Part shown: piece by piece, positions 1 through 32,000 of the stretch
Position numbering within the stretch: position 1 is the first letter of the stretch
Layout of the letters: each line of letters opens with the position of its first letter
Origin: a virus
Virus record (IMG/VR): IMGVR_UViG_3300033144_005525
Span: 31,402-63,401 of that record
Strand: one strand, 5' to 3'
Length of the DNA: 32,000 nucleotides
Made by a program: the position numbers and the translations under genes
Notes under the pieces: model-generated
The model's input: the letters and a program-made list of their open reading frames with translations, nothing else
What the model was told of the DNA's origin: nothing
Databases searched by the model: none

Positions 1-133
1 CACCATCGGACAGGAAACGGATGTCGTCCCCGACGATGAACGCAATCTTGACCTCGGTCTTGCCGTTGCCATCGGTGTACTTAACGAGATAGGCAGGCGC
101 CGGCATGACGCTGACATCCTTGTGCGACTTCAT
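1..133 (-). CDS. hypothetical protein (N-terminal part, runs off window)
   Basis: ATG at 133 (MKSHKDVSVMPAPAYLVKYTDGNGK...). Open to the window edge and abuts the stop of the upstream minus gene. Confidence 0.4.
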   Translation of the reverse strand, partial: MKSHKDVSVMPAPAYLVKYTDGNGKTEVKIAFIVGDDIRFLSDG

Positions 134-134
134 T

Positions 135-410
135 TCACTCATTGGGTGTCCCATTATTTTGCTCCGTGTTGGGGGTAAACGTGAGGGGAGTTAGACCTGT
201 TGAACAGTCACATTTCCGCACAACATGGTCCTTGGTGATGTCTATCTGGTAGAGCACTGATTGGAAACACAGAGGACAAGAATGGTTGGGGTCACCTAGA
301 TCACGTAGCCGTGTGGCCGGGTGACTCATCGCCTGAGACTCCAACAGCAGATCTACCTTGTGTTCGATTCTCTGTAGTTGTTCGGCCAGTGCGCTGATGT
401 CTTTGTTCAT
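135..410 (-). CDS. hypothetical protein with Cys4 zinc-ribbon-like motif
   Basis: 91-aa ORF with CPLC...CDC motif. Start/stop overlaps with its neighbours suggest an operon. Confidence 0.5.
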   Translation of the reverse strand: MNKDISALAEQLQRIEHKVDLLLESQAMSHPATRLRDLGDPNHSCPLCFQSVLYQIDITKDHVVRKCDCSTGLTPLTFTPNTEQNNGTPNE

Positions 411-823
411 TGCTCCGTCACTTTGTAGATGGTCGCTCCTTGCGTACTGACCGCGAAGTGGATGAGGTGAATTCCGTGCATACTATCCACCTGTATGGAA
501 GAGATGATGGATCGATCCTCATCAGCAGAGCAGGGAGCTAGATCGATATCGGAGATGAGCCCTCCCACCAATAGCCTCTTCAGAGCTTCTGGAGAACAGC
601 AACGCTCCTCTGGGAACCCACGACCCATGCACGCTACATACAGAGCCTTCGCCGGCAGAGACTGCAGATCTAGTTCAGATGCTTCCTCGGCATCTATGAT
701 TTGAATCTCTTTGCTGCAGTCGATTCCCGGGCAGTTCATCTTCAACGACAGCAACCCTACGTCTGGGTCCGCTTTCGTTATCCTGAAGGCCATCCCACAG
801 GTGCATGAGTAGTGGACGAACAT
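407..823 (-). CDS. hypothetical protein
   Basis: 138-aa ORF tightly coupled to flanking minus-strand ORFs. Confidence 0.5.
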   Translation of the reverse strand: MFVHYSCTCGMAFRITKADPDVGLLSLKMNCPGIDCSKEIQIIDAEEASELDLQSLPAKALYVACMGRGFPEERCCSPEALKRLLVGGLISDIDLAPCSADEDRSIISSIQVDSMHGIHLIHFAVSTQGATIYKVTEQ

Positions 824-1149
824 CAGACCTGATCTACCCCGTCATCAGGATCTTCCGATTCAGTGACATCGTGATCCTCTGGTGGTTTTGAGTAGTCGTA
901 GAGATCCTGCTGCGGAGGCTCCTCCGATGAAAAGATCTCGGCCCCTTCTTCGTAGGCTACCTGCTCGCCAGCTAGCTGTTCTGGGTCTACTGCAGTGTTC
1001 TTCTGCTCAGAGGAGAAGTAGTCGATAGCTGTGGAGGCGGCTTCTTCTGATACAGGCAGACGAAGCCTCCCCTGATTGAAGACTAGGAAGAACTGAGATG
1101 TCCCTTCCGTGAAATCACTCTCTTGAGCAACGCCTGTCAGTATCATCAT
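823..1149 (-). CDS. acidic hypothetical protein
   Basis: 108-aa ORF, D/E-rich, with AAAGGTG upstream of the ATG. Confidence 0.5.
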   Translation of the reverse strand: MMILTGVAQESDFTEGTSQFFLVFNQGRLRLPVSEEAASTAIDYFSSEQKNTAVDPEQLAGEQVAYEEGAEIFSSEEPPQQDLYDYSKPPEDHDVTESEDPDDGVDQV

Positions 1150-1237
1150 GTGTTCACCTTTGGGGGAGCTGGAGCCGCTACGGCTCGTGCGGGACTCTTA
1201 GTAAGAGAGCGGAGAATCATGCAAACCTGTCCCCTAC

Positions 1238-1762
1238 TTACGAAGTCGTAGGCTGTGCAGGTGTCTGTGCAAACTCTTTCTGAATCAAGGAAGCAGCGGC
1301 TTGCTTTCTTACTCGATGCCTCGCCTCTTGTATTGCGTCCGTAGCTCCCAGAGGTTGAAGGCGTCCCGATCGAAGGAGTTCCGCTTTCTGGGACAGAGCT
1401 TCCTGCCCCTGAGACAGTTTCTGCTGCATCTTGACCTTGGTTAGGTCGACCATCGGAGTCACTCGTAGTGCCCCTCGACCTAGCTCTTGCTGCATCGCCT
1501 TCTTGAGTTCGGAGATCTCCACACTCTTCTGTCTCTTCTCGAATGGGAAGAAGGACTCCCTCAAGTCGTCGAACGCTTTTTCGATGGCCTTTCCTTCCGA
1601 TCCTTGTTGACTCATCAGAGCCTGAACAACTGATCGGCTCTTCTGGAATTCGATCTGTTGGCGCATCCTCCACAACACTAAAAAGAGGATTTCCATCGGG
1701 GAGCCTGGGTCTGGGACCCCTTGCATTCGGTCGAATAATATGTTGGCCCGCGCCCATCCCAA
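1238..1762 (-). CDS. hypothetical helical protein
   Basis: 174-aa ORF with protein-like composition. The overlapping frame 1146-1757 is R/S/G/P-rich and looks like an off-frame artefact. Confidence 0.5.
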   Translation of the reverse strand: MGWARANILFDRMQGVPDPGSPMEILFLVLWRMRQQIEFQKSRSVVQALMSQQGSEGKAIEKAFDDLRESFFPFEKRQKSVEISELKKAMQQELGRGALRVTPMVDLTKVKMQQKLSQGQEALSQKAELLRSGRLQPLGATDAIQEARHRVRKQAAASLIQKEFAQTPAQPTTS

Positions 1763-1770
1763 TGGAGTCC

Positions 1771-2787
1771 CTAGAAATCCTGAACCTTGTCGATAGCGAG
1801 CAGGGACTGAACTCGTTCGGTGAACCAGGTGAAGTTGGCCGACATGTCCGCGACGATCACCATCGGGTACTTCAGGATGATCTTGTACTTCACATCGAAC
1901 AGCTCTTTGTCAGGCACCCCATCCTTCAGGTGGGACGGCAAAGGCTTGCCATTCAGTGCGTAGAGGCCACAGCACAGACCCATAGACGCATACTTGTCCA
2001 TGATGTACTGAGAGGACCCGTCCTCAGTACTGATCTCTCTCTTGACGAACAGATCTTCTTCTCCCGACGGGGTGCGGAAGAGTGGACGGAACTTCGGAAG
2101 GATTGGAACTTCCTGTCGAAGCTCTCGGTTGATGATGAGGTCTTCGTAGTTCAGCTCATCCTTGATGTGCGCCTCGATTGCCAACCTTCGCTCTTTGTTG
2201 GATAGGATGTCTTTGGTGACTCGACCGAGCTCGTTGTAGTCGTACCCATCATCCGTATCTTCAGAGGTCTTATCGACTTCCGGGGTCTCCTCTTCCTTCG
2301 CATTGGCCTCAGCTACTTGCTCGAGCTGTTCGAGAGTCTCTGGACGCAGCCCGGCTCCTGCAGACCGCGGGGGATTGGCAGGTTGATCTCCTTGACCTGT
2401 GATCTCCATAGGAGGAGGAGCTGGTTGTGACGACGGAGACTGCACTCCTCTGGGCTGGTTGGCCATGTAGGCCCCACCCACTCCAGGGATGACCTGTCCT
2501 TGCTGTACTCCCTGGGCGTACTGCTCCGGGGACATCATTGTCTCGGCCCCAGATCGTGCTTGCTGTTGAGCTCCAGCCTGCTGGGAATGTGCTTGTTGCA
2601 CACCCAAGCCCCGATCCCTAGGAGCTCCAGTAGGAGGCTGATCGAGTCGTGGGATAGATGGCATCGGTACTCCCCCTACAGGGACGTCACCGGACTTGGC
2701 CATCGCGATTCTGTCCGCATATTCCCTAGCACCTGCAGGAGACAGGTCGGTCGGGTTGTTCGGATCACCTTTGCTCATCTGGTTCAT
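1771..2787 (-). CDS. hypothetical protein (Q/G/P-rich N-terminus, globular C-terminus)
   Basis: 338-aa ORF, the longest in this block. No family recognised. Confidence 0.6.
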   Translation of the reverse strand: MNQMSKGDPNNPTDLSPAGAREYADRIAMAKSGDVPVGGVPMPSIPRLDQPPTGAPRDRGLGVQQAHSQQAGAQQQARSGAETMMSPEQYAQGVQQGQVIPGVGGAYMANQPRGVQSPSSQPAPPPMEITGQGDQPANPPRSAGAGLRPETLEQLEQVAEANAKEEETPEVDKTSEDTDDGYDYNELGRVTKDILSNKERRLAIEAHIKDELNYEDLIINRELRQEVPILPKFRPLFRTPSGEEDLFVKREISTEDGSSQYIMDKYASMGLCCGLYALNGKPLPSHLKDGVPDKELFDVKYKIILKYPMVIVADMSANFTWFTERVQSLLAIDKVQDF

Positions 2788-2798
2788 TCTCCCAATCG

Positions 2799-3149
2799 TT
2801 ATTCGTTGTCGCCTGGATCGAAGTTCTTACTTGGGTCCCGATGCGGGGCTCCTGTGAACTGAGTGTGGGGCAAGTCGTCGTACCCAGGATCAACTCCTGG
2901 GATGACGGGAGGCTCCGAGAAGTCCGCTATCTGTACCCCGATACCACCGGACCAGGTCTGGTTACAGACCTTCCCGGTCTTTGGGTCGGCCTTCAGACAG
3001 ATCCTCTTCAGACCCCATTGACCGGCCTTGGCCGTAATCGAGCCATCCATTCCGGTGTTGCCACACTTGGGGCACTTGATGATGGGAGAGACATCCTGTG
3101 CCTCGTCCCACGGGAATGAGATGTTGTCGGGTTTGTCTCTACTAGACAT
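2799..3149 (-). CDS. zinc-ribbon protein
   Basis: 116-aa ORF with CPKCGN...C...C motif. Confidence 0.55.
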   Translation of the reverse strand: MSSRDKPDNISFPWDEAQDVSPIIKCPKCGNTGMDGSITAKAGQWGLKRICLKADPKTGKVCNQTWSGGIGVQIADFSEPPVIPGVDPGYDDLPHTQFTGAPHRDPSKNFDPGDNE

Positions 3150-3603
3150 CGAGACAGACCTCTCGGTATTTCAAAACCAACGCGCACGCACTCAAGAATT
3201 CTTCCTCTGTCATATCGGTCTTCATCCGATTGATTCGATAACTGACCCATTGAAGATTGCCTATTTCCGGCAGTCCTCCACGAGTTCTAGGGACTATGTG
3301 ATCCAAACTCGCACATTCCCCAGGTATTAAGGCCTCTCCCGTGTATGCGCAACGCCCTCTCTGTTTTTTCCACAGAGCTTCTAGCGCCGGTCCGGCGGAA
3401 CGAGTGCCCAAATGATCACTGGCTCTCGCTGCAAACCAACACTCTAGGCACAACGATTTAACTACGGGAGGGGACTCACAACGAGGACATAGGTCCGCCT
3501 CACGACGGTCGCGGTACCGATTAGGACCTCGGAAGATATAGGCCCTCTTAGGCTTCTTTTCGTAGGTCCTGACTCCTACTGCTCGTGGGCTCCAGACAGG
3601 CAA
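3142..3603 (-). CDS. HNH endonuclease
   Basis: SLDHIVPRTRGG...NLQWVSYRINRMK is an HNH core (H-N-N). Cys pairs lie upstream. Confidence 0.75.
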   Translation of the reverse strand: MPVWSPRAVGVRTYEKKPKRAYIFRGPNRYRDRREADLCPRCESPPVVKSLCLECWFAARASDHLGTRSAGPALEALWKKQRGRCAYTGEALIPGECASLDHIVPRTRGGLPEIGNLQWVSYRINRMKTDMTEEEFLSACALVLKYREVCLDV

Positions 3604-3629
3604 CGTCTGTACAACGTATGTACAAAAAA

Positions 3630-3932
3630 CTAAGTTGTCAACCCCGAACAGAGATCTCGGGTGAGGCCTCGATGCGTTTCCACCCGTACGTTGGCTCCAG
3701 CTACGATCTCCTTGGAGAGAGTCATGAACACCAACTTACTGATCGTGTCCTCCTCCATTGACCTGAGGCAGCCGACCCAGACATCGAATGTGGGTCGCTC
3801 CTCTGCAACAGTGGAAGAAACAGACACCCCGACGAACAAGATCCCAGAGCTCTTATTCAGCCCGAGGAGCTTCCTCTCAATCCCCCTGGCTATCTCGGCA
3901 TGTTCCGGTTTGACAAATGGGATCAGGCCCAT
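3630..3932 (-). CDS. hypothetical protein
   Basis: 100-aa ORF with an ATG start. Confidence 0.45.
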   Translation of the reverse strand: MGLIPFVKPEHAEIARGIERKLLGLNKSSGILFVGVSVSSTVAEERPTFDVWVGCLRSMEEDTISKLVFMTLSKEIVAGANVRVETHRGLTRDLCSGLTT

Positions 3933-3994
3933 TCGGCCGATACTAGCACCGATTCATCGGGATAAGGGTTAGCGAACATTTGCACGGAGGATGA

Positions 3995-4132
3995 ATGAGC
4001 AAGCTACTTCTGCCAGGTGAACGAAGAAAACAGAAAATAAGAACGAGCTGTGCCGTAATAGCTATCCCCTTAGCCATCGGCTTCGTTCTAGGATTCTTTA
4101 CGTGTCTGGGGACAATGGCTCTACTACTCTGA
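3995..4132 (+). CDS. small membrane protein (45 aa)
   Basis: GGAGG lies 4 nt before the ATG. Basic N-terminus followed by one hydrophobic helix (AVIAIPLAIGFVLGFF). Below the ORF-track size cut-off. Confidence 0.35.
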   Translation: MSKLLLPGERRKQKIRTSCAVIAIPLAIGFVLGFFTCLGTMALLL

Positions 4133-4155
4133 GGAATCACCGACGGCGTCGGAAG

Positions 4156-4569
4156 ATGCCTCGTGCCATCACTGAGTCCCCAAAGGACATCAGAAAGAAT
4201 CTACGCAAGAACGACGAACTGCAGTCCGGTATAGATATCCCGGACAGCGTATTCAAAAGTCGTCCGAGCATCTGGGGAGATTGCAAGAACGCCAAGCGAC
4301 CTTGCCCTTGGGTAGGGTGCAAGCACCATTTGTACCTGGACGTGAATCCAGAGACAGGTGCTATCAAAATCAACTTTCCAGGACTCGAGCCGTGGGAACT
4401 GGGTGAGACCTGCTCCCTAGATGTATCCGAAGACAGGGAGAGCACCCTGGATGAGATCGGGAACCTGATGAACCTCAGTAGGGAGAGGATCCGTCAAATC
4501 GAGACCATCATCTCCAAGAAGCTGAGGCCCCACTTCAAGCAGAAGGGCATCACACCTTCCAGAAGCTAG
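4156..4569 (+). CDS. sigma-70 region-4-like HTH DNA-binding protein
   Basis: C-terminal TLDEIGNLMNLSRERIRQIETIISKKLR matches the sigma70 region 4.2 pattern. ATG at 4156 preferred over the upstream GTG at 4102. Confidence 0.65.
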   Translation: MPRAITESPKDIRKNLRKNDELQSGIDIPDSVFKSRPSIWGDCKNAKRPCPWVGCKHHLYLDVNPETGAIKINFPGLEPWELGETCSLDVSEDRESTLDEIGNLMNLSRERIRQIETIISKKLRPHFKQKGITPSRS

Positions 4570-5057
4570 TCGATCAGTCTGTCTACAACGAACCCGGCCA
4601 GTACTGACGTCGACACCGCGGCCACCGTCCAGGCCAGTGGAGATCCCCAACGAGGTTTCACTCTCTCGATCTGGTATTTCTTGTCCAGATCAATGAGATC
4701 GTTGGTGAGTTGGGTGTTGCGATTCACCAAAAGCGTTTGGTTGGAAGCATAGACAGAGGCCTGCTCTCTGAAGCTATTTACCTGCAGTTCCAATGCTGCA
4801 GTACGCTTCTTCTCCTCGACCAACAGAATCCTAATGGAATAGAGCTCGGCATCCGCCTCGAGGACCAATCCCCATTCAGTGAGTGTGAAGGCACAGACCT
4901 TCTCACCCGTTATGGTCGTGATGTCCTTACCGTTGGGACCCTTAGGAATTTTGCACTGAGGGACGATTCGAGGTGTGTATGCTGGCTCTAGGTCGTCAGC
5001 GTATGCCGGCGTCACGCCAAGAGCGAATACTACGGATAGCACGCAAATCAGCCTCAT
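4566..5057 (-). CDS. secreted / C-terminally anchored coiled-coil protein
   Basis: GGAGG SD before the ATG at 5057. Signal peptide MRLICVLSVVFALGVTPAYA and a C-terminal TM segment. Overlaps the upstream gene out of frame. Confidence 0.45.
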   Translation of the reverse strand: MRLICVLSVVFALGVTPAYADDLEPAYTPRIVPQCKIPKGPNGKDITTITGEKVCAFTLTEWGLVLEADAELYSIRILLVEEKKRTAALELQVNSFREQASVYASNQTLLVNRNTQLTNDLIDLDKKYQIERVKPRWGSPLAWTVAAVSTSVLAGFVVDRLID

Positions 5058-5451
5058 AACGCCCCTCCTCTGCCCGGATGTCAGCATCGACGATGCGGAT
5101 CTTCTCATCCTCTACCTCAATGGCCTTCTCTAGCTCAGCGATCTCTTCGTCACCTTCTTTGACCTTGAGATCAACCTTGGCCTGGTCGGCAAGGATCTTG
5201 GTCTTGTTCTTCTCATGACGAAGCTTGGCAAGCTCACGGCCGCGGCGGAAAGAGATCCAAGACCAGATAGCGATGCCTACTAGAACAACAGCAAGGATGA
5301 TGAGGGCACTTACCCAAGACTTTGCTGAGCCGCCCCCACCATCCGTTGCAGGTGGTCCCTTGTTGCCCTCGACGATTCTCTTGAGCTGGCTGAGCAGATC
5401 AGAGGGATCGAATGAAGGCTTGGTAACCTTCTTGTCCGAGGTGTCTGACAT
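4996..5451 (-). CDS. N-terminal TM + coiled-coil protein (i-spanin-like architecture)
   Basis: TM segment ALIILAVVLVGIAIWSWI followed by a charged heptad-like region. Confidence 0.5.
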   Translation of the reverse strand: MSDTSDKKVTKPSFDPSDLLSQLKRIVEGNKGPPATDGGGGSAKSWVSALIILAVVLVGIAIWSWISFRRGRELAKLRHEKNKTKILADQAKVDLKVKEGDEEIAELEKAIEVEDEKIRIVDADIRAEEGRYEADLRAIRSIRSWRDAGIR

Positions 5452-6051
5452 CTAGACCGAGTCCGTACGCTCCACGAACAGATGGCTCTCGATCAGGCCG
5501 ATGAGTTTCTCTCGACCCATTTCGGGTAGCTTGAAGACCCGGCCCATCTCGACAGCCCAATCGACAGCCACTTCGAGCACATCTGGACCAGGGACCTTCA
5601 CCCCTTCCGTGGCAGTCTTGGCCTTGTTCCTAGCCCATTCAGCTCCACGGTTGGCTGCCTTTTCGGCGAGCTTCGACCAGGCATTGATTTGTGCGTCACT
5701 CACGTTCAGATGGAACTTCTTGCGGACCCAATTGAGTACCCAGGCGACCAGCAATCCTATTAGTGTGAGGAGAGCGGGTACGAGGATATTCATGACCTCC
5801 GTGGTCAGCTTCGACAGGGCCGTGGGAGGCACACTTGCCTTAGCTTCTTCAACCACCACTACTGCAGGTGTCGGTTCCGCTACTGCAGGCGCCTCGACAA
5901 CCGGGGCCGGTGCTACCGCTTCTGCTGATGTGGTGTCGATCACAGGATCCGCTGTAACCGGATCATCCTGTCCGTAGGCAGGGGAACTCCACAGGGCTGC
6001 GATGAGGCTGAGTCCGCAGACCAGCTTCACGAATTTGTATTTACGAACCAT
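5452..6051 (-). CDS. membrane protein (signal peptide + TM)
   Basis: GAAGGAG SD. Signal-like N-terminus, A/P/V-rich linker and TM segment ILVPALLTLIGLLVAWVL. Confidence 0.5.
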   Translation of the reverse strand: MVRKYKFVKLVCGLSLIAALWSSPAYGQDDPVTADPVIDTTSAEAVAPAPVVEAPAVAEPTPAVVVVEEAKASVPPTALSKLTTEVMNILVPALLTLIGLLVAWVLNWVRKKFHLNVSDAQINAWSKLAEKAANRGAEWARNKAKTATEGVKVPGPDVLEVAVDWAVEMGRVFKLPEMGREKLIGLIESHLFVERTDSV

Positions 6052-6934
6052 CAGTTTCTCCTTCGTATCGGTCTTTCAGATCCTTGATGAACTCCAACAC
6101 ATGGAGAAACGCGGGATCGGTCACGTTCCCCTTACGGGCCTTAGTCTCGTAGCTTTTCAACTTTGCTGCAACCCATACCGAGATAGGCATCATCCAGTAG
6201 TAATCAGAGCCAGTGAACTTCTTGATCTTCCTATCGATCTCCGTGCGGCCATACAGAGCTATCTCAAAGGTGATGCTCGCCCCGTATCCTCTGTGCTCTG
6301 CCCAATACCTACCTGGAGCTGGGAGAGGTAACAAGAACACCAAGGCTCCTACCAACCACAAAGCTCCCCACCCATCTAACCAGATCGATAGCCCAACAGC
6401 TGTCAGAATAGACAAGACCAACAGTGGAAAGCCAGTCACCTTCCTGAGCTTGAAACTGATGGCTACTGCTGTGGAATATACGGCTGCCCATCCAAGAGGG
6501 AGGAGGGCTGCCCAGCACCCAAAGATTCCATAAGCAACCAAGGACATGACAAAGAGGGGGATGGTCGAAAGATACAGAAGGGCGAACAAGGGGAAGGTGA
6601 GTCTCTTGGCGTCGTCGGCATGGATGAACTCGTGCCCTGTTATCTCGATGGCGTTAATGGGCCTTCTCTTGATCATGCCTTTTGGGAAGAAGACCGATCC
6701 GATGAGTGTCGTGACGTAGTTGTCCATGAACAGCTTGTTGAACGGGTAGACGATTCCGTCTATCAGGTTCATCAGGTAGCTGTCCCGCTTCCCGTCATGG
6801 ACTGTGAAGTTCGGAACCTTCTTCTGACAGTGTCCGACTAGTTTATAGAGATCATCCTCGGTCGCTCTGAGTACCGTCATAGCTAAAGGATATGTCTCGA
6901 TACGAGGACGGTCAAATCCCTCTGAAATCGACAC
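6041..6934 (-). CDS. polytopic membrane protein with HExxH motif (putative metalloprotease)
   Basis: GHEFIHADD motif plus at least 4 hydrophobic helices. GTG start. Confidence 0.5.
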   Translation of the reverse strand: MSISEGFDRPRIETYPLAMTVLRATEDDLYKLVGHCQKKVPNFTVHDGKRDSYLMNLIDGIVYPFNKLFMDNYVTTLIGSVFFPKGMIKRRPINAIEITGHEFIHADDAKRLTFPLFALLYLSTIPLFVMSLVAYGIFGCWAALLPLGWAAVYSTAVAISFKLRKVTGFPLLVLSILTAVGLSIWLDGWGALWLVGALVFLLPLPAPGRYWAEHRGYGASITFEIALYGRTEIDRKIKKFTGSDYYWMMPISVWVAAKLKSYETKARKGNVTDPAFLHVLEFIKDLKDRYEGETDGS

Positions 6935-6992
6935 ACTACTAGAGGGATAAGCAGTATGTAGCTAAGCGCTTTAGCACAGAAAGGAAACAACA

Positions 6993-7646
6993 ATGAGCAA
7001 AGCCGCTCGGTCGCCCACACTCAATCGAAAAAGGTCGTACTTGGTTGCCGACCACGTGGTGGAGCAGATGCGCAAGCGCTACACACGGGACAGCATTAGC
7101 CATCGAGACGGGACGGACCTAAAGAACCTTGTAGATGTCGCCGTCGTGGAGGCCGTAAAGAACGGAGATTGCAAATACATCACAGACGAGGATGAGGAGT
7201 CTCAGATCGTATGCCTCAGCAAAGCCCTCTCCGACGATCTGTGGGCTCTGGTGAAGAAAAACACGGACCCCAGGTACCCGATGTTCGAAGAAGCCGTGGT
7301 CACCCTACTCAAGAATGAACAGGTGGAAAGAAGTATGGCATCAGGAAAGTTCTCCGAGAGGACGGGCGGCAACTTCGCTATGTCTCCTGAAAACGTCGAT
7401 CGTCTCAAGTCCATCACTCCATCTTCTCCAAAGGAAGCTGTGGAGAAGCCGTCCACATCCAGTGATGTCTGGTTCGTCCACTACTCCACGAAGTCTGGAA
7501 ACTCTCAAATACCAGAAGAGTATGTAGACCTGGAGAAAGCTCTGGACAGGATGGACGACCTCAGCAGTCAGCAGAAAACAGTACCCGGAACTGTCCGACT
7601 ATCTAAGTCGATCAACACTCGTAGACGTTTCACAATCCAAGACTAA
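6993..7646 (+). CDS. hypothetical protein
   Basis: 217-aa ORF with AAAGGAAAC before the ATG. Confidence 0.55.
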   Translation: MSKAARSPTLNRKRSYLVADHVVEQMRKRYTRDSISHRDGTDLKNLVDVAVVEAVKNGDCKYITDEDEESQIVCLSKALSDDLWALVKKNTDPRYPMFEEAVVTLLKNEQVERSMASGKFSERTGGNFAMSPENVDRLKSITPSSPKEAVEKPSTSSDVWFVHYSTKSGNSQIPEEYVDLEKALDRMDDLSSQQKTVPGTVRLSKSINTRRRFTIQD

Positions 7647-7656
7647 GAGGAAAACC

Positions 7657-8508
7657 ATGTACGAAGCGAAGATCTTGGCAGATTCTATCAACCCTGCCGA
7701 CGACAGGATCACGACGTTCGAGCTGACCTATCCACGGATGGTTCATGCGGAGCTGATGACGCATCGCATGTTCTCTCGGAACAGCGCCAGCTCGAGGGCC
7801 ATTCCTACCAAGAAGCTCATGCGGCTGATCAAGGAGCATCCAGTCATGCCCAAGTGGTGGGGCAAGAACCAATCCGGGATGCAGGCCCGCGAGGAGCTGC
7901 AAGGAGAACAGCTTGAGCTGGTCAAGAAGCTCTGGCTGAAGGGTCGAGACCAGGCCCTCGAACTTGCGGAGGAGTTGAGGGCAGCAGGTCTGCACAAGCA
8001 GATCGCCAACAGGCCACTGGAAGCCTGGATGTTCATCACGGTCATCGTGACCTCGACTGAGTATGACAACTGGTATCACCTCCGGGACGACCCGGAAGCT
8101 CAGCCGGAGATCGCCTGGGTGGCTGGAGAGATGAGCAGGATCATCAAACTCAGCACCCCGAAGTTCAAAGGTGTAGGGGAGTGGCACCTGCCTCTGGTCG
8201 AGACAGAAGACAAAGACCACCCACTGTTCGTCGATCCGAACGAGCCTGAGATCAAGGGGGACCCTCTCGGGTTGGCGAAGATATGCACCGCCCGCTGCGC
8301 TCGGGTGTCCTTCCTCACCCACGATGGGGAGAGGGAGCTACTCAAGGACCTCGAGCTGCATAACAAGCTCACGAACAATGGACACTGGAGCCCCTTCGAG
8401 CACGCTGCTGAGGCCAACAGTGACTCCACACGCTTCGGCAACTTCTTCGGATGGAGGCAGTACCGAAAGCTCTTCAAGCGCGAGCACATAGGTCGGAGGC
8501 TTCTGTGA
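7657..8508 (+). CDS. thyX: flavin-dependent thymidylate synthase ThyX
   Basis: ThyX signature-like THRMFSRNSASSRA (RHRxxSxxxxSxR), plus the C-terminal HWSPFEH region. Confidence 0.85.
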   Translation: MYEAKILADSINPADDRITTFELTYPRMVHAELMTHRMFSRNSASSRAIPTKKLMRLIKEHPVMPKWWGKNQSGMQAREELQGEQLELVKKLWLKGRDQALELAEELRAAGLHKQIANRPLEAWMFITVIVTSTEYDNWYHLRDDPEAQPEIAWVAGEMSRIIKLSTPKFKGVGEWHLPLVETEDKDHPLFVDPNEPEIKGDPLGLAKICTARCARVSFLTHDGERELLKDLELHNKLTNNGHWSPFEHAAEANSDSTRFGNFFGWRQYRKLFKREHIGRRLL

Positions 8509-8678
8509 GGCCGAGGCTGGAGAAACTCTTAGGTCGATCGGAGCCATTCCTTTTGGGGCTTTTTGCCGCCGTGATCGTGCTTCTGATTGCATTAGCCTTT
8601 TACGGCAGTCACGTGCGGAACGAAAGAGACATCGAGAACCGCAAGTGTTGCGAAGCAGCAAAGAGGTGCAATCTGTGA
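8505..8678 (+). CDS. small membrane protein (57 aa)
   Basis: GTG overlaps the thyX stop (GTGA). One TM segment, FLLGLFAAVIVLLIALAFY. Confidence 0.4.
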   Translation: MRPRLEKLLGRSEPFLLGLFAAVIVLLIALAFYGSHVRNERDIENRKCCEAAKRCNL

Positions 8679-8734
8679 AGATCAGGTCCCAACGGTTCGG
8701 GACCAATGACTTCCCGAGCCAATACGAGGTGGTG

Positions 8735-17165: not shown

Positions 17166-17429
17166 TTACTGTACAAGAGGCAGGGAACTGACCACCTTCC
17201 TAATCGCTGTGCGATCCGTTACGGGACACAGCCCTACAGCCATCAACTGACCGCTGTGGGAGCCTTCCCCTTCGATGATGGGGGTGTGGTCTATCCCAGC
17301 ATCCTGGAGCCGCTCCTGGAGCTGCTGCAGCTCGAGCTCATCCTCTGCAGCTAGAGCTACAGCGATGGTTCCAGAAGGCAGCTTGGAGCTAGATTCCCCC
17401 GCTGCGTGGATTGTTTGCGCAACCATCAA
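17166..17429 (-). CDS. peptidyl-tRNA hydrolase, PTH2 family
   Basis: AQTIHAAGES ... DAGIDHTPIIEGEG...MAVGLCPV...KVVSSLPLV matches the PTH2 pattern. The first canonical start is TTG at 17429, but conserved sequence (VIVRRDLPKG) continues upstream to 17489. Confidence 0.65.
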   Translation of the reverse strand: MMVAQTIHAAGESSSKLPSGTIAVALAAEDELELQQLQERLQDAGIDHTPIIEGEGSHSGQLMAVGLCPVTDRTAIRKVVSSLPLVQ

Positions 17430-17677
17430 ACCCTTAGGGAGGTCACGCCGGACAATGACGTAGTGAACCAGAGGCTTACTGTCAATGAGTCATGATTCTA
17501 AGTTGCCAATGATAGAACACCCTGTCAACCCCCTACGATAGTTAGGTGCGTAGAGCTCTAAAAACGGGTGATCAGAAACAGGCCAAAAACCTGCAATTCT
17601 AGGGCATTCCTAGGGATAAGGATTGTGAGTCCAAAGACATGCTGTCTAGGGCTTGCAGTACTTTCCAGGAGAAAACC

Positions 17678-17788
17678 ATGCTCAAGATTGCTGTCGTGGC
17701 GTTCAAAGTGGCGCTTGCTCTCATAGTTGCAGAACGTGCGTACGCCGCCGGAAGGAAGACGGTACGGTACCTGAAGGCTCCGCAGTAG
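17678..17788 (+). CDS. small hydrophobic protein (36 aa)
   Basis: AGGAG lies 7 nt upstream of the ATG (MLKIAVVAFKVALALIVAERAYAAG...). Confidence 0.35.
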   Translation: MLKIAVVAFKVALALIVAERAYAAGRKTVRYLKAPQ

Positions 17789-17932
17789 ATGTTCGTCGTC
17801 GCCGTAGCTCGTGTGTGTGGAATGGCAGCAGCCGTAGTGGTAACCATCGTGGGGACCACCTGGCTGATGAACAAGGGCACCGAGGCCCTCGACCGTCGTC
17901 TGCACATCCGCAACCCCAGAAACACTGACTAG
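17789..17932 (+). CDS. small membrane protein (47 aa)
   Basis: ATG directly follows the previous stop in the same frame (MFVVAVARVCGMAAAVVVTIVGTTWLM...). A terminator follows. Confidence 0.35.
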   Translation: MFVVAVARVCGMAAAVVVTIVGTTWLMNKGTEALDRRLHIRNPRNTD

Positions 17933-17954
17933 ATCCCTAACGGGGTCCGGTCGG

Positions 17955-17989
17955 GAGAACCCTTTCGAGGGGGGTTCTTTTTCTTTTTT
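17955..17989 (+). terminator. rho-independent terminator
   Basis: Stem GAACCC/GGGTTC followed by TTTTTCTTTTTT. Confidence 0.65.
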
Positions 17990-17999
17990 GGAGTCAACT

Positions 18000-18506
18000 A
18001 TGAAGAAGCAGCACGTAGTGATTATGCGAGGCATCTCTGGATCTGGAAAATCCAGGTATCGAGAAGAGCATTATGCAGACTCTTTAGTAGCTTCCGCTGA
18101 TGACTTCTGGTCTATCGGAGGAGACAAAGAGTACGCGTTCGATCCACTCAAGATAGGGCTCGCACACAGCTGGTGTCTCCAGAAGTTCCTTGGGTATTTA
18201 CAACGGAACACCTTTCCGATGGTTCCGTACATCGTTGTAGACAACACGAACACCCGTGCCGTAGAGATAGCTCCCTACTACGCTCTGGCAGAATCCATGA
18301 AGCGTACCGTCGAGGTCATCACTATCTGGGCGGATCCAGAAGATGCGATAGCCAGGAATGTGCACAATGTTCCTGCCGATACGATCTCCGAGCAGTTCAA
18401 GACACTTCTGGAAGAAGGGAGTCGGATGCCTCCTTGGTGGAAGCACAAAATCTGGTGCTCTTCCGACTTCCATCAGAAGATGCAGGAGCGGCTGGAAAAC
18501 AAGTAG
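18000..18506 (+). CDS. P-loop kinase, polynucleotide-kinase-like
   Basis: Walker A GISGSGKS and VVDNTNTRAVEIAPYY (DNTN...R motif typical of PNK-type kinases). GGAG before the ATG at 18000. Confidence 0.6.
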   Translation: MKKQHVVIMRGISGSGKSRYREEHYADSLVASADDFWSIGGDKEYAFDPLKIGLAHSWCLQKFLGYLQRNTFPMVPYIVVDNTNTRAVEIAPYYALAESMKRTVEVITIWADPEDAIARNVHNVPADTISEQFKTLLEEGSRMPPWWKHKIWCSSDFHQKMQERLENK

Positions 18507-18513
18507 GAGTCCT

Positions 18514-18918
18514 ATGAGGCGTTTCCATCTTCAACGAGACAAAGACGATTCCGGGGTGAGCGGAACAGGCCGAGTGGCCGAAGGTGTACTGCTCAACAAC
18601 GGATGGGTGATTACCGAGTGGAACAGTCACCACAAGGAGATCATCACGTCGGAGTCTATCGCTGTGTTCGAGAAGCTACACGGACACGATGGCAAAGCTC
18701 ACATCATCTGGCACGACCCAGACCCATACGAGGAGAAGAAGAATGGACATACTGCAGACACTCAACCAACTGTCGAAGGAACAGATCCGAAGGGATGCGA
18801 TGCTGGAGCAACTGAGGAAAGACGATCCAGCAAGGTACGCGCTCAAACTGAAGAGGATCGAACGCAAACCGAGGCAGAGGGTGAATCGCAAGAGGAGGAT
18901 GAGACGCAAGAAGTCTAA
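18514..18918 (+). CDS. hypothetical protein
   Basis: AGGAG SD before the ATG at 18514. The C-terminal ~60 aa are low-complexity and overlap the next ORF. Confidence 0.45.
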   Translation: MRRFHLQRDKDDSGVSGTGRVAEGVLLNNGWVITEWNSHHKEIITSESIAVFEKLHGHDGKAHIIWHDPDPYEEKKNGHTADTQPTVEGTDPKGCDAGATEERRSSKVRAQTEEDRTQTEAEGESQEEDETQEV

Positions 18919-18931
18919 AGGGTGGTGCTAG
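18743..18931 (+). CDS. small basic helical protein
   Basis: GAGGAG SD 7 nt before the ATG (MDILQTLNQLSKEQIRRDAMLEQLRKDD...RKRRMRRKKSKGWC). Lies in a different frame, inside the 3' end of the previous ORF. Confidence 0.4.
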   Translation: MDILQTLNQLSKEQIRRDAMLEQLRKDDPARYALKLKRIERKPRQRVNRKRRMRRKKSKGWC

Positions 18932-19650
18932 TGGCGGCACGAAACAAGATCCCCACCGAAAACGGAGACTACTACCACAAGCACTGGTTGGTATCTCGGG
19001 ATGGGGGATCAGATCAATGGATGTACGTCTGCAAAGATGGACGCCCAGATGAGGGGAAGGGGTATTCATTCTTCTTCATCGACATAAACGACCTACCTGC
19101 CTGCTGCGGTAGGGACGCCACGTACCGCTGGGACGTATCGGTATCCGTAGTGGACATCATCGGGGCGGATAAAGAGACCGTCCAGTCTGCTCTACGCTAC
19201 GTAGGATTCGATGGGGAGCTCGACATGTCCCTCGAATCAGATCGTCTCCACCTGGCGGAGATCCTGTTCGACCATGGAGCCAAATCCCCTGTCTGGAATG
19301 AGGGGGGCGGGAAAGTCACCTTCGATGACTACGGGAACTTGAACGAGTCCTACGATGATAACTGTCCAGAGTTCCGTCGTCTCCGCAAAGAGGCTCGTGA
19401 GTTCTGTGAAGAGACTCTATTCAACGAGCAATCCCGCAACCACCTGCTGGATACCAAGATCGTCAACGCTATCGGGCAAACGGCCCGAGAGTATGCCGGA
19501 GGTACACAAAGCCTCTGGGATACTCTGCGTCGAATCAAACGCCAAGGAGAGAACGCCACCCCGGAACAGCGTCTCGTCCTGAAGATGTACCGAGGAGCCA
19601 AACAAACTCTCGGTGCTGGTCCTGTTCCGGGAGATCTACTGGTTGAATGA
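18922..19650 (+). CDS. hypothetical protein
   Basis: 242-aa ORF with a GTG start overlapping the upstream stop. Confidence 0.55.
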   Translation: MVLVAARNKIPTENGDYYHKHWLVSRDGGSDQWMYVCKDGRPDEGKGYSFFFIDINDLPACCGRDATYRWDVSVSVVDIIGADKETVQSALRYVGFDGELDMSLESDRLHLAEILFDHGAKSPVWNEGGGKVTFDDYGNLNESYDDNCPEFRRLRKEAREFCEETLFNEQSRNHLLDTKIVNAIGQTAREYAGGTQSLWDTLRRIKRQGENATPEQRLVLKMYRGAKQTLGAGPVPGDLLVE

Positions 19651-19832
19651 TGTCTGAGGATCCCATCGGACCCAACAACTGCCCTATACGAGAACGAACG
19701 GCCGATGGAGTTTCTGTCGGCCGTTGCTGGTTCTGGCTGGGTGACAATGAAACCTGCCCTCGGCATGGTGATGTGTCGAAGGAGCTCGAGGAGTTCAAGA
19801 AGACAAGCAAACTCCAAGAGGAGCGTCCTTGA
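19647..19832 (+). CDS. hypothetical Cys-containing protein
   Basis: ATGA overlap with the upstream gene. Confidence 0.45.
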   Translation: MMSEDPIGPNNCPIRERTADGVSVGRCWFWLGDNETCPRHGDVSKELEEFKKTSKLQEERP

Positions 19833-20011
19833 AAATACTCTACATACTGTTGCTACTGGTATCGTGCGGGAAAATGGAATGCGACGATCCATTAACCGCT
19901 AAACGCAAACGATGTGAGGCAAAACTCGAGGCAGCTACCGAGCTGTGCAAGATGACGGGAGACTGCCAACCTCTGAAGAAGCTGATCAACAACCTGGGTT
20001 GTGGGGATTAG
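19829..20011 (+). CDS. putative small lipoprotein
   Basis: LLLLVSC lipobox-like signal. The stop abuts a tRNA. Confidence 0.45.
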   Translation: MKILYILLLLVSCGKMECDDPLTAKRKRCEAKLEAATELCKMTGDCQPLKKLINNLGCGD

Positions 20012-20083
20012 TAGCTCCTGGGGGAATCGAACCCACCGACATCAGGATTAGGAATCCCGAGCCCGGAATCCACCGGAGGAGCC
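20012..20083 (-). tRNA. tRNA-Arg(CCT)
   Basis: Anticodon arm CGGGA-TTCCTAA-TCCTG, T-loop TTCGATT, acceptor GGCTCCT/AGGAGCT. Reduced D-arm CCGG-TGGATT-CCGG. Confidence 0.7.
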
Positions 20084-20320
20084 ATGCCGAAGATGAAGAG
20101 TGATTGGGAGTCGGAGTACAGAGATCCGGCATCCGACGCAGAAGACGTCAGACAGGCAGAGGCTGCAGAGAAACTAACCGCAGCCATCATGCACGAGATC
20201 CAGCTCTGTCGGCAGATGGAGGACGATCAAGATTTCGAGGACTCTGTCTCTAAGGACCACGAAGAGCAGTTCATCGACGATCTCCTAGAGGATTCCGACT
20301 ACGAGCACTACGGGTCGTGA
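20084..20320 (+). CDS. acidic hypothetical protein
   Basis: 78-aa ORF whose ATG directly follows the tRNA. Confidence 0.5.
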   Translation: MPKMKSDWESEYRDPASDAEDVRQAEAAEKLTAAIMHEIQLCRQMEDDQDFEDSVSKDHEEQFIDDLLEDSDYEHYGS

Positions 20321-20514
20321 TCAAACACAAAGGATCCTGCAGGAAGAAGATGGCGAACATCTGCAACTGCATAGTGGATGATGACGGGATGGAGTTTTTC
20401 CAGTGCTGTGGCTGGTACCACAAAGGCTGCAAAGGCCGGATCACCGACGAACACAAACGCCGGAAGTGGAGTCGGCACCTCGCCCGGGGCTCGAACCCGG
20501 CACAGCAAGATTAG
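20317..20514 (+). CDS. Cys-rich hypothetical protein
   Basis: GTGA overlap start. The 3' end runs antisense into tRNA-Arg(TCT). Confidence 0.4.
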   Translation: MIKHKGSCRKKMANICNCIVDDDGMEFFQCCGWYHKGCKGRITDEHKRRKWSRHLARGSNPAQQD

Positions 20515-20544
20515 AAGTCTCGCCTGAGATCCTTCTCGCGAGGC
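20476..20544 (-). tRNA. tRNA-Arg(TCT)
   Basis: Anticodon arm CGAGA-CTTCTAA-TCTTG, T-arm CCGGG-TTCGAGC-CCCGG. Reduced D-arm GAGA-AGGA-TCTC. 69 nt. Confidence 0.7.
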
Positions 20545-20558
20545 AGAAAGAATTAGCA

Positions 20559-21197
20559 ATGGCGAGACCAACAACCCTACCCCCCAAAGACGCCTACAAG
20601 CATGGGACCAGGGCTCGTTACACCGTGGGCTGCAGATGCAAGCCATGTACGAAATCGAACGCAGACGCCTATCACGACCTACAGAAGAAGGCTAAGGAAG
20701 CTGCTCTCAAGCTCAAACCTCGCCGGCCTGTAAAGGTCACTAGGAAATGGACGAAGCCAGACGGAACCACTGGAACCCGTACCTACAAAAACGGGTGCCC
20801 TGGGTTTGATGGCAAATGCCTGACACGGTCTTTTCTCCGCAGCGATTCGGTTGGAGGGATCTGTGGGAAGTGCAGGCTGAGTCTCGTATGGAACGGACTG
20901 GTATCAGCAGAGAAATCCAAGAACCGTTTGCTGAAGTTCTCTGCACAGGGAGTCGGACGACGTGTTATTGGAGCCATCAGTGGAGTGGCTCTAACGGTCC
21001 TGGCCGACGTCAAGTCTGGAAAGAAGAAGCAGGTACGAGCCAACACAGAGAAGGCTATCCTGGCCATCGACTTTTCCGACCTACCTCCCAAGTCTCTGGA
21101 GAAGGTCCGTGCGTTGGATCGTATTGCAGAAGCCCAAGAGCTATCCGATATCGACATACAGAGCAGGATCGGTAAAGCACTTCAGGGGTGTGAGTAG
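20559..21197 (+). CDS. hypothetical protein with HGTxxxYxxGCRCxxC motif
   Basis: Internal ATG (MARPTTLPPKDAYKHGTRARYTVGCRCKPC...). The upstream part of the ORF overlaps a tRNA. Confidence 0.55.
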   Translation: MARPTTLPPKDAYKHGTRARYTVGCRCKPCTKSNADAYHDLQKKAKEAALKLKPRRPVKVTRKWTKPDGTTGTRTYKNGCPGFDGKCLTRSFLRSDSVGGICGKCRLSLVWNGLVSAEKSKNRLLKFSAQGVGRRVIGAISGVALTVLADVKSGKKKQVRANTEKAILAIDFSDLPPKSLEKVRALDRIAEAQELSDIDIQSRIGKALQGCE

Positions 21198-21284
21198 CGG
21201 AAGGAGCGGGAGTCGGACCCGCAAGGCCCTTTCGAGCTCGACTGCTTTCCAAGCAGCTGCCATCACCCATTGGCTTGCCCTTCC
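21198..21284 (-). tRNA. tRNA-Ser(GGA)
   Basis: Class II, 87 nt. Anticodon arm GCTGC-TTGGAAA-GCAGT, long variable arm, T-arm GCGGG-TCCGACT-CCCGC. Confidence 0.8.
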
Positions 21285-21297
21285 AAGGAGGAGAACG

Positions 21298-21537
21298 ATG
21301 AAAACACCGACCATCCAGTCTGTGCACGCGGATCACGATAAGCAACTGAAGAAGATCCTCTTCGAACTCGTTAAGCTGGGAGCGACCAGCTTCTCTCTGA
21401 TCCACGACGAGATTTTGGTGAGTATCCAAGAAGTGACTGAAGAGAACATGCCGAGAGTGCGGGAGCTCCTGCACGAGCTCACCAACAACCGTCTCTCGAA
21501 TACGATTGGGAGGAGAGTAGGAGAGTCGAACTCCTAA
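21298..21537 (+). CDS. hypothetical protein
   Basis: AAGGAGG SD. The 3' end overlaps tRNA-Ser(TGA) antisense. Confidence 0.45.
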   Translation: MKTPTIQSVHADHDKQLKKILFELVKLGATSFSLIHDEILVSIQEVTEENMPRVRELLHELTNNRLSNTIGRRVGESNS

Positions 21538-21596
21538 GGCCTTTCGGCTCGTCTGATTTCAAATCAGGTGCGGTCTCCACATCTGCTTGACTCTCC
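21508..21596 (-). tRNA. tRNA-Ser(TGA)
   Basis: Class II. Anticodon arm CCTGA-TTTGAAA-TCAGA, variable arm with a GAAA loop, T-arm AGGAG-TTCGACT-CTCCT. Confidence 0.8.
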
Positions 21597-21604
21597 AAAT
21601 GCAG

Positions 21605-21636
21605 CTAGGTAGAGAGCACAAGGACTCCCTACCTAG
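21605..21636 (-). terminator. hairpin downstream of HNH gene (weak terminator candidate)
   Basis: 8-bp stem CTAGGTAG/CTACCTAG. Only a short T tract follows on the minus strand. Confidence 0.3.
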
Positions 21637-21640
21637 CCGA

Positions 21641-22168
21641 CTAGGACTCGAGCTCGGACGTCCAGTAGAGATAATCCCTCCAGGCGTCTGGTGCGTTCTC
21701 TCTACTAAGCCGGAGGACCATAACTGGAACCCAGGTAGGTCGGATGGGCTGTGTTCGCAGCTTCATCCTGGCCTGGCTGGGAGTCCGGCCACCCTTCTTC
21801 AAGTTGCACGGTGAGCAGGAGATGACGATGTTCGTCCACTCTGTCCTGCCTCCCTGTGAACGTGGAACGACGTGGTCGTAGGTGCTCTTCTCTATATCGA
21901 GCTTTGTCCCGCAGTACTGGCACCTGTACTTGTCACGAGCACAGATGTTGACTCGAGAGAACTTGATCGGCTTCTTCCTCCTCTTGAACGCCCTGAGTAG
22001 GCGGACAACGGCCGGCATCTTGATAACCAAGGAAGTGGACCGGATGTCCTGGTCGTACTCCTCGATGACTTCGACCTTGCCCAGGAAGAGCAAGGTCAAG
22101 GCTCGCTGCCATGAGACGACTTTGATCGGCTCGTAGCCTTGCGACAGCATGAGTGTCTGCGTTGTCAT
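21641..22168 (-). CDS. HNH endonuclease
   Basis: CQYCG...YDHVVPRSQGGRTEWTNIVISCSPCNLKKG. ATG at 22168 (MTTQTLMLSQGYEPI...) preferred over the upstream start at 22228, which overlaps a tRNA. Confidence 0.8.
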   Translation of the reverse strand: MTTQTLMLSQGYEPIKVVSWQRALTLLFLGKVEVIEEYDQDIRSTSLVIKMPAVVRLLRAFKRRKKPIKFSRVNICARDKYRCQYCGTKLDIEKSTYDHVVPRSQGGRTEWTNIVISCSPCNLKKGGRTPSQARMKLRTQPIRPTWVPVMVLRLSRENAPDAWRDYLYWTSELES

Positions 22169-22203
22169 GTCGCCCCTTTCTTTGGTTAGTTGCCTGAATA
22201 TAG

Positions 22204-22276
22204 TACCAGCGGTGAGATTCGAACTCACACTTGCAGCGTTCTTAGCACTGTGCCTCTGCCGTTGGGCTACGCTGGC
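22204..22276 (-). tRNA. tRNA with Leu-type anticodon AAG, short variable loop
   Basis: Anticodon arm CAGTG-CTAAGAA-CGCTG, T-arm GTGAG-TTCGAAT-CTCAC. G1-U72, A73, 5-nt variable loop. 73 nt. Confidence 0.65.
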
Positions 22277-22288
22277 GTAGGAGAATCA

Positions 22289-22846
22289 ATGAGCAATACG
22301 TTTCTGTCGGCTGATCATCACTTCGGTCACCGTAAATTCATCATAGAGAAAGAGCGTCCCTTCTCCAGTGTCGAGGAAATGGATGAGGCACTGATCCAAC
22401 GCTGGAGAGAGCAGGTCGGACCCAAAGACATCGTGTACTACTTGGGAGATCTATCGTTCTCCAACAAGACCAGAACCCTGGCTATCCTTGACCAGCTCCC
22501 TGGACACATCCACTACATCCTTGGAAACCACGAGAAGTCCATCAAGGGTGAGGTTGCGACTCGGTTCGAGCGGGTGACTCACTACTACGAGATCAGGCAC
22601 CTGGTTGGGGGAGAGAAGGTCAAGATCATCCTGAGCCACTACCCCTTCGAGGTCTGGAACATGTACCACTACGGATCCTGGCATTGCCACGGACACAGTC
22701 ATGGGTCACTGACTCAGACCCGAGACATCCGTCGCATGGACGTCGGTGTGGATACCCGCAGTAACCTCGACCTGTGGCCTCTCGAAGAGGTGGAGGAGAT
22801 CATGAAGGCTCGTGGGATCGATAACGTCGACCACCACACCGAGTAG
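22289..22846 (+). CDS. calcineurin-like metallophosphoesterase
   Basis: Motifs SADHHFGH, YLGDLSF, ILGNHEK and CHGHSHG. ATG at 22289, downstream of the tRNA. Confidence 0.75.
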   Translation: MSNTFLSADHHFGHRKFIIEKERPFSSVEEMDEALIQRWREQVGPKDIVYYLGDLSFSNKTRTLAILDQLPGHIHYILGNHEKSIKGEVATRFERVTHYYEIRHLVGGEKVKIILSHYPFEVWNMYHYGSWHCHGHSHGSLTQTRDIRRMDVGVDTRSNLDLWPLEEVEEIMKARGIDNVDHHTE

Positions 22847-22920
22847 TACCGGCGGTCGGATTCGAACCGACACTGCATGGCTTTTGAAACCAATGAGTCT
22901 TCCAATTGCTCGACGCCGGC
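22847..22920 (-). tRNA. tRNA with Leu-type anticodon CAA, short variable loop
   Basis: Anticodon arm TTGGT-TTCAAAA-GCCAT (one mismatch), T-arm GTCGG-TTCGAAT-CCGAC. G1-U72, A73. Confidence 0.6.
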
Positions 22921-22924
22921 GTAG

Positions 22925-22955
22925 TAGGGGTAGAGGGATTCGAACCCTCACTGAA
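22925..22955 (-). pseudogene. orphan tRNA 3' portion (variable loop + T-arm + acceptor 3' strand)
   Basis: GAGGG-TTCGAAT-CCCTC followed by TACCCCT-A. No D or anticodon arm follows, because the HNH stop codon is 5 nt away. Confidence 0.55.
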
Positions 22956-22959
22956 GGGC

Positions 22960-23433
22960 TTACTTTCTGTTGTTCTTCCCGCAGTACGTCTCTGTCTGAG
23001 AATGGCAGTTGGGGCAGAGCAGCCTGAGGTTGCTGACTCTGTTATCTCTCCTGTTTCCATTCTTGTGGTCCAGGTGTAGAGACAACTCTTCTCCTCCCCA
23101 CTTCAATATTCCACATGCGGAGCACTTGTATTTCAAGACTCCTTCTCTCACTAACCTAGATTTCAGGCTCCCATTATTGGTGTACTTACTGTTCCTGACG
23201 AGAATCTTCTTGAGTGGAATCGTCCCTGGAGGAGATGGGAGGGTTTTGCCCTTGTTATGGCTTTGTCCGAGAAAATGAGATGTATCTAGACCAAGCCTTT
23301 CTATGTGGAGCTGAATACTGTGGTAGTTACCACCAGCCGGGACTAGTCCAATACCCCTTAGCACTTGTGCCAGGGACGTGGCCTTCTTGACCTCCCGTTT
23401 CAGCTCGGGATCTGTCCAAGTTCTATCTGACAT
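22960..23433 (-). CDS. HNH endonuclease
   Basis: LHLDHKNGNRRDNRVSNLRLLCPNCH. Confidence 0.8.
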   Translation of the reverse strand: MSDRTWTDPELKREVKKATSLAQVLRGIGLVPAGGNYHSIQLHIERLGLDTSHFLGQSHNKGKTLPSPPGTIPLKKILVRNSKYTNNGSLKSRLVREGVLKYKCSACGILKWGGEELSLHLDHKNGNRRDNRVSNLRLLCPNCHSQTETYCGKNNRK

Positions 23434-23435
23434 TG

Positions 23436-23509
23436 TGCTGGAGGAGGGAGTCGAACCCTCAACAATCCGAGTTTAAGTCGGACGCCGTTTCCAATTAGGC
23501 TACTCCAGC
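23436..23509 (-). tRNA. tRNA with Leu-type anticodon TAA, short variable loop
   Basis: Anticodon arm TCCGA-CTTAAAC-TCGGA, T-arm GAGGG-TTCGACT-CCCTC, acceptor GCTGGAG/CTCCAGC, A73. Confidence 0.7.
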
Positions 23510-23542
23510 TATACTGAAATGGCAATAGATGAACATTCATAT

Positions 23543-23567
23543 GCCTCTTCCGTTGGGCTACACCCCC
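23543..23567 (-). pseudogene. orphan tRNA 5' portion (acceptor 5' strand + D-arm)
   Basis: GGGGGTG-TA-GCCC-AACGGAAGA-GGC. The D-arm is near-identical to that of tRNA(AAG) at 22204. No anticodon or T arm follows. Confidence 0.55.
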
Positions 23568-23576
23568 AGGAGAACA

Positions 23577-23834
23577 ATGCGATGCCACGAGTGTAAGAAC
23601 TGTTTGGATCTAGAGAAAGTGAGGGCATCTGTTTTCAAAGTCGCCAACCCTCCATTCTCTCATGCATGTCAAGACGTCATAGATCTGTGGAACACAGAGC
23701 TTCAGCGACTACCGTGCCTAGTTCTAGCTGTGGACTGCCATACCTGCCATGCAGATCCCGGAGTACCATGTCGTTGGGGAGAGAGGTTCCACCCCACAAG
23801 AGTAGTACACGCACGTGTTCTCGCTGAGAGTTAG
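23577..23834 (+). CDS. Cys/His-rich zinc-finger-like protein
   Basis: AGGAG SD (MRCHECKNC...CHTCHADPGVPCRWGERFHPTR). Confidence 0.5.
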   Translation: MRCHECKNCLDLEKVRASVFKVANPPFSHACQDVIDLWNTELQRLPCLVLAVDCHTCHADPGVPCRWGERFHPTRVVHARVLAES

Positions 23835-23908
23835 TACCTGCGGTCGGAGTCGAACCGACACTTCACACGTTCTGAGCGTGCTCTCTCTGCCAATTGGAGT
23901 ACGCAGGC
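23835..23908 (-). tRNA. tRNA with Leu-type anticodon CAG, short variable loop
   Basis: Anticodon arm GCACG-CTCAGAA-CGTGT, T-arm GTCGG-TTCGACT-CCGAC. G1-U72, A73. Confidence 0.7.
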
Positions 23909-23913
23909 AATAG

Positions 23914-23982
23914 TGCCACTGGACGGAATTGAACCGCCTCATCGGGTTTCGGAGACCCGAGTTAGGATCCACCTTCAGTGAC
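23914..23982 (-). tRNA. tRNA-Arg(CCG)
   Basis: Anticodon arm CGGGT-CTCCGAA-ACCCG, T-arm GGCGG-TTCAATT-CCGTC. Reduced D-arm AGG-TGGAT-CCT. Confidence 0.7.
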
Positions 23983-24016
23983 AGGAATAATAGTTCGCGA
24001 CCGTTGGGGAAATCCC

Positions 24017-24208
24017 ATGATCGGCAGCAGTGACTACAACACAGCAACTTGGGGTCCAGGGTCTAGTCCCCCTGGTGTACTGCAGTGTCAAAGCTGTTGT
24101 GTCTTCCTCTCCATAAACGGAATCAACGCCAAAGAGAAATACTGCTCTGAGTCGTGTAAACAGAAAGCACCCCCGGACGGAATCGAACCGCCTCACCAAC
24201 GTTCGTAG
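24017..24208 (+). CDS. small Cys-rich protein
   Basis: Internal ATG of ORF 23978-24208 (CQSCC...CSESC). The 3' end is antisense to tRNA-Arg(ACG). Confidence 0.35.
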   Translation: MIGSSDYNTATWGPGSSPPGVLQCQSCCVFLSINGINAKEKYCSESCKQKAPPDGIEPPHQRS

Positions 24209-24237
24209 CGTCGGGCTCAGTATCCACTGTCGGGGGC
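24168..24237 (-). tRNA. tRNA-Arg(ACG)
   Basis: Anticodon arm CGACG-CTACGAA-CGTTG, T-arm GGCGG-TTCGATT-CCGTC. Reduced D-arm CAGT-GGAT-ACTG. Confidence 0.7.
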
Positions 24238-24238
24238 A

Positions 24239-24313
24239 TGGAGCCCAAGGAGGGAGTCGAACCCTCAACCTCACCCTTACCAAGGGCGCGCTCTGCCAGT
24301 GAGCTACATGGGC
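24239..24313 (-). tRNA. tRNA-Thr(GGT)
   Basis: Anticodon arm CGCCC-TTGGTAA-GGGTG, D-arm GCTC-ACTGGCA-GAGC. CCA encoded. Confidence 0.8.
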
Positions 24314-24447
24314 AAGGACACTCTTCGCCGGCGGGCTATGCTCCCGCGTCTCCCTGGTGGTAAAGCGTCGCTGGGCCAGAAGGCGACTCCCACCTGACGG
24401 ATTGCTTCCACGTCTGGGTGTCTTGGCGCAGACCTCAGCAAAGAGTG
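24314..24447 (-). other. structured non-tRNA spacer (~134 nt)
   Basis: The ends pair (CACTCTT / AAGAGTG). Internal hairpins GCGGG-7nt-CCCGC, GTCGC-11nt-GCGAC and GGTGG...CCACC. No T-loop motif. Confidence 0.3.
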
Positions 24448-24522
24448 TGGTGCGGATGGCAGGGATCGAACCTGCTATCTCTTGCGTGTCGAGCAAGCGT
24501 CTTACCTCTTGACCACATCCGC
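24448..24522 (-). tRNA. tRNA-Val(GAC)
   Basis: Anticodon arm CTTGC-TCGACAC-GCAAG (C at position 33), T-arm GCAGG-TTCGATC-CCTGC. CCA encoded. Confidence 0.7.
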
Positions 24523-24525
24523 TTG

Positions 24526-24607
24526 TGGCCACCCCGGTCTCTATCCTCGCGTGTGGCTGGCCGTGTCACAGCCCTTTGGACTCACAACGAGGAGACCGAG
24601 GTGGCGG
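24526..24607 (-). ncRNA. rod-like hairpin ending in CCA (acceptor-minihelix-like)
   Basis: 13-bp terminal helix CCACCTCGGTCTC/GAGACCGGGGTGG. The mismatch is G-U only on the minus strand. The helix is followed by an encoded CCA, and there is no cloverleaf. Confidence 0.35.
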
Positions 24608-24680
24608 CGTCCCTGGGGAGAATCGAACTCCCGTCTCCGGCTTGAGAGGCCGGCAAACTGGGCCACTGTTCTACAGGGAC
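24608..24680 (-). tRNA. tRNA-Glu(CTC)
   Basis: Anticodon arm CCGGC-CTCTCAA-GCCGG, T-arm GGGAG-TTCGATT-CTCCC, G73. Confidence 0.8.
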
Positions 24681-24686
24681 AAGACT

Positions 24687-24762
24687 TGGCGCACCCCCTG
24701 GGAATCGAACCCAGCTCCCTCCGGTTAACAACCGTCCGCAATCACCAGATTGCTAGAGGTAC
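24687..24762 (-). tRNA. tRNA-Asn(GTT), weak anticodon stem
   Basis: Loop TTGTTAA closed by only 3 bp, D-arm GCAA-TCTGGTGA-TTGC. CCA encoded. Confidence 0.6.
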
Positions 24763-24766
24763 TCAG

Positions 24767-24838
24767 CTCCGAGAGAGAGACTCGAACTCCCAACCAGACC
24801 GTTAACAGCGGCCCGCTCTACCATTGAGCTACCTCGGA
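24767..24838 (-). tRNA. tRNA-Asn(GTT)
   Basis: Anticodon arm GGCCG-CTGTTAA-CGGTC, D-arm GCTC-AATGGTA-GAGC, U1-A72. Confidence 0.8.
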
Positions 24839-24842
24839 ATAG

Positions 24843-24991
24843 TGGGCCCCGGATGAATCGAACATCCATCTCCCGCCTTTCGGTTCCTCAAAGGGCTACG
24901 ACCTAGTACTTGAGTTAGCCACCTCTTTTCCGAGTCGCTGGGCTAAACCCCCTCGAGTCAACGGGCGCTCTACCGATTGAGCTAAAGACCC
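24843..24991 (-). tRNA. tRNA gene with a 77-nt structured insertion in the anticodon loop (anticodon undetermined)
   Basis: GGGTCTT-TA-GCTC-AATCGGTA-GAGC-G-CCCGT...[84 nt]...GCGGG-AGAT-GGATG-TTCGATT-CATCC-GGGGCCC-A. All four stems are in register except that 84 nt replace the 7-nt loop. Confidence 0.55.
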
Positions 24992-24995
24992 ATAG

Positions 24996-25030
24996 AGCTG
25001 GTGAGAGGAGTCGAGCCCACCCACCACAAC
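24996..25030 (-). pseudogene. 3' part (nt 39-73) of a split Thr(TGT)-like tRNA
   Basis: GTTGT-GGTGG-GTGGG-CTCGACT-CCTCT-CACCAGC-T. The acceptor strand is perfectly complementary to the 5' part at 25575-25611. Confidence 0.6.
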
Positions 25031-25038
25031 CAATATAG

Positions 25039-25111
25039 AGCCGGAGACAGGAATTGAACCCGCAACCCTCTGCTTACAAAGCAGTAGCTCTACCAATTGA
25101 GCTACTCCGGC
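25039..25111 (-). tRNA. tRNA-Thr(TGT)
   Basis: Anticodon arm ACTGC-TTTGTAA-GCAGA, D-arm GCTC-AATTGGTA-GAGC, T-arm GCGGG-TTCAATT-CCTGT. The 5' 37 nt overlap the HNH 3' end. Confidence 0.8.
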
Positions 25112-25532
25112 GACTTCGTCTTTCGTGAGTACGCTGCCTGTGGCAATTAGCACACACGAGATCGCATTTCTCGATCTCTTCCAGCACCTTCTTCTCGGTT
25201 GAGGACCTCACCAAGGTCGCGACAGCTGCCACTTTCTTACTACCCGGTCTGTGATCGAAATCCATTATCCACGGAGAGTAGGTCCTCCCACAATCCAAGC
25301 ACGGTTTGGTTTTCAGCCCATCTACAAGGACCTTCAACCTAATTCGCAATGCGTTGACGTTCCTTTTGGCTCTGGCTATCTCATGCTTCTTGTTGTTCTT
25401 GTAGTAGATCTTGTAGTAGTTCGCGGTGCATTCCTTACAGATCGAACCCAATCCGCCCCTCTTCTTAGAACAGGTCTTCGAGGTTCGTCTCTTCCCGCAC
25501 TTGCTACATGCCTTCTTCGGGGTGACTGGCAT
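25074..25532 (-). CDS. HNH endonuclease
   Basis: CSKCG...CLDCG...MDFDHRPGSKK...CDLVCANCHRQRTHER. Start is either ATG 25532 or TTG 25550. The stop lies inside tRNA-Thr(TGT). Confidence 0.75.
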   Translation of the reverse strand: MPVTPKKACSKCGKRRTSKTCSKKRGGLGSICKECTANYYKIYYKNNKKHEIARAKRNVNALRIRLKVLVDGLKTKPCLDCGRTYSPWIMDFDHRPGSKKVAAVATLVRSSTEKKVLEEIEKCDLVCANCHRQRTHERRSRRSSSIGRATAL

Positions 25533-25574
25533 CCTCTGAATGTAAACCAAGGAGAGTTGTAAATCAATCCATGT

Positions 25575-25611
25575 TTACAAAACCATTGCGCTACCGTTGC
25601 GCCACACCAGC
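25575..25611 (-). pseudogene. 5' part (nt 1-38) of a split Thr(TGT)-like tRNA
   Basis: GCTGGTG-TG-GCGC-AACGGTA-GCGC-A-ATGGT-TTTGTAA, then an unrelated leader of the HNH gene. Confidence 0.65.
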
Positions 25612-25622
25612 AGGAAAAACAA

Positions 25623-26132
25623 ATGGGAACAAAACCTAGAAACAACAATCCCTACAACATGGTTCCTTTCATACTCAAACCCAAACCTAGTCGTATTCGG
25701 TACTACTTGATACACAAGGACAACTCGGAGAACACCTTAAAGGCAATACGTCGTCGAAACCCTTTGCATCGAGGAATGCTGGAAAACAACTGGAACTGGT
25801 ATCTTGAGTCAAGAGCTAATCATGTCGTAATTGCCTACGACCCAAAATCCAGAGACCCCATCGTTGGTGCATTCAAGTTCGACTTTGGACGTAGATGGCA
25901 CTCAATTAACTCACATGGCACCTGGGTTCGTTCTTCCTTCCAACGCAGGGGGATAGCGAAGACCATGTGGATCACTGCGATCAGGAAGTTGAAGGTAGAG
26001 AGAGTAGAAGTACGAGTCGTATCAGACAGAGGACTCACCCTCATCTCGTCCATCAAGAAGAAGTTCCCACGAGTTCGATTCCAACTATGGGAAGACGGAG
26101 ACAGAAAACTCCGTCATCTGAAGGCTGCCTAG
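25623..26132 (+). CDS. GNAT-family N-acetyltransferase
   Basis: Motif A-like VRSSFQRRGIAKTMW (Q/RxxGxA). AGGAAA before the ATG. Confidence 0.5.
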   Translation: MGTKPRNNNPYNMVPFILKPKPSRIRYYLIHKDNSENTLKAIRRRNPLHRGMLENNWNWYLESRANHVVIAYDPKSRDPIVGAFKFDFGRRWHSINSHGTWVRSSFQRRGIAKTMWITAIRKLKVERVEVRVVSDRGLTLISSIKKKFPRVRFQLWEDGDRKLRHLKAA

Positions 26133-26136
26133 TTAG

Positions 26137-26208
26137 ATCCGGGACTGGGATTCGAACCCAAGATTGGCGGAGTCAAAGACCGCTGTCCTACCGTTGAACG
26201 ACCCCGGA
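26137..26208 (-). tRNA. tRNA-Gln(TTG)
   Basis: Anticodon arm GCGGT-CTTTGAC-TCCGC, U1-A72, T-arm CTGGG-TTCGAAT-CCCAG. Confidence 0.8.
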
Positions 26209-26209
26209 A

Positions 26210-26284
26210 TGGAGCTCGAGGTCAGATTCGAACTGACAACCTTTCCCTTACGAAGGGACTGCGCTGCCATTGCGCCACACGAGC
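26210..26284 (-). tRNA. tRNA-Thr(CGT)
   Basis: Anticodon arm GTCCC-TTCGTAA-GGGAA, D-arm GCGC-AATGGCA-GCGC. CCA encoded. Confidence 0.8.
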
Positions 26285-26285
26285 T

Positions 26286-26359
26286 TGGAGCGGATGAGGA
26301 GATTCGAACTCCTGTCATCAGATTGGAAGTCTGAGGCCCTGCCGTTGGACGACACCCGC
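26286..26359 (-). tRNA. tRNA-Gly(TCC)
   Basis: Anticodon arm TCAGA-CTTCCAA-TCTGA, U73. CCA encoded. Confidence 0.85.
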
Positions 26360-26360
26360 T

Positions 26361-26436
26361 TGGGGTGATCGATGGGATTCGAACCCACATCTCCCGATTC
26401 ACAGTCGGGATGCACTACCGTTGTGCTACGAACACC
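26361..26436 (-). tRNA. tRNA-His(GTG)
   Basis: Anticodon arm TCCCGA-CTGTGAA-TCGGGA. C73 with an encoded G-1. CCA encoded. Confidence 0.85.
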
Positions 26437-26437
26437 A

Positions 26438-26511
26438 TGGTCCCTCCGTGAAGAATCGAACTCCCGTCTGTCGGTTATCAGCCGACGGCTCTACCACTGA
26501 GCTACGAAGGG
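26438..26511 (-). tRNA. tRNA-Ile(GAT)
   Basis: Anticodon arm GTCGG-CTGATAA-CCGAC, D-arm GCTC-AGTGGTA-GAGC. CCA encoded. Confidence 0.85.
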
Positions 26512-26516
26512 GTGTT

Positions 26517-26588
26517 TGGTACCGAGACTCGGAATTGAACCGAGCAGAGCAGCCTTGTAAGAGCCGCCTCCGACCCAGCGGCCTCGGC
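26517..26588 (-). tRNA. tRNA-Val(TAC)
   Basis: Anticodon arm CGGCT-CTTACAA-GGCTG, T-arm CTCGG-TTCAATT-CCGAG. Reduced D-arm CCG-CTGGGT-CGG. CCA encoded. Confidence 0.7.
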
Positions 26589-26592
26589 ATAG

Positions 26593-26664
26593 TCGGAGTA
26601 GGGAGAATCGAACTCCCGATCTCACCGTCCCGAACGGTGCGCGATACCACTTCGCTACACTCCG
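26593..26664 (-). tRNA. tRNA-Pro(CGG)
   Basis: Anticodon arm CACCG-TTCGGGA-CGGTG, C1-G72, D-arm GCGA-AGTGGTA-TCGC. Confidence 0.85.
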
Positions 26665-26756
26665 AATTGTTCCCGAACGGGACAATTCGATTGATCACAG
26701 ACTTGATCTACCCAAGAACACCCCGTACAGAACTGTTTGCTCCCGATCGGGAATAG

Positions 26757-26827
26757 TCGCAACGTTGGGACTCGAACCCAAGCGGTCTCGCTTATGAGAC
26801 GAGCCTCCTAGCCCGTAGGTCGTTGCG
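26757..26827 (-). tRNA. tRNA(CAT), elongator Met or Ile2
   Basis: Anticodon arm CTCGT-CTCATAA-GCGAG, T-arm TTGGG-TTCGAGT-CCCAA. Reduced D-arm CCTA-CGGGC-TAGG. Confidence 0.7.
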
Positions 26828-26833
26828 ATAGAG

Positions 26834-26905
26834 TGGGCCTCCAGGGAATCGGACCCTGCCCTACCGGTTATGAGCCGGCGGCTCTACCCAGTGAGCTAAA
26901 GGCCC
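26834..26905 (-). tRNA. tRNA(CAT), elongator Met or Ile2
   Basis: Anticodon arm GCCGG-CTCATAA-CCGGT, D-arm GCTC-ACTGGGTA-GAGC, T-loop TCCGATT. Confidence 0.8.
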
Positions 26906-26907
26906 GG

Positions 26908-26977
26908 AGCATGTGTCGAGAATCGAACTCGCCCAGCACGGGTTGCAACCGTACACCAGCTCCAGCTGGTCACATGC
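26908..26977 (-). tRNA. tRNA-Cys(GCA)
   Basis: Anticodon arm TACGG-TTGCAAC-CCGTG, U73. Reduced D-arm CAGC-TGGA-GCTG. Confidence 0.75.
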
Positions 26978-26979
26978 AA

Positions 26980-27054
26980 TGGAGCAGGTGATGGGAATCG
27001 AACCCACCTATACGACGTTGGCAACGTCGTGCCTCACCAGTCGGCTTCACCTGC
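26980..27054 (-). tRNA. tRNA-Gly(GCC)
   Basis: Anticodon arm CGACG-TTGCCAA-CGTCG, U73. CCA encoded. Confidence 0.85.
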
Positions 27055-27262
27055 TTGACCCCGCCCCACTCAATAACGGCCCGTCGACCGTATCGGATAG
27101 CGTGGGAATCGGGAACGTCCACTATCAAAACGTCTCGAGCATTGGTACCTTCTGTTTGCGCGTCAGGGAGTTGCCTGTCCCCTGTAACGGTGGTCGACCT
27201 TGGTCGGCGGAGAAGCAAACGGTATCCGACTCCGTCAAAAGCAACAGGCACTTTTACGTTAG
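27055..27262 (-). other. ~208-nt structured spacer without canonical tRNA
   Basis: Long-range GTTTGC/GCAAAC pairing. Hairpins CAGGG-11nt-CCCTG and CGAC-CTTG-GTCG. One degenerate T-arm-like hairpin, GTGG-13nt-CCAC. Confidence 0.3.
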
Positions 27263-27335
27263 TCGGGGTGAGTGGATTCGAACCACCGGCTTCTCGCTTC
27301 CAAGGCGAGATGTCTGACCACTGACTTACACCCCG
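27263..27335 (-). tRNA. tRNA-Pro(TGG)
   Basis: Anticodon arm CTCGC-CTTGGAA-GCGAG, C1-G72, T-arm GGTGG-TTCGAAT-CCACT. Confidence 0.85.
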
Positions 27336-27337
27336 AA

Positions 27338-27409
27338 TGGTGGAGAATGAGGGTAACGCTCCCTCTCGGCCTTCCTTGCAAGGGATGGCTCCGGCCTTCC
27401 GGATTCCCC
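27338..27409 (-). tRNA. tRNA-Ala(TGC)
   Basis: Anticodon arm CATCC-CTTGCAA-GGAAG. G3-U70 present, A73, CCA encoded. Unusual T-loop AGCGTTA and reduced D-arm CCGG-AAGG-CCGG. Confidence 0.7.
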
Positions 27410-27414
27410 GTTAG

Positions 27415-27486
27415 TAGCCCCAGCGAGACTCGAACTCGCTTCCCCGGATTGAAAGCCCAGGATCCTAACCCATGGACGATGGGGCC
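27415..27486 (-). tRNA. tRNA-Glu(TTC)
   Basis: Anticodon arm CTGGG-CTTTCAA-TCCGG, T-arm GCGAG-TTCGAGT-CTCGC. Confidence 0.85.
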
Positions 27487-27487
27487 G

Positions 27488-27573
27488 TGGAGGAGGGCAT
27501 CGGATTCGAACCGAACGCTTTACAGCGCCGTCGACTTAGCAGGACGCGACAGCCCCTGGCTGCATTACCCTCC
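27488..27573 (-). tRNA. class II tRNA, probable Ser(GCT)
   Basis: 86 nt. Variable arm CGCT-GTAA-AGCG. Loop CTGCTAA, but the anticodon stem has only 3/5 pairs. CCA encoded. Confidence 0.55.
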
Positions 27574-27595
27574 AAGGTAAAAGCTTTTATCTTAG

Positions 27596-27680
27596 CGGAA
27601 GCGGGGAGAGTCGGACTCCCAAGGCCGTTAAGCTCGCCTGGTTTCGAACCAGGTGCAGTCGCCAATCTGCTTGCGCTTCC
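27596..27680 (-). tRNA. tRNA-Ser(CGA)
   Basis: Class II, 85 nt. Anticodon arm CCTGG-TTCGAAA-CCAGG, T-arm GGGAG-TCCGACT-CTCCC, G73. Confidence 0.8.
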
Positions 27681-27741
27681 AAAACACGCGGGCGTCCTGC
27701 CATTAGACGATCACTCCTCGTCGGTCAGGGCCGAACATCAA

Positions 27742-27766
27742 CAGAGCTCCTGGGACTCGAACCCAG
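27742..27766 (-). pseudogene. tRNA-like 3' fragment (T-arm + acceptor 3' strand)
   Basis: CTGGG-TTCGAGT-CCCAG-GAGCTCT-G. No matching 5' acceptor or anticodon arm found upstream. Confidence 0.35.
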
Positions 27767-27877
27767 ATTTCCCGCTTCTAAAATGACCTGCCCGCCGCTG
27801 TACGGACGGAGTTCACCTCTCGGTGCCAGACGCACCACGGCTGCGCTGGTTGGTGTTTAACGCCTACAGGTCGGCGG

Positions 27878-27950
27878 CGCCTCCGAAGGGAATCGAACCC
27901 TCCCACACAGCATAGACAGTGCCGCAGCACACCCAGGCGCTCGCGAAGGC
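27878..27950 (-). tRNA. tRNA-Asp(GTC)
   Basis: Anticodon arm CGGCA-CTGTCTA-TGCTG (T at position 37), D-arm AGCG-CCTGGGTG-TGCT, G73. Confidence 0.75.
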
Positions 27951-27959
27951 AAATCGGAG

Positions 27960-28033
27960 TCCCCTCGAGAGGAATTGAACCTCTAACCTTCCGGGTAAGA
28001 ACCGGCTGCGCTTCCTGATTGCGCCACGAAGGG
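27960..28033 (-). tRNA. tRNA-Lys(CTT)
   Basis: Anticodon arm GCCGG-TTCTTAC-CCGGA, D-arm GCGC-AATCAGGAA-GCGC, T-loop TTCAATT. Confidence 0.8.
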
Positions 28034-28040
28034 AAAGAAC

Positions 28041-28319
28041 ATGAACGAATGGAAAGACATATCCACCTACACCAAGAACGATGAAGAGAGGATCCCAAGC
28101 ATTTGGGAACTACGAGTCGGGAAGGTCCGTTTATTGGTCCATCGACACCTACACTACGAAGAGGATCAATGGCTCATGTCTGTGCACGGCGATGTCTCGG
28201 TGACCAATAGCCCTCTCCTGAAGAAGGATGTGGATGAAGCAAAGAGAGAAGCCATACAGGCTATGTTCACCTCTCTGGATAGGATGGCCAGAGAGTTCCG
28301 TGCCTATCTACGCAAGTAG
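28041..28319 (+). CDS. hypothetical protein
   Basis: 92-aa ORF with AAGGGAAAG before the ATG. Confidence 0.5.
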   Translation: MNEWKDISTYTKNDEERIPSIWELRVGKVRLLVHRHLHYEEDQWLMSVHGDVSVTNSPLLKKDVDEAKREAIQAMFTSLDRMAREFRAYLRK

Positions 28320-28386
28320 CAGACAACCGGGGAATCGAACCCCGCTGAGCGGTTTTGGAGACCACTATGATCCCAGATCGTCGTCT
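28320..28386 (-). tRNA. tRNA-Trp(CCA)
   Basis: Anticodon arm GTGGT-CTCCAAA-ACCGC, T-arm CGGGG-TTCGATT-CCCCG, G73. Reduced D-arm GATC-TGG-GATC. 67 nt. Confidence 0.7.
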
Positions 28387-28395
28387 ATATAGGTG

Positions 28396-28457
28396 CCCGC
28401 CTTCCAAGAAGTGCGCAGAGAGAGCATGCCACTCCCCCGCCTTCCCCTCAGTGCGCA
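28396..28457. repeat. two direct copies of CCCGCCTTCC-N5-GTGCGCA, 40 nt apart
   Basis: Copies at 28396-28417 and 28436-28457, in a tRNA-free spacer. Confidence 0.6.
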
Positions 28458-28464
28458 ACACCAG

Positions 28465-28538
28465 TGCCCCCGGGCGGATTTGAACCACCGACGCACGGCT
28501 CTTCAGGCCGTCGCTCTACCAAGCTGAGCTACAAGGGC
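28465..28538 (-). tRNA. tRNA-Phe(GAA)
   Basis: Anticodon arm ACGGC-CTGAAGA-GCCGT, D-arm GCTC-AGCTTGGTA-GAGC. Confidence 0.85.
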
Positions 28539-28654
28539 ATAATTCGGGGCGTGGTTGCGCCCCGTCATCATTCACACTATTCAATTACCACTACTACTAG
28601 CCATGCAGCGCCGTGAACCAGTCAATCAAGATGGCCACACGCACGCCATCGCTA

Positions 28655-28728
28655 TGGTTCGGGATTCAGGATTCGAACCTGAGATGAGCGGGTCAGAGCC
28701 GCTAGTGATACCGTTTCACCAATCCCGA
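28655..28728 (-). tRNA. tRNA-Gln(CTG)
   Basis: Anticodon arm AGCGG-CTCTGAC-CCGCT, U1-A72. CCA encoded. Confidence 0.85.
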
Positions 28729-28731
28729 TCG

Positions 28732-28806
28732 TGGTACCCCCGGAGGGACTCGAACCCACAACCAACCGGTTAAAAGCCGGGTGCTCTACCATTGAGCTAC
28801 GGAGGC
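28732..28806 (-). tRNA. tRNA-Lys(TTT)
   Basis: Anticodon arm CCCGG-CTTTTAA-CCGGT, D-arm GCTC-AATGGTA-GAGC. CCA encoded. Confidence 0.85.
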
Positions 28807-28929
28807 ATGATCGTCATCCTCCGTGCGTTTTCCCTCTCCGTGAGAACAGTCCAGGCAACCGCAGGTGGCGCAGATCTCGCCCCCTCTTGCCCAGCAGCAG
28901 TCCTCACAATTGCATCTCCAGTCACACAT
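28786..28929 (-). CDS. Cys-rich mini-protein (47 aa)
   Basis: AGGAGA SD 6 nt before the ATG (MCDWRCNCEDCCWARGGEICATCGCLDCSHGEGKRTEDDDHASVAQW). 9 Cys in the first 28 aa. The stop lies inside tRNA-Lys(TTT). Confidence 0.45.
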   Translation of the reverse strand: MCDWRCNCEDCCWARGGEICATCGCLDCSHGEGKRTEDDDHASVAQW

Positions 28930-28939
28930 CGTTTTCTCC

Positions 28940-29027
28940 TGGTGGGGGTAGGAGGGTTCGAACCTCCAATGCCCTTAAGGCGCCCGGGTTACAGCCGGGT
29001 ACGGGTACCAACTCCCGCGCCACCCCC
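28940..29027 (-). tRNA. tRNA-Tyr(GTA)
   Basis: Class II, 88 nt. Anticodon arm CCCGG-CTGTAAC-CCGGG, long variable arm. CCA encoded. Confidence 0.85.
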
Positions 29028-29061
29028 AAACCGAAAAACCACCCGAGGTTTCCCTGGGTGG
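29028..29061 (-). terminator. rho-independent terminator
   Basis: Minus-strand CCACCCAGG-GAAA-CCTCGGGTGG followed by TTTTTCGGTTT. Confidence 0.6.
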
Positions 29062-29089
29062 CTTCCTAGCGGTGTATCGATCAGTCCTG

Positions 29090-29251
29090 CTAGGTTGCCA
29101 CCCCTCCATAATTCCAGACCAAGCTCTTCGGGGACGCTATATGCGAGGTCTGGGGCTGCTCTTCGAAACCGAAGCGCACGCACGAATCCAGACCTGCGAG
29201 GGTAATCCTCGCGGCTGGTTTTAGTGTCGTGGCTTGGGATCTGGAAGTCAT
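29090..29251 (-). CDS. 53-aa ORF or structured RNA (ambiguous)
   Basis: AAGGA before the ATG at 29251 (MTSRSQATTLKPAARITLAGLDSC...). The region is also highly self-complementary (GGTCTGG...CCAGACC, GCGAGG-ATTAC-CCTCGC). Confidence 0.3.
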   Translation of the reverse strand: MTSRSQATTLKPAARITLAGLDSCVRFGFEEQPQTSHIASPKSLVWNYGGVAT

Positions 29252-29267
29252 TGTCCTTTTCTCTCGG

Positions 29268-29340
29268 TAGCGGGCGCCGGAGTCCAACCGACTGTCTCTG
29301 GGTTATGAGCCCAACGTGTAAGGCGTTTCACTCGCCCGCA
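29268..29340 (-). tRNA. initiator-like tRNA-fMet(CAT)
   Basis: Anticodon arm TTGGG-CTCATAA-CCCAG with three consecutive G-C pairs closing the loop. Positions 1-72 are unpaired. T-arm GTCGG-TTGGACT-CCGGC. Confidence 0.7.
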
Positions 29341-29347
29341 TGCTTGC

Positions 29348-29377
29348 AGTATAGCAGCCCTCGACAACGTGAGCCAA
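29348..29377 (-). promoter_or_regulatory. sigma70-like promoter facing the tRNA array
   Basis: Minus strand reads TTGGCT-N18-TATACT, with 7 nt to the 5' end of the initiator-like tRNA. Confidence 0.45.
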
Positions 29378-29400
29378 GCAGAAGAGCCTCAACCTAAGAA

Positions 29401-29619
29401 ATGAGACGTATGGAAGACCCAGAGAATTGTGCGGAAGAACTACTAGAGACTTGGATCAACGGAAACAGAAAGGATGTGATGCGGGCTCTCGGCAACATGT
29501 CCAGCATGAGAGCTGCCTGCGTCGCTTCAAGAATTGTCTGGAAAATGACAGCAGAGGACGGAGGGAAGTTCGATATGGCCTATGACTTTATCCGCATGAT
29601 GGAGAGAAGACTTGGTTGA
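29401..29619 (+). CDS. hypothetical protein
   Basis: 72-aa ORF. Confidence 0.45.
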   Translation: MRRMEDPENCAEELLETWINGNRKDVMRALGNMSSMRAACVASRIVWKMTAEDGGKFDMAYDFIRMMERRLG

Positions 29620-29827
29620 GTTCAAAGACACTCGCACGTTCTCTGTAGGAGATCAGAAGTTCTACCCGATGATGTTGCTAAAGGGAGACCTCTCGAAGAT
29701 GCAACACGTCATATTGTTCAAAGGAGCTCTAAAGAGAGCGGGCCTAGATCCCAACGAGGGGACTCTATTCTACTGTGAGGAGGGTGATGAATACGGGATG
29801 GTGTTTCTACCTGGAGAAAAGATTTAG
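29612..29827 (+). CDS. hypothetical protein
   Basis: 71-aa ORF with a TTG start overlapping the upstream gene. Confidence 0.45.
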   Translation: MVEFKDTRTFSVGDQKFYPMMLLKGDLSKMQHVILFKGALKRAGLDPNEGTLFYCEEGDEYGMVFLPGEKI

Positions 29828-30123
29828 TGGGAGTGACTTCAGAAGTACAAGAGAAGCTCTTCCAAAAGAGGGTGAAGAAGCTGAAGGAGATCGTGGGATC
29901 CACTGCACCCGTCCGCAACAAACCTCTGCTCGAGCGCGTACGGCATGAGATCCAAGACAGGATGCACTCAGGTGAGTTCGTCCTCGCTGTTTGCGATCAC
30001 TGCTTCACCGAGCTCTACCGACCAGAACAAAGTGGATCTGAGGTAGTGTGCCCAGGATGTGGGGATAAGTCTTCATTTCCCTGTAGCGCAGCTACCGCAA
30101 GACTCACTCGGCAGAAGGCATAA
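29827..30123 (+). CDS. zinc-ribbon protein
   Basis: CDHC...CPGCG motif. Confidence 0.5.
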   Translation: MGVTSEVQEKLFQKRVKKLKEIVGSTAPVRNKPLLERVRHEIQDRMHSGEFVLAVCDHCFTELYRPEQSGSEVVCPGCGDKSSFPCSAATARLTRQKA

Positions 30124-30182
30124 GAAGTTTGAGCCGAGTAACGTCCTTACGTCTATCTACTAACACCTAACCAAGGATCGTA

Positions 30183-30431
30183 ATGTCATTCCGTTGTGAA
30201 GAATGCGGACAATCGCAAGAGTCCGGTACCACCCCAAACATGGTGGTTATCGAGACCAGGGACATGGAGTACAGCAACAGAGGCAGCTTCTCTTTGGGGA
30301 AAGAAACCGTCTCCGAGAAGAAGATGTGCGGCCCCTGCACCCCCAAGGATGCGACAGAACCAGCGGTCTCCACGATTCCCACGTACGAAGACGGAACTCC
30401 CGTTGTGGGGATGAACACGAAGACCAATTAG
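30183..30431 (+). CDS. zinc-ribbon protein
   Basis: CEECG...CGPC motif. Confidence 0.5.
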   Translation: MSFRCEECGQSQESGTTPNMVVIETRDMEYSNRGSFSLGKETVSEKKMCGPCTPKDATEPAVSTIPTYEDGTPVVGMNTKTN

Positions 30432-30445
30432 TCCGGTACAAGATC

Positions 30446-30643
30446 ATGGGTCTGTGGAAGAACGAGCACGTACCTACTCTGTGGGAACGCTTCCGTTGCT
30501 GGATACGTCGAGGACACAACTGGCATAGAGGTGCCCCACTGTCTGTGTTCTCTAAGAGCACGGAGAGGAGGAGAGTCTTTCGAGCCTGCAGTCACTGCGG
30601 GATAGTCCAGTCCAGGACCCGGATCTCAGCTACCGACCACTAG
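30446..30643 (+). CDS. small Cys-motif protein (GHNWH...CSHCG)
   Basis: Internal ATG of ORF 30203-30643. The motif resembles the 16423-16647 product. Confidence 0.4.
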   Translation: MGLWKNEHVPTLWERFRCWIRRGHNWHRGAPLSVFSKSTERRRVFRACSHCGIVQSRTRISATDH

Positions 30644-30652
30644 GAGACGCCT

Positions 30653-30823
30653 ATGGTCGACGCCGCACACGATGAAGAGTGTGAGGAATGTGAAGGCTTC
30701 GGAGTCATTGAATCCTTCGAAGACAGGTGGTGCTACTTAAGGGAGTGCCACTACACAGTAGAGGTCGAAGCGGAATGTCCCTCCTGTGATGGGTCGGGGA
30801 AGAAGGTCCACGAAGATGAGTAA
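30653..30823 (+). CDS. DnaJ-type zinc-finger mini-protein (56 aa)
   Basis: AGGAG SD. Two CxxCxGxG motifs (CEECEGFG, CPSCDGSG). Below the ORF-track size cut-off. Confidence 0.45.
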   Translation: MVDAAHDEECEECEGFGVIESFEDRWCYLRECHYTVEVEAECPSCDGSGKKVHEDE

Positions 30824-31037
30824 GACGATTTGTATCAGATGTGGGCCATACGACCACAGCTCCTGCGGATACGTGCGGGGACTGTGTCATGTCTGCGGAG
30901 ACGGGCTGGAGAAAGAGGCTAAGTCACGGGGTTTCAGTCTCAAAAAACCTCCCATACTTGCCGAGAATGACGAAAGGACTCTCAAGGGCACACAGCTATG
31001 GTTTTGGAGAGGGCAATGGAGGGCCTTACTACCATGA
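30816..31037 (+). CDS. Cys-rich small protein
   Basis: ATGAGTAA overlap with the previous stop. CIRCG...CHVCG motif. Confidence 0.45.
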   Translation: MSKTICIRCGPYDHSSCGYVRGLCHVCGDGLEKEAKSRGFSLKKPPILAENDERTLKGTQLWFWRGQWRALLP

Positions 31038-31234
31038 GCAGTTTTTCTTCTTTCATCCCACAACCTGCAGAGAACTTGGATGAGGAGTACGAACAGATCA
31101 AGAAGGCAATCAAAAGAAGGACCAAGTGGAAACTTCTGCAGCGACCTGAGTGCGATCTATGTACTCGAATCGCTATTTGGAAACACCCGCAAGGCGGACT
31201 TCGATGTGACGTCTGCCCCAGACCAGAAGAATGA
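31034..31234 (+). CDS. Cys-containing small protein
   Basis: ATGA overlap. CDLC...CDVC motif. Confidence 0.45.
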   Translation: MSSFSSFIPQPAENLDEEYEQIKKAIKRRTKWKLLQRPECDLCTRIAIWKHPQGGLRCDVCPRPEE

Positions 31235-31278
31235 TCCGTAAACTCTGTCCGGCAGTCGAGTCGTCATAGACTCGACGC

Positions 31279-31497
31279 ATGGCAGTATTCAATTCACGAT
31301 TCACCGCTCCTATCGACGATAGGAGAAAACTCCATATCATCCACGAAGACCGGAGTCCTCAATTCATCTTCTGCATCCAGAAGAATGGAAAGAGTATCTG
31401 GAAGTCTCGGATCACCTTCTCTCTGAACAAGGGAATGGTGTATCGGATGGCGGAATGGATCCTATCCCACAGGGATGCTGAGGGAGAGCATAGGTGA
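31279..31497 (+). CDS. hypothetical protein
   Basis: 72-aa ORF. Confidence 0.4.
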   Translation: MAVFNSRFTAPIDDRRKLHIIHEDRSPQFIFCIQKNGKSIWKSRITFSLNKGMVYRMAEWILSHRDAEGEHR

Positions 31498-31516
31498 ACC
31501 AACTGAAAGGCGACTA

Positions 31517-31699
31517 ATGTCTCAAGAAGAGAACTGTTACTACTGCGACGAACCCCTCACGAAGGACGGCAGTGCGGATTGGTGCTGGATCAAAACAGGT
31601 CCAGACGGGAGTGACGCTGTATCTATGAAGGTCCACGACACTTGCGCTGCTCCGATCATCAAAGCGGCCAAAGCGGCCAAAGACGCTAAGGAGACGTAG
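31517..31699 (+). CDS. small Cys-containing protein
   Basis: Internal ATG (MSQEENCYYCDEPL...). Confidence 0.45.
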   Translation: MSQEENCYYCDEPLTKDGSADWCWIKTGPDGSDAVSMKVHDTCAAPIIKAAKAAKDAKET

Positions 31700-31701
31700 T
31701 C

Positions 31702-32000
31702 ATGAAGATCACGTTCCCAGAGGACAGCAAGGATCTGATGGAGTGGTTTCTTCCGTGGATCCAACGGCACGATGGGTCCGTCCTGATCTACAAGGACTCC
31801 GCCAGCGAGCAAATACAGTTCATACGAGACGCCATCGCTCCTATGGTGCTGTCCGGCACTTCGTACTACGAGAACCTCATAGAGATCAGCGACGCAAAAG
31901 GAGGGAAAAGAGAGGTCTGTCGCTCGTCTCTAGTTGTAGGAGAACACACATCCAAGAGCGTCGTCCTACCTGTCTACGCCTTCGAGCGCCCGGACCTGGG
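31702..32000 (+). CDS. hypothetical protein (5' part, runs off window)
   Basis: AAGGAG SD before the ATG at 31702. Open to the window end (MKITFPEDSKDLMEWFLPWIQRHDG...). Confidence 0.5.
   Translation, partial: MKITFPEDSKDLMEWFLPWIQRHDGSVLIYKDSASEQIQFIRDAIAPMVLSGTSYYENLIEISDAKGGKREVCRSSLVVGEHTSKSVVLPVYAFERPDL

Follow-up and report, generated by a model that had tools for sequence, protein, structure and literature searches.

Four arm-less leucine tRNAs in a phage tRNA array belong to a known short form and do not point to recoding

A 32,000-nucleotide stretch of viral DNA, referred to here as the window, contains four tRNA genes with leucine anticodons and the compact class I shape. The first-pass annotation held that bacterial and known phage tRNA-Leu are class II molecules with a long variable arm, and it asked whether these four tRNAs are charged with leucine at all and by which synthetase, raising a suspicion of recoding. 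Our analysis indicates that they are very probably genuine class I leucine tRNAs, charged by the host LeuRS and reading the standard Leu codons.

Fold and genomic setting of the leucine tRNAs

The four genes lie inside an array of tRNAs that are all encoded on the minus strand, with small ORFs between them. The features of the array and of the Leu region are as follows:

20477..29340, minus strand: tRNA array, with 35 ARAGORN calls and one tRNA(CAU) called by Rfam only
21641..22168, minus strand: HNH endonuclease gene (Pfam HNH_5, 4e-14), immediately downstream of Leu(AAG)
22204..22276, minus strand: class I tRNA-Leu(AAG), ARAGORN and Rfam, 53.1 bits
22289..22846, plus strand: ORF between Leu(AAG) and Leu(CAA), on the strand opposite to the tRNAs
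22847..22920, minus strand: class I tRNA-Leu(CAA), ARAGORN and Rfam, 45.6 bits
22925..22959, minus strand: 3′ fragment of a putative disrupted tRNA, read from the sequence
22960..23433, minus strand: HNH ORF (Pfam HNH_3, 6e-07; HNH, 6e-04)
23436..23509, minus strand: class I tRNA-Leu(UAA), ARAGORN and Rfam, 66 bits
23529..23834, plus strand: small zinc-finger ORF (Pfam Phage_zn_bind_8, 1.9e-08)
23542..23567, minus strand: 5′ fragment of the putative disrupted tRNA (acceptor 5′ strand and D arm, positions 1–26)
23835..23908, minus strand: class I tRNA-Leu(CAG), ARAGORN and Rfam, 50.7 bits

ARAGORN and the Rfam model RF00005 made the same calls for these four minus-strand tRNAs of 73–74 nt, with Rfam scores of 45.6–66 bits against a gathering score of 29. 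Covariance-model alignments gave the anticodons AAG, CAA, UAA and CAG as first assigned, and no different ones. In the same alignments the variable loop is 5 nt long in all four molecules (CAAGU in Leu(AAG)), the long variable arm of the class II shape is absent throughout, and the D stem has 3 bp with position 13:22 unpaired. The D loops are CAACGGCAGA, CAATTGGAAGA, TAATTGGAAAC and CAATTGGCAGA, that of Leu(AAG) (AACGG) being 1 nt shorter than the other three. Every anticodon loop has 7 nt with U33 and A37, on which ARAGORN and the Rfam model agree, and in Leu(CAA) the topmost anticodon-stem position is a U27-U43 mismatch. None of the four genes encodes CCA, and the 3′ trailer A73-C is common to all of them. 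The class I shape with 5-nt variable loops described in the first-pass annotation is thus confirmed by both ARAGORN and the Rfam covariance model. Its further view, that the four tRNAs form a paralogous family with A73 in 4/4, G1-U72 in three (AAG, CAA and CAG, with G1-C72 in UAA) and a shared 3-bp D stem, is borne out by the alignments, as is a D arm of the Leu type. As it had also observed, the Ser and Tyr tRNAs of the same array are long-armed: four Ser tRNAs of 86–88 nt and one Tyr tRNA of 88 nt. A search of the 19.5–30.5 kb region at a relaxed Rfam threshold found no other Leu tRNA, whether short- or long-armed. Five ARAGORN calls in the array were without an Rfam match at E ≤ 0.5. Weak plus-strand matches to Rfam 'plastid' models correspond to tRNAs in reverse complement and were set aside as chance or artefact.

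Among the neighbouring genes, the HNH gene at 21641..22168 keeps its position in relatives, with tblastx identities of 67% in the 201-kb relative L364 and 64% in L176. The plus-strand ORF at 22289..22846 had no Pfam match and no relatives among viral contigs; by our own reading of its DHHFGH and GNHE motifs, its product may be metallophosphoesterase-like. The zinc-finger ORF is inserted, on the opposite strand, between Leu(CAG) and the disrupted tRNA, and an AGGAG motif suggests that its true start probably lies near 23568.

The two tRNA fragments enclose Leu(UAA) together with the HNH ORF at 22960..23433, Leu(UAA) being directly upstream of that ORF. The 5′ fragment (GGGGGTG TA GCC CAACGGAAGA GGC A) was called neither by ARAGORN nor by Rfam, and a single nucleotide separates its D arm from that of Leu(AAG). 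The 3′ fragment (GCCCT TCAGT GAGGG TTCGAAT CCCTC TACCCCT A) runs from the 3′ strand of the anticodon stem through a 5-nt variable loop and the T arm to the acceptor 3′ strand and A73, and the C-U-A trailer of the Leu family follows it directly. Its T arm and acceptor strand are similar to those of Leu(UAA) in L364, and the acceptor halves of the two fragments pair at 7/7 positions, including G1-U72 and G7-U66. We infer from these letters that the fragments represent one disrupted tRNA of the Leu family. An intron-split gene was ruled out, because neither an anticodon loop nor the 5′ half of an anticodon stem is present in the intervening sequence.

L364 carries the same AAG-CAA-UAA run of Leu tRNAs in contiguous form, with no counterpart of the HNH ORF at 22960..23433 within it; a called HNH gene of L364 (17307–17837) adjoins its Leu(AAG). 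The orthologs have 66–72% identity to the window tRNAs and differ from them by 6–7 two-sided compensatory pair changes (seven in Leu(AAG), six in Leu(UAA)) with no broken pairs, which shows selection on the fold of the window Leu tRNAs. By synteny, the slot of the window Leu(CAG) is occupied in L364 by a Leu(UAG) with an 11-nt variable region, and within the phage lineage variable regions of 5, 7, 11 and about 17 nt occur. In another relative, L365, no tRNA lies closer than 10 kb to the shared gene. A nucleotide search of 50,697 phage records with the tRNA region found no relatives, the only matches being at the level of tRNAs, to Caulobacter phage CcrBL9 and to DSS3_MAL1. Against cultured phages, ThyX reached at most 46% identity (Erwinia, Myxococcus and Achromobacter phages), which is uninformative for the host; the one lead comes from the Polyangia and Haliangiales MAG contigs L166 and L176.

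The compensatory changes bear on the reading of the four genes as decaying or non-functional copies in a mobile, HNH-ridden array. Such decay would fit the disrupted Leu-family tRNA, the five ARAGORN calls without Rfam match, the HNH genes and small ORFs between the tRNAs and the U-U mismatch in Leu(CAA). However, all four tRNAs score 45–66 bits on the tRNA model with their stems intact, their L364 orthologs have diverged without breaking a pair, and the four do not duplicate one another and fit the codon usage. We consider decay highly improbable.

Leucine identity and the reading of leucine codons

The tertiary identity set that LeuRS uses in tRNA-Leu of E. coli and Aquifex consists of U8-A14, A15-U48 and suitably placed G18G19 (PMC6614811, PMC2377443), and removal of the long arm mainly lowers the affinity of Aquifex LeuRS (PMC2377443). 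The bases U8, A14, A15, U48 and G18G19 are present in 4/4 window Leu tRNAs, which would allow the tertiary pairs U8-A14 and A15-U48 to form. Elsewhere in the window the combination of U8, A14A15, U48 and A73 occurs only in two Lys tRNAs; in the control set it was found in 38 of 46 scored tRNA-Leu versus roughly 8% of other isotypes, and it is accordingly not exclusive to Leu. In a crude nearest-neighbour test of the D arms, with the anticodon excluded, tRNA-Leu was the commonest neighbour class for AAG, CAA and CAG. Long-armed tRNA-Leu made up 15 of the top 20 neighbours of Leu(CAA) in the reference set, and short tRNA-Leu 13 of the top 20 of Leu(CAG). The D arm of Leu(UAA), with Leu at 3 of the top 20 neighbours, was not clearly Leu-like.

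LeuRS, SerRS and AlaRS ignore the anticodon, and for this reason identity switches at Leu anticodons are known, as in the CUG-clade yeasts. Recoding or deliberate mistranslation would mean that the window tRNAs are charged with another amino acid and that CUN and UUR codons are read differently. This reading draws on the class I shape, which is atypical for tRNA-Leu, and on the rejection of one type I tRNALeu by E. coli LeuRS in vitro (PMC6614811). The identity marks of the window tRNAs argue against it: the G3:U70 mark of Ala is missing because pair 3:70 is C-G or U-A (C-G, C-G, U-A and C-G in the four), the long arm and G73 that mark Ser are absent in 4/4, and A73 together with the LeuRS tertiary set is found in all of them. 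Moreover, Actinomycetota, whose genetic code is the standard one, carry this type of tRNA as a core chromosomal gene.

The codons themselves were assessed in two conserved phage genes, ThyX and the gene at 13124-14026, aligned with 238 homologs. The 59 Leu codons aligned to Leu at 0.39–0.95 per codon and 0.60 overall, as strongly as the query's own Ile (0.50) and Val (0.66) aligned to themselves, in a test that is blind to low-level or conservative misincorporation (Ile, Val, Met). Leu was the commonest aligned residue for 6/6 Leu codons, CTA and TTA being represented by 4 and 1 alignment columns, respectively, and all 28 columns with at least 80% Leu in the homologs use Leu codons in the window. 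These alignments indicate that the Leu codons of the window genes are read as leucine, by standard decoding. We therefore regard recoding as extremely unlikely; the evidence points instead to normal leucine decoding with precedent in relatives, the outcome that the first-pass annotation had itself named as speaking against recoding. Leu accounts for 8.7% of codons, and the comparison with phage codon usage that had been suggested shows the four-tRNA set to be non-redundant and matched to that usage.

We propose that the window tRNAs descend from bacterial-type tRNA-Leu and have kept the features used by bacterial LeuRS, namely U8-A14, A15-U48, a 3-bp D stem whose Leu-specific D loop carries G18G19, and A73. 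They would have lost the variable arm, a part that at least some bacterial LeuRS can do without. During infection the tRNAs would be transcribed from the phage tRNA array and trimmed, and a host enzyme would add the CCA end, since the Leu tRNA genes encode none; the host LeuRS would then charge them with leucine, and they would read the standard Leu codons. The Ser and Tyr tRNAs would have kept their arms because the arm is a recognition element for bacterial SerRS and TyrRS.

Anticodon AAG had also been singled out, on the grounds that A34 in bacteria is normally confined to tRNA-Arg(ACG). AAG is indeed the only A34 anticodon among the tRNAs of the window, but it is less exceptional than was stated: Lactobacillales have a documented tRNA-Leu(AAG) that is read as IAG (PMC13249217), and Leu(AAG) is the second most frequent A34 tRNA among the phage loci examined. 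No GAG or UAG tRNA was found in the 19.5–30.5 kb array region, and the 12 loci with Leu(AAG), all of them partial, are likewise without Leu(GAG). CUC, CUU and CUA together make up 52% of the Leu codons. No deaminase domain was found among the 30 window ORFs scanned. Codon coverage and the co-occurrence in partial loci suggest that AAG is probably converted to IAG by the host TadA; IAG, CAG, UAA and CAA together would then suffice for the six Leu codons, with no need of a GAG or UAG tRNA.

Charging could alternatively depend on a LeuRS encoded elsewhere in the phage genome of at least 191 kb and not on the host enzyme. Some jumbo phages encode synthetases, this genome is itself of large size (a contig of 191,126 bp carries an identical ThyX), and type I forms may be rejected by the host LeuRS. 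Yet no synthetase domain was detected among the 30 largest window ORFs or in the called genes of 21 kb of L364, and small phages (Felixounavirus, about 88 kb) carry short Leu tRNAs only, in the stretch examined. A phage-encoded LeuRS is in our judgement very unlikely, and we infer that the tRNAs are charged with leucine by the host LeuRS.

Occurrence and meaning of short-arm tRNA-Leu

A structural pattern for short tRNA-Leu matched at least 120 viral contigs and at least 120 cellular genomes, the cellular matches listed being mostly lone chromosomal genes of Actinomycetota. Among the matches listed (214 unique related sequences), positions that the pattern left free were U8 in 98–100%, U48 in 99% and A73 in 99%, and stems were 95–99% paired with many pair types. 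The viral matches listed include 73 loci that combine short Leu with long Ser or Tyr tRNAs. In a control sample of phage contigs chosen by an unrelated motif, 14 of 50 tRNA-Leu were short, compared with 1 of 34 tRNA-Ser, and tRNA-Leu of 74 nt are annotated in deposited genomes of Felixounavirus, Lactobacillus, Streptomyces and Mycobacterium phages. The premise that bacterial and known phage tRNA-Leu are class II does not hold against these viral, cultured-phage and actinobacterial occurrences, nor against the leucylation of a short-loop tRNA-Leu by a bacterial LeuRS (PMC6614811). As a textbook rule it often fails, with roughly one quarter of tRNA-Leu short in the phage control sample. The window Leu tRNAs are ordinary members of a known, little-publicised class and not a case of recoding. 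A suspected genetic-code oddity is thereby removed for this window, and what is left is a tRNA shape with bacterial and phage precedents.

Why the shape was kept is a matter on which a further reading, compatible with the main explanation, has been considered: the tRNAs would still carry Leu, but the arm-less shape would be an adaptation against host defence or competition, allowing escape from nucleases or toxins that recognise class II tRNA-Leu. Evasion of anticodon nucleases by phage tRNAs is an established idea. The enrichment of short Leu over short Ser in phage tRNA arrays in the control sample speaks for such an adaptation, as does the variable-region series within the phage lineage, in which the arm has seemingly been lost or shortened repeatedly. 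In addition, phages of E. coli, Lactobacillus and Streptomyces share very similar short forms, unlike phage T5, whose class II Leu was the one long-armed example from an E. coli phage in the comparison. On the other hand, this analysis identified no defence system aimed at the tRNA-Leu variable arm, actinobacterial chromosomes carry the same form outside any phage context, and a tolerated deletion, with a LeuRS that does not need the arm, combined with genome compaction fits the data equally well. We consider the defence explanation unlikely.

Equally doubtful, in our view, is a broader proposal in which a single short-arm lineage spreads horizontally, is arm-less for protection from host factors aimed at class II tRNA-Leu, and is self-sufficient with A34 as inosine. 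If it were true, the arm-less shape would protect Leu decoding, and the four-tRNA Leu set with inosine would be sufficient in itself. The marks of such a lineage are U8-A9, an unpaired C13-A22, an AAUUGG(C/U)AGA D loop, a loop-final U (usually AGU), A73 and frequent G1-U72, and its range would span phages of Proteobacteria, Firmicutes and Actinobacteria as well as actinobacterial chromosomes. In one study E. coli LeuRS rejected the Streptomyces type I tRNA, yet Felix-O1-like coliphages have three short and no long Leu tRNAs in the stretch examined. With their variable regions of graded length, the phage and its relatives offer a series for work on LeuRS acceptance and arm loss.

Comparison with known systems

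The closest characterized counterpart is the type I tRNALeu(CAA) of S. coelicolor, which is leucylated by its own LeuRS (Fan et al. 2019, NAR, PMC6614811). For this enzyme the 5-nt loop length and U8-A14 matter and the long arm is not required, and the Streptomyces type I tRNA is also a substrate of human mitochondrial LeuRS, although ScoLeuRS does not charge the mitochondrial tRNA (PMC6614811). E. coli LeuRS failed to charge the S. coelicolor type I tRNA in vitro (PMC6614811), and acceptance by an arbitrary host LeuRS is for this reason not to be assumed; type I forms would call for a cognate LeuRS with a specific leucine-specific domain. Together with the 74-nt Leu(UAA) and Leu(CAA) of Actinomycetota, the S. 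coelicolor tRNA shares with the window the 5-nt loop, A73 and U8-A14. A D stem of 3 bp that carries a D loop of the CAAUUGGCAGA type is common to them as well, and the D arms of the window CAG and AAG tRNAs are nearly identical to the actinobacterial UA GCC CAAUUGGCAGA GGC A. S. coelicolor, however, has a single type I form among its five Leu isoacceptors, the others being long-armed, whereas all four are type I in the window, including AAG and CAG, both rare among the cellular matches listed. G1-U72 occurs in three of four window tRNAs versus 15 of 93 unique cellular sequences.

Short tRNA-Leu are annotated in several cultured phages (Felixounavirus vB_EcoM-LTH02, Lactobacillus phage Bacchae, Streptomyces phage Genie2, Rhodococcus phage Trina and many Mycobacterium phages), in which, as in the window, tRNA-Leu of 74–79 nt stand beside tRNA-Ser of 86–90 nt. 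In LTH02 and Bacchae, 3/3 Leu tRNAs are short within the 3-kb stretch compared. The cultured-phage short Leu tRNAs resemble those of the window in U8-A9, C13, the AAUUGG(C/U)AGA D loop, A73, an often present G1-U72 and a variable loop with a final U (mostly AGU), although neither a nucleotide relationship nor a close protein relationship between these phages and that of the window could be detected. Their Leu sets consist of UAG, CAA and UAA, in contrast to AAG, CAG, CAA and UAA in the window, and the Felixounavirus genes encode CCA, whereas the window genes do not. The Lactobacillales tRNA-Leu(AAG)/IAG (PMC13249217, PMC11472039) represents, like that of the window, an A34 Leu gene in a bacterial-type system without a GAG isoacceptor; after deamination by TadA, its IAG would read CUU, CUC and CUA, as the window AAG would.

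The tRNA clusters of mycobacterial chromosomes (PMC6582537) share with the window a dense array, a short-loop Leu tRNA and an HNH endonuclease inside the array. Their short tRNA-Leu(TAG) differs from the normal long-armed isoacceptor of the genome (PMC6582537), and there a cellular chromosome carries a single short Leu tRNA, while here a phage-like contig carries four. Animal mitochondrial tRNA-Leu, charged by a bacterial-type LeuRS, also combine the class I shape with A73. The mitochondrial tRNAs have degenerate D and T loops, whereas those of the window have the canonical G18G19 and a T-loop of canonical length with UUCGA.

Structure of the four leucine tRNAs and their array

According to ARAGORN, 35 tRNA genes lie between 20.4 and 29.0 kb of the window, every one on the minus strand. 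Four of these encode leucine tRNAs:

Leucine tRNA genes of the window, called by ARAGORN and the Rfam tRNA model
22204-22276, minus strand, tRNA-Leu(AAG)
22847-22920, minus strand, tRNA-Leu(CAA)
23436-23509, minus strand, tRNA-Leu(UAA)
23835-23908, minus strand, tRNA-Leu(CAG)

Their Rfam covariance model scores were 45.6–66 bits (gathering score 29), and in the Rfam alignments all four had a variable loop of 5 nt and an unpaired 13:22, leaving a 3-bp D stem. Both tools agreed on the four anticodons. The class I shape reported in the first-pass annotation is confirmed, as is its remark that serine and tyrosine tRNAs of the same array have long arms (four Ser and one Tyr, 86–88 nt, versus the short Leu). 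The Ser and Tyr synthetases use the long arm, which probably explains why these tRNAs keep it. A73 and the 3' trailer A73-C were common to the four Leu tRNAs, and G1-U72 was present in AAG, CAA and CAG. A relaxed Rfam scan of 19.5–30.5 kb detected no additional Leu tRNA of either class. CCA was encoded by some array tRNAs (20.4–29.3 kb; for example Thr-GGU, Val-GAC, Gly, His and Tyr) and by none of the four Leu, whereas it is encoded in two of the three short Leu genes of L364, a relative of the window phage, and in the short Leu genes of Felixounavirus.

Elsewhere in the array, a tRNA(CAU) at 29268-29340 (minus strand) was found by Rfam only (37.7 bits) and missed by ARAGORN, bringing the CAU tRNAs to three. 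The tRNA-Arg(CCG) at 23914-23982 (minus strand; 69–70 nt, Rfam 34.6 bits) has a reduced, atypical D arm; a similar gene occupies the same place in L364 (about 18190-18262), just upstream of the Leu run, and is adjoined there by an unannotated Arg(ACG)-like sequence. Five further ARAGORN calls represent highly unusual tRNAs or else were made in error:

ARAGORN calls with no Rfam tRNA match at E<=0.5
20477-20548, minus strand, Arg-UCU
26517-26597, minus strand, Val-UAC (81 nt, overlapping tRNA-Pro)
26756-26827, minus strand, Met-CAU
27595-27680, minus strand, Ser-CGA
27876-27950, minus strand, Asp-GUC

Relatives of the window phage and a probable disrupted fifth tRNA

The window has a G+C content of ~54%, and none of 50,697 deposited phage genomes is related to it at the nucleotide level. 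Its genes include ThyX, an Amidase_2 protein, a C92 peptidase, a sigma-70 region-4 protein, two HNH endonucleases and a PARP-like protein. An identical ThyX protein is carried by a JGI contig of 191,126 bp, and the window thus belongs to a large phage-like genome. The protein encoded at 13124-14026 has a 72% identical homolog on L364 (a 201,567-bp ENA contig), which shares the PARP-like and further genes with the window in the same order. The protein of 13073-14029 (plus strand) has no Pfam match, over 6,000 homologs in the database (E<=1e-8), an acidic tail at its end and a GDFDPSGEDM motif that we take to be Toprim-like. The PARP-like protein (8645-10114, plus strand) contains WGR, PARP regulatory and PARP catalytic domains (catalytic E=6e-32) and is kept in L364 at 5670-7106. 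In both genomes it is adjoined by a thymidylate synthase gene, ThyX (PF02511; 7657-8508, plus strand) in the window and the classical enzyme (PF00303; 4576-5526) in L364; at this position one enzyme has been exchanged for a non-homologous one of identical function.

The L364 array contains short forms of Leu(AAG), Leu(CAA) and Leu(UAA) in the order of the window and adjoining the same HNH gene. In place of the window's Leu(CAG) it carries a Leu(UAG) whose variable region measures 11 nt. Between window and L364, Leu(AAG) is 66% identical with seven two-sided compensatory pair changes and Leu(UAA) 72% identical with six, and no pair is broken in either. Such changes are the mark of selection for a cloverleaf that works, and the alternative that these are dead tRNA genes is disfavoured on this account. 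In the more distant relative L367 (202 kb), Leu(UAA) has a 7-nt variable region and the CAA, CAG and GAG tRNAs are 89–90 nt. Within this phage group, variable regions of four lengths thus occur side by side (5, 7, 11 and about 17 nt). Two Myxococcota-binned contigs also carry arrays with short Leu tRNAs, L166 from a Polyangia MAG (3897-4335; UAA, AAG, CAG) and L176 from a Haliangiales MAG (162 kb; GAG, CAG, CAA), the latter with an HNH protein of 64% identity to the window gene at 21641-22168. They provide a weak lead to the host or lineage of the group.

The four Leu tRNAs of L364 are contiguous within 320 nt (17870-18189), whereas the same run extends over 1.7 kb in the window (22204-23908), spread by metallophosphoesterase-like, HNH and zinc-finger ORFs, two of the three on the opposite strand. 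The window also has two fragments that read as the halves of a fifth tRNA of the Leu family:

Halves of the disrupted tRNA
23542-23567, minus strand, 5' half: acceptor 5' strand and D arm, 1 nt off Leu(AAG)
22925-22959, minus strand, 3' half: anticodon-stem 3' strand, 5-nt loop, T arm, acceptor 3' strand, A73 and the C-U-A trailer of the Leu family

The anticodon-stem 5' strand and the anticodon loop are missing, and in L364 it is Leu(UAA) whose acceptor and T arm are similar. The halves flank 22960-23509 and are kept apart by an HNH ORF, an intact tRNA-Leu(UAA) and a further 32 nt. From this layout, the fifth tRNA looks like a resident gene broken by an HNH-plus-tRNA cassette.

Short tRNA-Leu in other phages and in cells

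Our search pattern required AATTGG as a Leu-type D loop, an NAR anticodon, a T loop and the exact spacing given by a variable loop of 5 nt. Three of the four window Leu tRNAs matched it, against none of 100 window shuffles. In IMG/VR at least 120 contigs with at least 130 tRNAs were retrieved (anticodons TAG, CAA, TAA, AAG and CAG), and at least 120 cellular genomes were matched. Among the cellular matches listed, the main genera were Mycobacterium, Nocardia, Rhodococcus, Gordonia, Corynebacterium, Arthrobacter, Bifidobacterium and Rothia, with near-identical 74-nt tRNA-Leu(UAA) and (CAA), and the short tRNA was solitary in 92 of 118 loci. The upstream flank is partly conserved between genera, and the Nocardia gene adjoins Ppx/GppA and POT-transporter genes; these are chromosomal genes, not prophage cargo. 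At positions left free by the pattern, 214 unique sequences showed U8 in 98–100%, U48 (the last variable-loop base) in 99% and A73 in 99%; their four stems were 95–99% paired with many pair types, and 13:22 was almost never paired.

Because pattern-selected loci are biased, a control set was drawn with an unrelated D-arm motif (at least 120 viral loci, partial; 592 tRNAs among the matches listed). Here 14 of 50 tRNA-Leu were under 80 nt, versus 1 of 34 Ser and 3 of 15 Tyr (rough counts, given partial loci and the matches listed). Even as rough counts, these establish the short form as a sizeable minority of phage tRNA-Leu. Cultured phages have it as well, under the plain annotation tRNA-Leu: Felixounavirus vB_EcoM-LTH02 (UAG, CAA and UAA, annotated as 74–76 nt, with a 90-nt Ser next to them), Lactobacillus phage Bacchae (three short Leu accompanied by 88-nt Ser), Streptomyces phage Genie2, many Mycobacterium phages and Rhodococcus phage Trina. 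In contrast, phage T5 tRNA-Leu is an 85-nt class II molecule. The premise that bacterial and phage tRNA-Leu are always class II was therefore mistaken, given at least 120 viral contigs, at least 120 genomes and these cultured phages.

A common body plan (U8-A9, NCC D stem, C13, AAUUGG(C/U)AGA, A22, variable loop ending in U, mostly AGU) is found in the Felixounavirus, Lactobacillus phage and Streptomyces phage loci and in actinobacterial loci L121-L240. In viral contigs there is also a second type, with U8-G9 and AAAUUGGUAAA. These sequence types hint that one or two short-Leu lineages may have spread, rather than many independent arm losses.

Decoding, leucine identity and charging

CUC (30%), CUA (11%) and CUU (10.5%) together account for 52% of window Leu codons, and the relaxed scan (19.5–30.5 kb) found no GAG or UAG tRNA. 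We infer that A34 of Leu(AAG) is deaminated; the resulting IAG would read these three codons, and CAG, UAA and CAA would complete the set. An A34 Leu tRNA is less unusual than the first-pass annotation had it, since Leu(AAG) ranks second in frequency among A34 tRNAs in the loci fetched (10 versus 43 Arg(ACG)) and TadA-made tRNALeu(IAG) is documented in Lactobacillales (PMC13249217). Leu(GAG) was present in none of the 12 fetched loci having Leu(AAG).

The first-pass annotation had also doubted charging with leucine and raised recoding at CUN/UUR codons. ThyX and the 13124-14026 gene were each aligned with 119 homologs (47–75% identity):

Share of Leu among the aligned homolog residues, by window codon
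CTT, 0.39
CTC, 0.60
CTA, 0.46 (thinly sampled)
CTG, 0.63
TTA, 0.95 (thinly sampled)
TTG, 0.71

Leu, 8.7% of window codons, was the most frequent aligned residue for all six codons. Taken together, the Leu codons aligned to Leu at a rate of 0.60, a value intermediate between those for Ile (0.50) and Val (0.66) of the query. In the 28 columns with >=80% Leu in homologs, the window uses a Leu codon without exception. The alignments argue against reassignment, and recoding is disfavoured, although low-level conservative misincorporation would escape this test.

All four tRNAs carry U8, A14, A15, U48, G18G19 and A73, a signature shared by 38 of 46 scored control tRNA-Leu (long and short) versus about 8% of other tRNAs, and by two non-Leu window tRNAs. 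In a crude neighbour test excluding the anticodon, tRNA-Leu was the commonest class for the D arms of AAG, CAA and CAG (for CAA, long-armed Leu made up 15 of the top 20, the best being TGGCGGAATTGGTAGACGCA), and the UAA D arm had no clear class. G3:U70 and a long arm are absent from all four, which gives no indication of an Ala or Ser identity; to our knowledge, the synthetases other than those for Leu, Ala and Ser read the anticodon. The four are very probably functional short-arm leucine tRNAs whose amino acid is attached by the host LeuRS. In bacteria this enzyme reads A73 and the tertiary core, and at least some forms of it do without the arm. Charging by a phage-encoded LeuRS is highly improbable; 30 scanned window ORFs contained no synthetase, deaminase or nucleotidyltransferase domain. 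A putative anti-defence reason for retention of the short shape would be compatible with host charging.

Short tRNA-Leu of phages appears to be little discussed: in the full-text collection searched, the phrase 'type I tRNALeu' and its variants occurred only in Fan et al. (NAR 2019, PMC6614811). There, Streptomyces coelicolor tRNALeu(CAA) is type I with a 5-nt variable loop, and is leucylated by the organism's single LeuRS; its loop length and U8-A14 are important. A comparative study describes a mycobacterial chromosomal tRNA cluster with a short-loop tRNA-Leu(TAG) and an HNH gene (PMC6582537), and in Aquifex LeuRS removal of the variable arm mainly reduces affinity (PMC2377443). Against this background the window is a rather complete example, with all four Leu tRNAs short, one A34 and a graded series in relatives. 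Human mitochondrial LeuRS charges the S. coelicolor tRNA and E. coli LeuRS does not, an ability that maps to the leucine-specific domain (PMC6614811); this reported failure and the under-described phage forms together pose a directly testable question.

Follow-up and report, generated by a model that had tools for sequence, protein, structure and literature searches.

A complete tRNA-Leu(UAA) and an HNH endonuclease gene lie between the two halves of a split tRNA gene in a viral tRNA array

Introduction

Selfish endonuclease genes are thought to persist in essential genes inside self-splicing introns or inteins. In a 32,000-nucleotide stretch of a virus genome (the window, whose numbering is used below), an earlier note based on the letters alone had described a complete tRNA(TAA) and an HNH gene lying between an orphan 5' half and an orphan 3' half of a tRNA. 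Are these two fragments the halves of a single gene, which tRNA did that gene encode, and how did an endonuclease gene accompanied by a whole tRNA come to lie between them?

Results

The two fragments are halves of one tRNA gene

Both enclosed genes were found where the earlier note had placed them, together with a 32-nt leader (Table 1). On the minus strand, the 5' fragment reads GGGGGTG-TA-GCCC-AACGGAAG-AGGC-A (23567-23542) and the 3' fragment GCCCT-TCAGT-GAGGG-TTCGAAT-CCCTC-TACCCCT-A (22959-22925). Coordinates and sequences were as previously described, the piece given as 22949-22925 being the part from the T-arm onward of a fragment that starts at 22959. The acceptor strands pair at 7/7 positions and the two G-U pairs that had been reported are G1-U72 and G7-U66. 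The proposed fit of G1-U72/A73 to the neighbouring Leu family also held, as the combination is common to 3 of the 4 neighbouring Leu tRNAs, and so did the near identity of the D-arm to that of tRNA(AAG): positions 8-26 are identical at 18/19 to tRNA-Leu(AAG) at 22276-22203. The anticodon arm had been called missing, which is correct for its 5' strand and loop (positions 27-38 are replaced by unrelated sequence) but not for the 3' strand of the stem, GCCCT, which survives.

Table 1. Coordinates of the features of the two cassettes and of the neighbouring tRNA gene within the window.
Feature	Position	Strand	Description
Broken tRNA-Leu(UAA), 5' fragment	23542..23567	-	Positions 1-26: acceptor 5' strand, U8-A9, D-arm, A26
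Cassette leader, 32 nt	23510..23541	-	Replaces positions 27-38 of the broken tRNA; colinear with L003, only 50% identity
Complete inner tRNA-Leu(UAA)	23436..23509	-	ARAGORN; Rfam tRNA 66 bits; acceptor GCTGGAG/CTCCAGC, A73
HNH endonuclease gene, 157 aa, intact	22960..23433	-	Pfam HNH_3, phrog_10822
Broken tRNA-Leu(UAA), 3' fragment	22925..22959	-	Positions 39-73: anticodon-stem 3' strand remnant, variable loop, T-arm, acceptor 3' strand, A73
Intact tRNA-Leu(CAA), context only	22846..22920	-	ARAGORN; 4 nt downstream of the 3' fragment; same neighbour in L003
Cassette 2: 5' fragment of broken tRNA-Thr(UGU)	25573..25611	-	Positions 1-40; anticodon loop TTTGTAA kept
Cassette 2: HNH gene, different family	25074..25550	-	phrog_2255 at 1.3e-27; stop codon inside the inner tRNA's anticodon loop
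Cassette 2: complete tRNA-Thr(UGU)	25038..25111	-	ARAGORN; Rfam 65.5 bits; acceptor GCCGGAG/CTCCGGC
Cassette 2: 3' fragment	24996..25020	-	Decayed T-arm, acceptor 3' strand CACCAGC, U73; perfect complement of GCTGGTG

A different sample yielded a 141-kb contig, L003, whose tRNA array is colinear with that of the window and contains the same split at about 70% nucleotide identity. Its occurrence in an independent assembly rules out misassembly. The 5' fragments of the two genomes agree at 21/26 positions and the 3' fragments at 31/37, two flanking bases counted in. Both strands of the anticodon stem are kept and paired in L003 (ACGGC/GCCGC); ARAGORN called no cloverleaf from the window fragments, with or without intron mode.

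The whole 32-kb window was scanned for orphan T-arms with a 3' acceptor strand able to pair at 7/7 positions with an orphan 5' strand some distance away that leads into U8 and a D-stem. This pair was the only one returned. When the acceptor strands were scrambled, the same scan, covering 130 loci, yielded about 0.017 false pairs for each orphan T-arm. ARAGORN had missed most of the other "orphan" T-arms in the window, which belong to complete tRNAs of non-canonical form; half-like fragments are thus not common at random positions in this genome, the outcome that had been named as a possible refutation. The two fragments are confirmed as the halves of one tRNA gene, split by a cassette of an HNH gene and a tRNA. 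An orphan T-arm also lies at 27742-27766 of the window, and unmatched orphan fragments occur in the contigs L014 and L011.

The broken gene is of the tRNA-Leu(UAA) type

Intact genes matching a 22-nt pattern from the 5' half were found in bacteria; they are 74-76 nt long and have the acceptor GGGGGTG/CACCCC(C/T), mostly with the same T-arm as the broken gene. The same tRNA type occurs in five viral contigs (L005, L006, L008, L010, and L014). Intact tRNA(UAA) genes in bacterial MAGs, L139 among them, agree with the 5' fragment at 25/26 positions, and the intact L139 gene matches positions 44-73 of the 3' fragment at 26/30. Among the 579 tRNAs that we collected, those matching the halves best are Leu UAA and CAA. 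Because 13/13 of the intact bacterial matches to the 5' half carry UAA, the broken gene is, as judged from these relatives, a short-variable-loop tRNA-Leu(UAA). The earlier note had considered it possibly the missing Leu TAG/GAG isoacceptor, which is contradicted both by these matches and by L003, where intact Leu(TAG) and Leu(GAG) stand beside the same broken gene. The intact allele and progenitor whose existence had been left in question do exist in other genomes, bacterial and viral.

The anticodon itself is not preserved in the window copy. In L003 the junction reads TTA...CAAA and needs one change to fit UAA or CAA. Brute-force joining of the halves to recover the anticodon was unusable, as ARAGORN called tRNAs for many arbitrary joins. 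No close relative of the phage was found to have a gene of this type intact at precisely this place. A search through the third HNH gene of the window for the uninterrupted site led to a related array, L018, which at the place of the first cassette has no cassette and a different tRNA-Leu(UAA) allele with the acceptor GGCCTGG. Exact-pattern scans of viral contigs with the whole split gene, the 5' half, or the tRNA-ATG junction gave no matches, and the corresponding scan with the 3' half gave intact alleles only, in unrelated phages.

The insert contains a tRNA, an HNH gene, and no ribozyme

The HNH gene is the sole ORF of the insert. Its ATG lies 2 nt past the discriminator of the inner tRNA, without a Shine-Dalgarno sequence. 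The protein matched PF13392 (HNH_3) at 6.1e-07 and 29.4 bits (cut-off 24.8) and phrog_10822 at 6.5e-51 over residues 3-156. All 20 residues that are invariant in a 25-member alignment are present, including C104, C107, H123, N135, C140, C143, and H144. Of 1521 homologues, the two nearest share 77% and 72% identity with the window protein. Orthologous units of tRNA and HNH gene are present in L003 and L004.

The leader contains no recognisable anticodon stem in the window. With the Rfam Intron_gpI covariance model, no match was obtained in 22900-23600 with the threshold set at E <= 10, nor in 19000-30000 at E <= 1; the same model scored 50.2 bits on a tRNA-Leu(UAA) group I intron described below (L052). 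The sole repeat at the insert is a 16/17-nt T-arm similarity common to many Leu tRNAs. Integrase-mediated insertion was rejected, the insert having neither an integrase gene nor att-type direct repeats. A scan of the locus for promoters and terminators gave nothing informative, and no close phage relatives by DNA turned up when the region was compared by megablast with 50,697 phage records.

The same design recurs in other viral contigs

In L004, an orthologous tRNA-Leu(UAA) is followed after 2 nt by the ATG of the HNH gene (72% identity), and the pair lies between protein-coding genes without stumps; the unit of tRNA and HNH gene exists on its own. At 31 of 80 viral loci of this family, the HNH gene has a tRNA-Leu(UAA) no more than about 120 nt away. 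The family is tied to tRNA-Leu(UAA), and in three viral contigs it occupies the classical group I intron of such a gene. The HNH gene of L052 lies within the intron recognised by the model above, a group I intron that interrupts tRNA-Leu(UAA) at U34|A35. In L040 and L061, an HNH ORF lies antisense in a split tRNA-Leu(UAA) with junctions (CTT| ... |AAAA) that fit the U34|A35 site, the group I intron match of L040 being sub-threshold. A bacterial gene of the broken-gene type, in L134, carries that tRNA-Leu(UAA) group I intron.

The earlier note had also proposed a search for orphan tRNA pieces flanking HNH genes in other phage arrays. Ribozyme-less splits enclosing a complete tRNA were found in at least five further viral contigs (L003, L063, L068, L074, and L098), each of which encloses an HNH gene of the first-cassette family. 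The exons of the L068 split rejoin exactly at T35|G36 to give tRNA-His(GUG), and its inner tRNA is His(GUG). L074 has a split of Leu-UAG and L098 one of Leu-UAA, broken at 34|35; the inner tRNA of L063 is Phe-GAA. Wherever it could be read, the inner anticodon is that of the broken tRNA. A complete tRNA is enclosed in 6/6 ribozyme-less splits versus 0/3 intron-type cases (Fisher p = 0.012). Matched splits numbered 19 compared with 2.4 in a scrambled control, about an 8-fold excess. Next to a homologous HNH gene in L014 lie an orphan 5' and an orphan 3' fragment that do not pair as halves of one tRNA, so some fragments near these HNH genes arise in other ways. Four cultured phages with a homologous HNH gene wedged between tRNAs (Dorin, GodonK, vB_PaeS_B8, and EcSzw-2) showed no matched split (0/4).

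A second cassette in the window breaks and encloses tRNA-Thr(UGU)

The earlier note had reported the same architecture at 24996-25611. Our analysis found there the halves of a tRNA-Thr(UGU), an HNH gene, and a complete tRNA-Thr(UGU) (Table 1). The first 15 nt of the 5' fragment are identical to the intact tRNA-Thr(UGU) at the corresponding place of the L018 array; in both L003 and L018 that place holds an uninterrupted tRNA-Thr(UGU) without an HNH gene. Comparison of the two HNH proteins, as had been suggested, assigned them to different and unrelated families (phrog_10822 and phrog_2255). Among 28 viral loci of the second family we found one doubtful split only, and recurrence is therefore shown for the first HNH family only. 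Another element with tRNA ends and a foreign middle lies at 24843-24991, and its ends are conserved in L018.

The tRNA halves are more conserved than their surroundings

Between the window and L003, the two stumps are identical at 52/63 positions (83%; 81% and 84% separately), compared with 39% at the 4-fold synonymous sites of the HNH gene and 50% in the leader. Synonymous sites are saturated between the two phages. Under neutrality, such conservation has a probability of 2e-12 to 8e-8, and it does not fit a simple relic. The anticodon-stem remnants next to the junction are the most diverged parts of the stumps (1/5 and 3/5 identical). Stumps selected as recombination arms would be expected to show the reverse pattern.

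Discussion

We consider it probable that the locus is a free-standing homing-endonuclease cassette inside its own target, where it both disrupts the target tRNA and supplies a replacement. A leader, a tRNA-Leu(UAA), and the 157-aa HNH gene would have been copied into the anticodon region of a resident tRNA-Leu(UAA) gene, leaving a 5' stump (1-26) and a 3' stump (39-73) that would be unable to make a decoding tRNA. In a mixed infection, the HNH enzyme would nick or cut uninterrupted tRNA-Leu(UAA) genes near the anticodon loop. The break would then be repaired from the cassette-bearing genome, with the stumps and the neighbouring tRNA genes as homology, and the repair would copy the cassette into the cut genome. 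Group I intron relatives at the same site would keep the tRNA functional; in this locus, which has no ribozyme, a whole tRNA with the same anticodon would have been brought instead. The inner tRNA probably doubles as a cleavage-resistant allele. We infer the cleavage specificity, the homing, and the functional compensation by the inner tRNA; that the window HNH protein cleaves tRNA-Leu(UAA) genes is suggested only by where its relatives sit. As the replacement has the same anticodon, the phage would lose no decoding capacity through the invasion. That compensation is needed at all is an assumption, since phage tRNAs can often be dispensed with.

The fragments might instead be scars of ordinary array rearrangement, by illegitimate recombination or partial duplication between similar tRNA genes, with the HNH gene a bystander. 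Arrays of this kind are repeat-rich and hold other fragments (27742-27766; L014 and L011), and in L015 a tRNA-Leu 3' fragment is duplicated beyond an HNH gene. This origin is nevertheless very unlikely given the excess of matched splits over the scrambled control, the finding that all the splits examined (L003, L063, L068, L074, and L098) enclose an HNH gene from this family, and the agreement of enclosed and broken anticodons wherever readable. Breaks also fall at or near the anticodon (35|36 in L068, 34|35 in L098 and the intron cases), and an unrelated HNH family shows the same design in the window. It is extremely improbable that the halves are still joined into a working tRNA, whether through a cryptic ribozyme, protein-dependent splicing, or in trans. 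The family does occur in the group I intron of L052, and the L068 exons are precise enough to rejoin into tRNA-His; against this, the locus gave no group I intron signal at E <= 10, the roughly 35 nt of non-coding sequence besides the inner tRNA and the ORF are far too short for a ribozyme, and ARAGORN in intron mode returned no tRNA. The anticodon stem and loop are gone in the window, so no join yields an anticodon arm. An archaeal-type split tRNA or bulge-helix-bulge intron was rejected as well, because no anticodon-stem extension helix is possible with the 5' strand absent in the window.

The conservation of the stumps raises the possibility, which we regard as unlikely, that they still work as RNA, besides or instead of being scars. 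The acceptor strands would pair across the roughly 590-nt insert and, with the D-arm and T-arm, would form the "top half" of a tRNA. This could be recognised by RNase P, by 3'-end processing enzymes, and perhaps by the CCA-adding enzyme or LeuRS, and processing would release the transcript of tRNA and HNH gene as a discrete unit whose ends are protected. The identity of the stumps relative to neutral sites points in this direction, as does the divergence of the anticodon-stem remnants, which would have no role in such a structure. All three acceptor differences between the window and L003 keep the pairing, and in the D-stem C11-G24 has become U11-A24. Both minimum free energy and centroid folds of the 650-nt unit are closed by the acceptor helix beside the T hairpin in the window and in L003, and the element at 24843-24991 offers a second case of conserved tRNA ends around a foreign middle. 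On the other side, the comparison covers two genomes only and none of the acceptor changes is two-sided compensatory. The U11-A24 state of L003 is also present in intact alleles such as that of L005, so it may predate the split or stem from gene conversion with paralogous Leu tRNAs; the L003 stumps closely resemble the adjacent tRNA-Leu(CAA) over positions 8-33 and 39-65. The T-arm of the second cassette in the window is decayed, and folds of 650-nt RNAs are weak evidence (z-scores of -2.6 and -1.3). That the halves are under selection as a two-piece tRNA "clasp", from which a spare tRNA and the endonuclease mRNA are released as a unit, is consequently a doubtful proposal. If true, a broken tRNA gene would have become an expression device for a selfish gene, and the release of the unit would also expose the near-leaderless ATG 2 nt past the inner tRNA. 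The conserved dead halves in any case raise the question of whether tRNA fragments are reused as RNA-processing signals.

Under the homing-cassette explanation that we favour, this locus and the at least five independent ones would represent a third route for persistence in tRNA genes, in which the target is broken and a replacement is brought along. If so, invaders of tRNA genes would more generally have the option of a spare tRNA in place of self-splicing. With tRNA-Leu(UAA) as the target, one enzyme family takes both routes, intron and spare gene, which offers a natural comparison of the two strategies. The cassettes also point to a specific means by which tRNA genes may be acquired, duplicated, and exchanged in phage tRNA arrays, and to a reason for the many tRNA fragments there, which annotation tools overlook or call wrongly. 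We found no described case in the literature of a split target accompanied by a spare tRNA copy of the same anticodon.

Several known systems share parts of this design. T4 SegB cuts tRNA genes and drives the inheritance of neighbouring tRNA genes (PMC2330249), and the unit of tRNA-Tyr and segB moves as one block (PMC13096335). As in these systems, the endonuclease gene described here is embedded in a phage tRNA array, presumably targets tRNA genes, and is accompanied by neighbouring tRNA genes that would travel with it. SegB, however, is a GIY-YIG enzyme encoded between intact tRNA genes and recognises the T-arm (PMC2330249), whereas our cassette has an HNH gene inside a split tRNA gene, in the anticodon region, together with a complete tRNA of the same anticodon. 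The tRNA-Leu(UAA) group I introns with a homing ORF (L052, L040, L061, and L134) share the target type and the HNH family, and the insertion site in L003 and L098 approximates the intron site U34|A35. Unlike in the introns, there is no ribozyme or splicing here; the interrupted gene is dead and a second gene would restore the tRNA function.

Integrating elements that target tRNA genes, such as those with phage or island attP sites, carry a replacement 3' segment. Our cassette likewise lands in a tRNA gene with sequence that would keep that tRNA function available, but it supplies a whole independent tRNA gene and presumably enters by break repair rather than site-specific recombination. In "fractured genes", a free-standing homing endonuclease gene has split a host gene, whose function split inteins rescue (PMC2677866). 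There too a gene is halved by a homing endonuclease gene outside an intron or intein and another device rescues the function; protein trans-splicing joins those halves, whereas here the halves would be abandoned and a spare gene supplied.

Finally, an HNH gene, all8564 of Anabaena, is conserved beside long bacterial tRNA arrays (PMC8421152). It resembles the window genes in the linkage of an HNH gene to a large, horizontally mobile tRNA array. In contrast to the cassettes, all8564 lies at the flank of its array, with no report that it interrupts a tRNA gene or is paired with a tRNA of the same anticodon. The third HNH gene of the window (21641-22168) is a candidate member of the all8564 family. 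In the bacterial contig L016 and in L018 it directly adjoins the end of colinear tRNA arrays; its family is very widespread, bacterial chromosomes included.

Anatomy of the first cassette

The window is part of a large phage-like genome that also encodes ThyX, a phage-type topoisomerase, an amidase, and a PARP-like protein. ARAGORN called 35 tRNA genes in its array, every one on the minus strand, and three HNH genes lie among them. Further non-canonical tRNAs that were not called by ARAGORN bring the array to more than 35 genes.

Features of the window, with position, strand, and basis of the assignment
Feature	Position	Strand	Basis
First cassette, 5' stump, GGGGGTG-TA-GCCC-AACGGAAG-AGGC-A, tRNA positions 1-26	23567-23542	minus	sequence
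First cassette, 32-nt leader	23541-23510	minus	sequence
First cassette, complete tRNA-Leu(UAA)	23509-23436	minus	Rfam, 66 bits
First cassette, HNH ORF, 157 aa, two bases past the inner tRNA	23433-22960	minus	sequence
First cassette, 3' stump, GCCCT-TCAGT-GAGGG-TTCGAAT-CCCTC-TACCCCT-A, positions 39-73	22959-22925	minus	sequence
Small zinc-finger gene, opposite to the array	23568-23834	plus	Pfam Phage_zn_bind_8
Second cassette	25611-24996	minus	
Second HNH ORF, 38-nt extension into tRNA-Thr(UGU)	25074-25111	minus	
tRNA-like element, ~149 nt	24843-24991	minus	
Third HNH gene	21641-22168	minus	
Trp(CCA) tRNA, non-canonical, seemingly complete	28320-28386	minus	missed by ARAGORN
Arg(ACG) tRNA, non-canonical, seemingly complete	24168-24237	minus	missed by ARAGORN
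Arg(CCU) tRNA, non-canonical, seemingly complete	20012-20083	minus	missed by ARAGORN
Two tRNAs with odd anticodon arms, seemingly complete	17079-17160, 16914-16989	minus	missed by ARAGORN
Non-canonical tRNA, seemingly complete	29268-29340	minus	Rfam only, 37.7 bits
Orphan T-arm and acceptor-like strand, CTGGG-TTCGAGT-CCCAG-GAGCTCT-G, between tRNA-Asp and tRNA-Ser(CGA)	27742-27766	minus	
489-aa protein with WGR, PARP regulatory, and PARP catalytic domains	8645-10114	plus	

An earlier note had proposed that the two fragments flanking the first tRNA and HNH gene are halves of one tRNA. The sequence bears this out, as the acceptor strands of the stumps pair at 7 of 7 positions, two of them G-U; tRNA-Leu(CAA) begins four bases past the 3' stump on the minus strand. 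We scanned for orphan T-arms that could be matched with a distant orphan 5' strand, requiring 7/7 pairing of the two acceptor strands and, after the 5' strand, U8 and a D-stem; these stumps were the sole pair returned in the window, the false-positive rate with scrambled acceptor strands being 2.4 pairs per 141 orphan T-arms over all loci. T-arm-like motifs outside the ARAGORN genes were mostly whole unusual tRNAs (Trp-CCA, Arg-ACG, Arg-CCU, and two odd ones near 17 kb), indicating that orphan halves are not strewn at random in the window, a possibility that the earlier note had raised against itself. The anticodon arm, described there as missing, is mostly gone, but the 3' strand of its stem survives in the 3' stump. 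A group I intron in the first cassette was rejected, as that region of the window gave no signal even at E <= 10 and leaves no room for one.

The window scan found no matching 5' strand for the orphan T-arm beside tRNA-Asp. The AGGAGA ribosome-binding site of the zinc-finger gene starts at the base adjoining G1 of the 5' stump, with its ATG at 23577.

The HNH ATG lies exactly 2 nt past the discriminator base of the upstream tRNA, without a Shine-Dalgarno sequence, in the window (23431-23436) and in comparison loci L003 (9999-10003), L004 (1675-1679), and L063 (1462-1467). The gap is 1-5 nt in two others (L032 and L065), and 20 of 78 viral loci have a downstream tRNA that the 3' end of the ORF adjoins or overlaps. 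Because ATGs and ORF ends abut tRNAs in this way, the layout suggests that tRNA processing could set the HNH mRNA free nearly leaderless.

Identity of the broken gene

We searched one genome for each of 185,579 species of bacteria and archaea with a 22-nt pattern taken from the 5' half and obtained 14 matches. Thirteen were intact tRNA genes, 74-76 nt long, that have anticodon UAA, a variable loop of 5 nt, acceptor strands GGGGGTG/CACCCC(C/T), and A73, most of them with the T-arm of the broken gene; bacterial locus L139 is identical at 25/26 positions to the 5' stump and at 26/30 to the 3' stump. The 14th (L134, a Chthonomonadales MAG) is the same type of tRNA with a classical group I intron between U34 and A35. 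Intact tRNAs of the broken type also occur in viral contigs L005, L006, L008, L010, and L014, and the tRNAs closest to the stumps among 579 collected were Leu UAA and Leu CAA. These 13 genes, the viral copies, and the nearest tRNAs identify the broken gene as a short-variable-loop tRNA-Leu(UAA). An intact progenitor, as the earlier note expected, thus exists in 13 bacterial genes and five viral contigs. The note's suggestion of a lost Leu TAG/GAG isoacceptor fails, since the pattern matches carry UAA and L003 keeps intact Leu(UAG) and Leu(GAG) genes beside the same broken gene.

A long variable arm is normal for bacterial tRNA-Leu, and the "Leu" tRNAs of the window are without it: all four (22203-22276, 22846-22920, 23436-23509, and 23834-23908) are 74-75 nt long with a 5-nt variable loop, and three of the four have G1-U72. 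A short-variable-loop UAA tRNA is a single gene in MAGs of Acidimicrobiales, Coriobacteriia, Chloroflexota, Verrucomicrobiales, and Chthonomonadales (bacterial loci L131-L144). In L014 (2959-3565), an HNH homologue extends with its stop codon into the 5' end of an intact GGGGGTG-type tRNA-Leu(UAA). Upstream of this homologue is an orphan 5' half and downstream of it an orphan T-arm, and the two do not pair with each other.

Related arrays and the two kinds of split

The first-cassette HNH protein has two close relatives, with 77 and 72% identity. The former is encoded in L003, a contig of 141 kb that comes from another sample and whose tRNA array is colinear with that of the window and has the same order of 5' stump, leader, tRNA-Leu(UAA), HNH, 3' stump, and tRNA-Leu(CAA). 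Both anticodon-stem strands are kept there (ACGGC/GCCGC), and the junction reads TTA...CAAA; the break therefore lies inside the anticodon loop. The zinc-finger gene is absent at the corresponding place in L003, where tRNA-Leu(UAG) ends 1 nt before the stump. The 72% relative, in L004, has the same tRNA-Leu(UAA), two bases, and HNH ATG between protein-coding genes with no tRNA stumps around them; the tRNA and the HNH gene thus form a unit by themselves. L018, an array of much the same gene order, has one different tRNA-Leu(UAA) and no HNH gene of this type at the corresponding place.

We surveyed 80 viral loci with HNH proteins related to that of the first cassette (38-55% identity). A tRNA-Leu(UAA) lay within ~120 nt of the HNH gene in 31 of them, and the ORF abutted or overlapped a tRNA gene in 23 of the 78 with a delimitable ORF. 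The split scan of the loci gave 19 matched pairs, compared with 2.4 expected, and those inspected were of two kinds.

Split tRNA genes around HNH genes in comparison loci
Locus	Kind of split	HNH ORF	Inner tRNA	Junctions and intron match
L052	intron-type, tRNA-Leu(UAA)	sense	none	Intron_gpI 50.2 bits, intron at U34/A35
L040	intron-type, tRNA-Leu(UAA)	antisense	none	CTT ... AAAA, fit U34/A35; 30-bit sub-threshold intron match
L061	intron-type, tRNA-Leu(UAA)	antisense	none	CTT ... AAAA, fit U34/A35
L068	ribozyme-less		His(GUG)	exons rejoin exactly at T35/G36 to tRNA-His(GUG)
L074	ribozyme-less		Leu(UAG)	TAG kept in broken gene
L098	ribozyme-less		Leu(UAA)	broken gene Leu(UAA)
L063	ribozyme-less		Phe	tRNA, two bases, ATG as in window
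L003	ribozyme-less		complete tRNA	

An inner tRNA was present in 6/6 ribozyme-less splits, whereas 0/3 intron-type cases had one (Fisher p = 0.012), and no intron match was found in those ribozyme-less splits enclosing a complete tRNA that were scanned. Gene orders vary by locus (tRNA-HNH, HNH-tRNA, or HNH antisense); therefore, the design arose more than once. The observation in the earlier note is real, and its reading of the locus is right in substance.

After an intron-containing long-arm tRNA-Leu(UAA) in a bacterial contig (L015, 2636-3641) come a homologous HNH gene and, beyond it, a duplicated 3' fragment of the same tRNA, which extends from the 3' strand of the anticodon stem as far as CCATCCC-A. 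Such a fragment represents a third type of tRNA scar beside this HNH family.

Proposed mechanism

The locus is explained most economically by a homing endonuclease that would target the anticodon region of tRNA-Leu(UAA). Housed in a group I intron, the endonuclease would leave the tRNA alive through splicing; free-standing, it would travel linked to a complete tRNA of the same anticodon, which would replace the broken gene and is probably an allele that escapes cutting. Cleavage, homing, and compensation by the inner tRNA are all inferred. There are precedents: T4 SegB cuts tRNA genes and takes neighboring tRNA genes along (PMC2330249), tRNA-Tyr+segB is amplified as one block (PMC13096335), long tRNA arrays of bacteria have a conserved HNH gene beside them (PMC8421152), and "fractured genes" are split by free-standing endonuclease genes (PMC2677866). 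The window locus fits the known free-standing homing endonucleases of phage tRNA arrays but differs from them in splitting its target tRNA gene and carrying a spare, recurrently. In the literature searched, we came across no split tRNA gene reported to enclose both an endonuclease gene and a same-anticodon tRNA. The design merits experimental testing.

Conservation of the stumps

Between the window and L003, identity is 39% at 4-fold synonymous sites of the cassette HNH, 45% at those of the neighboring HNH, 50% in the 32-nt leader, and on average 66% for same-anticodon tRNAs. The stumps are identical at 21/26 (5') and 31/37 (3') positions, together 52/63 (83%), with a binomial probability under neutrality of 2e-12 to 8e-8, which does not fit a simple scar. 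In this comparison of two genomes, recent independent invasions, gene conversion from paralogous Leu tRNAs, and selection for recombination arms are each possible causes. All three acceptor differences keep pairing, RNAfold closes the whole 650-nt unit by the acceptor helix in both genomes, and the most diverged stump parts are the junction-proximal anticodon-stem remnants. A role of the stumps at the RNA level, as a processing "clasp," is a further possible cause that seems unlikely to us.

Second cassette and neighboring elements

The architecture is repeated in the second cassette, as the earlier note had stated. Here, a broken tRNA-Thr(UGU), whose 5' stump keeps the loop TTTGTAA, surrounds an HNH gene whose family (phrog_2255) is unrelated to that of the first cassette, together with a complete tRNA-Thr(UGU) that differs from the broken one in its acceptor stem. 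The acceptor strands of the broken gene (GCTGGTG/CACCAGC) are perfectly complementary, and its T-arm has decayed. At the corresponding place, L003 and L018 have an uninterrupted tRNA-Thr(UGU) and no HNH, and the first 15 nt of the L018 gene are shared with the stump; these are vacant sites for the second cassette. The TAA stop of the second HNH ORF falls in the anticodon loop of tRNA-Thr(UGU) and consists of A36 of the anticodon and the next two loop bases.

The ~149-nt element has a perfect acceptor stem, a D-arm, and a T-arm, with ~95 nt of foreign sequence replacing the anticodon arm. Like the stumps, it has tRNA ends conserved around a foreign middle: in its L018 counterpart (2774-2912), the ends match at 23/26 and 23/25 positions and show one compensatory change in the acceptor, and the middle has diverged and is of another length. 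The element may have been left as a scar by an old intron or cassette, or it may be a tRNA-like RNA.

The family of the third HNH gene is very widespread (70-79% identity across thousands of sequences) and adjoins the end of colinear tRNA arrays in L018 and in a bacterial contig (L016) on which EF-Tu and kinase genes are also present. The gene probably corresponds to the all8564-type HNH of bacterial long tRNA arrays (PMC8421152).

Follow-up and report, generated by a model that had tools for sequence, protein, structure and literature searches.

Bacteriophage tRNA arrays are now viewed as weapons in a conflict over the cleavage and depletion of host tRNAs. In bacteriophage T4, the tRNA cluster, which holds the homing endonuclease segB, is continued by rnaC and rnaD (species 1 and 2), stable RNAs of about 120-140 nt that end the cluster and whose function in T4 is unknown. 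Within rnaC, a T-arm of the tRNA kind (CCGGG-UUCGAAU-CCCGG) and paired, acceptor-like ends surround hairpins that have no counterpart in tRNA. A different arrangement is seen in YrlA (RF02553), a non-decoding mimic of the T-arm, D-arm and acceptor of tRNA which is present in some large phages and is permuted, with its termini placed in a Ro-binding stem and a loop capping its acceptor. In tmRNA, which has no D-stem, alanine charging needs a G3:U70 pair, and many tmRNA tags begin with Ala-Asn.

The anticodon loop of tRNA genes is also a classic site for introns. Group I introns are found there in the bacterial tRNA-Leu UAA, tRNA-fMet, tRNA-Ile CAU and tRNA-Arg CCU and, to our knowledge, group I is the only intron type so far described in tRNA genes of bacteria or phages. 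Archaeal and eukaryal tRNA introns are short inserts in the anticodon arm, spliced by proteins (an endonuclease and an RNA ligase) at a bulge-helix-bulge, a motif of two 3-nt bulges with a 4-bp helix between them that runs on from the anticodon stem. In tRNA pseudogenes, an essential element of the molecule has been lost and the remainder decays without constraint.

Here we analyse a tRNA-like gene from the 32,000-nucleotide stretch of IMG/VR viral DNA presented above (the window). In this gene, located within a large tRNA array, an 84-nt segment occupies the place of the 7-nt anticodon loop. The gene is probably tRNA-derived and non-decoding. We describe its anatomy, its surroundings and the results of searches for introns and known RNA classes, and compare the explanations that could account for it. 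The features discussed are listed in Table 1.

Table 1. Features of the tRNA-like gene, of its surroundings and of the tRNA-Met gene used for comparison
Feature	Coordinates	Strand	Basis
Whole tRNA-like gene, 149 nt	24843..24991	(-)	Rfam tRNA, ARAGORN intron mode, strict scans
5' body: acceptor GGGUCUU, U8 A9, D-arm GCUC-AAUCGGUA-GAGC, G26, CCCGU	24961..24991	(-)	
84-nt segment replacing the 7-nt anticodon loop	24877..24960	(-)	Rfam alignment '[84]'
3' body: GCGGG, variable loop AGAU (4 nt), T-arm, acceptor GGGGCCC, A73	24843..24876	(-)	
5' strand CUCGAGGGG of closing 9-bp helix	24949..24957	(-)	minimum-energy fold
3' strand CCCUUUGAG of closing 9-bp helix	24887..24895	(-)	minimum-energy fold
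UUAGCC, 5' strand of optional 6-bp inner helix	24941..24946	(-)	read from sequence
GGCUAA, 3' strand of optional 6-bp inner helix	24915..24920	(-)	read from sequence
Decayed tRNA 3' fragment (T-arm and acceptor 3' strand)	24995..25021	(-)	local alignment
tRNA array	about 20.0-29.3 kb	(-)	
HNH homing-endonuclease-like gene within array	21641-22228		
HNH homing-endonuclease-like gene within array	22960-23433		
HNH homing-endonuclease-like gene within array, free-standing	25074..25550	(-)	PHROG phrog_2255, E 1.3e-27
Tandem tRNA-like gene, first of three	16913-16989	(-)	
Tandem tRNA-like gene, second of three	16992-17074	(-)	
Tandem tRNA-like gene, third of three	17078-17160	(-)	
Initiator-like tRNA-Met with 108-nt insert	L015 (IMGVR_UViG_3300044712_000998), 4253-4437		Rfam tRNA, 44.2 bits

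Anatomy of the tRNA-like gene

The gene runs from G1 (24991) to the discriminator A (24843) and CCA is not encoded. Its 5' half, read on the minus strand, is GGGUCUU-UA-GCUC-AAUCGGUA-GAGC-G-CCCGU; the 84 nt follow, and the 3' half is GCGGG-AGAU-GGAUG-UUCGAUU-CAUCC-GGGGCCC-A. The Rfam tRNA model (RF00005, Infernal) matches it over model positions 1-71 with 40.9 bits against a gathering score of 29 (E 7.6e-8). The alignment spans the whole stretch of 149 nt and shows the 84 nt as an insertion at the position of the 7-nt loop. This is the register proposed in the initial annotation, which had placed the acceptor, D-arm, anticodon stem, variable loop and T-arm canonically and had put the 84 nt at the site of the anticodon loop; both parts of that description are upheld. 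All 21 stem pairs are formed (acceptor 7/7, with three U.G pairs; D 4/4; anticodon stem 5/5; T 5/5) and the invariant positions U8, A14, G18G19, A21, G53, U54, U55, C56, A58 and C61 are all kept. The match was recovered in an Rfam search of 156 nt; searches of the window at the gathering score and of 451 nt at E<=10 missed the gene, which is an artefact of the speed filter. No promoter or terminator was found within the gene.

ARAGORN, whose intron mode had been suggested as a check, calls the gene in that mode only. It reports a non-canonical 'tRNA-Phe(aaa)' with a 79-nt intron, obtained by way of a shifted anticodon stem in a register without nucleotide 26, with a 3-nt variable loop and with a tolerated G.A pair. 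If the gene is a relic, tools of this type can be expected, when run in intron mode, to give a spurious anticodon to such genes, 'Phe(aaa)' being the example here.

A strict scan of ~1.8 Mb of loci returned 510 canonical tRNAs under identical criteria, and the gene was the sole long-loop candidate that is not a chimera of two tandem tRNAs. Since all other long-loop candidates are such chimeras, the feature is both rare and real.

The 84-nt insert and its fold

The insert is closed by a 9-bp helix, CUCGAGGGG/CCCUUUGAG, which starts 3 nt above the anticodon stem. Ten unpaired nucleotides (GAACCGAAAG) separate its 3' strand from that stem, and the junction of insert and anticodon stem is therefore a 3 x 10 internal loop. 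The helix had been recognised from the sequence and is indeed included in the minimum-energy fold. Among shuffles, 0.86% have a helix of 9 bp or longer near both insert ends, and 11.6% have a 9-bp helix at any place in the insert. Three of its nine pairs are G.U and its Watson-Crick runs never exceed three pairs, so that it can form in RNA of the tRNA strand alone and does not amount to an inverted repeat of the DNA.

Other aspects of the earlier description stand only in part. The two strands of the 6-bp helix UUAGCC/GGCUAA are present in the sequence, but the helix itself is absent from the minimum-energy fold, where the competing pairing GCGACU/GGUCGU is used instead. Likewise, the term 'highly structured' suits the closing helix but not the insert as a whole, which folds no better than its shuffles (-23.8 to -25.2 kcal/mol alone versus -22.4 to -24.0; z -0.39 to -0.50). 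For the whole 149 nt, z is -0.72 relative to shuffles.

There is no second copy of the insert in the window and no similarity was found between it and the window's tRNAs. A tandem pair of tRNA copies separated by 1 nt would give the same length, 84 nt. A nested or tandem-copy origin was nevertheless rejected: the interior is without tRNA similarity and ARAGORN at a 60% threshold finds no tRNA inside. The insert is complementary over 25 nt to the 3' terminus of a tRNA-Val-like gene (26510-26534), but this is within chance expectation and was also set aside.

Genomic context

Judged by its gene content (an Amidase_2 peptidoglycan hydrolase, HNH genes and bacterial-type tRNAs), the window is a segment of a large bacteriophage genome. 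It also encodes ThyX, a PARP-like protein, several HNH endonucleases and a P-loop polynucleotide-kinase-type protein (17988-18506). A protein identical to one window ORF is present on a single 191,126-bp JGI metagenome contig.

The tRNA array includes 35 genes according to ARAGORN at default settings and 26 according to Rfam at the gathering score. Relaxed settings add a few weaker members (Trp, Arg-acg, Arg-cct and a third CAU tRNA), and there is no tRNA-Ala. The tRNA-like gene lies on the same strand as the 35 array genes, with the next tRNA 4 nt downstream. A second copy of tRNA-Asn, also downstream, is weak as well (34.9 bits). Among the three HNH genes of the array, the free-standing one is located two genes upstream of the tRNA-like gene and overlaps the start of tRNA-Thr(tgt).

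There are signs of decay in the neighbourhood. The 46-nt spacer directly upstream of the gene contains a fragment of a tRNA 3' part, closest to the tRNA-Gly(gcc) at 26980, with an alignment score of 29 compared to 17.7 +/- 2.2 for shuffles (0/300 as good). Another tRNA 3' fragment (22921-22961) adjoins an HNH gene.

Relatives and ancestry

No GenBank phage matched the 149 nt in a blastn search, and the same phages share nothing with the surrounding region apart from ordinary tRNAs. In IMG/VR, exact patterns taken from the 5' junction and from each of the two exons (5' and 3') had 0 matches. At the protein level, in a collection of 5.8 billion proteins, the GNAT-like and kinase-like ORFs have no relative above 47% identity, and the best relatives of the HNH protein are at most 58% identical over part of its length. 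With its nearest proteins no more than 58% identical, the phage represents a singleton lineage. The contigs which carry distant homologues of the kinase and of the HNH protein show no synteny with the window.

IMG/VR was also scanned with the neighbouring tRNA-Asn and tRNA-Thr(tgt) as anchors. This gave 11 loci, none of them from a relative of the phage, and it was here that the L015 gene (see below) surfaced. The pattern describing the gene consists of GGGTCTTTAGCTCA, a gap of 2-4 nt, GGTAGAGC, a gap of 85-115 nt and GTTCGANTC. A shortened form of this pattern, used to scan metagenomes, found at least 120 loci, of which 119 were scorable among the matches listed. A near-complementary acceptor stem occurs in 14 of these 119 listed matches, and all 14 are adjacent tRNA pairs or partial tRNA duplications. 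The protein results suggest that homologues may be absent from the metagenomes.

The one distant relative, Virus Rctr197k (197 kb), has tRNA-Asn and tRNA-Thr genes 85% identical to those of the window and a ThyX 42% identical. In Rctr197k, tRNA-Thr(tgt) directly adjoins tRNA-Asn(gtt), with nothing between them; in the window, the 46-nt spacer and the tRNA-like gene separate the two. The spacer fragment and the gene thus behave as an indel.

The exons of the gene are ~75% identical to the closest tRNAs, which are the CAU-type tRNA-Met of the window and of Rctr197k. Between the 5' body and the 5' part of the tRNA-Met(cat) at 26876-26905, identity is 83%. A genome scan with the 5' 25 nt retrieved mostly bacterial tRNA-Val(UAC), together with Lys and Ala, mainly from Micrococcaceae, so that no isotype can be assigned to the exons.

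Searches for splicing and for known RNA classes

In an exhaustive enumeration of all single excisions, none gave a 5-bp stem and a 7-nt loop with U33 and R37. This agrees with the initial annotation, in which no U33-anticodon-R37 reading could be placed at either junction: the loop expected of a decoding tRNA (7 nt, with U33 and a purine at 37) is found neither directly nor after one excision. When one mismatch was allowed, every solution was the distorted register of ARAGORN (no nucleotide 26, a 3-nt variable loop, a G.A pair).

The insert, at 79-84 nt, falls short of the size of a group I intron, as had been pointed out, and Rfam searches of 156 and 451 nt gave no Intron_gpI match at E<=10. 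The group I boundary pattern U|G...G|A is present solely in ARAGORN's non-canonical register, and no convincing P1-type guide-sequence pairing was seen on inspection. A scan for bulge-helix-bulge motifs (2-4 / 4 / 2-4), another of the checks suggested at the outset, found none with the anticodon stem as outer helix.

Rfam families other than tRNA gave no ribozyme, group I intron or tmRNA match at E<=10; the hammerhead, twister, HDV-like, pistol and hatchet ribozymes are among those without a match at this threshold. YrlA, with only partial matches of 13.7-15.8 bits against a threshold of 69, was rejected. In 20 of the longer ORFs of the window, searched with Pfam (and 10 of them also with PHROGs), there is no RNA ligase or splicing endonuclease, and the P-loop kinase of the polynucleotide-kinase type at 17988-18506 is the one related gene.

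The initial annotation had left three options: a new small intron, an insertion and a non-decoding tRNA-like RNA. The first is now disfavoured. There is no canonical excision, no bulge-helix-bulge next to the anticodon stem and no non-tRNA Rfam match, and the fold of the insert is ordinary; the position of the insert and its closing helix are the whole of the positive support for an intron. The other two options both stand. It is likely that the gene is not spliced into a canonical decoding tRNA.

Other aberrant tRNA-like genes

The window includes three further tRNA-like genes, arranged in tandem at 16.9-17.2 kb, which have good acceptor, D and T arms together with aberrant anticodon arms. 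The first has a loop of 9 nt, and the loop is shut by a helix capped with UUCG in the second and with UUUG in the third. The third gene folds as a cloverleaf with a z of -4.7. None of the three is matched by the Rfam tRNA model. They look built rather than decayed.

L015, an unrelated 191.5-kb IMG/VR phage contig, has an initiator-like tRNA-Met that carries an insert of 108 nt. Like the gene of the window, it belongs to a large phage, is matched by the Rfam tRNA model and carries ~100 nt in its anticodon loop. Both inserts also include the sequences UUUAGCC and GGCUAA, which are able to pair. They differ in that only the L015 insert has a strong fold (z -2.7) and that its exact removal restores a canonical CAU loop, CUCAUGA. 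Alignment of the two inserts is not significant, and two scans of IMG/VR for the UUUAGCC...GGCUAA motif returned only L015. With no significant alignment and no further members, an insert family built on this motif was rejected, and its occurrence in the two inserts is a probable coincidence.

Interpretation of the locus

We tentatively favour, as something just short of an even chance, the reading in which the product of the gene is an unspliced, processed and functional tRNA-like RNA of ~150 nt, a non-decoding mimic of tRNA. Its ancestor would be an ordinary class-I tRNA in which an 84-nt arm took the place of the 7-nt anticodon loop. The gene would be co-transcribed with the array and, given its tRNA-like shape, the RNA would be excised by RNase P and 3'-end processing enzymes, since such enzymes recognise the acceptor/T-arm half. 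Following CCA addition, a stable tRNA-like RNA of ~150 nt would be expected to accumulate. This RNA, without decoding, might act as a decoy, or offer a platform for binding, to proteins that identify tRNA by its shape, and one could imagine host tRNA-targeting nucleases or RNA-repair and modification factors as its targets.

Several observations are consistent with such a mimic. The Rfam tRNA match is full length with only the loop replaced, stems and invariant positions being whole, and no excision yields a canonical anticodon arm. The G.U-dependent closing helix, at 0.86% of shuffles, is specific to the tRNA strand. Three sibling tRNA-like genes are present in the same window. The feature is rare, with one case beside 510 strict tRNAs, and rnaC and rnaD of T4, which are stable and terminate a tRNA cluster, provide a precedent by analogy. 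Against a functional mimic, neither homologues nor, therefore, conservation or covariation were found in GenBank phages or IMG/VR; the fold of the insert is matched by that of shuffled sequences, and its interior can pair in competing ways; and the three sibling genes are unmatched by the Rfam tRNA model. The decay nearby (fragments 24995-25021 and 22921-22961), the three homing endonucleases and the direct adjacency of Thr(tgt) and Asn(gtt) in Rctr197k also count against it. In addition, a recently disrupted gene would likewise keep an intact body. If functional, the RNA would be a non-decoding molecule with all the processing and recognition features of tRNA, in effect a natural "tRNA scaffold" or decoy, and would add a new architecture to that of the T4 species 1 and 2 RNAs.

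The gene could instead be a relic, a serious possibility of which we remain doubtful. Here, a tRNA of the array would have been inactivated by an 84-bp insertion or replacement that destroyed the anticodon loop, perhaps through recombination or double-strand-break repair linked to homing endonucleases, and an RNA might still be made, and even processed, without having any role. A canonical anticodon loop is irrecoverable, and the insert is thermodynamically ordinary and without relatives, as would suit this explanation. The surroundings also point to it: the tRNA-Gly-like fragment lies directly upstream, the second fragment beside an HNH gene, three HNH endonuclease genes are within the array, the downstream second tRNA-Asn copy is weak too (34.9 bits), and the Thr(tgt)/Asn(gtt) adjacency in Rctr197k makes the spacer and gene look like an indel. 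Decay is, however, difficult to reconcile with the body of the gene, where 0 of 21 stem pairs and 0 of 10 invariant positions are damaged despite ~75% exon identity to the closest paralogue. Moreover, a 9-bp G.U-dependent helix at the ends would be expected from random insertion in ~1% of cases, and the other anticodon-less tRNA-like genes of the genome look built, not decayed. As a relic, the gene would be a record of the erosion of a tRNA array by homing endonucleases.

A true intron is unlikely. It would have to belong to a novel type outside group I, small in size (about 77-84 nt), spliced to give a working but non-canonical tRNA, and removed by a ribozyme activity of a new type or by host or phage proteins, for example an endonuclease followed by RtcB-type ligation. 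The insert does lie where tRNA introns classically lie, the anticodon stem has been retained and the closing helix draws the two junctions together; the ARAGORN reading also has a group I-like 5' exon ending in U and an intron ending in G. The tRNA-Met of L015, in which exact removal of a 108-nt insert (z -2.7) restores CUCAUGA, and the P-loop polynucleotide-kinase-like protein at 17988-18506 can be added to this. Yet a 5-bp stem plus a 7-nt U33/R37 loop cannot be obtained by any excision, the near-solutions being distorted, there is no bulge-helix-bulge and no Rfam match except tRNA at E<=10, and 79-84 nt is far below any group I core. Similarity to L015 is not significant, the UUUAGCC/GGCUAA scan of IMG/VR found nothing else, and no RNA ligase or splicing endonuclease is encoded in those 20 of the longer ORFs that were searched. 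If the gene were spliced, this would be the first non-group-I tRNA intron of bacteria or phages.

It is similarly improbable that the locus exemplifies something broader. This could be a new class of ~80-110-nt anticodon-loop elements in large phages, neither group I nor bulge-helix-bulge and with a novel mechanism of removal or use, of which the window gene and the tRNA-Met of L015 would be divergent members sharing UUUAGCC/GGCUAA. Alternatively, the phage could possess four or more tRNA mimics, all without an anticodon, directed against tRNA-targeting host systems.

A minimal tmRNA-like RNA, combining a tRNA-like domain with a tag frame in the insert (GCU AAC UCA AGU ACU AGG UCG UAG, or ANSSTRS*), has in its favour a frame that begins with Ala-Asn and the frequency of tmRNA genes in phage tRNA arrays (loci L007 and L008), but is effectively refuted by the G3:C70 pair in place of G3:U70 and by negative searches with ARAGORN in tmRNA mode (-m) and with the Rfam tmRNA model, to which the full D-stem, the lack of pseudoknots and a tag without a hydrophobic C-terminus may be added.

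Comparison with known systems

The gene resembles tRNA pseudogenes in that an essential element, the anticodon loop, is gone and decayed tRNA fragments adjoin it; it is also absent from the corresponding place in Rctr197k. It differs from them in that the rest of the molecule is undamaged, with no decay outside the loop, and in that the insert is closed by a strand-specific helix.

With the group I introns of bacterial tRNAs it shares the anticodon-loop site, a bacterial-type tRNA and an element rich in homing endonucleases, as well as, in the ARAGORN reading, the U before the insert and the G at its end. These introns are roughly 200 nt long or longer, whereas the insert is 79-84 nt, has no Intron_gpI match and leaves no canonical loop on excision. 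Archaeal and eukaryal tRNA introns are likewise short inserts of the anticodon arm, and there too a helix lies above the stem. In contrast to these, the insert has no 3-4-3 bulge-helix-bulge next to the anticodon stem, is not at position 37/38 and is found in a bacteriophage.

YrlA is similar in being a non-decoding mimic of tRNA arms that occurs in some large phages, and tandem copies of it are present in L015. Unlike YrlA, the gene described here is not permuted, and each partial YrlA match in the window joins a segment resembling a T-arm to the D-arm of the gene that follows downstream and does not correspond to one gene.

The T4 rnaC and rnaD RNAs share no sequence similarity with the gene, and the fold of rnaC is highly significant (z -4.6). 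RnaC also lacks the D-arm and anticodon stem, whereas the window RNA keeps a full cloverleaf in which the loop alone is replaced. Nevertheless, both systems are in line with a phage tRNA cluster holding a homing endonuclease and their RNAs are of comparable length (149 nt for the gene of the window). In its position and its tRNA-like ends, the gene resembles the T4 RNAs.

Insert-bearing tRNA-Met and other RNAs of phage contigs

A tRNA carrying an insert also occurs in L015, an unrelated 191.5-kb IMG/VR phage contig (IMGVR_UViG_3300044712_000998). Here the gene is an initiator-like tRNA-Met in which a 108-nt insert splits C34 from A35; precise removal of this insert would regenerate a CUCAUGA loop. 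The insert folds as a three-way junction (z -2.7), and its two hairpin loops, UUUAGCCG and CGGCUAAA, are mutually complementary. This insert-bearing tRNA-Met is a singleton in IMG/VR. The same contig includes tandem Y-RNA-like (YrlA) matches and a twister-P5-like match, which adjoin tRNAs and all fall below Rfam thresholds. In L008, an IMG/VR phage contig recovered with tRNA-Asn as anchor, a GOLLD RNA and a permuted tmRNA adjoin a 22-gene tRNA array.

In two metagenome contigs (L140 and L203), an extra copy of the 5′ part of tRNA-Thr(cgt), up to and including the anticodon arm, lies some 80 nt upstream of the full gene. The arrangement, which ARAGORN in intron mode calls an intron-containing tRNA, looks like an integration-site scar.

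Location and characteristics of the features
Contig	Coordinates	Strand	Feature	Characteristics
L015	4253-4437	-	Initiator-like tRNA-Met with insert	Rfam tRNA, 44.2 bits
L015	1623-1749	-	YrlA-like	42.7 bits, below threshold
L015	1524-1576	-	YrlA-like	Below threshold
L015	1216-1351	-	YrlA-like	Below threshold
L015	1964-2033	-	Twister-P5-like	31.8 bits, below threshold
L008	2584-3542	-	GOLLD RNA and permuted tmRNA	GOLLD, 174.8 bits
Window	8645-10114	+	PARP-like protein, 489 aa	WGR, PARP regulatory and PARP catalytic domains
Window	16913-16989	-	tRNA-like, first of trio	Tandem, spacing 2-3 nt
Window	16992-17074	-	tRNA-like, second of trio	As above
Window	17078-17160	-	tRNA-like, third of trio	As above
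Window	17988-18506		P-loop polynucleotide-kinase-like gene	Adjoins trio
Window	21641-22228	-	HNH homing-endonuclease-like gene	Free-standing
Window	22921-22961	-	Decayed tRNA 3′ fragment	T-arm and acceptor 3′ strand
Window	22960-23433	-	HNH homing-endonuclease-like gene	Free-standing
Window	24995-25021	-	Decayed tRNA 3′ fragment	T-arm and acceptor 3′ strand
Window	25074-25550	-	HNH homing-endonuclease-like gene	Free-standing
Window	25623-26132	+	ORF, 169 aa	Weak GNAT acetyltransferase similarity, E 0.0014
Window	26517-26597	-	tRNA-Val(tac)-like gene	ARAGORN; odd D-arm

Tandem tRNA-like genes and PARP-like protein

The tRNA-like trio of the window includes acceptor stems of 6-7 bp, D-arms and T-arms. 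The anticodon arms are aberrant: one has a 9-nt loop, one a helix capped by UUCG and one a helix capped by UUUG. The trio gives no match to the Rfam tRNA model. The cloverleaf fold of the third member has a z of -4.7.

The domain architecture of the PARP-like protein is eukaryote-like. Its closest phage relatives, which belong to jumbo phages of Xanthomonas, Stenotrophomonas and Klebsiella, share only about 27% identity with it.

The tRNA array

Three HNH genes are scattered through the tRNA array (20000-29400, minus strand). The last overlaps the 5′ end of tRNA-Thr(tgt) and its homologues gave 462 hits, with Patescibacteria among the sources. One tRNA fragment lies right past the stop of the second HNH gene; ARAGORN, at a relaxed threshold, reports it as a “tRNA-Leu(taa)” with a 365-nt intron, a doubtful call. 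The other lies immediately upstream of the tRNA-like gene (24843-24991) with the 84-nt segment. The 169-aa ORF also sits within the array, on the strand opposite to the tRNAs, and matches only itself among 5.8 billion proteins.

As called by ARAGORN, the tRNA-Val(tac)-like gene shares 6 nt with tRNA-Pro(cgg); it goes unreported by Rfam at the gathering score. CCA is encoded by part of the tRNAs and not by others. With at least 35 tRNAs, the array represents nearly every amino acid; tRNA-Ala is absent from it. Virus Rctr197k, a distant relative of 197 kb, has three tRNA-Ala genes.

Follow-up and report, generated by a model that had tools for sequence, protein, structure and literature searches.

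A putative HNH homing-endonuclease cassette with a replacement tRNA between the two parts of a tRNA-Thr(UGU)-type gene in a phage-like tRNA array

Introduction

Group I introns with homing endonucleases occur in the anticodon loops of bacterial tRNA genes, and integrase-driven elements, which encode a tyrosine integrase, also reside in tRNA genes, with the 3' part of the gene duplicated in the att site. The SegB protein of phage T4, a GIY-YIG enzyme, cuts tRNA genes and causes the tRNA region to be inherited; processing of the downstream tRNA parts its ORF from the stop codon (PMC2330249). The tRNA region of phage T5 encodes the HNH endonucleases F-TflI, -II and -IV, whose expression is believed to be restricted by the processing of tRNAs, as cited from Akulenko et al. 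(2004) in PMC2330249. In the 'fractured genes' outlined in PMC2677866, a homing endonuclease gene is located between gene halves that bear split inteins.

The stretch of DNA analyzed here (hereafter the window; 32,000 nucleotides of the IMG/VR virus record IMGVR_UViG_3300033144_005525) contains a bacteriophage-like array of 35 co-oriented tRNA genes around an HNH endonuclease ORF. This ORF is probably part of a free-standing, tRNA-gene-specific homing-endonuclease cassette that supplies a replacement tRNA and sits in a resident tRNA-Thr(UGU) gene. A search of open-access papers and preprints, a scope too narrow to prove absence, retrieved SegB, the F-Tfl enzymes and fractured genes and yielded no description of a split gene with an HNH ORF and a tRNA between its parts. 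The class of element is less isolated than was thought in the original prediction: homing endonucleases that are encoded in phage tRNA clusters, cleave tRNA genes and overlap a tRNA downstream are known (T4 SegB; PMC2330249).

The window cassette resembles SegB in its location in a phage tRNA cluster, its orientation with the tRNA genes, the predicted cleavage inside tRNA genes and the predicted inheritance together with neighbouring tRNAs (PMC2330249, PMC13096335), as well as in an ORF end that tRNA processing could separate from the stop codon. However, SegB is a GIY-YIG enzyme that recognises the T-psi-C region and is encoded between genes, whereas the window cassette encodes an HNH protein, is located inside a tRNA gene after the anticodon loop, is flanked by orphan halves and has an ORF that extends 38 nt into a tRNA. 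The F-Tfl proteins, also described as HNH enzymes, have their genes in a phage tRNA region, but reports of split or duplicated tRNA parts were not found for them. In common with the SegB/F-Tfl type, the window protein is a homing-endonuclease-type HNH by PHROG assignment and is encoded in the orientation of the surrounding tRNA cluster, in a region with no intron match.

The group I introns of tRNA genes similarly interrupt the anticodon region and can carry an endonuclease gene, but the window insert has no ribozyme core and brings a replacement tRNA instead of being spliced. Integrase elements also land in a tRNA gene, regenerate an intact tRNA with sequence of their own and leave a partial copy (compare the elements outlined in bioRxiv 10.1101/2022.07.05.498093). 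In contrast, the 544-nt insert in the window encodes an HNH protein only, with no integrase, and what is orphaned is chiefly the 5' part (nt 1-38/41), which is also the half that is duplicated in relatives, so that an att duplication of the integrase type was rejected. In fractured genes, as outlined in PMC2677866, a free-standing endonuclease gene also separates a host gene into two, but function is restored by protein trans-splicing, whereas in the window the halves appear to be abandoned in favour of a whole substitute gene.

Organization of the tRNA-Thr(UGU) locus

On the minus strand of the window, positions 25611-25575 correspond to nt 1-38 of a tRNA-Thr(UGU)-type gene (GCTGGTG TG GCGC AACGGTA GCGC A ATGGT TTTGTAA), and positions 25030-24996 correspond to nt 39-73 of the same gene (GTTGT GGTGG GTGGG CTCGACT CCTCT CACCAGC T), exactly as both pieces and their coordinates had been read in the original prediction. 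The 544 nt between the two halves consist of a promoter-like site, an intact HNH ORF and an intact tRNA-Thr(UGU), all on the same strand.

The left junction reads ACATGG (25569..25574), the first two bases of which may either belong to the resident gene, as its nt 39-40, or have come with the cassette as a relic; the matching position is occupied by GCAGG and CCATAGG in the two closest homologous loci (L111 and L106, respectively; see below). Any placement of the breakpoint from nt 38/39 to 40/41 fits the sequence. The putative promoter, TTGATT-N17-TACATT (25539..25567), lies 6 nt before the ATG, an arrangement suited to a leaderless mRNA. With 8 of 12 matching positions, it falls under the threshold of the promoter scan and hence was not reported by it; the same layout is found in 13 related loci and in Streptomyces phage JimJam.

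The ORF (25074..25532; ORF 25550/25532-25074) encodes a protein of 152 amino acids, which, in agreement with the original assignment, is an HNH endonuclease: it matches PHROG 2255 ('HNH endonuclease', 1.3e-27), has 457 homologues (E up to 1e-5) and retains the conserved CxxC...DxDH...N...CxxCH motifs. No Pfam family was detected, and a PDB sequence search was without match. The last 38 nt of the ORF are located inside the intact tRNA-Thr(UGU) (25111-25038, anticodon tgt; ARAGORN; Rfam 65.5 bits; fold z -3.0), and the stop codon coincides with U36-A37-A38 of the anticodon loop. This is the only intact tRNA-Thr(UGU) in the array. It is separated from the 3' relic by the spacer TATATTG (25031..25037). 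The left and right junctions share the tetranucleotide ATTG, and CTAT stands after the intact tRNA-Thr as well as after the relic. The locus was read from one contig, and misassembly may be the source of the arrangement.

Evidence that the flanking pieces derive from one gene

The acceptor strands of the two pieces (25611-25605 and the end of the 3' part) are complementary at 7 of 7 positions, all of them Watson-Crick pairs, as originally stated. The 5' piece (25575..25611) is recognized by Rfam as a 3'-truncated tRNA (23.8 bits, E 0.0026, model positions 1-37) and by an HMM for tRNA 5' halves (E 0.016). A 25-nt pattern taken from the 5' piece alone retrieves genuine bacterial tRNA-Thr(UGU) genes, one of which is identical to the window pieces over nt 1-26 and the last 13 nt (CCTCTCACCAGCT). 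When the 3' halves of these genes, which had been selected by their 5' halves, were slid along both strands of the window, the best match was the intact tRNA-Thr and the second best was exactly the 3' piece (24995-29; 25-26 of 35 positions), above all other tRNAs. The origin of both pieces from one Thr(UGU)-type gene, as proposed in the original prediction, is thus backed by the match of each to genuine bacterial tRNA-Thr(UGU). Alone, the 3' piece (24996..25030), which is decayed, has no match in Rfam or with the HMM for 3' halves, and its assignment comes from the acceptor complementarity and the 3'-half matching.

ARAGORN paired the orphan 5' half with the 3' half of the intact tRNA-Thr, a combination that was rejected because only 6 of 7 acceptor positions pair and the anticodon stem is unpaired. 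Applied to the raw window with introns allowed, ARAGORN reports mostly chimeras of adjacent tRNAs, and its use on half-synthetic tRNAs as a fragment detector was far too permissive and was dropped.

A second gene in the window, of the Leu(UAA) type, is split in a comparable manner, with a different HNH gene and an intact tRNA-Leu(UAA). On the minus strand, the orphan 5' part (23532..23567; 95% match to tRNA-Leu nt 7-26) is followed by the intact tRNA-Leu(UAA) (23435..23509; ARAGORN; Rfam 66 bits), an HNH ORF of another family (22960..23433; PHROG 10822, 6.5e-51) and the orphan 3' part with the anticodon, T arm and acceptor strand (22924..22962; 3'-half HMM, E 0.015; 100% match to tRNA-Leu nt 48-68). 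The 3' relic begins with the TAA stop codon of this HNH ORF. Both orphan parts were identified by ARAGORN with introns in the tRNA-masked sequence; the Rfam search for truncated tRNAs, which confirmed the Thr 5' piece, confirmed neither Leu part nor the Thr 3' piece. Both halves are retained also in a Val(UAC) gene in one of the related loci (L001).

Related cassettes in phages and bacteria

Relatives of the window HNH protein were found in phage contigs and bacterial MAGs, where the ORF usually extends into a downstream tRNA; at 57 homologue loci, the stop codon lies within -60 to +15 nt of the start of a same-strand tRNA. The two closest homologues both keep the association with tRNA-Thr(UGU). 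One of these (L106, 61% amino acid identity) precedes an intact tRNA-Thr(UGU), with a 38-nt overlap and an anticodon-loop stop codon identical to those in the window, and its orphan 5' part is trimmed to 12 nt. In the other (L111, 69% identity), an orphan tRNA-Thr(UGU) 5' part (nt 1-43) directly precedes the same promoter, in an array that is syntenic with that of the window (Gly-Thr(cgt)-Gln...).

Orphan 5' parts of tRNAs are over-represented immediately upstream of HNH starts, where 5% of the sequence contains 6 of 12 HMM matches (P 1.1e-5). At 13 loci, with tRNAs for Thr, Phe, Gln, Gly and Arg, a 5' fragment that ends at nt 38-41 is followed by -35 and -10 elements, 6-7 nt and the ATG. Most of the related loci contain the 5' fragment alone or no fragment.

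The original prediction called for a comparison with uninterrupted alleles. No close relative of the source phage was detected by a DNA search of GenBank phages, by searches of IMG/VR and the JGI metagenomes anchored on a neighbouring GNAT-like ORF, or by exact-protein look-ups of both window HNH ORFs; in IMG/VR, the phosphoesterase encoded in the array had at most 43% amino acid identity to its matches, and an exact 22-mer of the Thr 3' relic gave no relative or empty site. For lack of such a relative, there is no orthologous empty site for the Thr locus, and the comparison comes from cultured Streptomyces phages that contain members of the family. JimJam has the HNH gene, which is absent from SaltySpitoon and more than 10 other phages, and the flanks are 98-99% identical. 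Differences between the HNH-plus and HNH-minus alleles of the downstream tRNA-Pro affect the D loop, both strands of the anticodon stem and the variable loop, and identity returns from the T arm onward. PumpkinSpice carries another HNH gene and a wholly different tRNA-Pro. The Streptomyces phage cassettes bring some or all of the downstream tRNA with them, and the comparison shows, for family members, a true insertion/replacement polymorphism with co-conversion of flanking sequence. The proposed interruption of a resident gene by an HNH gene with a replacement tRNA thus gains support from the Thr(UGU)-linked homologues, the second split gene and these empty sites.

Alternative explanations

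The pieces might instead be by-products of break repair. Under this scenario, the HNH gene already lay beside tRNA-Thr and cut the array, and partial copies remained at the junctions after tRNA paralogues had recombined unequally or via microhomology (segmental duplication). A precedent is the SegB-dependent segmental amplification of tRNA-Tyr and segB in phage T6, which yields repeated units with truncated genes (PMC13096335); at some related loci (L127), the orphan 5' part looks much like the intact tRNA of that locus, as a duplicate would, and the short repeats ATTG and CTAT at the window junctions point in the same direction. However, the Thr halves are identical to the intact tRNA-Thr at 49 of 72 positions only, and their acceptors complement each other (7 of 7) and not that of the intact tRNA, which indicates that the halves are not copies of it. 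Given also that the two halves sum to exactly one gene of canonical length and that the Streptomyces phages display insertion/replacement polymorphism, a repair by-product appears unlikely.

A functional split or interrupted tRNA is much less plausible still. The 544 nt would be spliced as an intron, or the halves, released by RNases P and Z, would associate in trans and be ligated, to give a second tRNA-Thr(UGU). The site of the break, the anticodon region, is indeed one that bacterial group I introns also occupy in tRNA genes, all five positions of the anticodon stem can pair with no base missing, and ARAGORN calls the joined 72-mer a tRNA-Thr(tgt), as originally predicted. On the other hand, the comparison of the joined sequence with shuffled controls, one of the checks named in the original prediction, revealed no thermodynamic advantage (z -0.26), and the minimum-energy fold of the joined RNA is not a cloverleaf, in contrast to that of the intact tRNA-Thr (z -3.0). 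The 3' piece has C54 and one mismatch in the T stem, and the anticodon stem of the joined gene contains four G-U pairs, a pattern to which chance may contribute (in a fixed register, about 1 in 64). Moreover, the 5' part is dispensable, as relatives often have it by itself, have it shortened (to 12 nt in L106) or lack it. In searches of 10 kb at E up to 1 and of 636 nt at E up to 10, Rfam intron families, including Intron_gpI, gave no match, and the ORF and tRNA fill the insert; a group I or other intron was therefore rejected. A split tRNA of the archaeal bulge-helix-bulge type was rejected as well: the junctions ACATGGATTG... and ...CTATATTG are complementary only in the tRNA stems, and the array is phage-like. 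The Thr halves are best read as non-functional relics.

Least probable of all is that two unrelated tRNA-like scraps in a dense array are complementary by accident: ARAGORN with introns does produce many spurious chimeras in the array and accepts about 8 non-tRNA places in 64 kb as partners of the 5' piece, and the 3' piece fails with both Rfam and the HMM, but the acceptors form 7 of 7 Watson-Crick pairs, each piece independently resembles tRNA-Thr(UGU), the pieces exactly flank the HNH-tRNA module, the Leu gene provides a second case in the window, and orphan 5' parts are enriched beside HNH genes (P 1.1e-5).

Proposed mechanism

Under the preferred reading, a homing cassette in a resident tRNA-Thr(UGU) gene, the mobile unit would comprise its own promoter, placed for a leaderless mRNA, the HNH ORF and the intact tRNA-Thr(UGU), the first 38 nt of which double as code for the C-terminus of the enzyme and its stop codon. 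The anatomy of the locus, the identity of the HNH protein, the recurrence of the architecture and the presence or absence of the HNH gene among relatives are observed; the position of cleavage, the use of the promoter and the route of repair in the source genome are inferred. The enzyme would cut the naive tRNA-Thr(UGU) gene just 3' of the anticodon loop, at nt 38-41, as judged only from the fragment ends. Indirect hints come from the fragments that end at nt 38-41 and from the differences between HNH-plus and HNH-minus alleles in the anticodon stem. Repair of the break would copy the cassette from the donor genome. Between related genomes, co-conversion would replace part or all of the resident tRNA, as is seen for the Streptomyces relatives. 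In the source phage, the cassette would have been captured at the break with no base lost, so that both resident halves survive as non-functional relics and the tRNA of the cassette performs the decoding. Given that most relatives have a 5' fragment only or none, the retention of both halves requires the extra assumption of capture at a break as opposed to ordinary homing.

More tentatively, and with slightly less than even confidence, the Thr cassette can be viewed as a member of a widespread class of tRNA-gene-specific HNH cassettes, which we did not find described, in large phages and bacterial chromosomes (Patescibacteria, Acidobacteriota and Actinomycetota). Such cassettes would cut tRNA genes right after the anticodon loop and 'heal' the target without splicing, with the end of the ORF joined to either a complete tRNA or its 5' portion; conserved tRNA bases would serve as the stop codon, and the mRNA would be leaderless. 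Next to the -35 element, the orphan 5' half would be a homology arm for further homing and may also be an operator for autorepression; I-TevI is known to repress its own expression via an operator.

Implications

The Thr locus may be one instance of a widespread colonisation of tRNA genes by HNH cassettes that we did not find described. Introns and inteins restore the interrupted gene through splicing; in contrast, bringing a substitute copy or a 5' part would give homing endonucleases a third mode of residence in an essential or useful gene. It would explain orphan tRNA 5' fragments, duplicated isoacceptors that flank HNH genes, and the turnover of alleles in phage tRNA arrays and bacterial tRNA operons, all of which annotation pipelines miss or miscall, and it gives testable pairs of enzyme and target in cultured phages, such as Streptomyces phages JimJam and SaltySpitoon. 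Phage tRNAs are known to counter defences that target tRNAs, and the exchange of tRNA alleles between phages by such elements may therefore matter in that arms race.

tRNA array and the split tRNA-Thr(UGU) gene

On the minus strand of the window, ARAGORN identified an array of at least 35 tRNA genes in one orientation, spanning ~20.4 to 29.3 kb; it missed a tRNA(CAT) (29268-29340, minus strand; Rfam, 37.7 bits) and a Trp(CCA)-like gene whose D arm is reduced (28320-28387, minus strand; weak Rfam match, 91% match to a phage tRNA-Trp). No tRNA-Ala was found in the array. None of the GenBank phages compared with the window is close; similar arrays occur in large uncultured phages, for example IMG/VR contig L001, with which the tRNA order is partly shared.

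The original prediction was that a Thr(TGT)-like tRNA gene is broken by an insert, and direct re-reading of the minus strand returned the same sequence for both pieces, namely GCTGGTG TG GCGC AACGGTA GCGC A ATGGT TTTGTAA for the 5' piece (25611-25575) and GTTGT GGTGG GTGGG CTCGACT CCTCT CACCAGC T for the 3' piece (25030-24996). Between them lies an intact tRNA-Thr(tgt) (25111-25038, minus strand; ARAGORN; Rfam, 65.5 bits). It folds into a cloverleaf (z -3.0), and the array has no other Thr(UGU) decoder.

Four lines of sequence evidence indicate that the two pieces are halves of one tRNA-Thr(UGU)-type gene; the predicted break at the DNA level stands. First, with the search stretch cut at 25575, the 5' piece gives an Rfam tRNA match that is truncated at its 3' end and covers positions 1-37 of the model (23.8 bits, E 0.0026). 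Second, a 25-nt pattern derived from the 5' piece alone retrieved 40 IMG/VR contigs, all 40 with genuine tRNA-Thr(UGU) genes, one of which is identical to the window at nt 1-26 and in the last 13 nt (CCTCTCACCAGCT). Third, when 3' halves of the retrieved genes, picked without reference to the 3' piece, were used as probes against the whole window on both strands, the intact tRNA-Thr ranked first and 24995-25029 ranked second (25-26/35), above all other tRNAs. Fourth, the acceptor strands are perfectly complementary (7/7 pairs), as predicted, and the joined gene shares G1-C72, C2-G71 and U73 with the array's other Thr tRNAs. The joined 72-mer is also called tRNA-Thr(tgt) by ARAGORN, a call that is weak alone because the 5' piece combined with every 35-mer of the window is likewise called at ~8 non-tRNA places. 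The 3' piece alone, which is too decayed, was matched neither by Rfam nor by the 3'-half HMM.

Two further features adjoin the pieces. Directly downstream of the 3' piece, a tRNA-like gene (24842-24991, minus strand) carries a 79-nt structured insertion in the anticodon loop that matches no Rfam family; its fold keeps the acceptor, D and T arms, and its anticodon could be read as either GAC or AAA according to where the insert is placed. A comparable insertion, of 122 nt, is present in another contig (L004, 10283-10481). On the opposite strand, an ORF (25623-26132, plus strand) that starts 12 nt from the 5' piece shows weak similarity to GNAT acetyltransferases (E 0.0014, below the Pfam cut-off) and has no relatives in IMG/VR or JGI metagenomes.

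The HNH cassette and its closest relatives

The HNH ORF of the insert, with the ATG at 25532 and a stop codon ending at 25074 (minus strand), matches PHROG 2255 ('HNH endonuclease', 1.3e-27) and no Pfam model; 457 homologues were obtained with E up to 1e-5. It keeps the invariant cysteine pairs and the M-D-x-D-H-R motif of the family, and its C-terminal CANCHR motif agrees with those homologues that are long enough to reach it. The overlap with a complete tRNA that had been noticed originally was recovered: the final 38 nt of the ORF are also tRNA-Thr sequence, with U36-A37-A38 of the anticodon loop serving as the stop codon.

An 867-nt ENA contig (L106) encodes an HNH homologue (61% at the amino acid level) and an intact tRNA-Thr(UGU), with the 38-nt overlap and the stop codon as in the window. 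Homology to the window begins exactly at TTTGTAA, here 3' of a complete tRNA-Met; the 5' relic is trimmed to ~12 nt, showing that it can be dispensed with. The homologue in contig L111 is nearer (69%), within an array syntenic with that of the window (Gly(tcc), Thr(cgt), Gln(ttg)), and upstream of it lies an orphan 5' part of a tRNA-Thr(UGU), nt 1-43 (GCTAGCGTAGCTCAGCCGGTAGAGCGCCTGCCTTGTAAGCAGG), followed, as in the window, by a conserved stretch. This stretch (TTGATT-N17-TACATT in the window, TTGAGT-N17-TATGAT in L111 and TGGAAC-N17-TATGAT in L106) is a predicted sigma-70-like promoter; the site in the window has 8 of 12 consensus matches, under the threshold of the promoter scan. In all three loci, 6-7 nt separate the -10 element from the ATG, implying that the mRNA is leaderless.

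Recurrent layout of the HNH family

Homologues of this HNH protein were collected from 112 loci in IMG/VR and JGI metagenomes. In 57 of these loci, the ORF stop is close to the start of a tRNA on the same strand, from 60 nt within the tRNA to 15 nt short of it. In L106, L114, L153, L221 and other loci of the family, conserved bases of the tRNA supply the stop codon (U36-A37-A38 in Thr, U33-G34-A35 in Phe); another class of loci has an overlap of 10 nt. The distance of 6-7 nt between the -10 element and the ATG across the family suggests leaderless mRNAs.

A search of the tRNA-masked loci (612 kb) with an HMM of tRNA nt 1-38 yielded 12 orphan 5' parts, 6 of them within ~110 nt upstream of the HNH start, a zone that comprises 5% of the bases (P 1.1e-5). 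Upon reading of the matched and further loci, 13 were found to have one layout: orphan 5' part of tRNA-X, -35/-10 elements, HNH ORF and intact tRNA-X, where X is Thr, Phe, Gln, Gly or Arg. The orphan parts end at nt 38, often with two more complementary bases that extend them to nt 40.

The family is also represented in bacterial MAGs (Patescibacteria, Acidobacteriota and Actinomycetota), with or without the orphan part, including chromosomal tRNA operons (MAG contigs L191-L218) such as the Val-Phe-Gly operon of Patescibacteria, and the usual overlap with the downstream tRNA in these contigs is 10, 15, 23 or 36 nt. The same set contains loci from Pyrinomonadaceae, Solirubrobacterales and others. 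In Myxococcus phage Mx1 (OR576727.2, 48201-48602; L220), a 47% identical homologue, unannotated in the GenBank record, is located between tRNA-Gln and tRNA-Lys and abuts the latter.

Additional split tRNA genes

After masking of the complete tRNAs in the window, ARAGORN run with introns identified a Leu(UAA)-type gene (23567..22924, minus strand), the anticodon loop of which is interrupted by 569 nt. This insert holds an intact tRNA-Leu(UAA) (23509-23435, minus strand) and an HNH ORF from another family (23433-22960, minus strand; PHROG 10822, 6.5e-51), here with the tRNA first and the HNH second; the 3' relic begins with the TAA stop codon of the ORF. The two relics are similar to Leu tRNAs, and the 3' one matches the 3'-half HMM (E 0.015); this case is somewhat weaker because Rfam gave no confirmation of either piece. 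A third arrangement with both halves, Val(UAC), is present in L001.

In contig L109 (2825-2860 and 3460-3565), an orphan 5' piece and an intact tRNA-Trp lie upstream of a homologue of this second HNH, and another Trp(CCA)-like tRNA, which has a long insertion past the anticodon stem, lies downstream. At just 74-75 nt, all four tRNA-Leu genes of the window (22203-22276, 22846-22920, 23435-23509 and 23834-23908, minus strand) are short; they have A73 and a small variable arm in place of the long one usual in bacterial tRNA-Leu. A third HNH ORF (21641-22228, minus strand; PHROG 16726, 1.3e-40) is located directly 3' of tRNA-Leu(aag), and no orphan tRNA pieces were seen beside it.

Mobility in cultured Streptomyces phages

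Streptomyces phage JimJam encodes an HNH homologue between two tRNA-Pro(tgg) genes, the second of which shares 10 nt with the ORF. More than 10 Karimacvirus phages with 98-99% identical flanks lack ~445 nt at this site, and their two tRNA-Pro genes are 22 nt apart. When HNH-plus and HNH-minus alleles are aligned, identity stops at the 3' end of the first tRNA-Pro and returns at the T arm of the second, such that the D loop, both strands of the anticodon stem and the variable loop of the latter differ, the stem differences being compensatory. PumpkinSpice has another HNH, its tRNA-Pro differs throughout, and identity returns right after the tRNA. These comparisons imply that the mobile unit consists of the promoter, the HNH and the downstream tRNA in part or in full, and that this unit replaces the resident allele. 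As read from the alleles, the pattern is one of homing with co-conversion, in which these HNH cassettes would resemble SegB, a free-standing GIY-YIG homing endonuclease for which the process has been shown experimentally in the T4 tRNA cluster (PMC2330249). The centering of the allele differences on the anticodon stem fits a recognition or cleavage site there.

Origin of the split gene

The most likely history of the locus begins with the entry of a Thr(UGU)-lineage cassette into a phage whose own tRNA-Thr(UGU) would have been too divergent for ordinary homologous replacement; the joined relics and the cassette tRNA-Thr are identical at 49 of 72 positions. The resident gene would have been broken just past the anticodon loop and the cassette captured at the break; the resident gene has lost no bases, and two short repeats, ATTG and CTAT, are found at the junctions. 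The relics would then have decayed, leaving the cassette tRNA as the sole Thr(UGU) gene.

A by-product of repair without foreign insertion, at which the segmental amplification driven by SegB hints (PMC13096335), appears unlikely, given that it leaves unexplained why the relics match each other and not the intact tRNA. Less probable still is a tRNA that works in split form or with an intron: Rfam gives no match to any intron or ribozyme family at E up to 1 (10 kb) or up to 10 (636 nt), the ORF and the tRNA take up the 544-nt insert, and the joined RNA folds no better than shuffled controls (minimum free energy -23.5 kcal/mol vs -22.7 +/- 3.0; z -0.26; 74 of 200 shuffles fold as well), so both an intron and a working split tRNA were rejected, and, by the refuting condition set with the original prediction, its RNA-level part fails. 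The joined RNA, predicted to be a 72-nt cloverleaf, does not take that fold, and it has a C at position 54, a mismatch in the T stem and four G-U pairs in the anticodon stem. Pure chance is barely credible in view of the genuine Thr(UGU) genes retrieved by the pattern, the ranking of the 3'-half probes and the enrichment of orphan parts near HNH genes.

Homing endonucleases that cut tRNA genes within phage tRNA clusters are already known, as is the removal of an ORF stop codon by processing of the next tRNA; the precedents are SegB (PMC2330249) and the F-Tfl HNH enzymes of T5, as cited in the same paper. Among open-access papers and preprints, we found no report of an insertion inside the body of a tRNA gene past the anticodon loop, of orphan 5' halves abutting an endonuclease promoter, of a deep ORF-tRNA fusion with conserved tRNA bases as stop codons, or of replacement of the target by a carried tRNA. 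The split tRNA-Thr gene itself appears to be a relic, yet it points to a general, testable mechanism.
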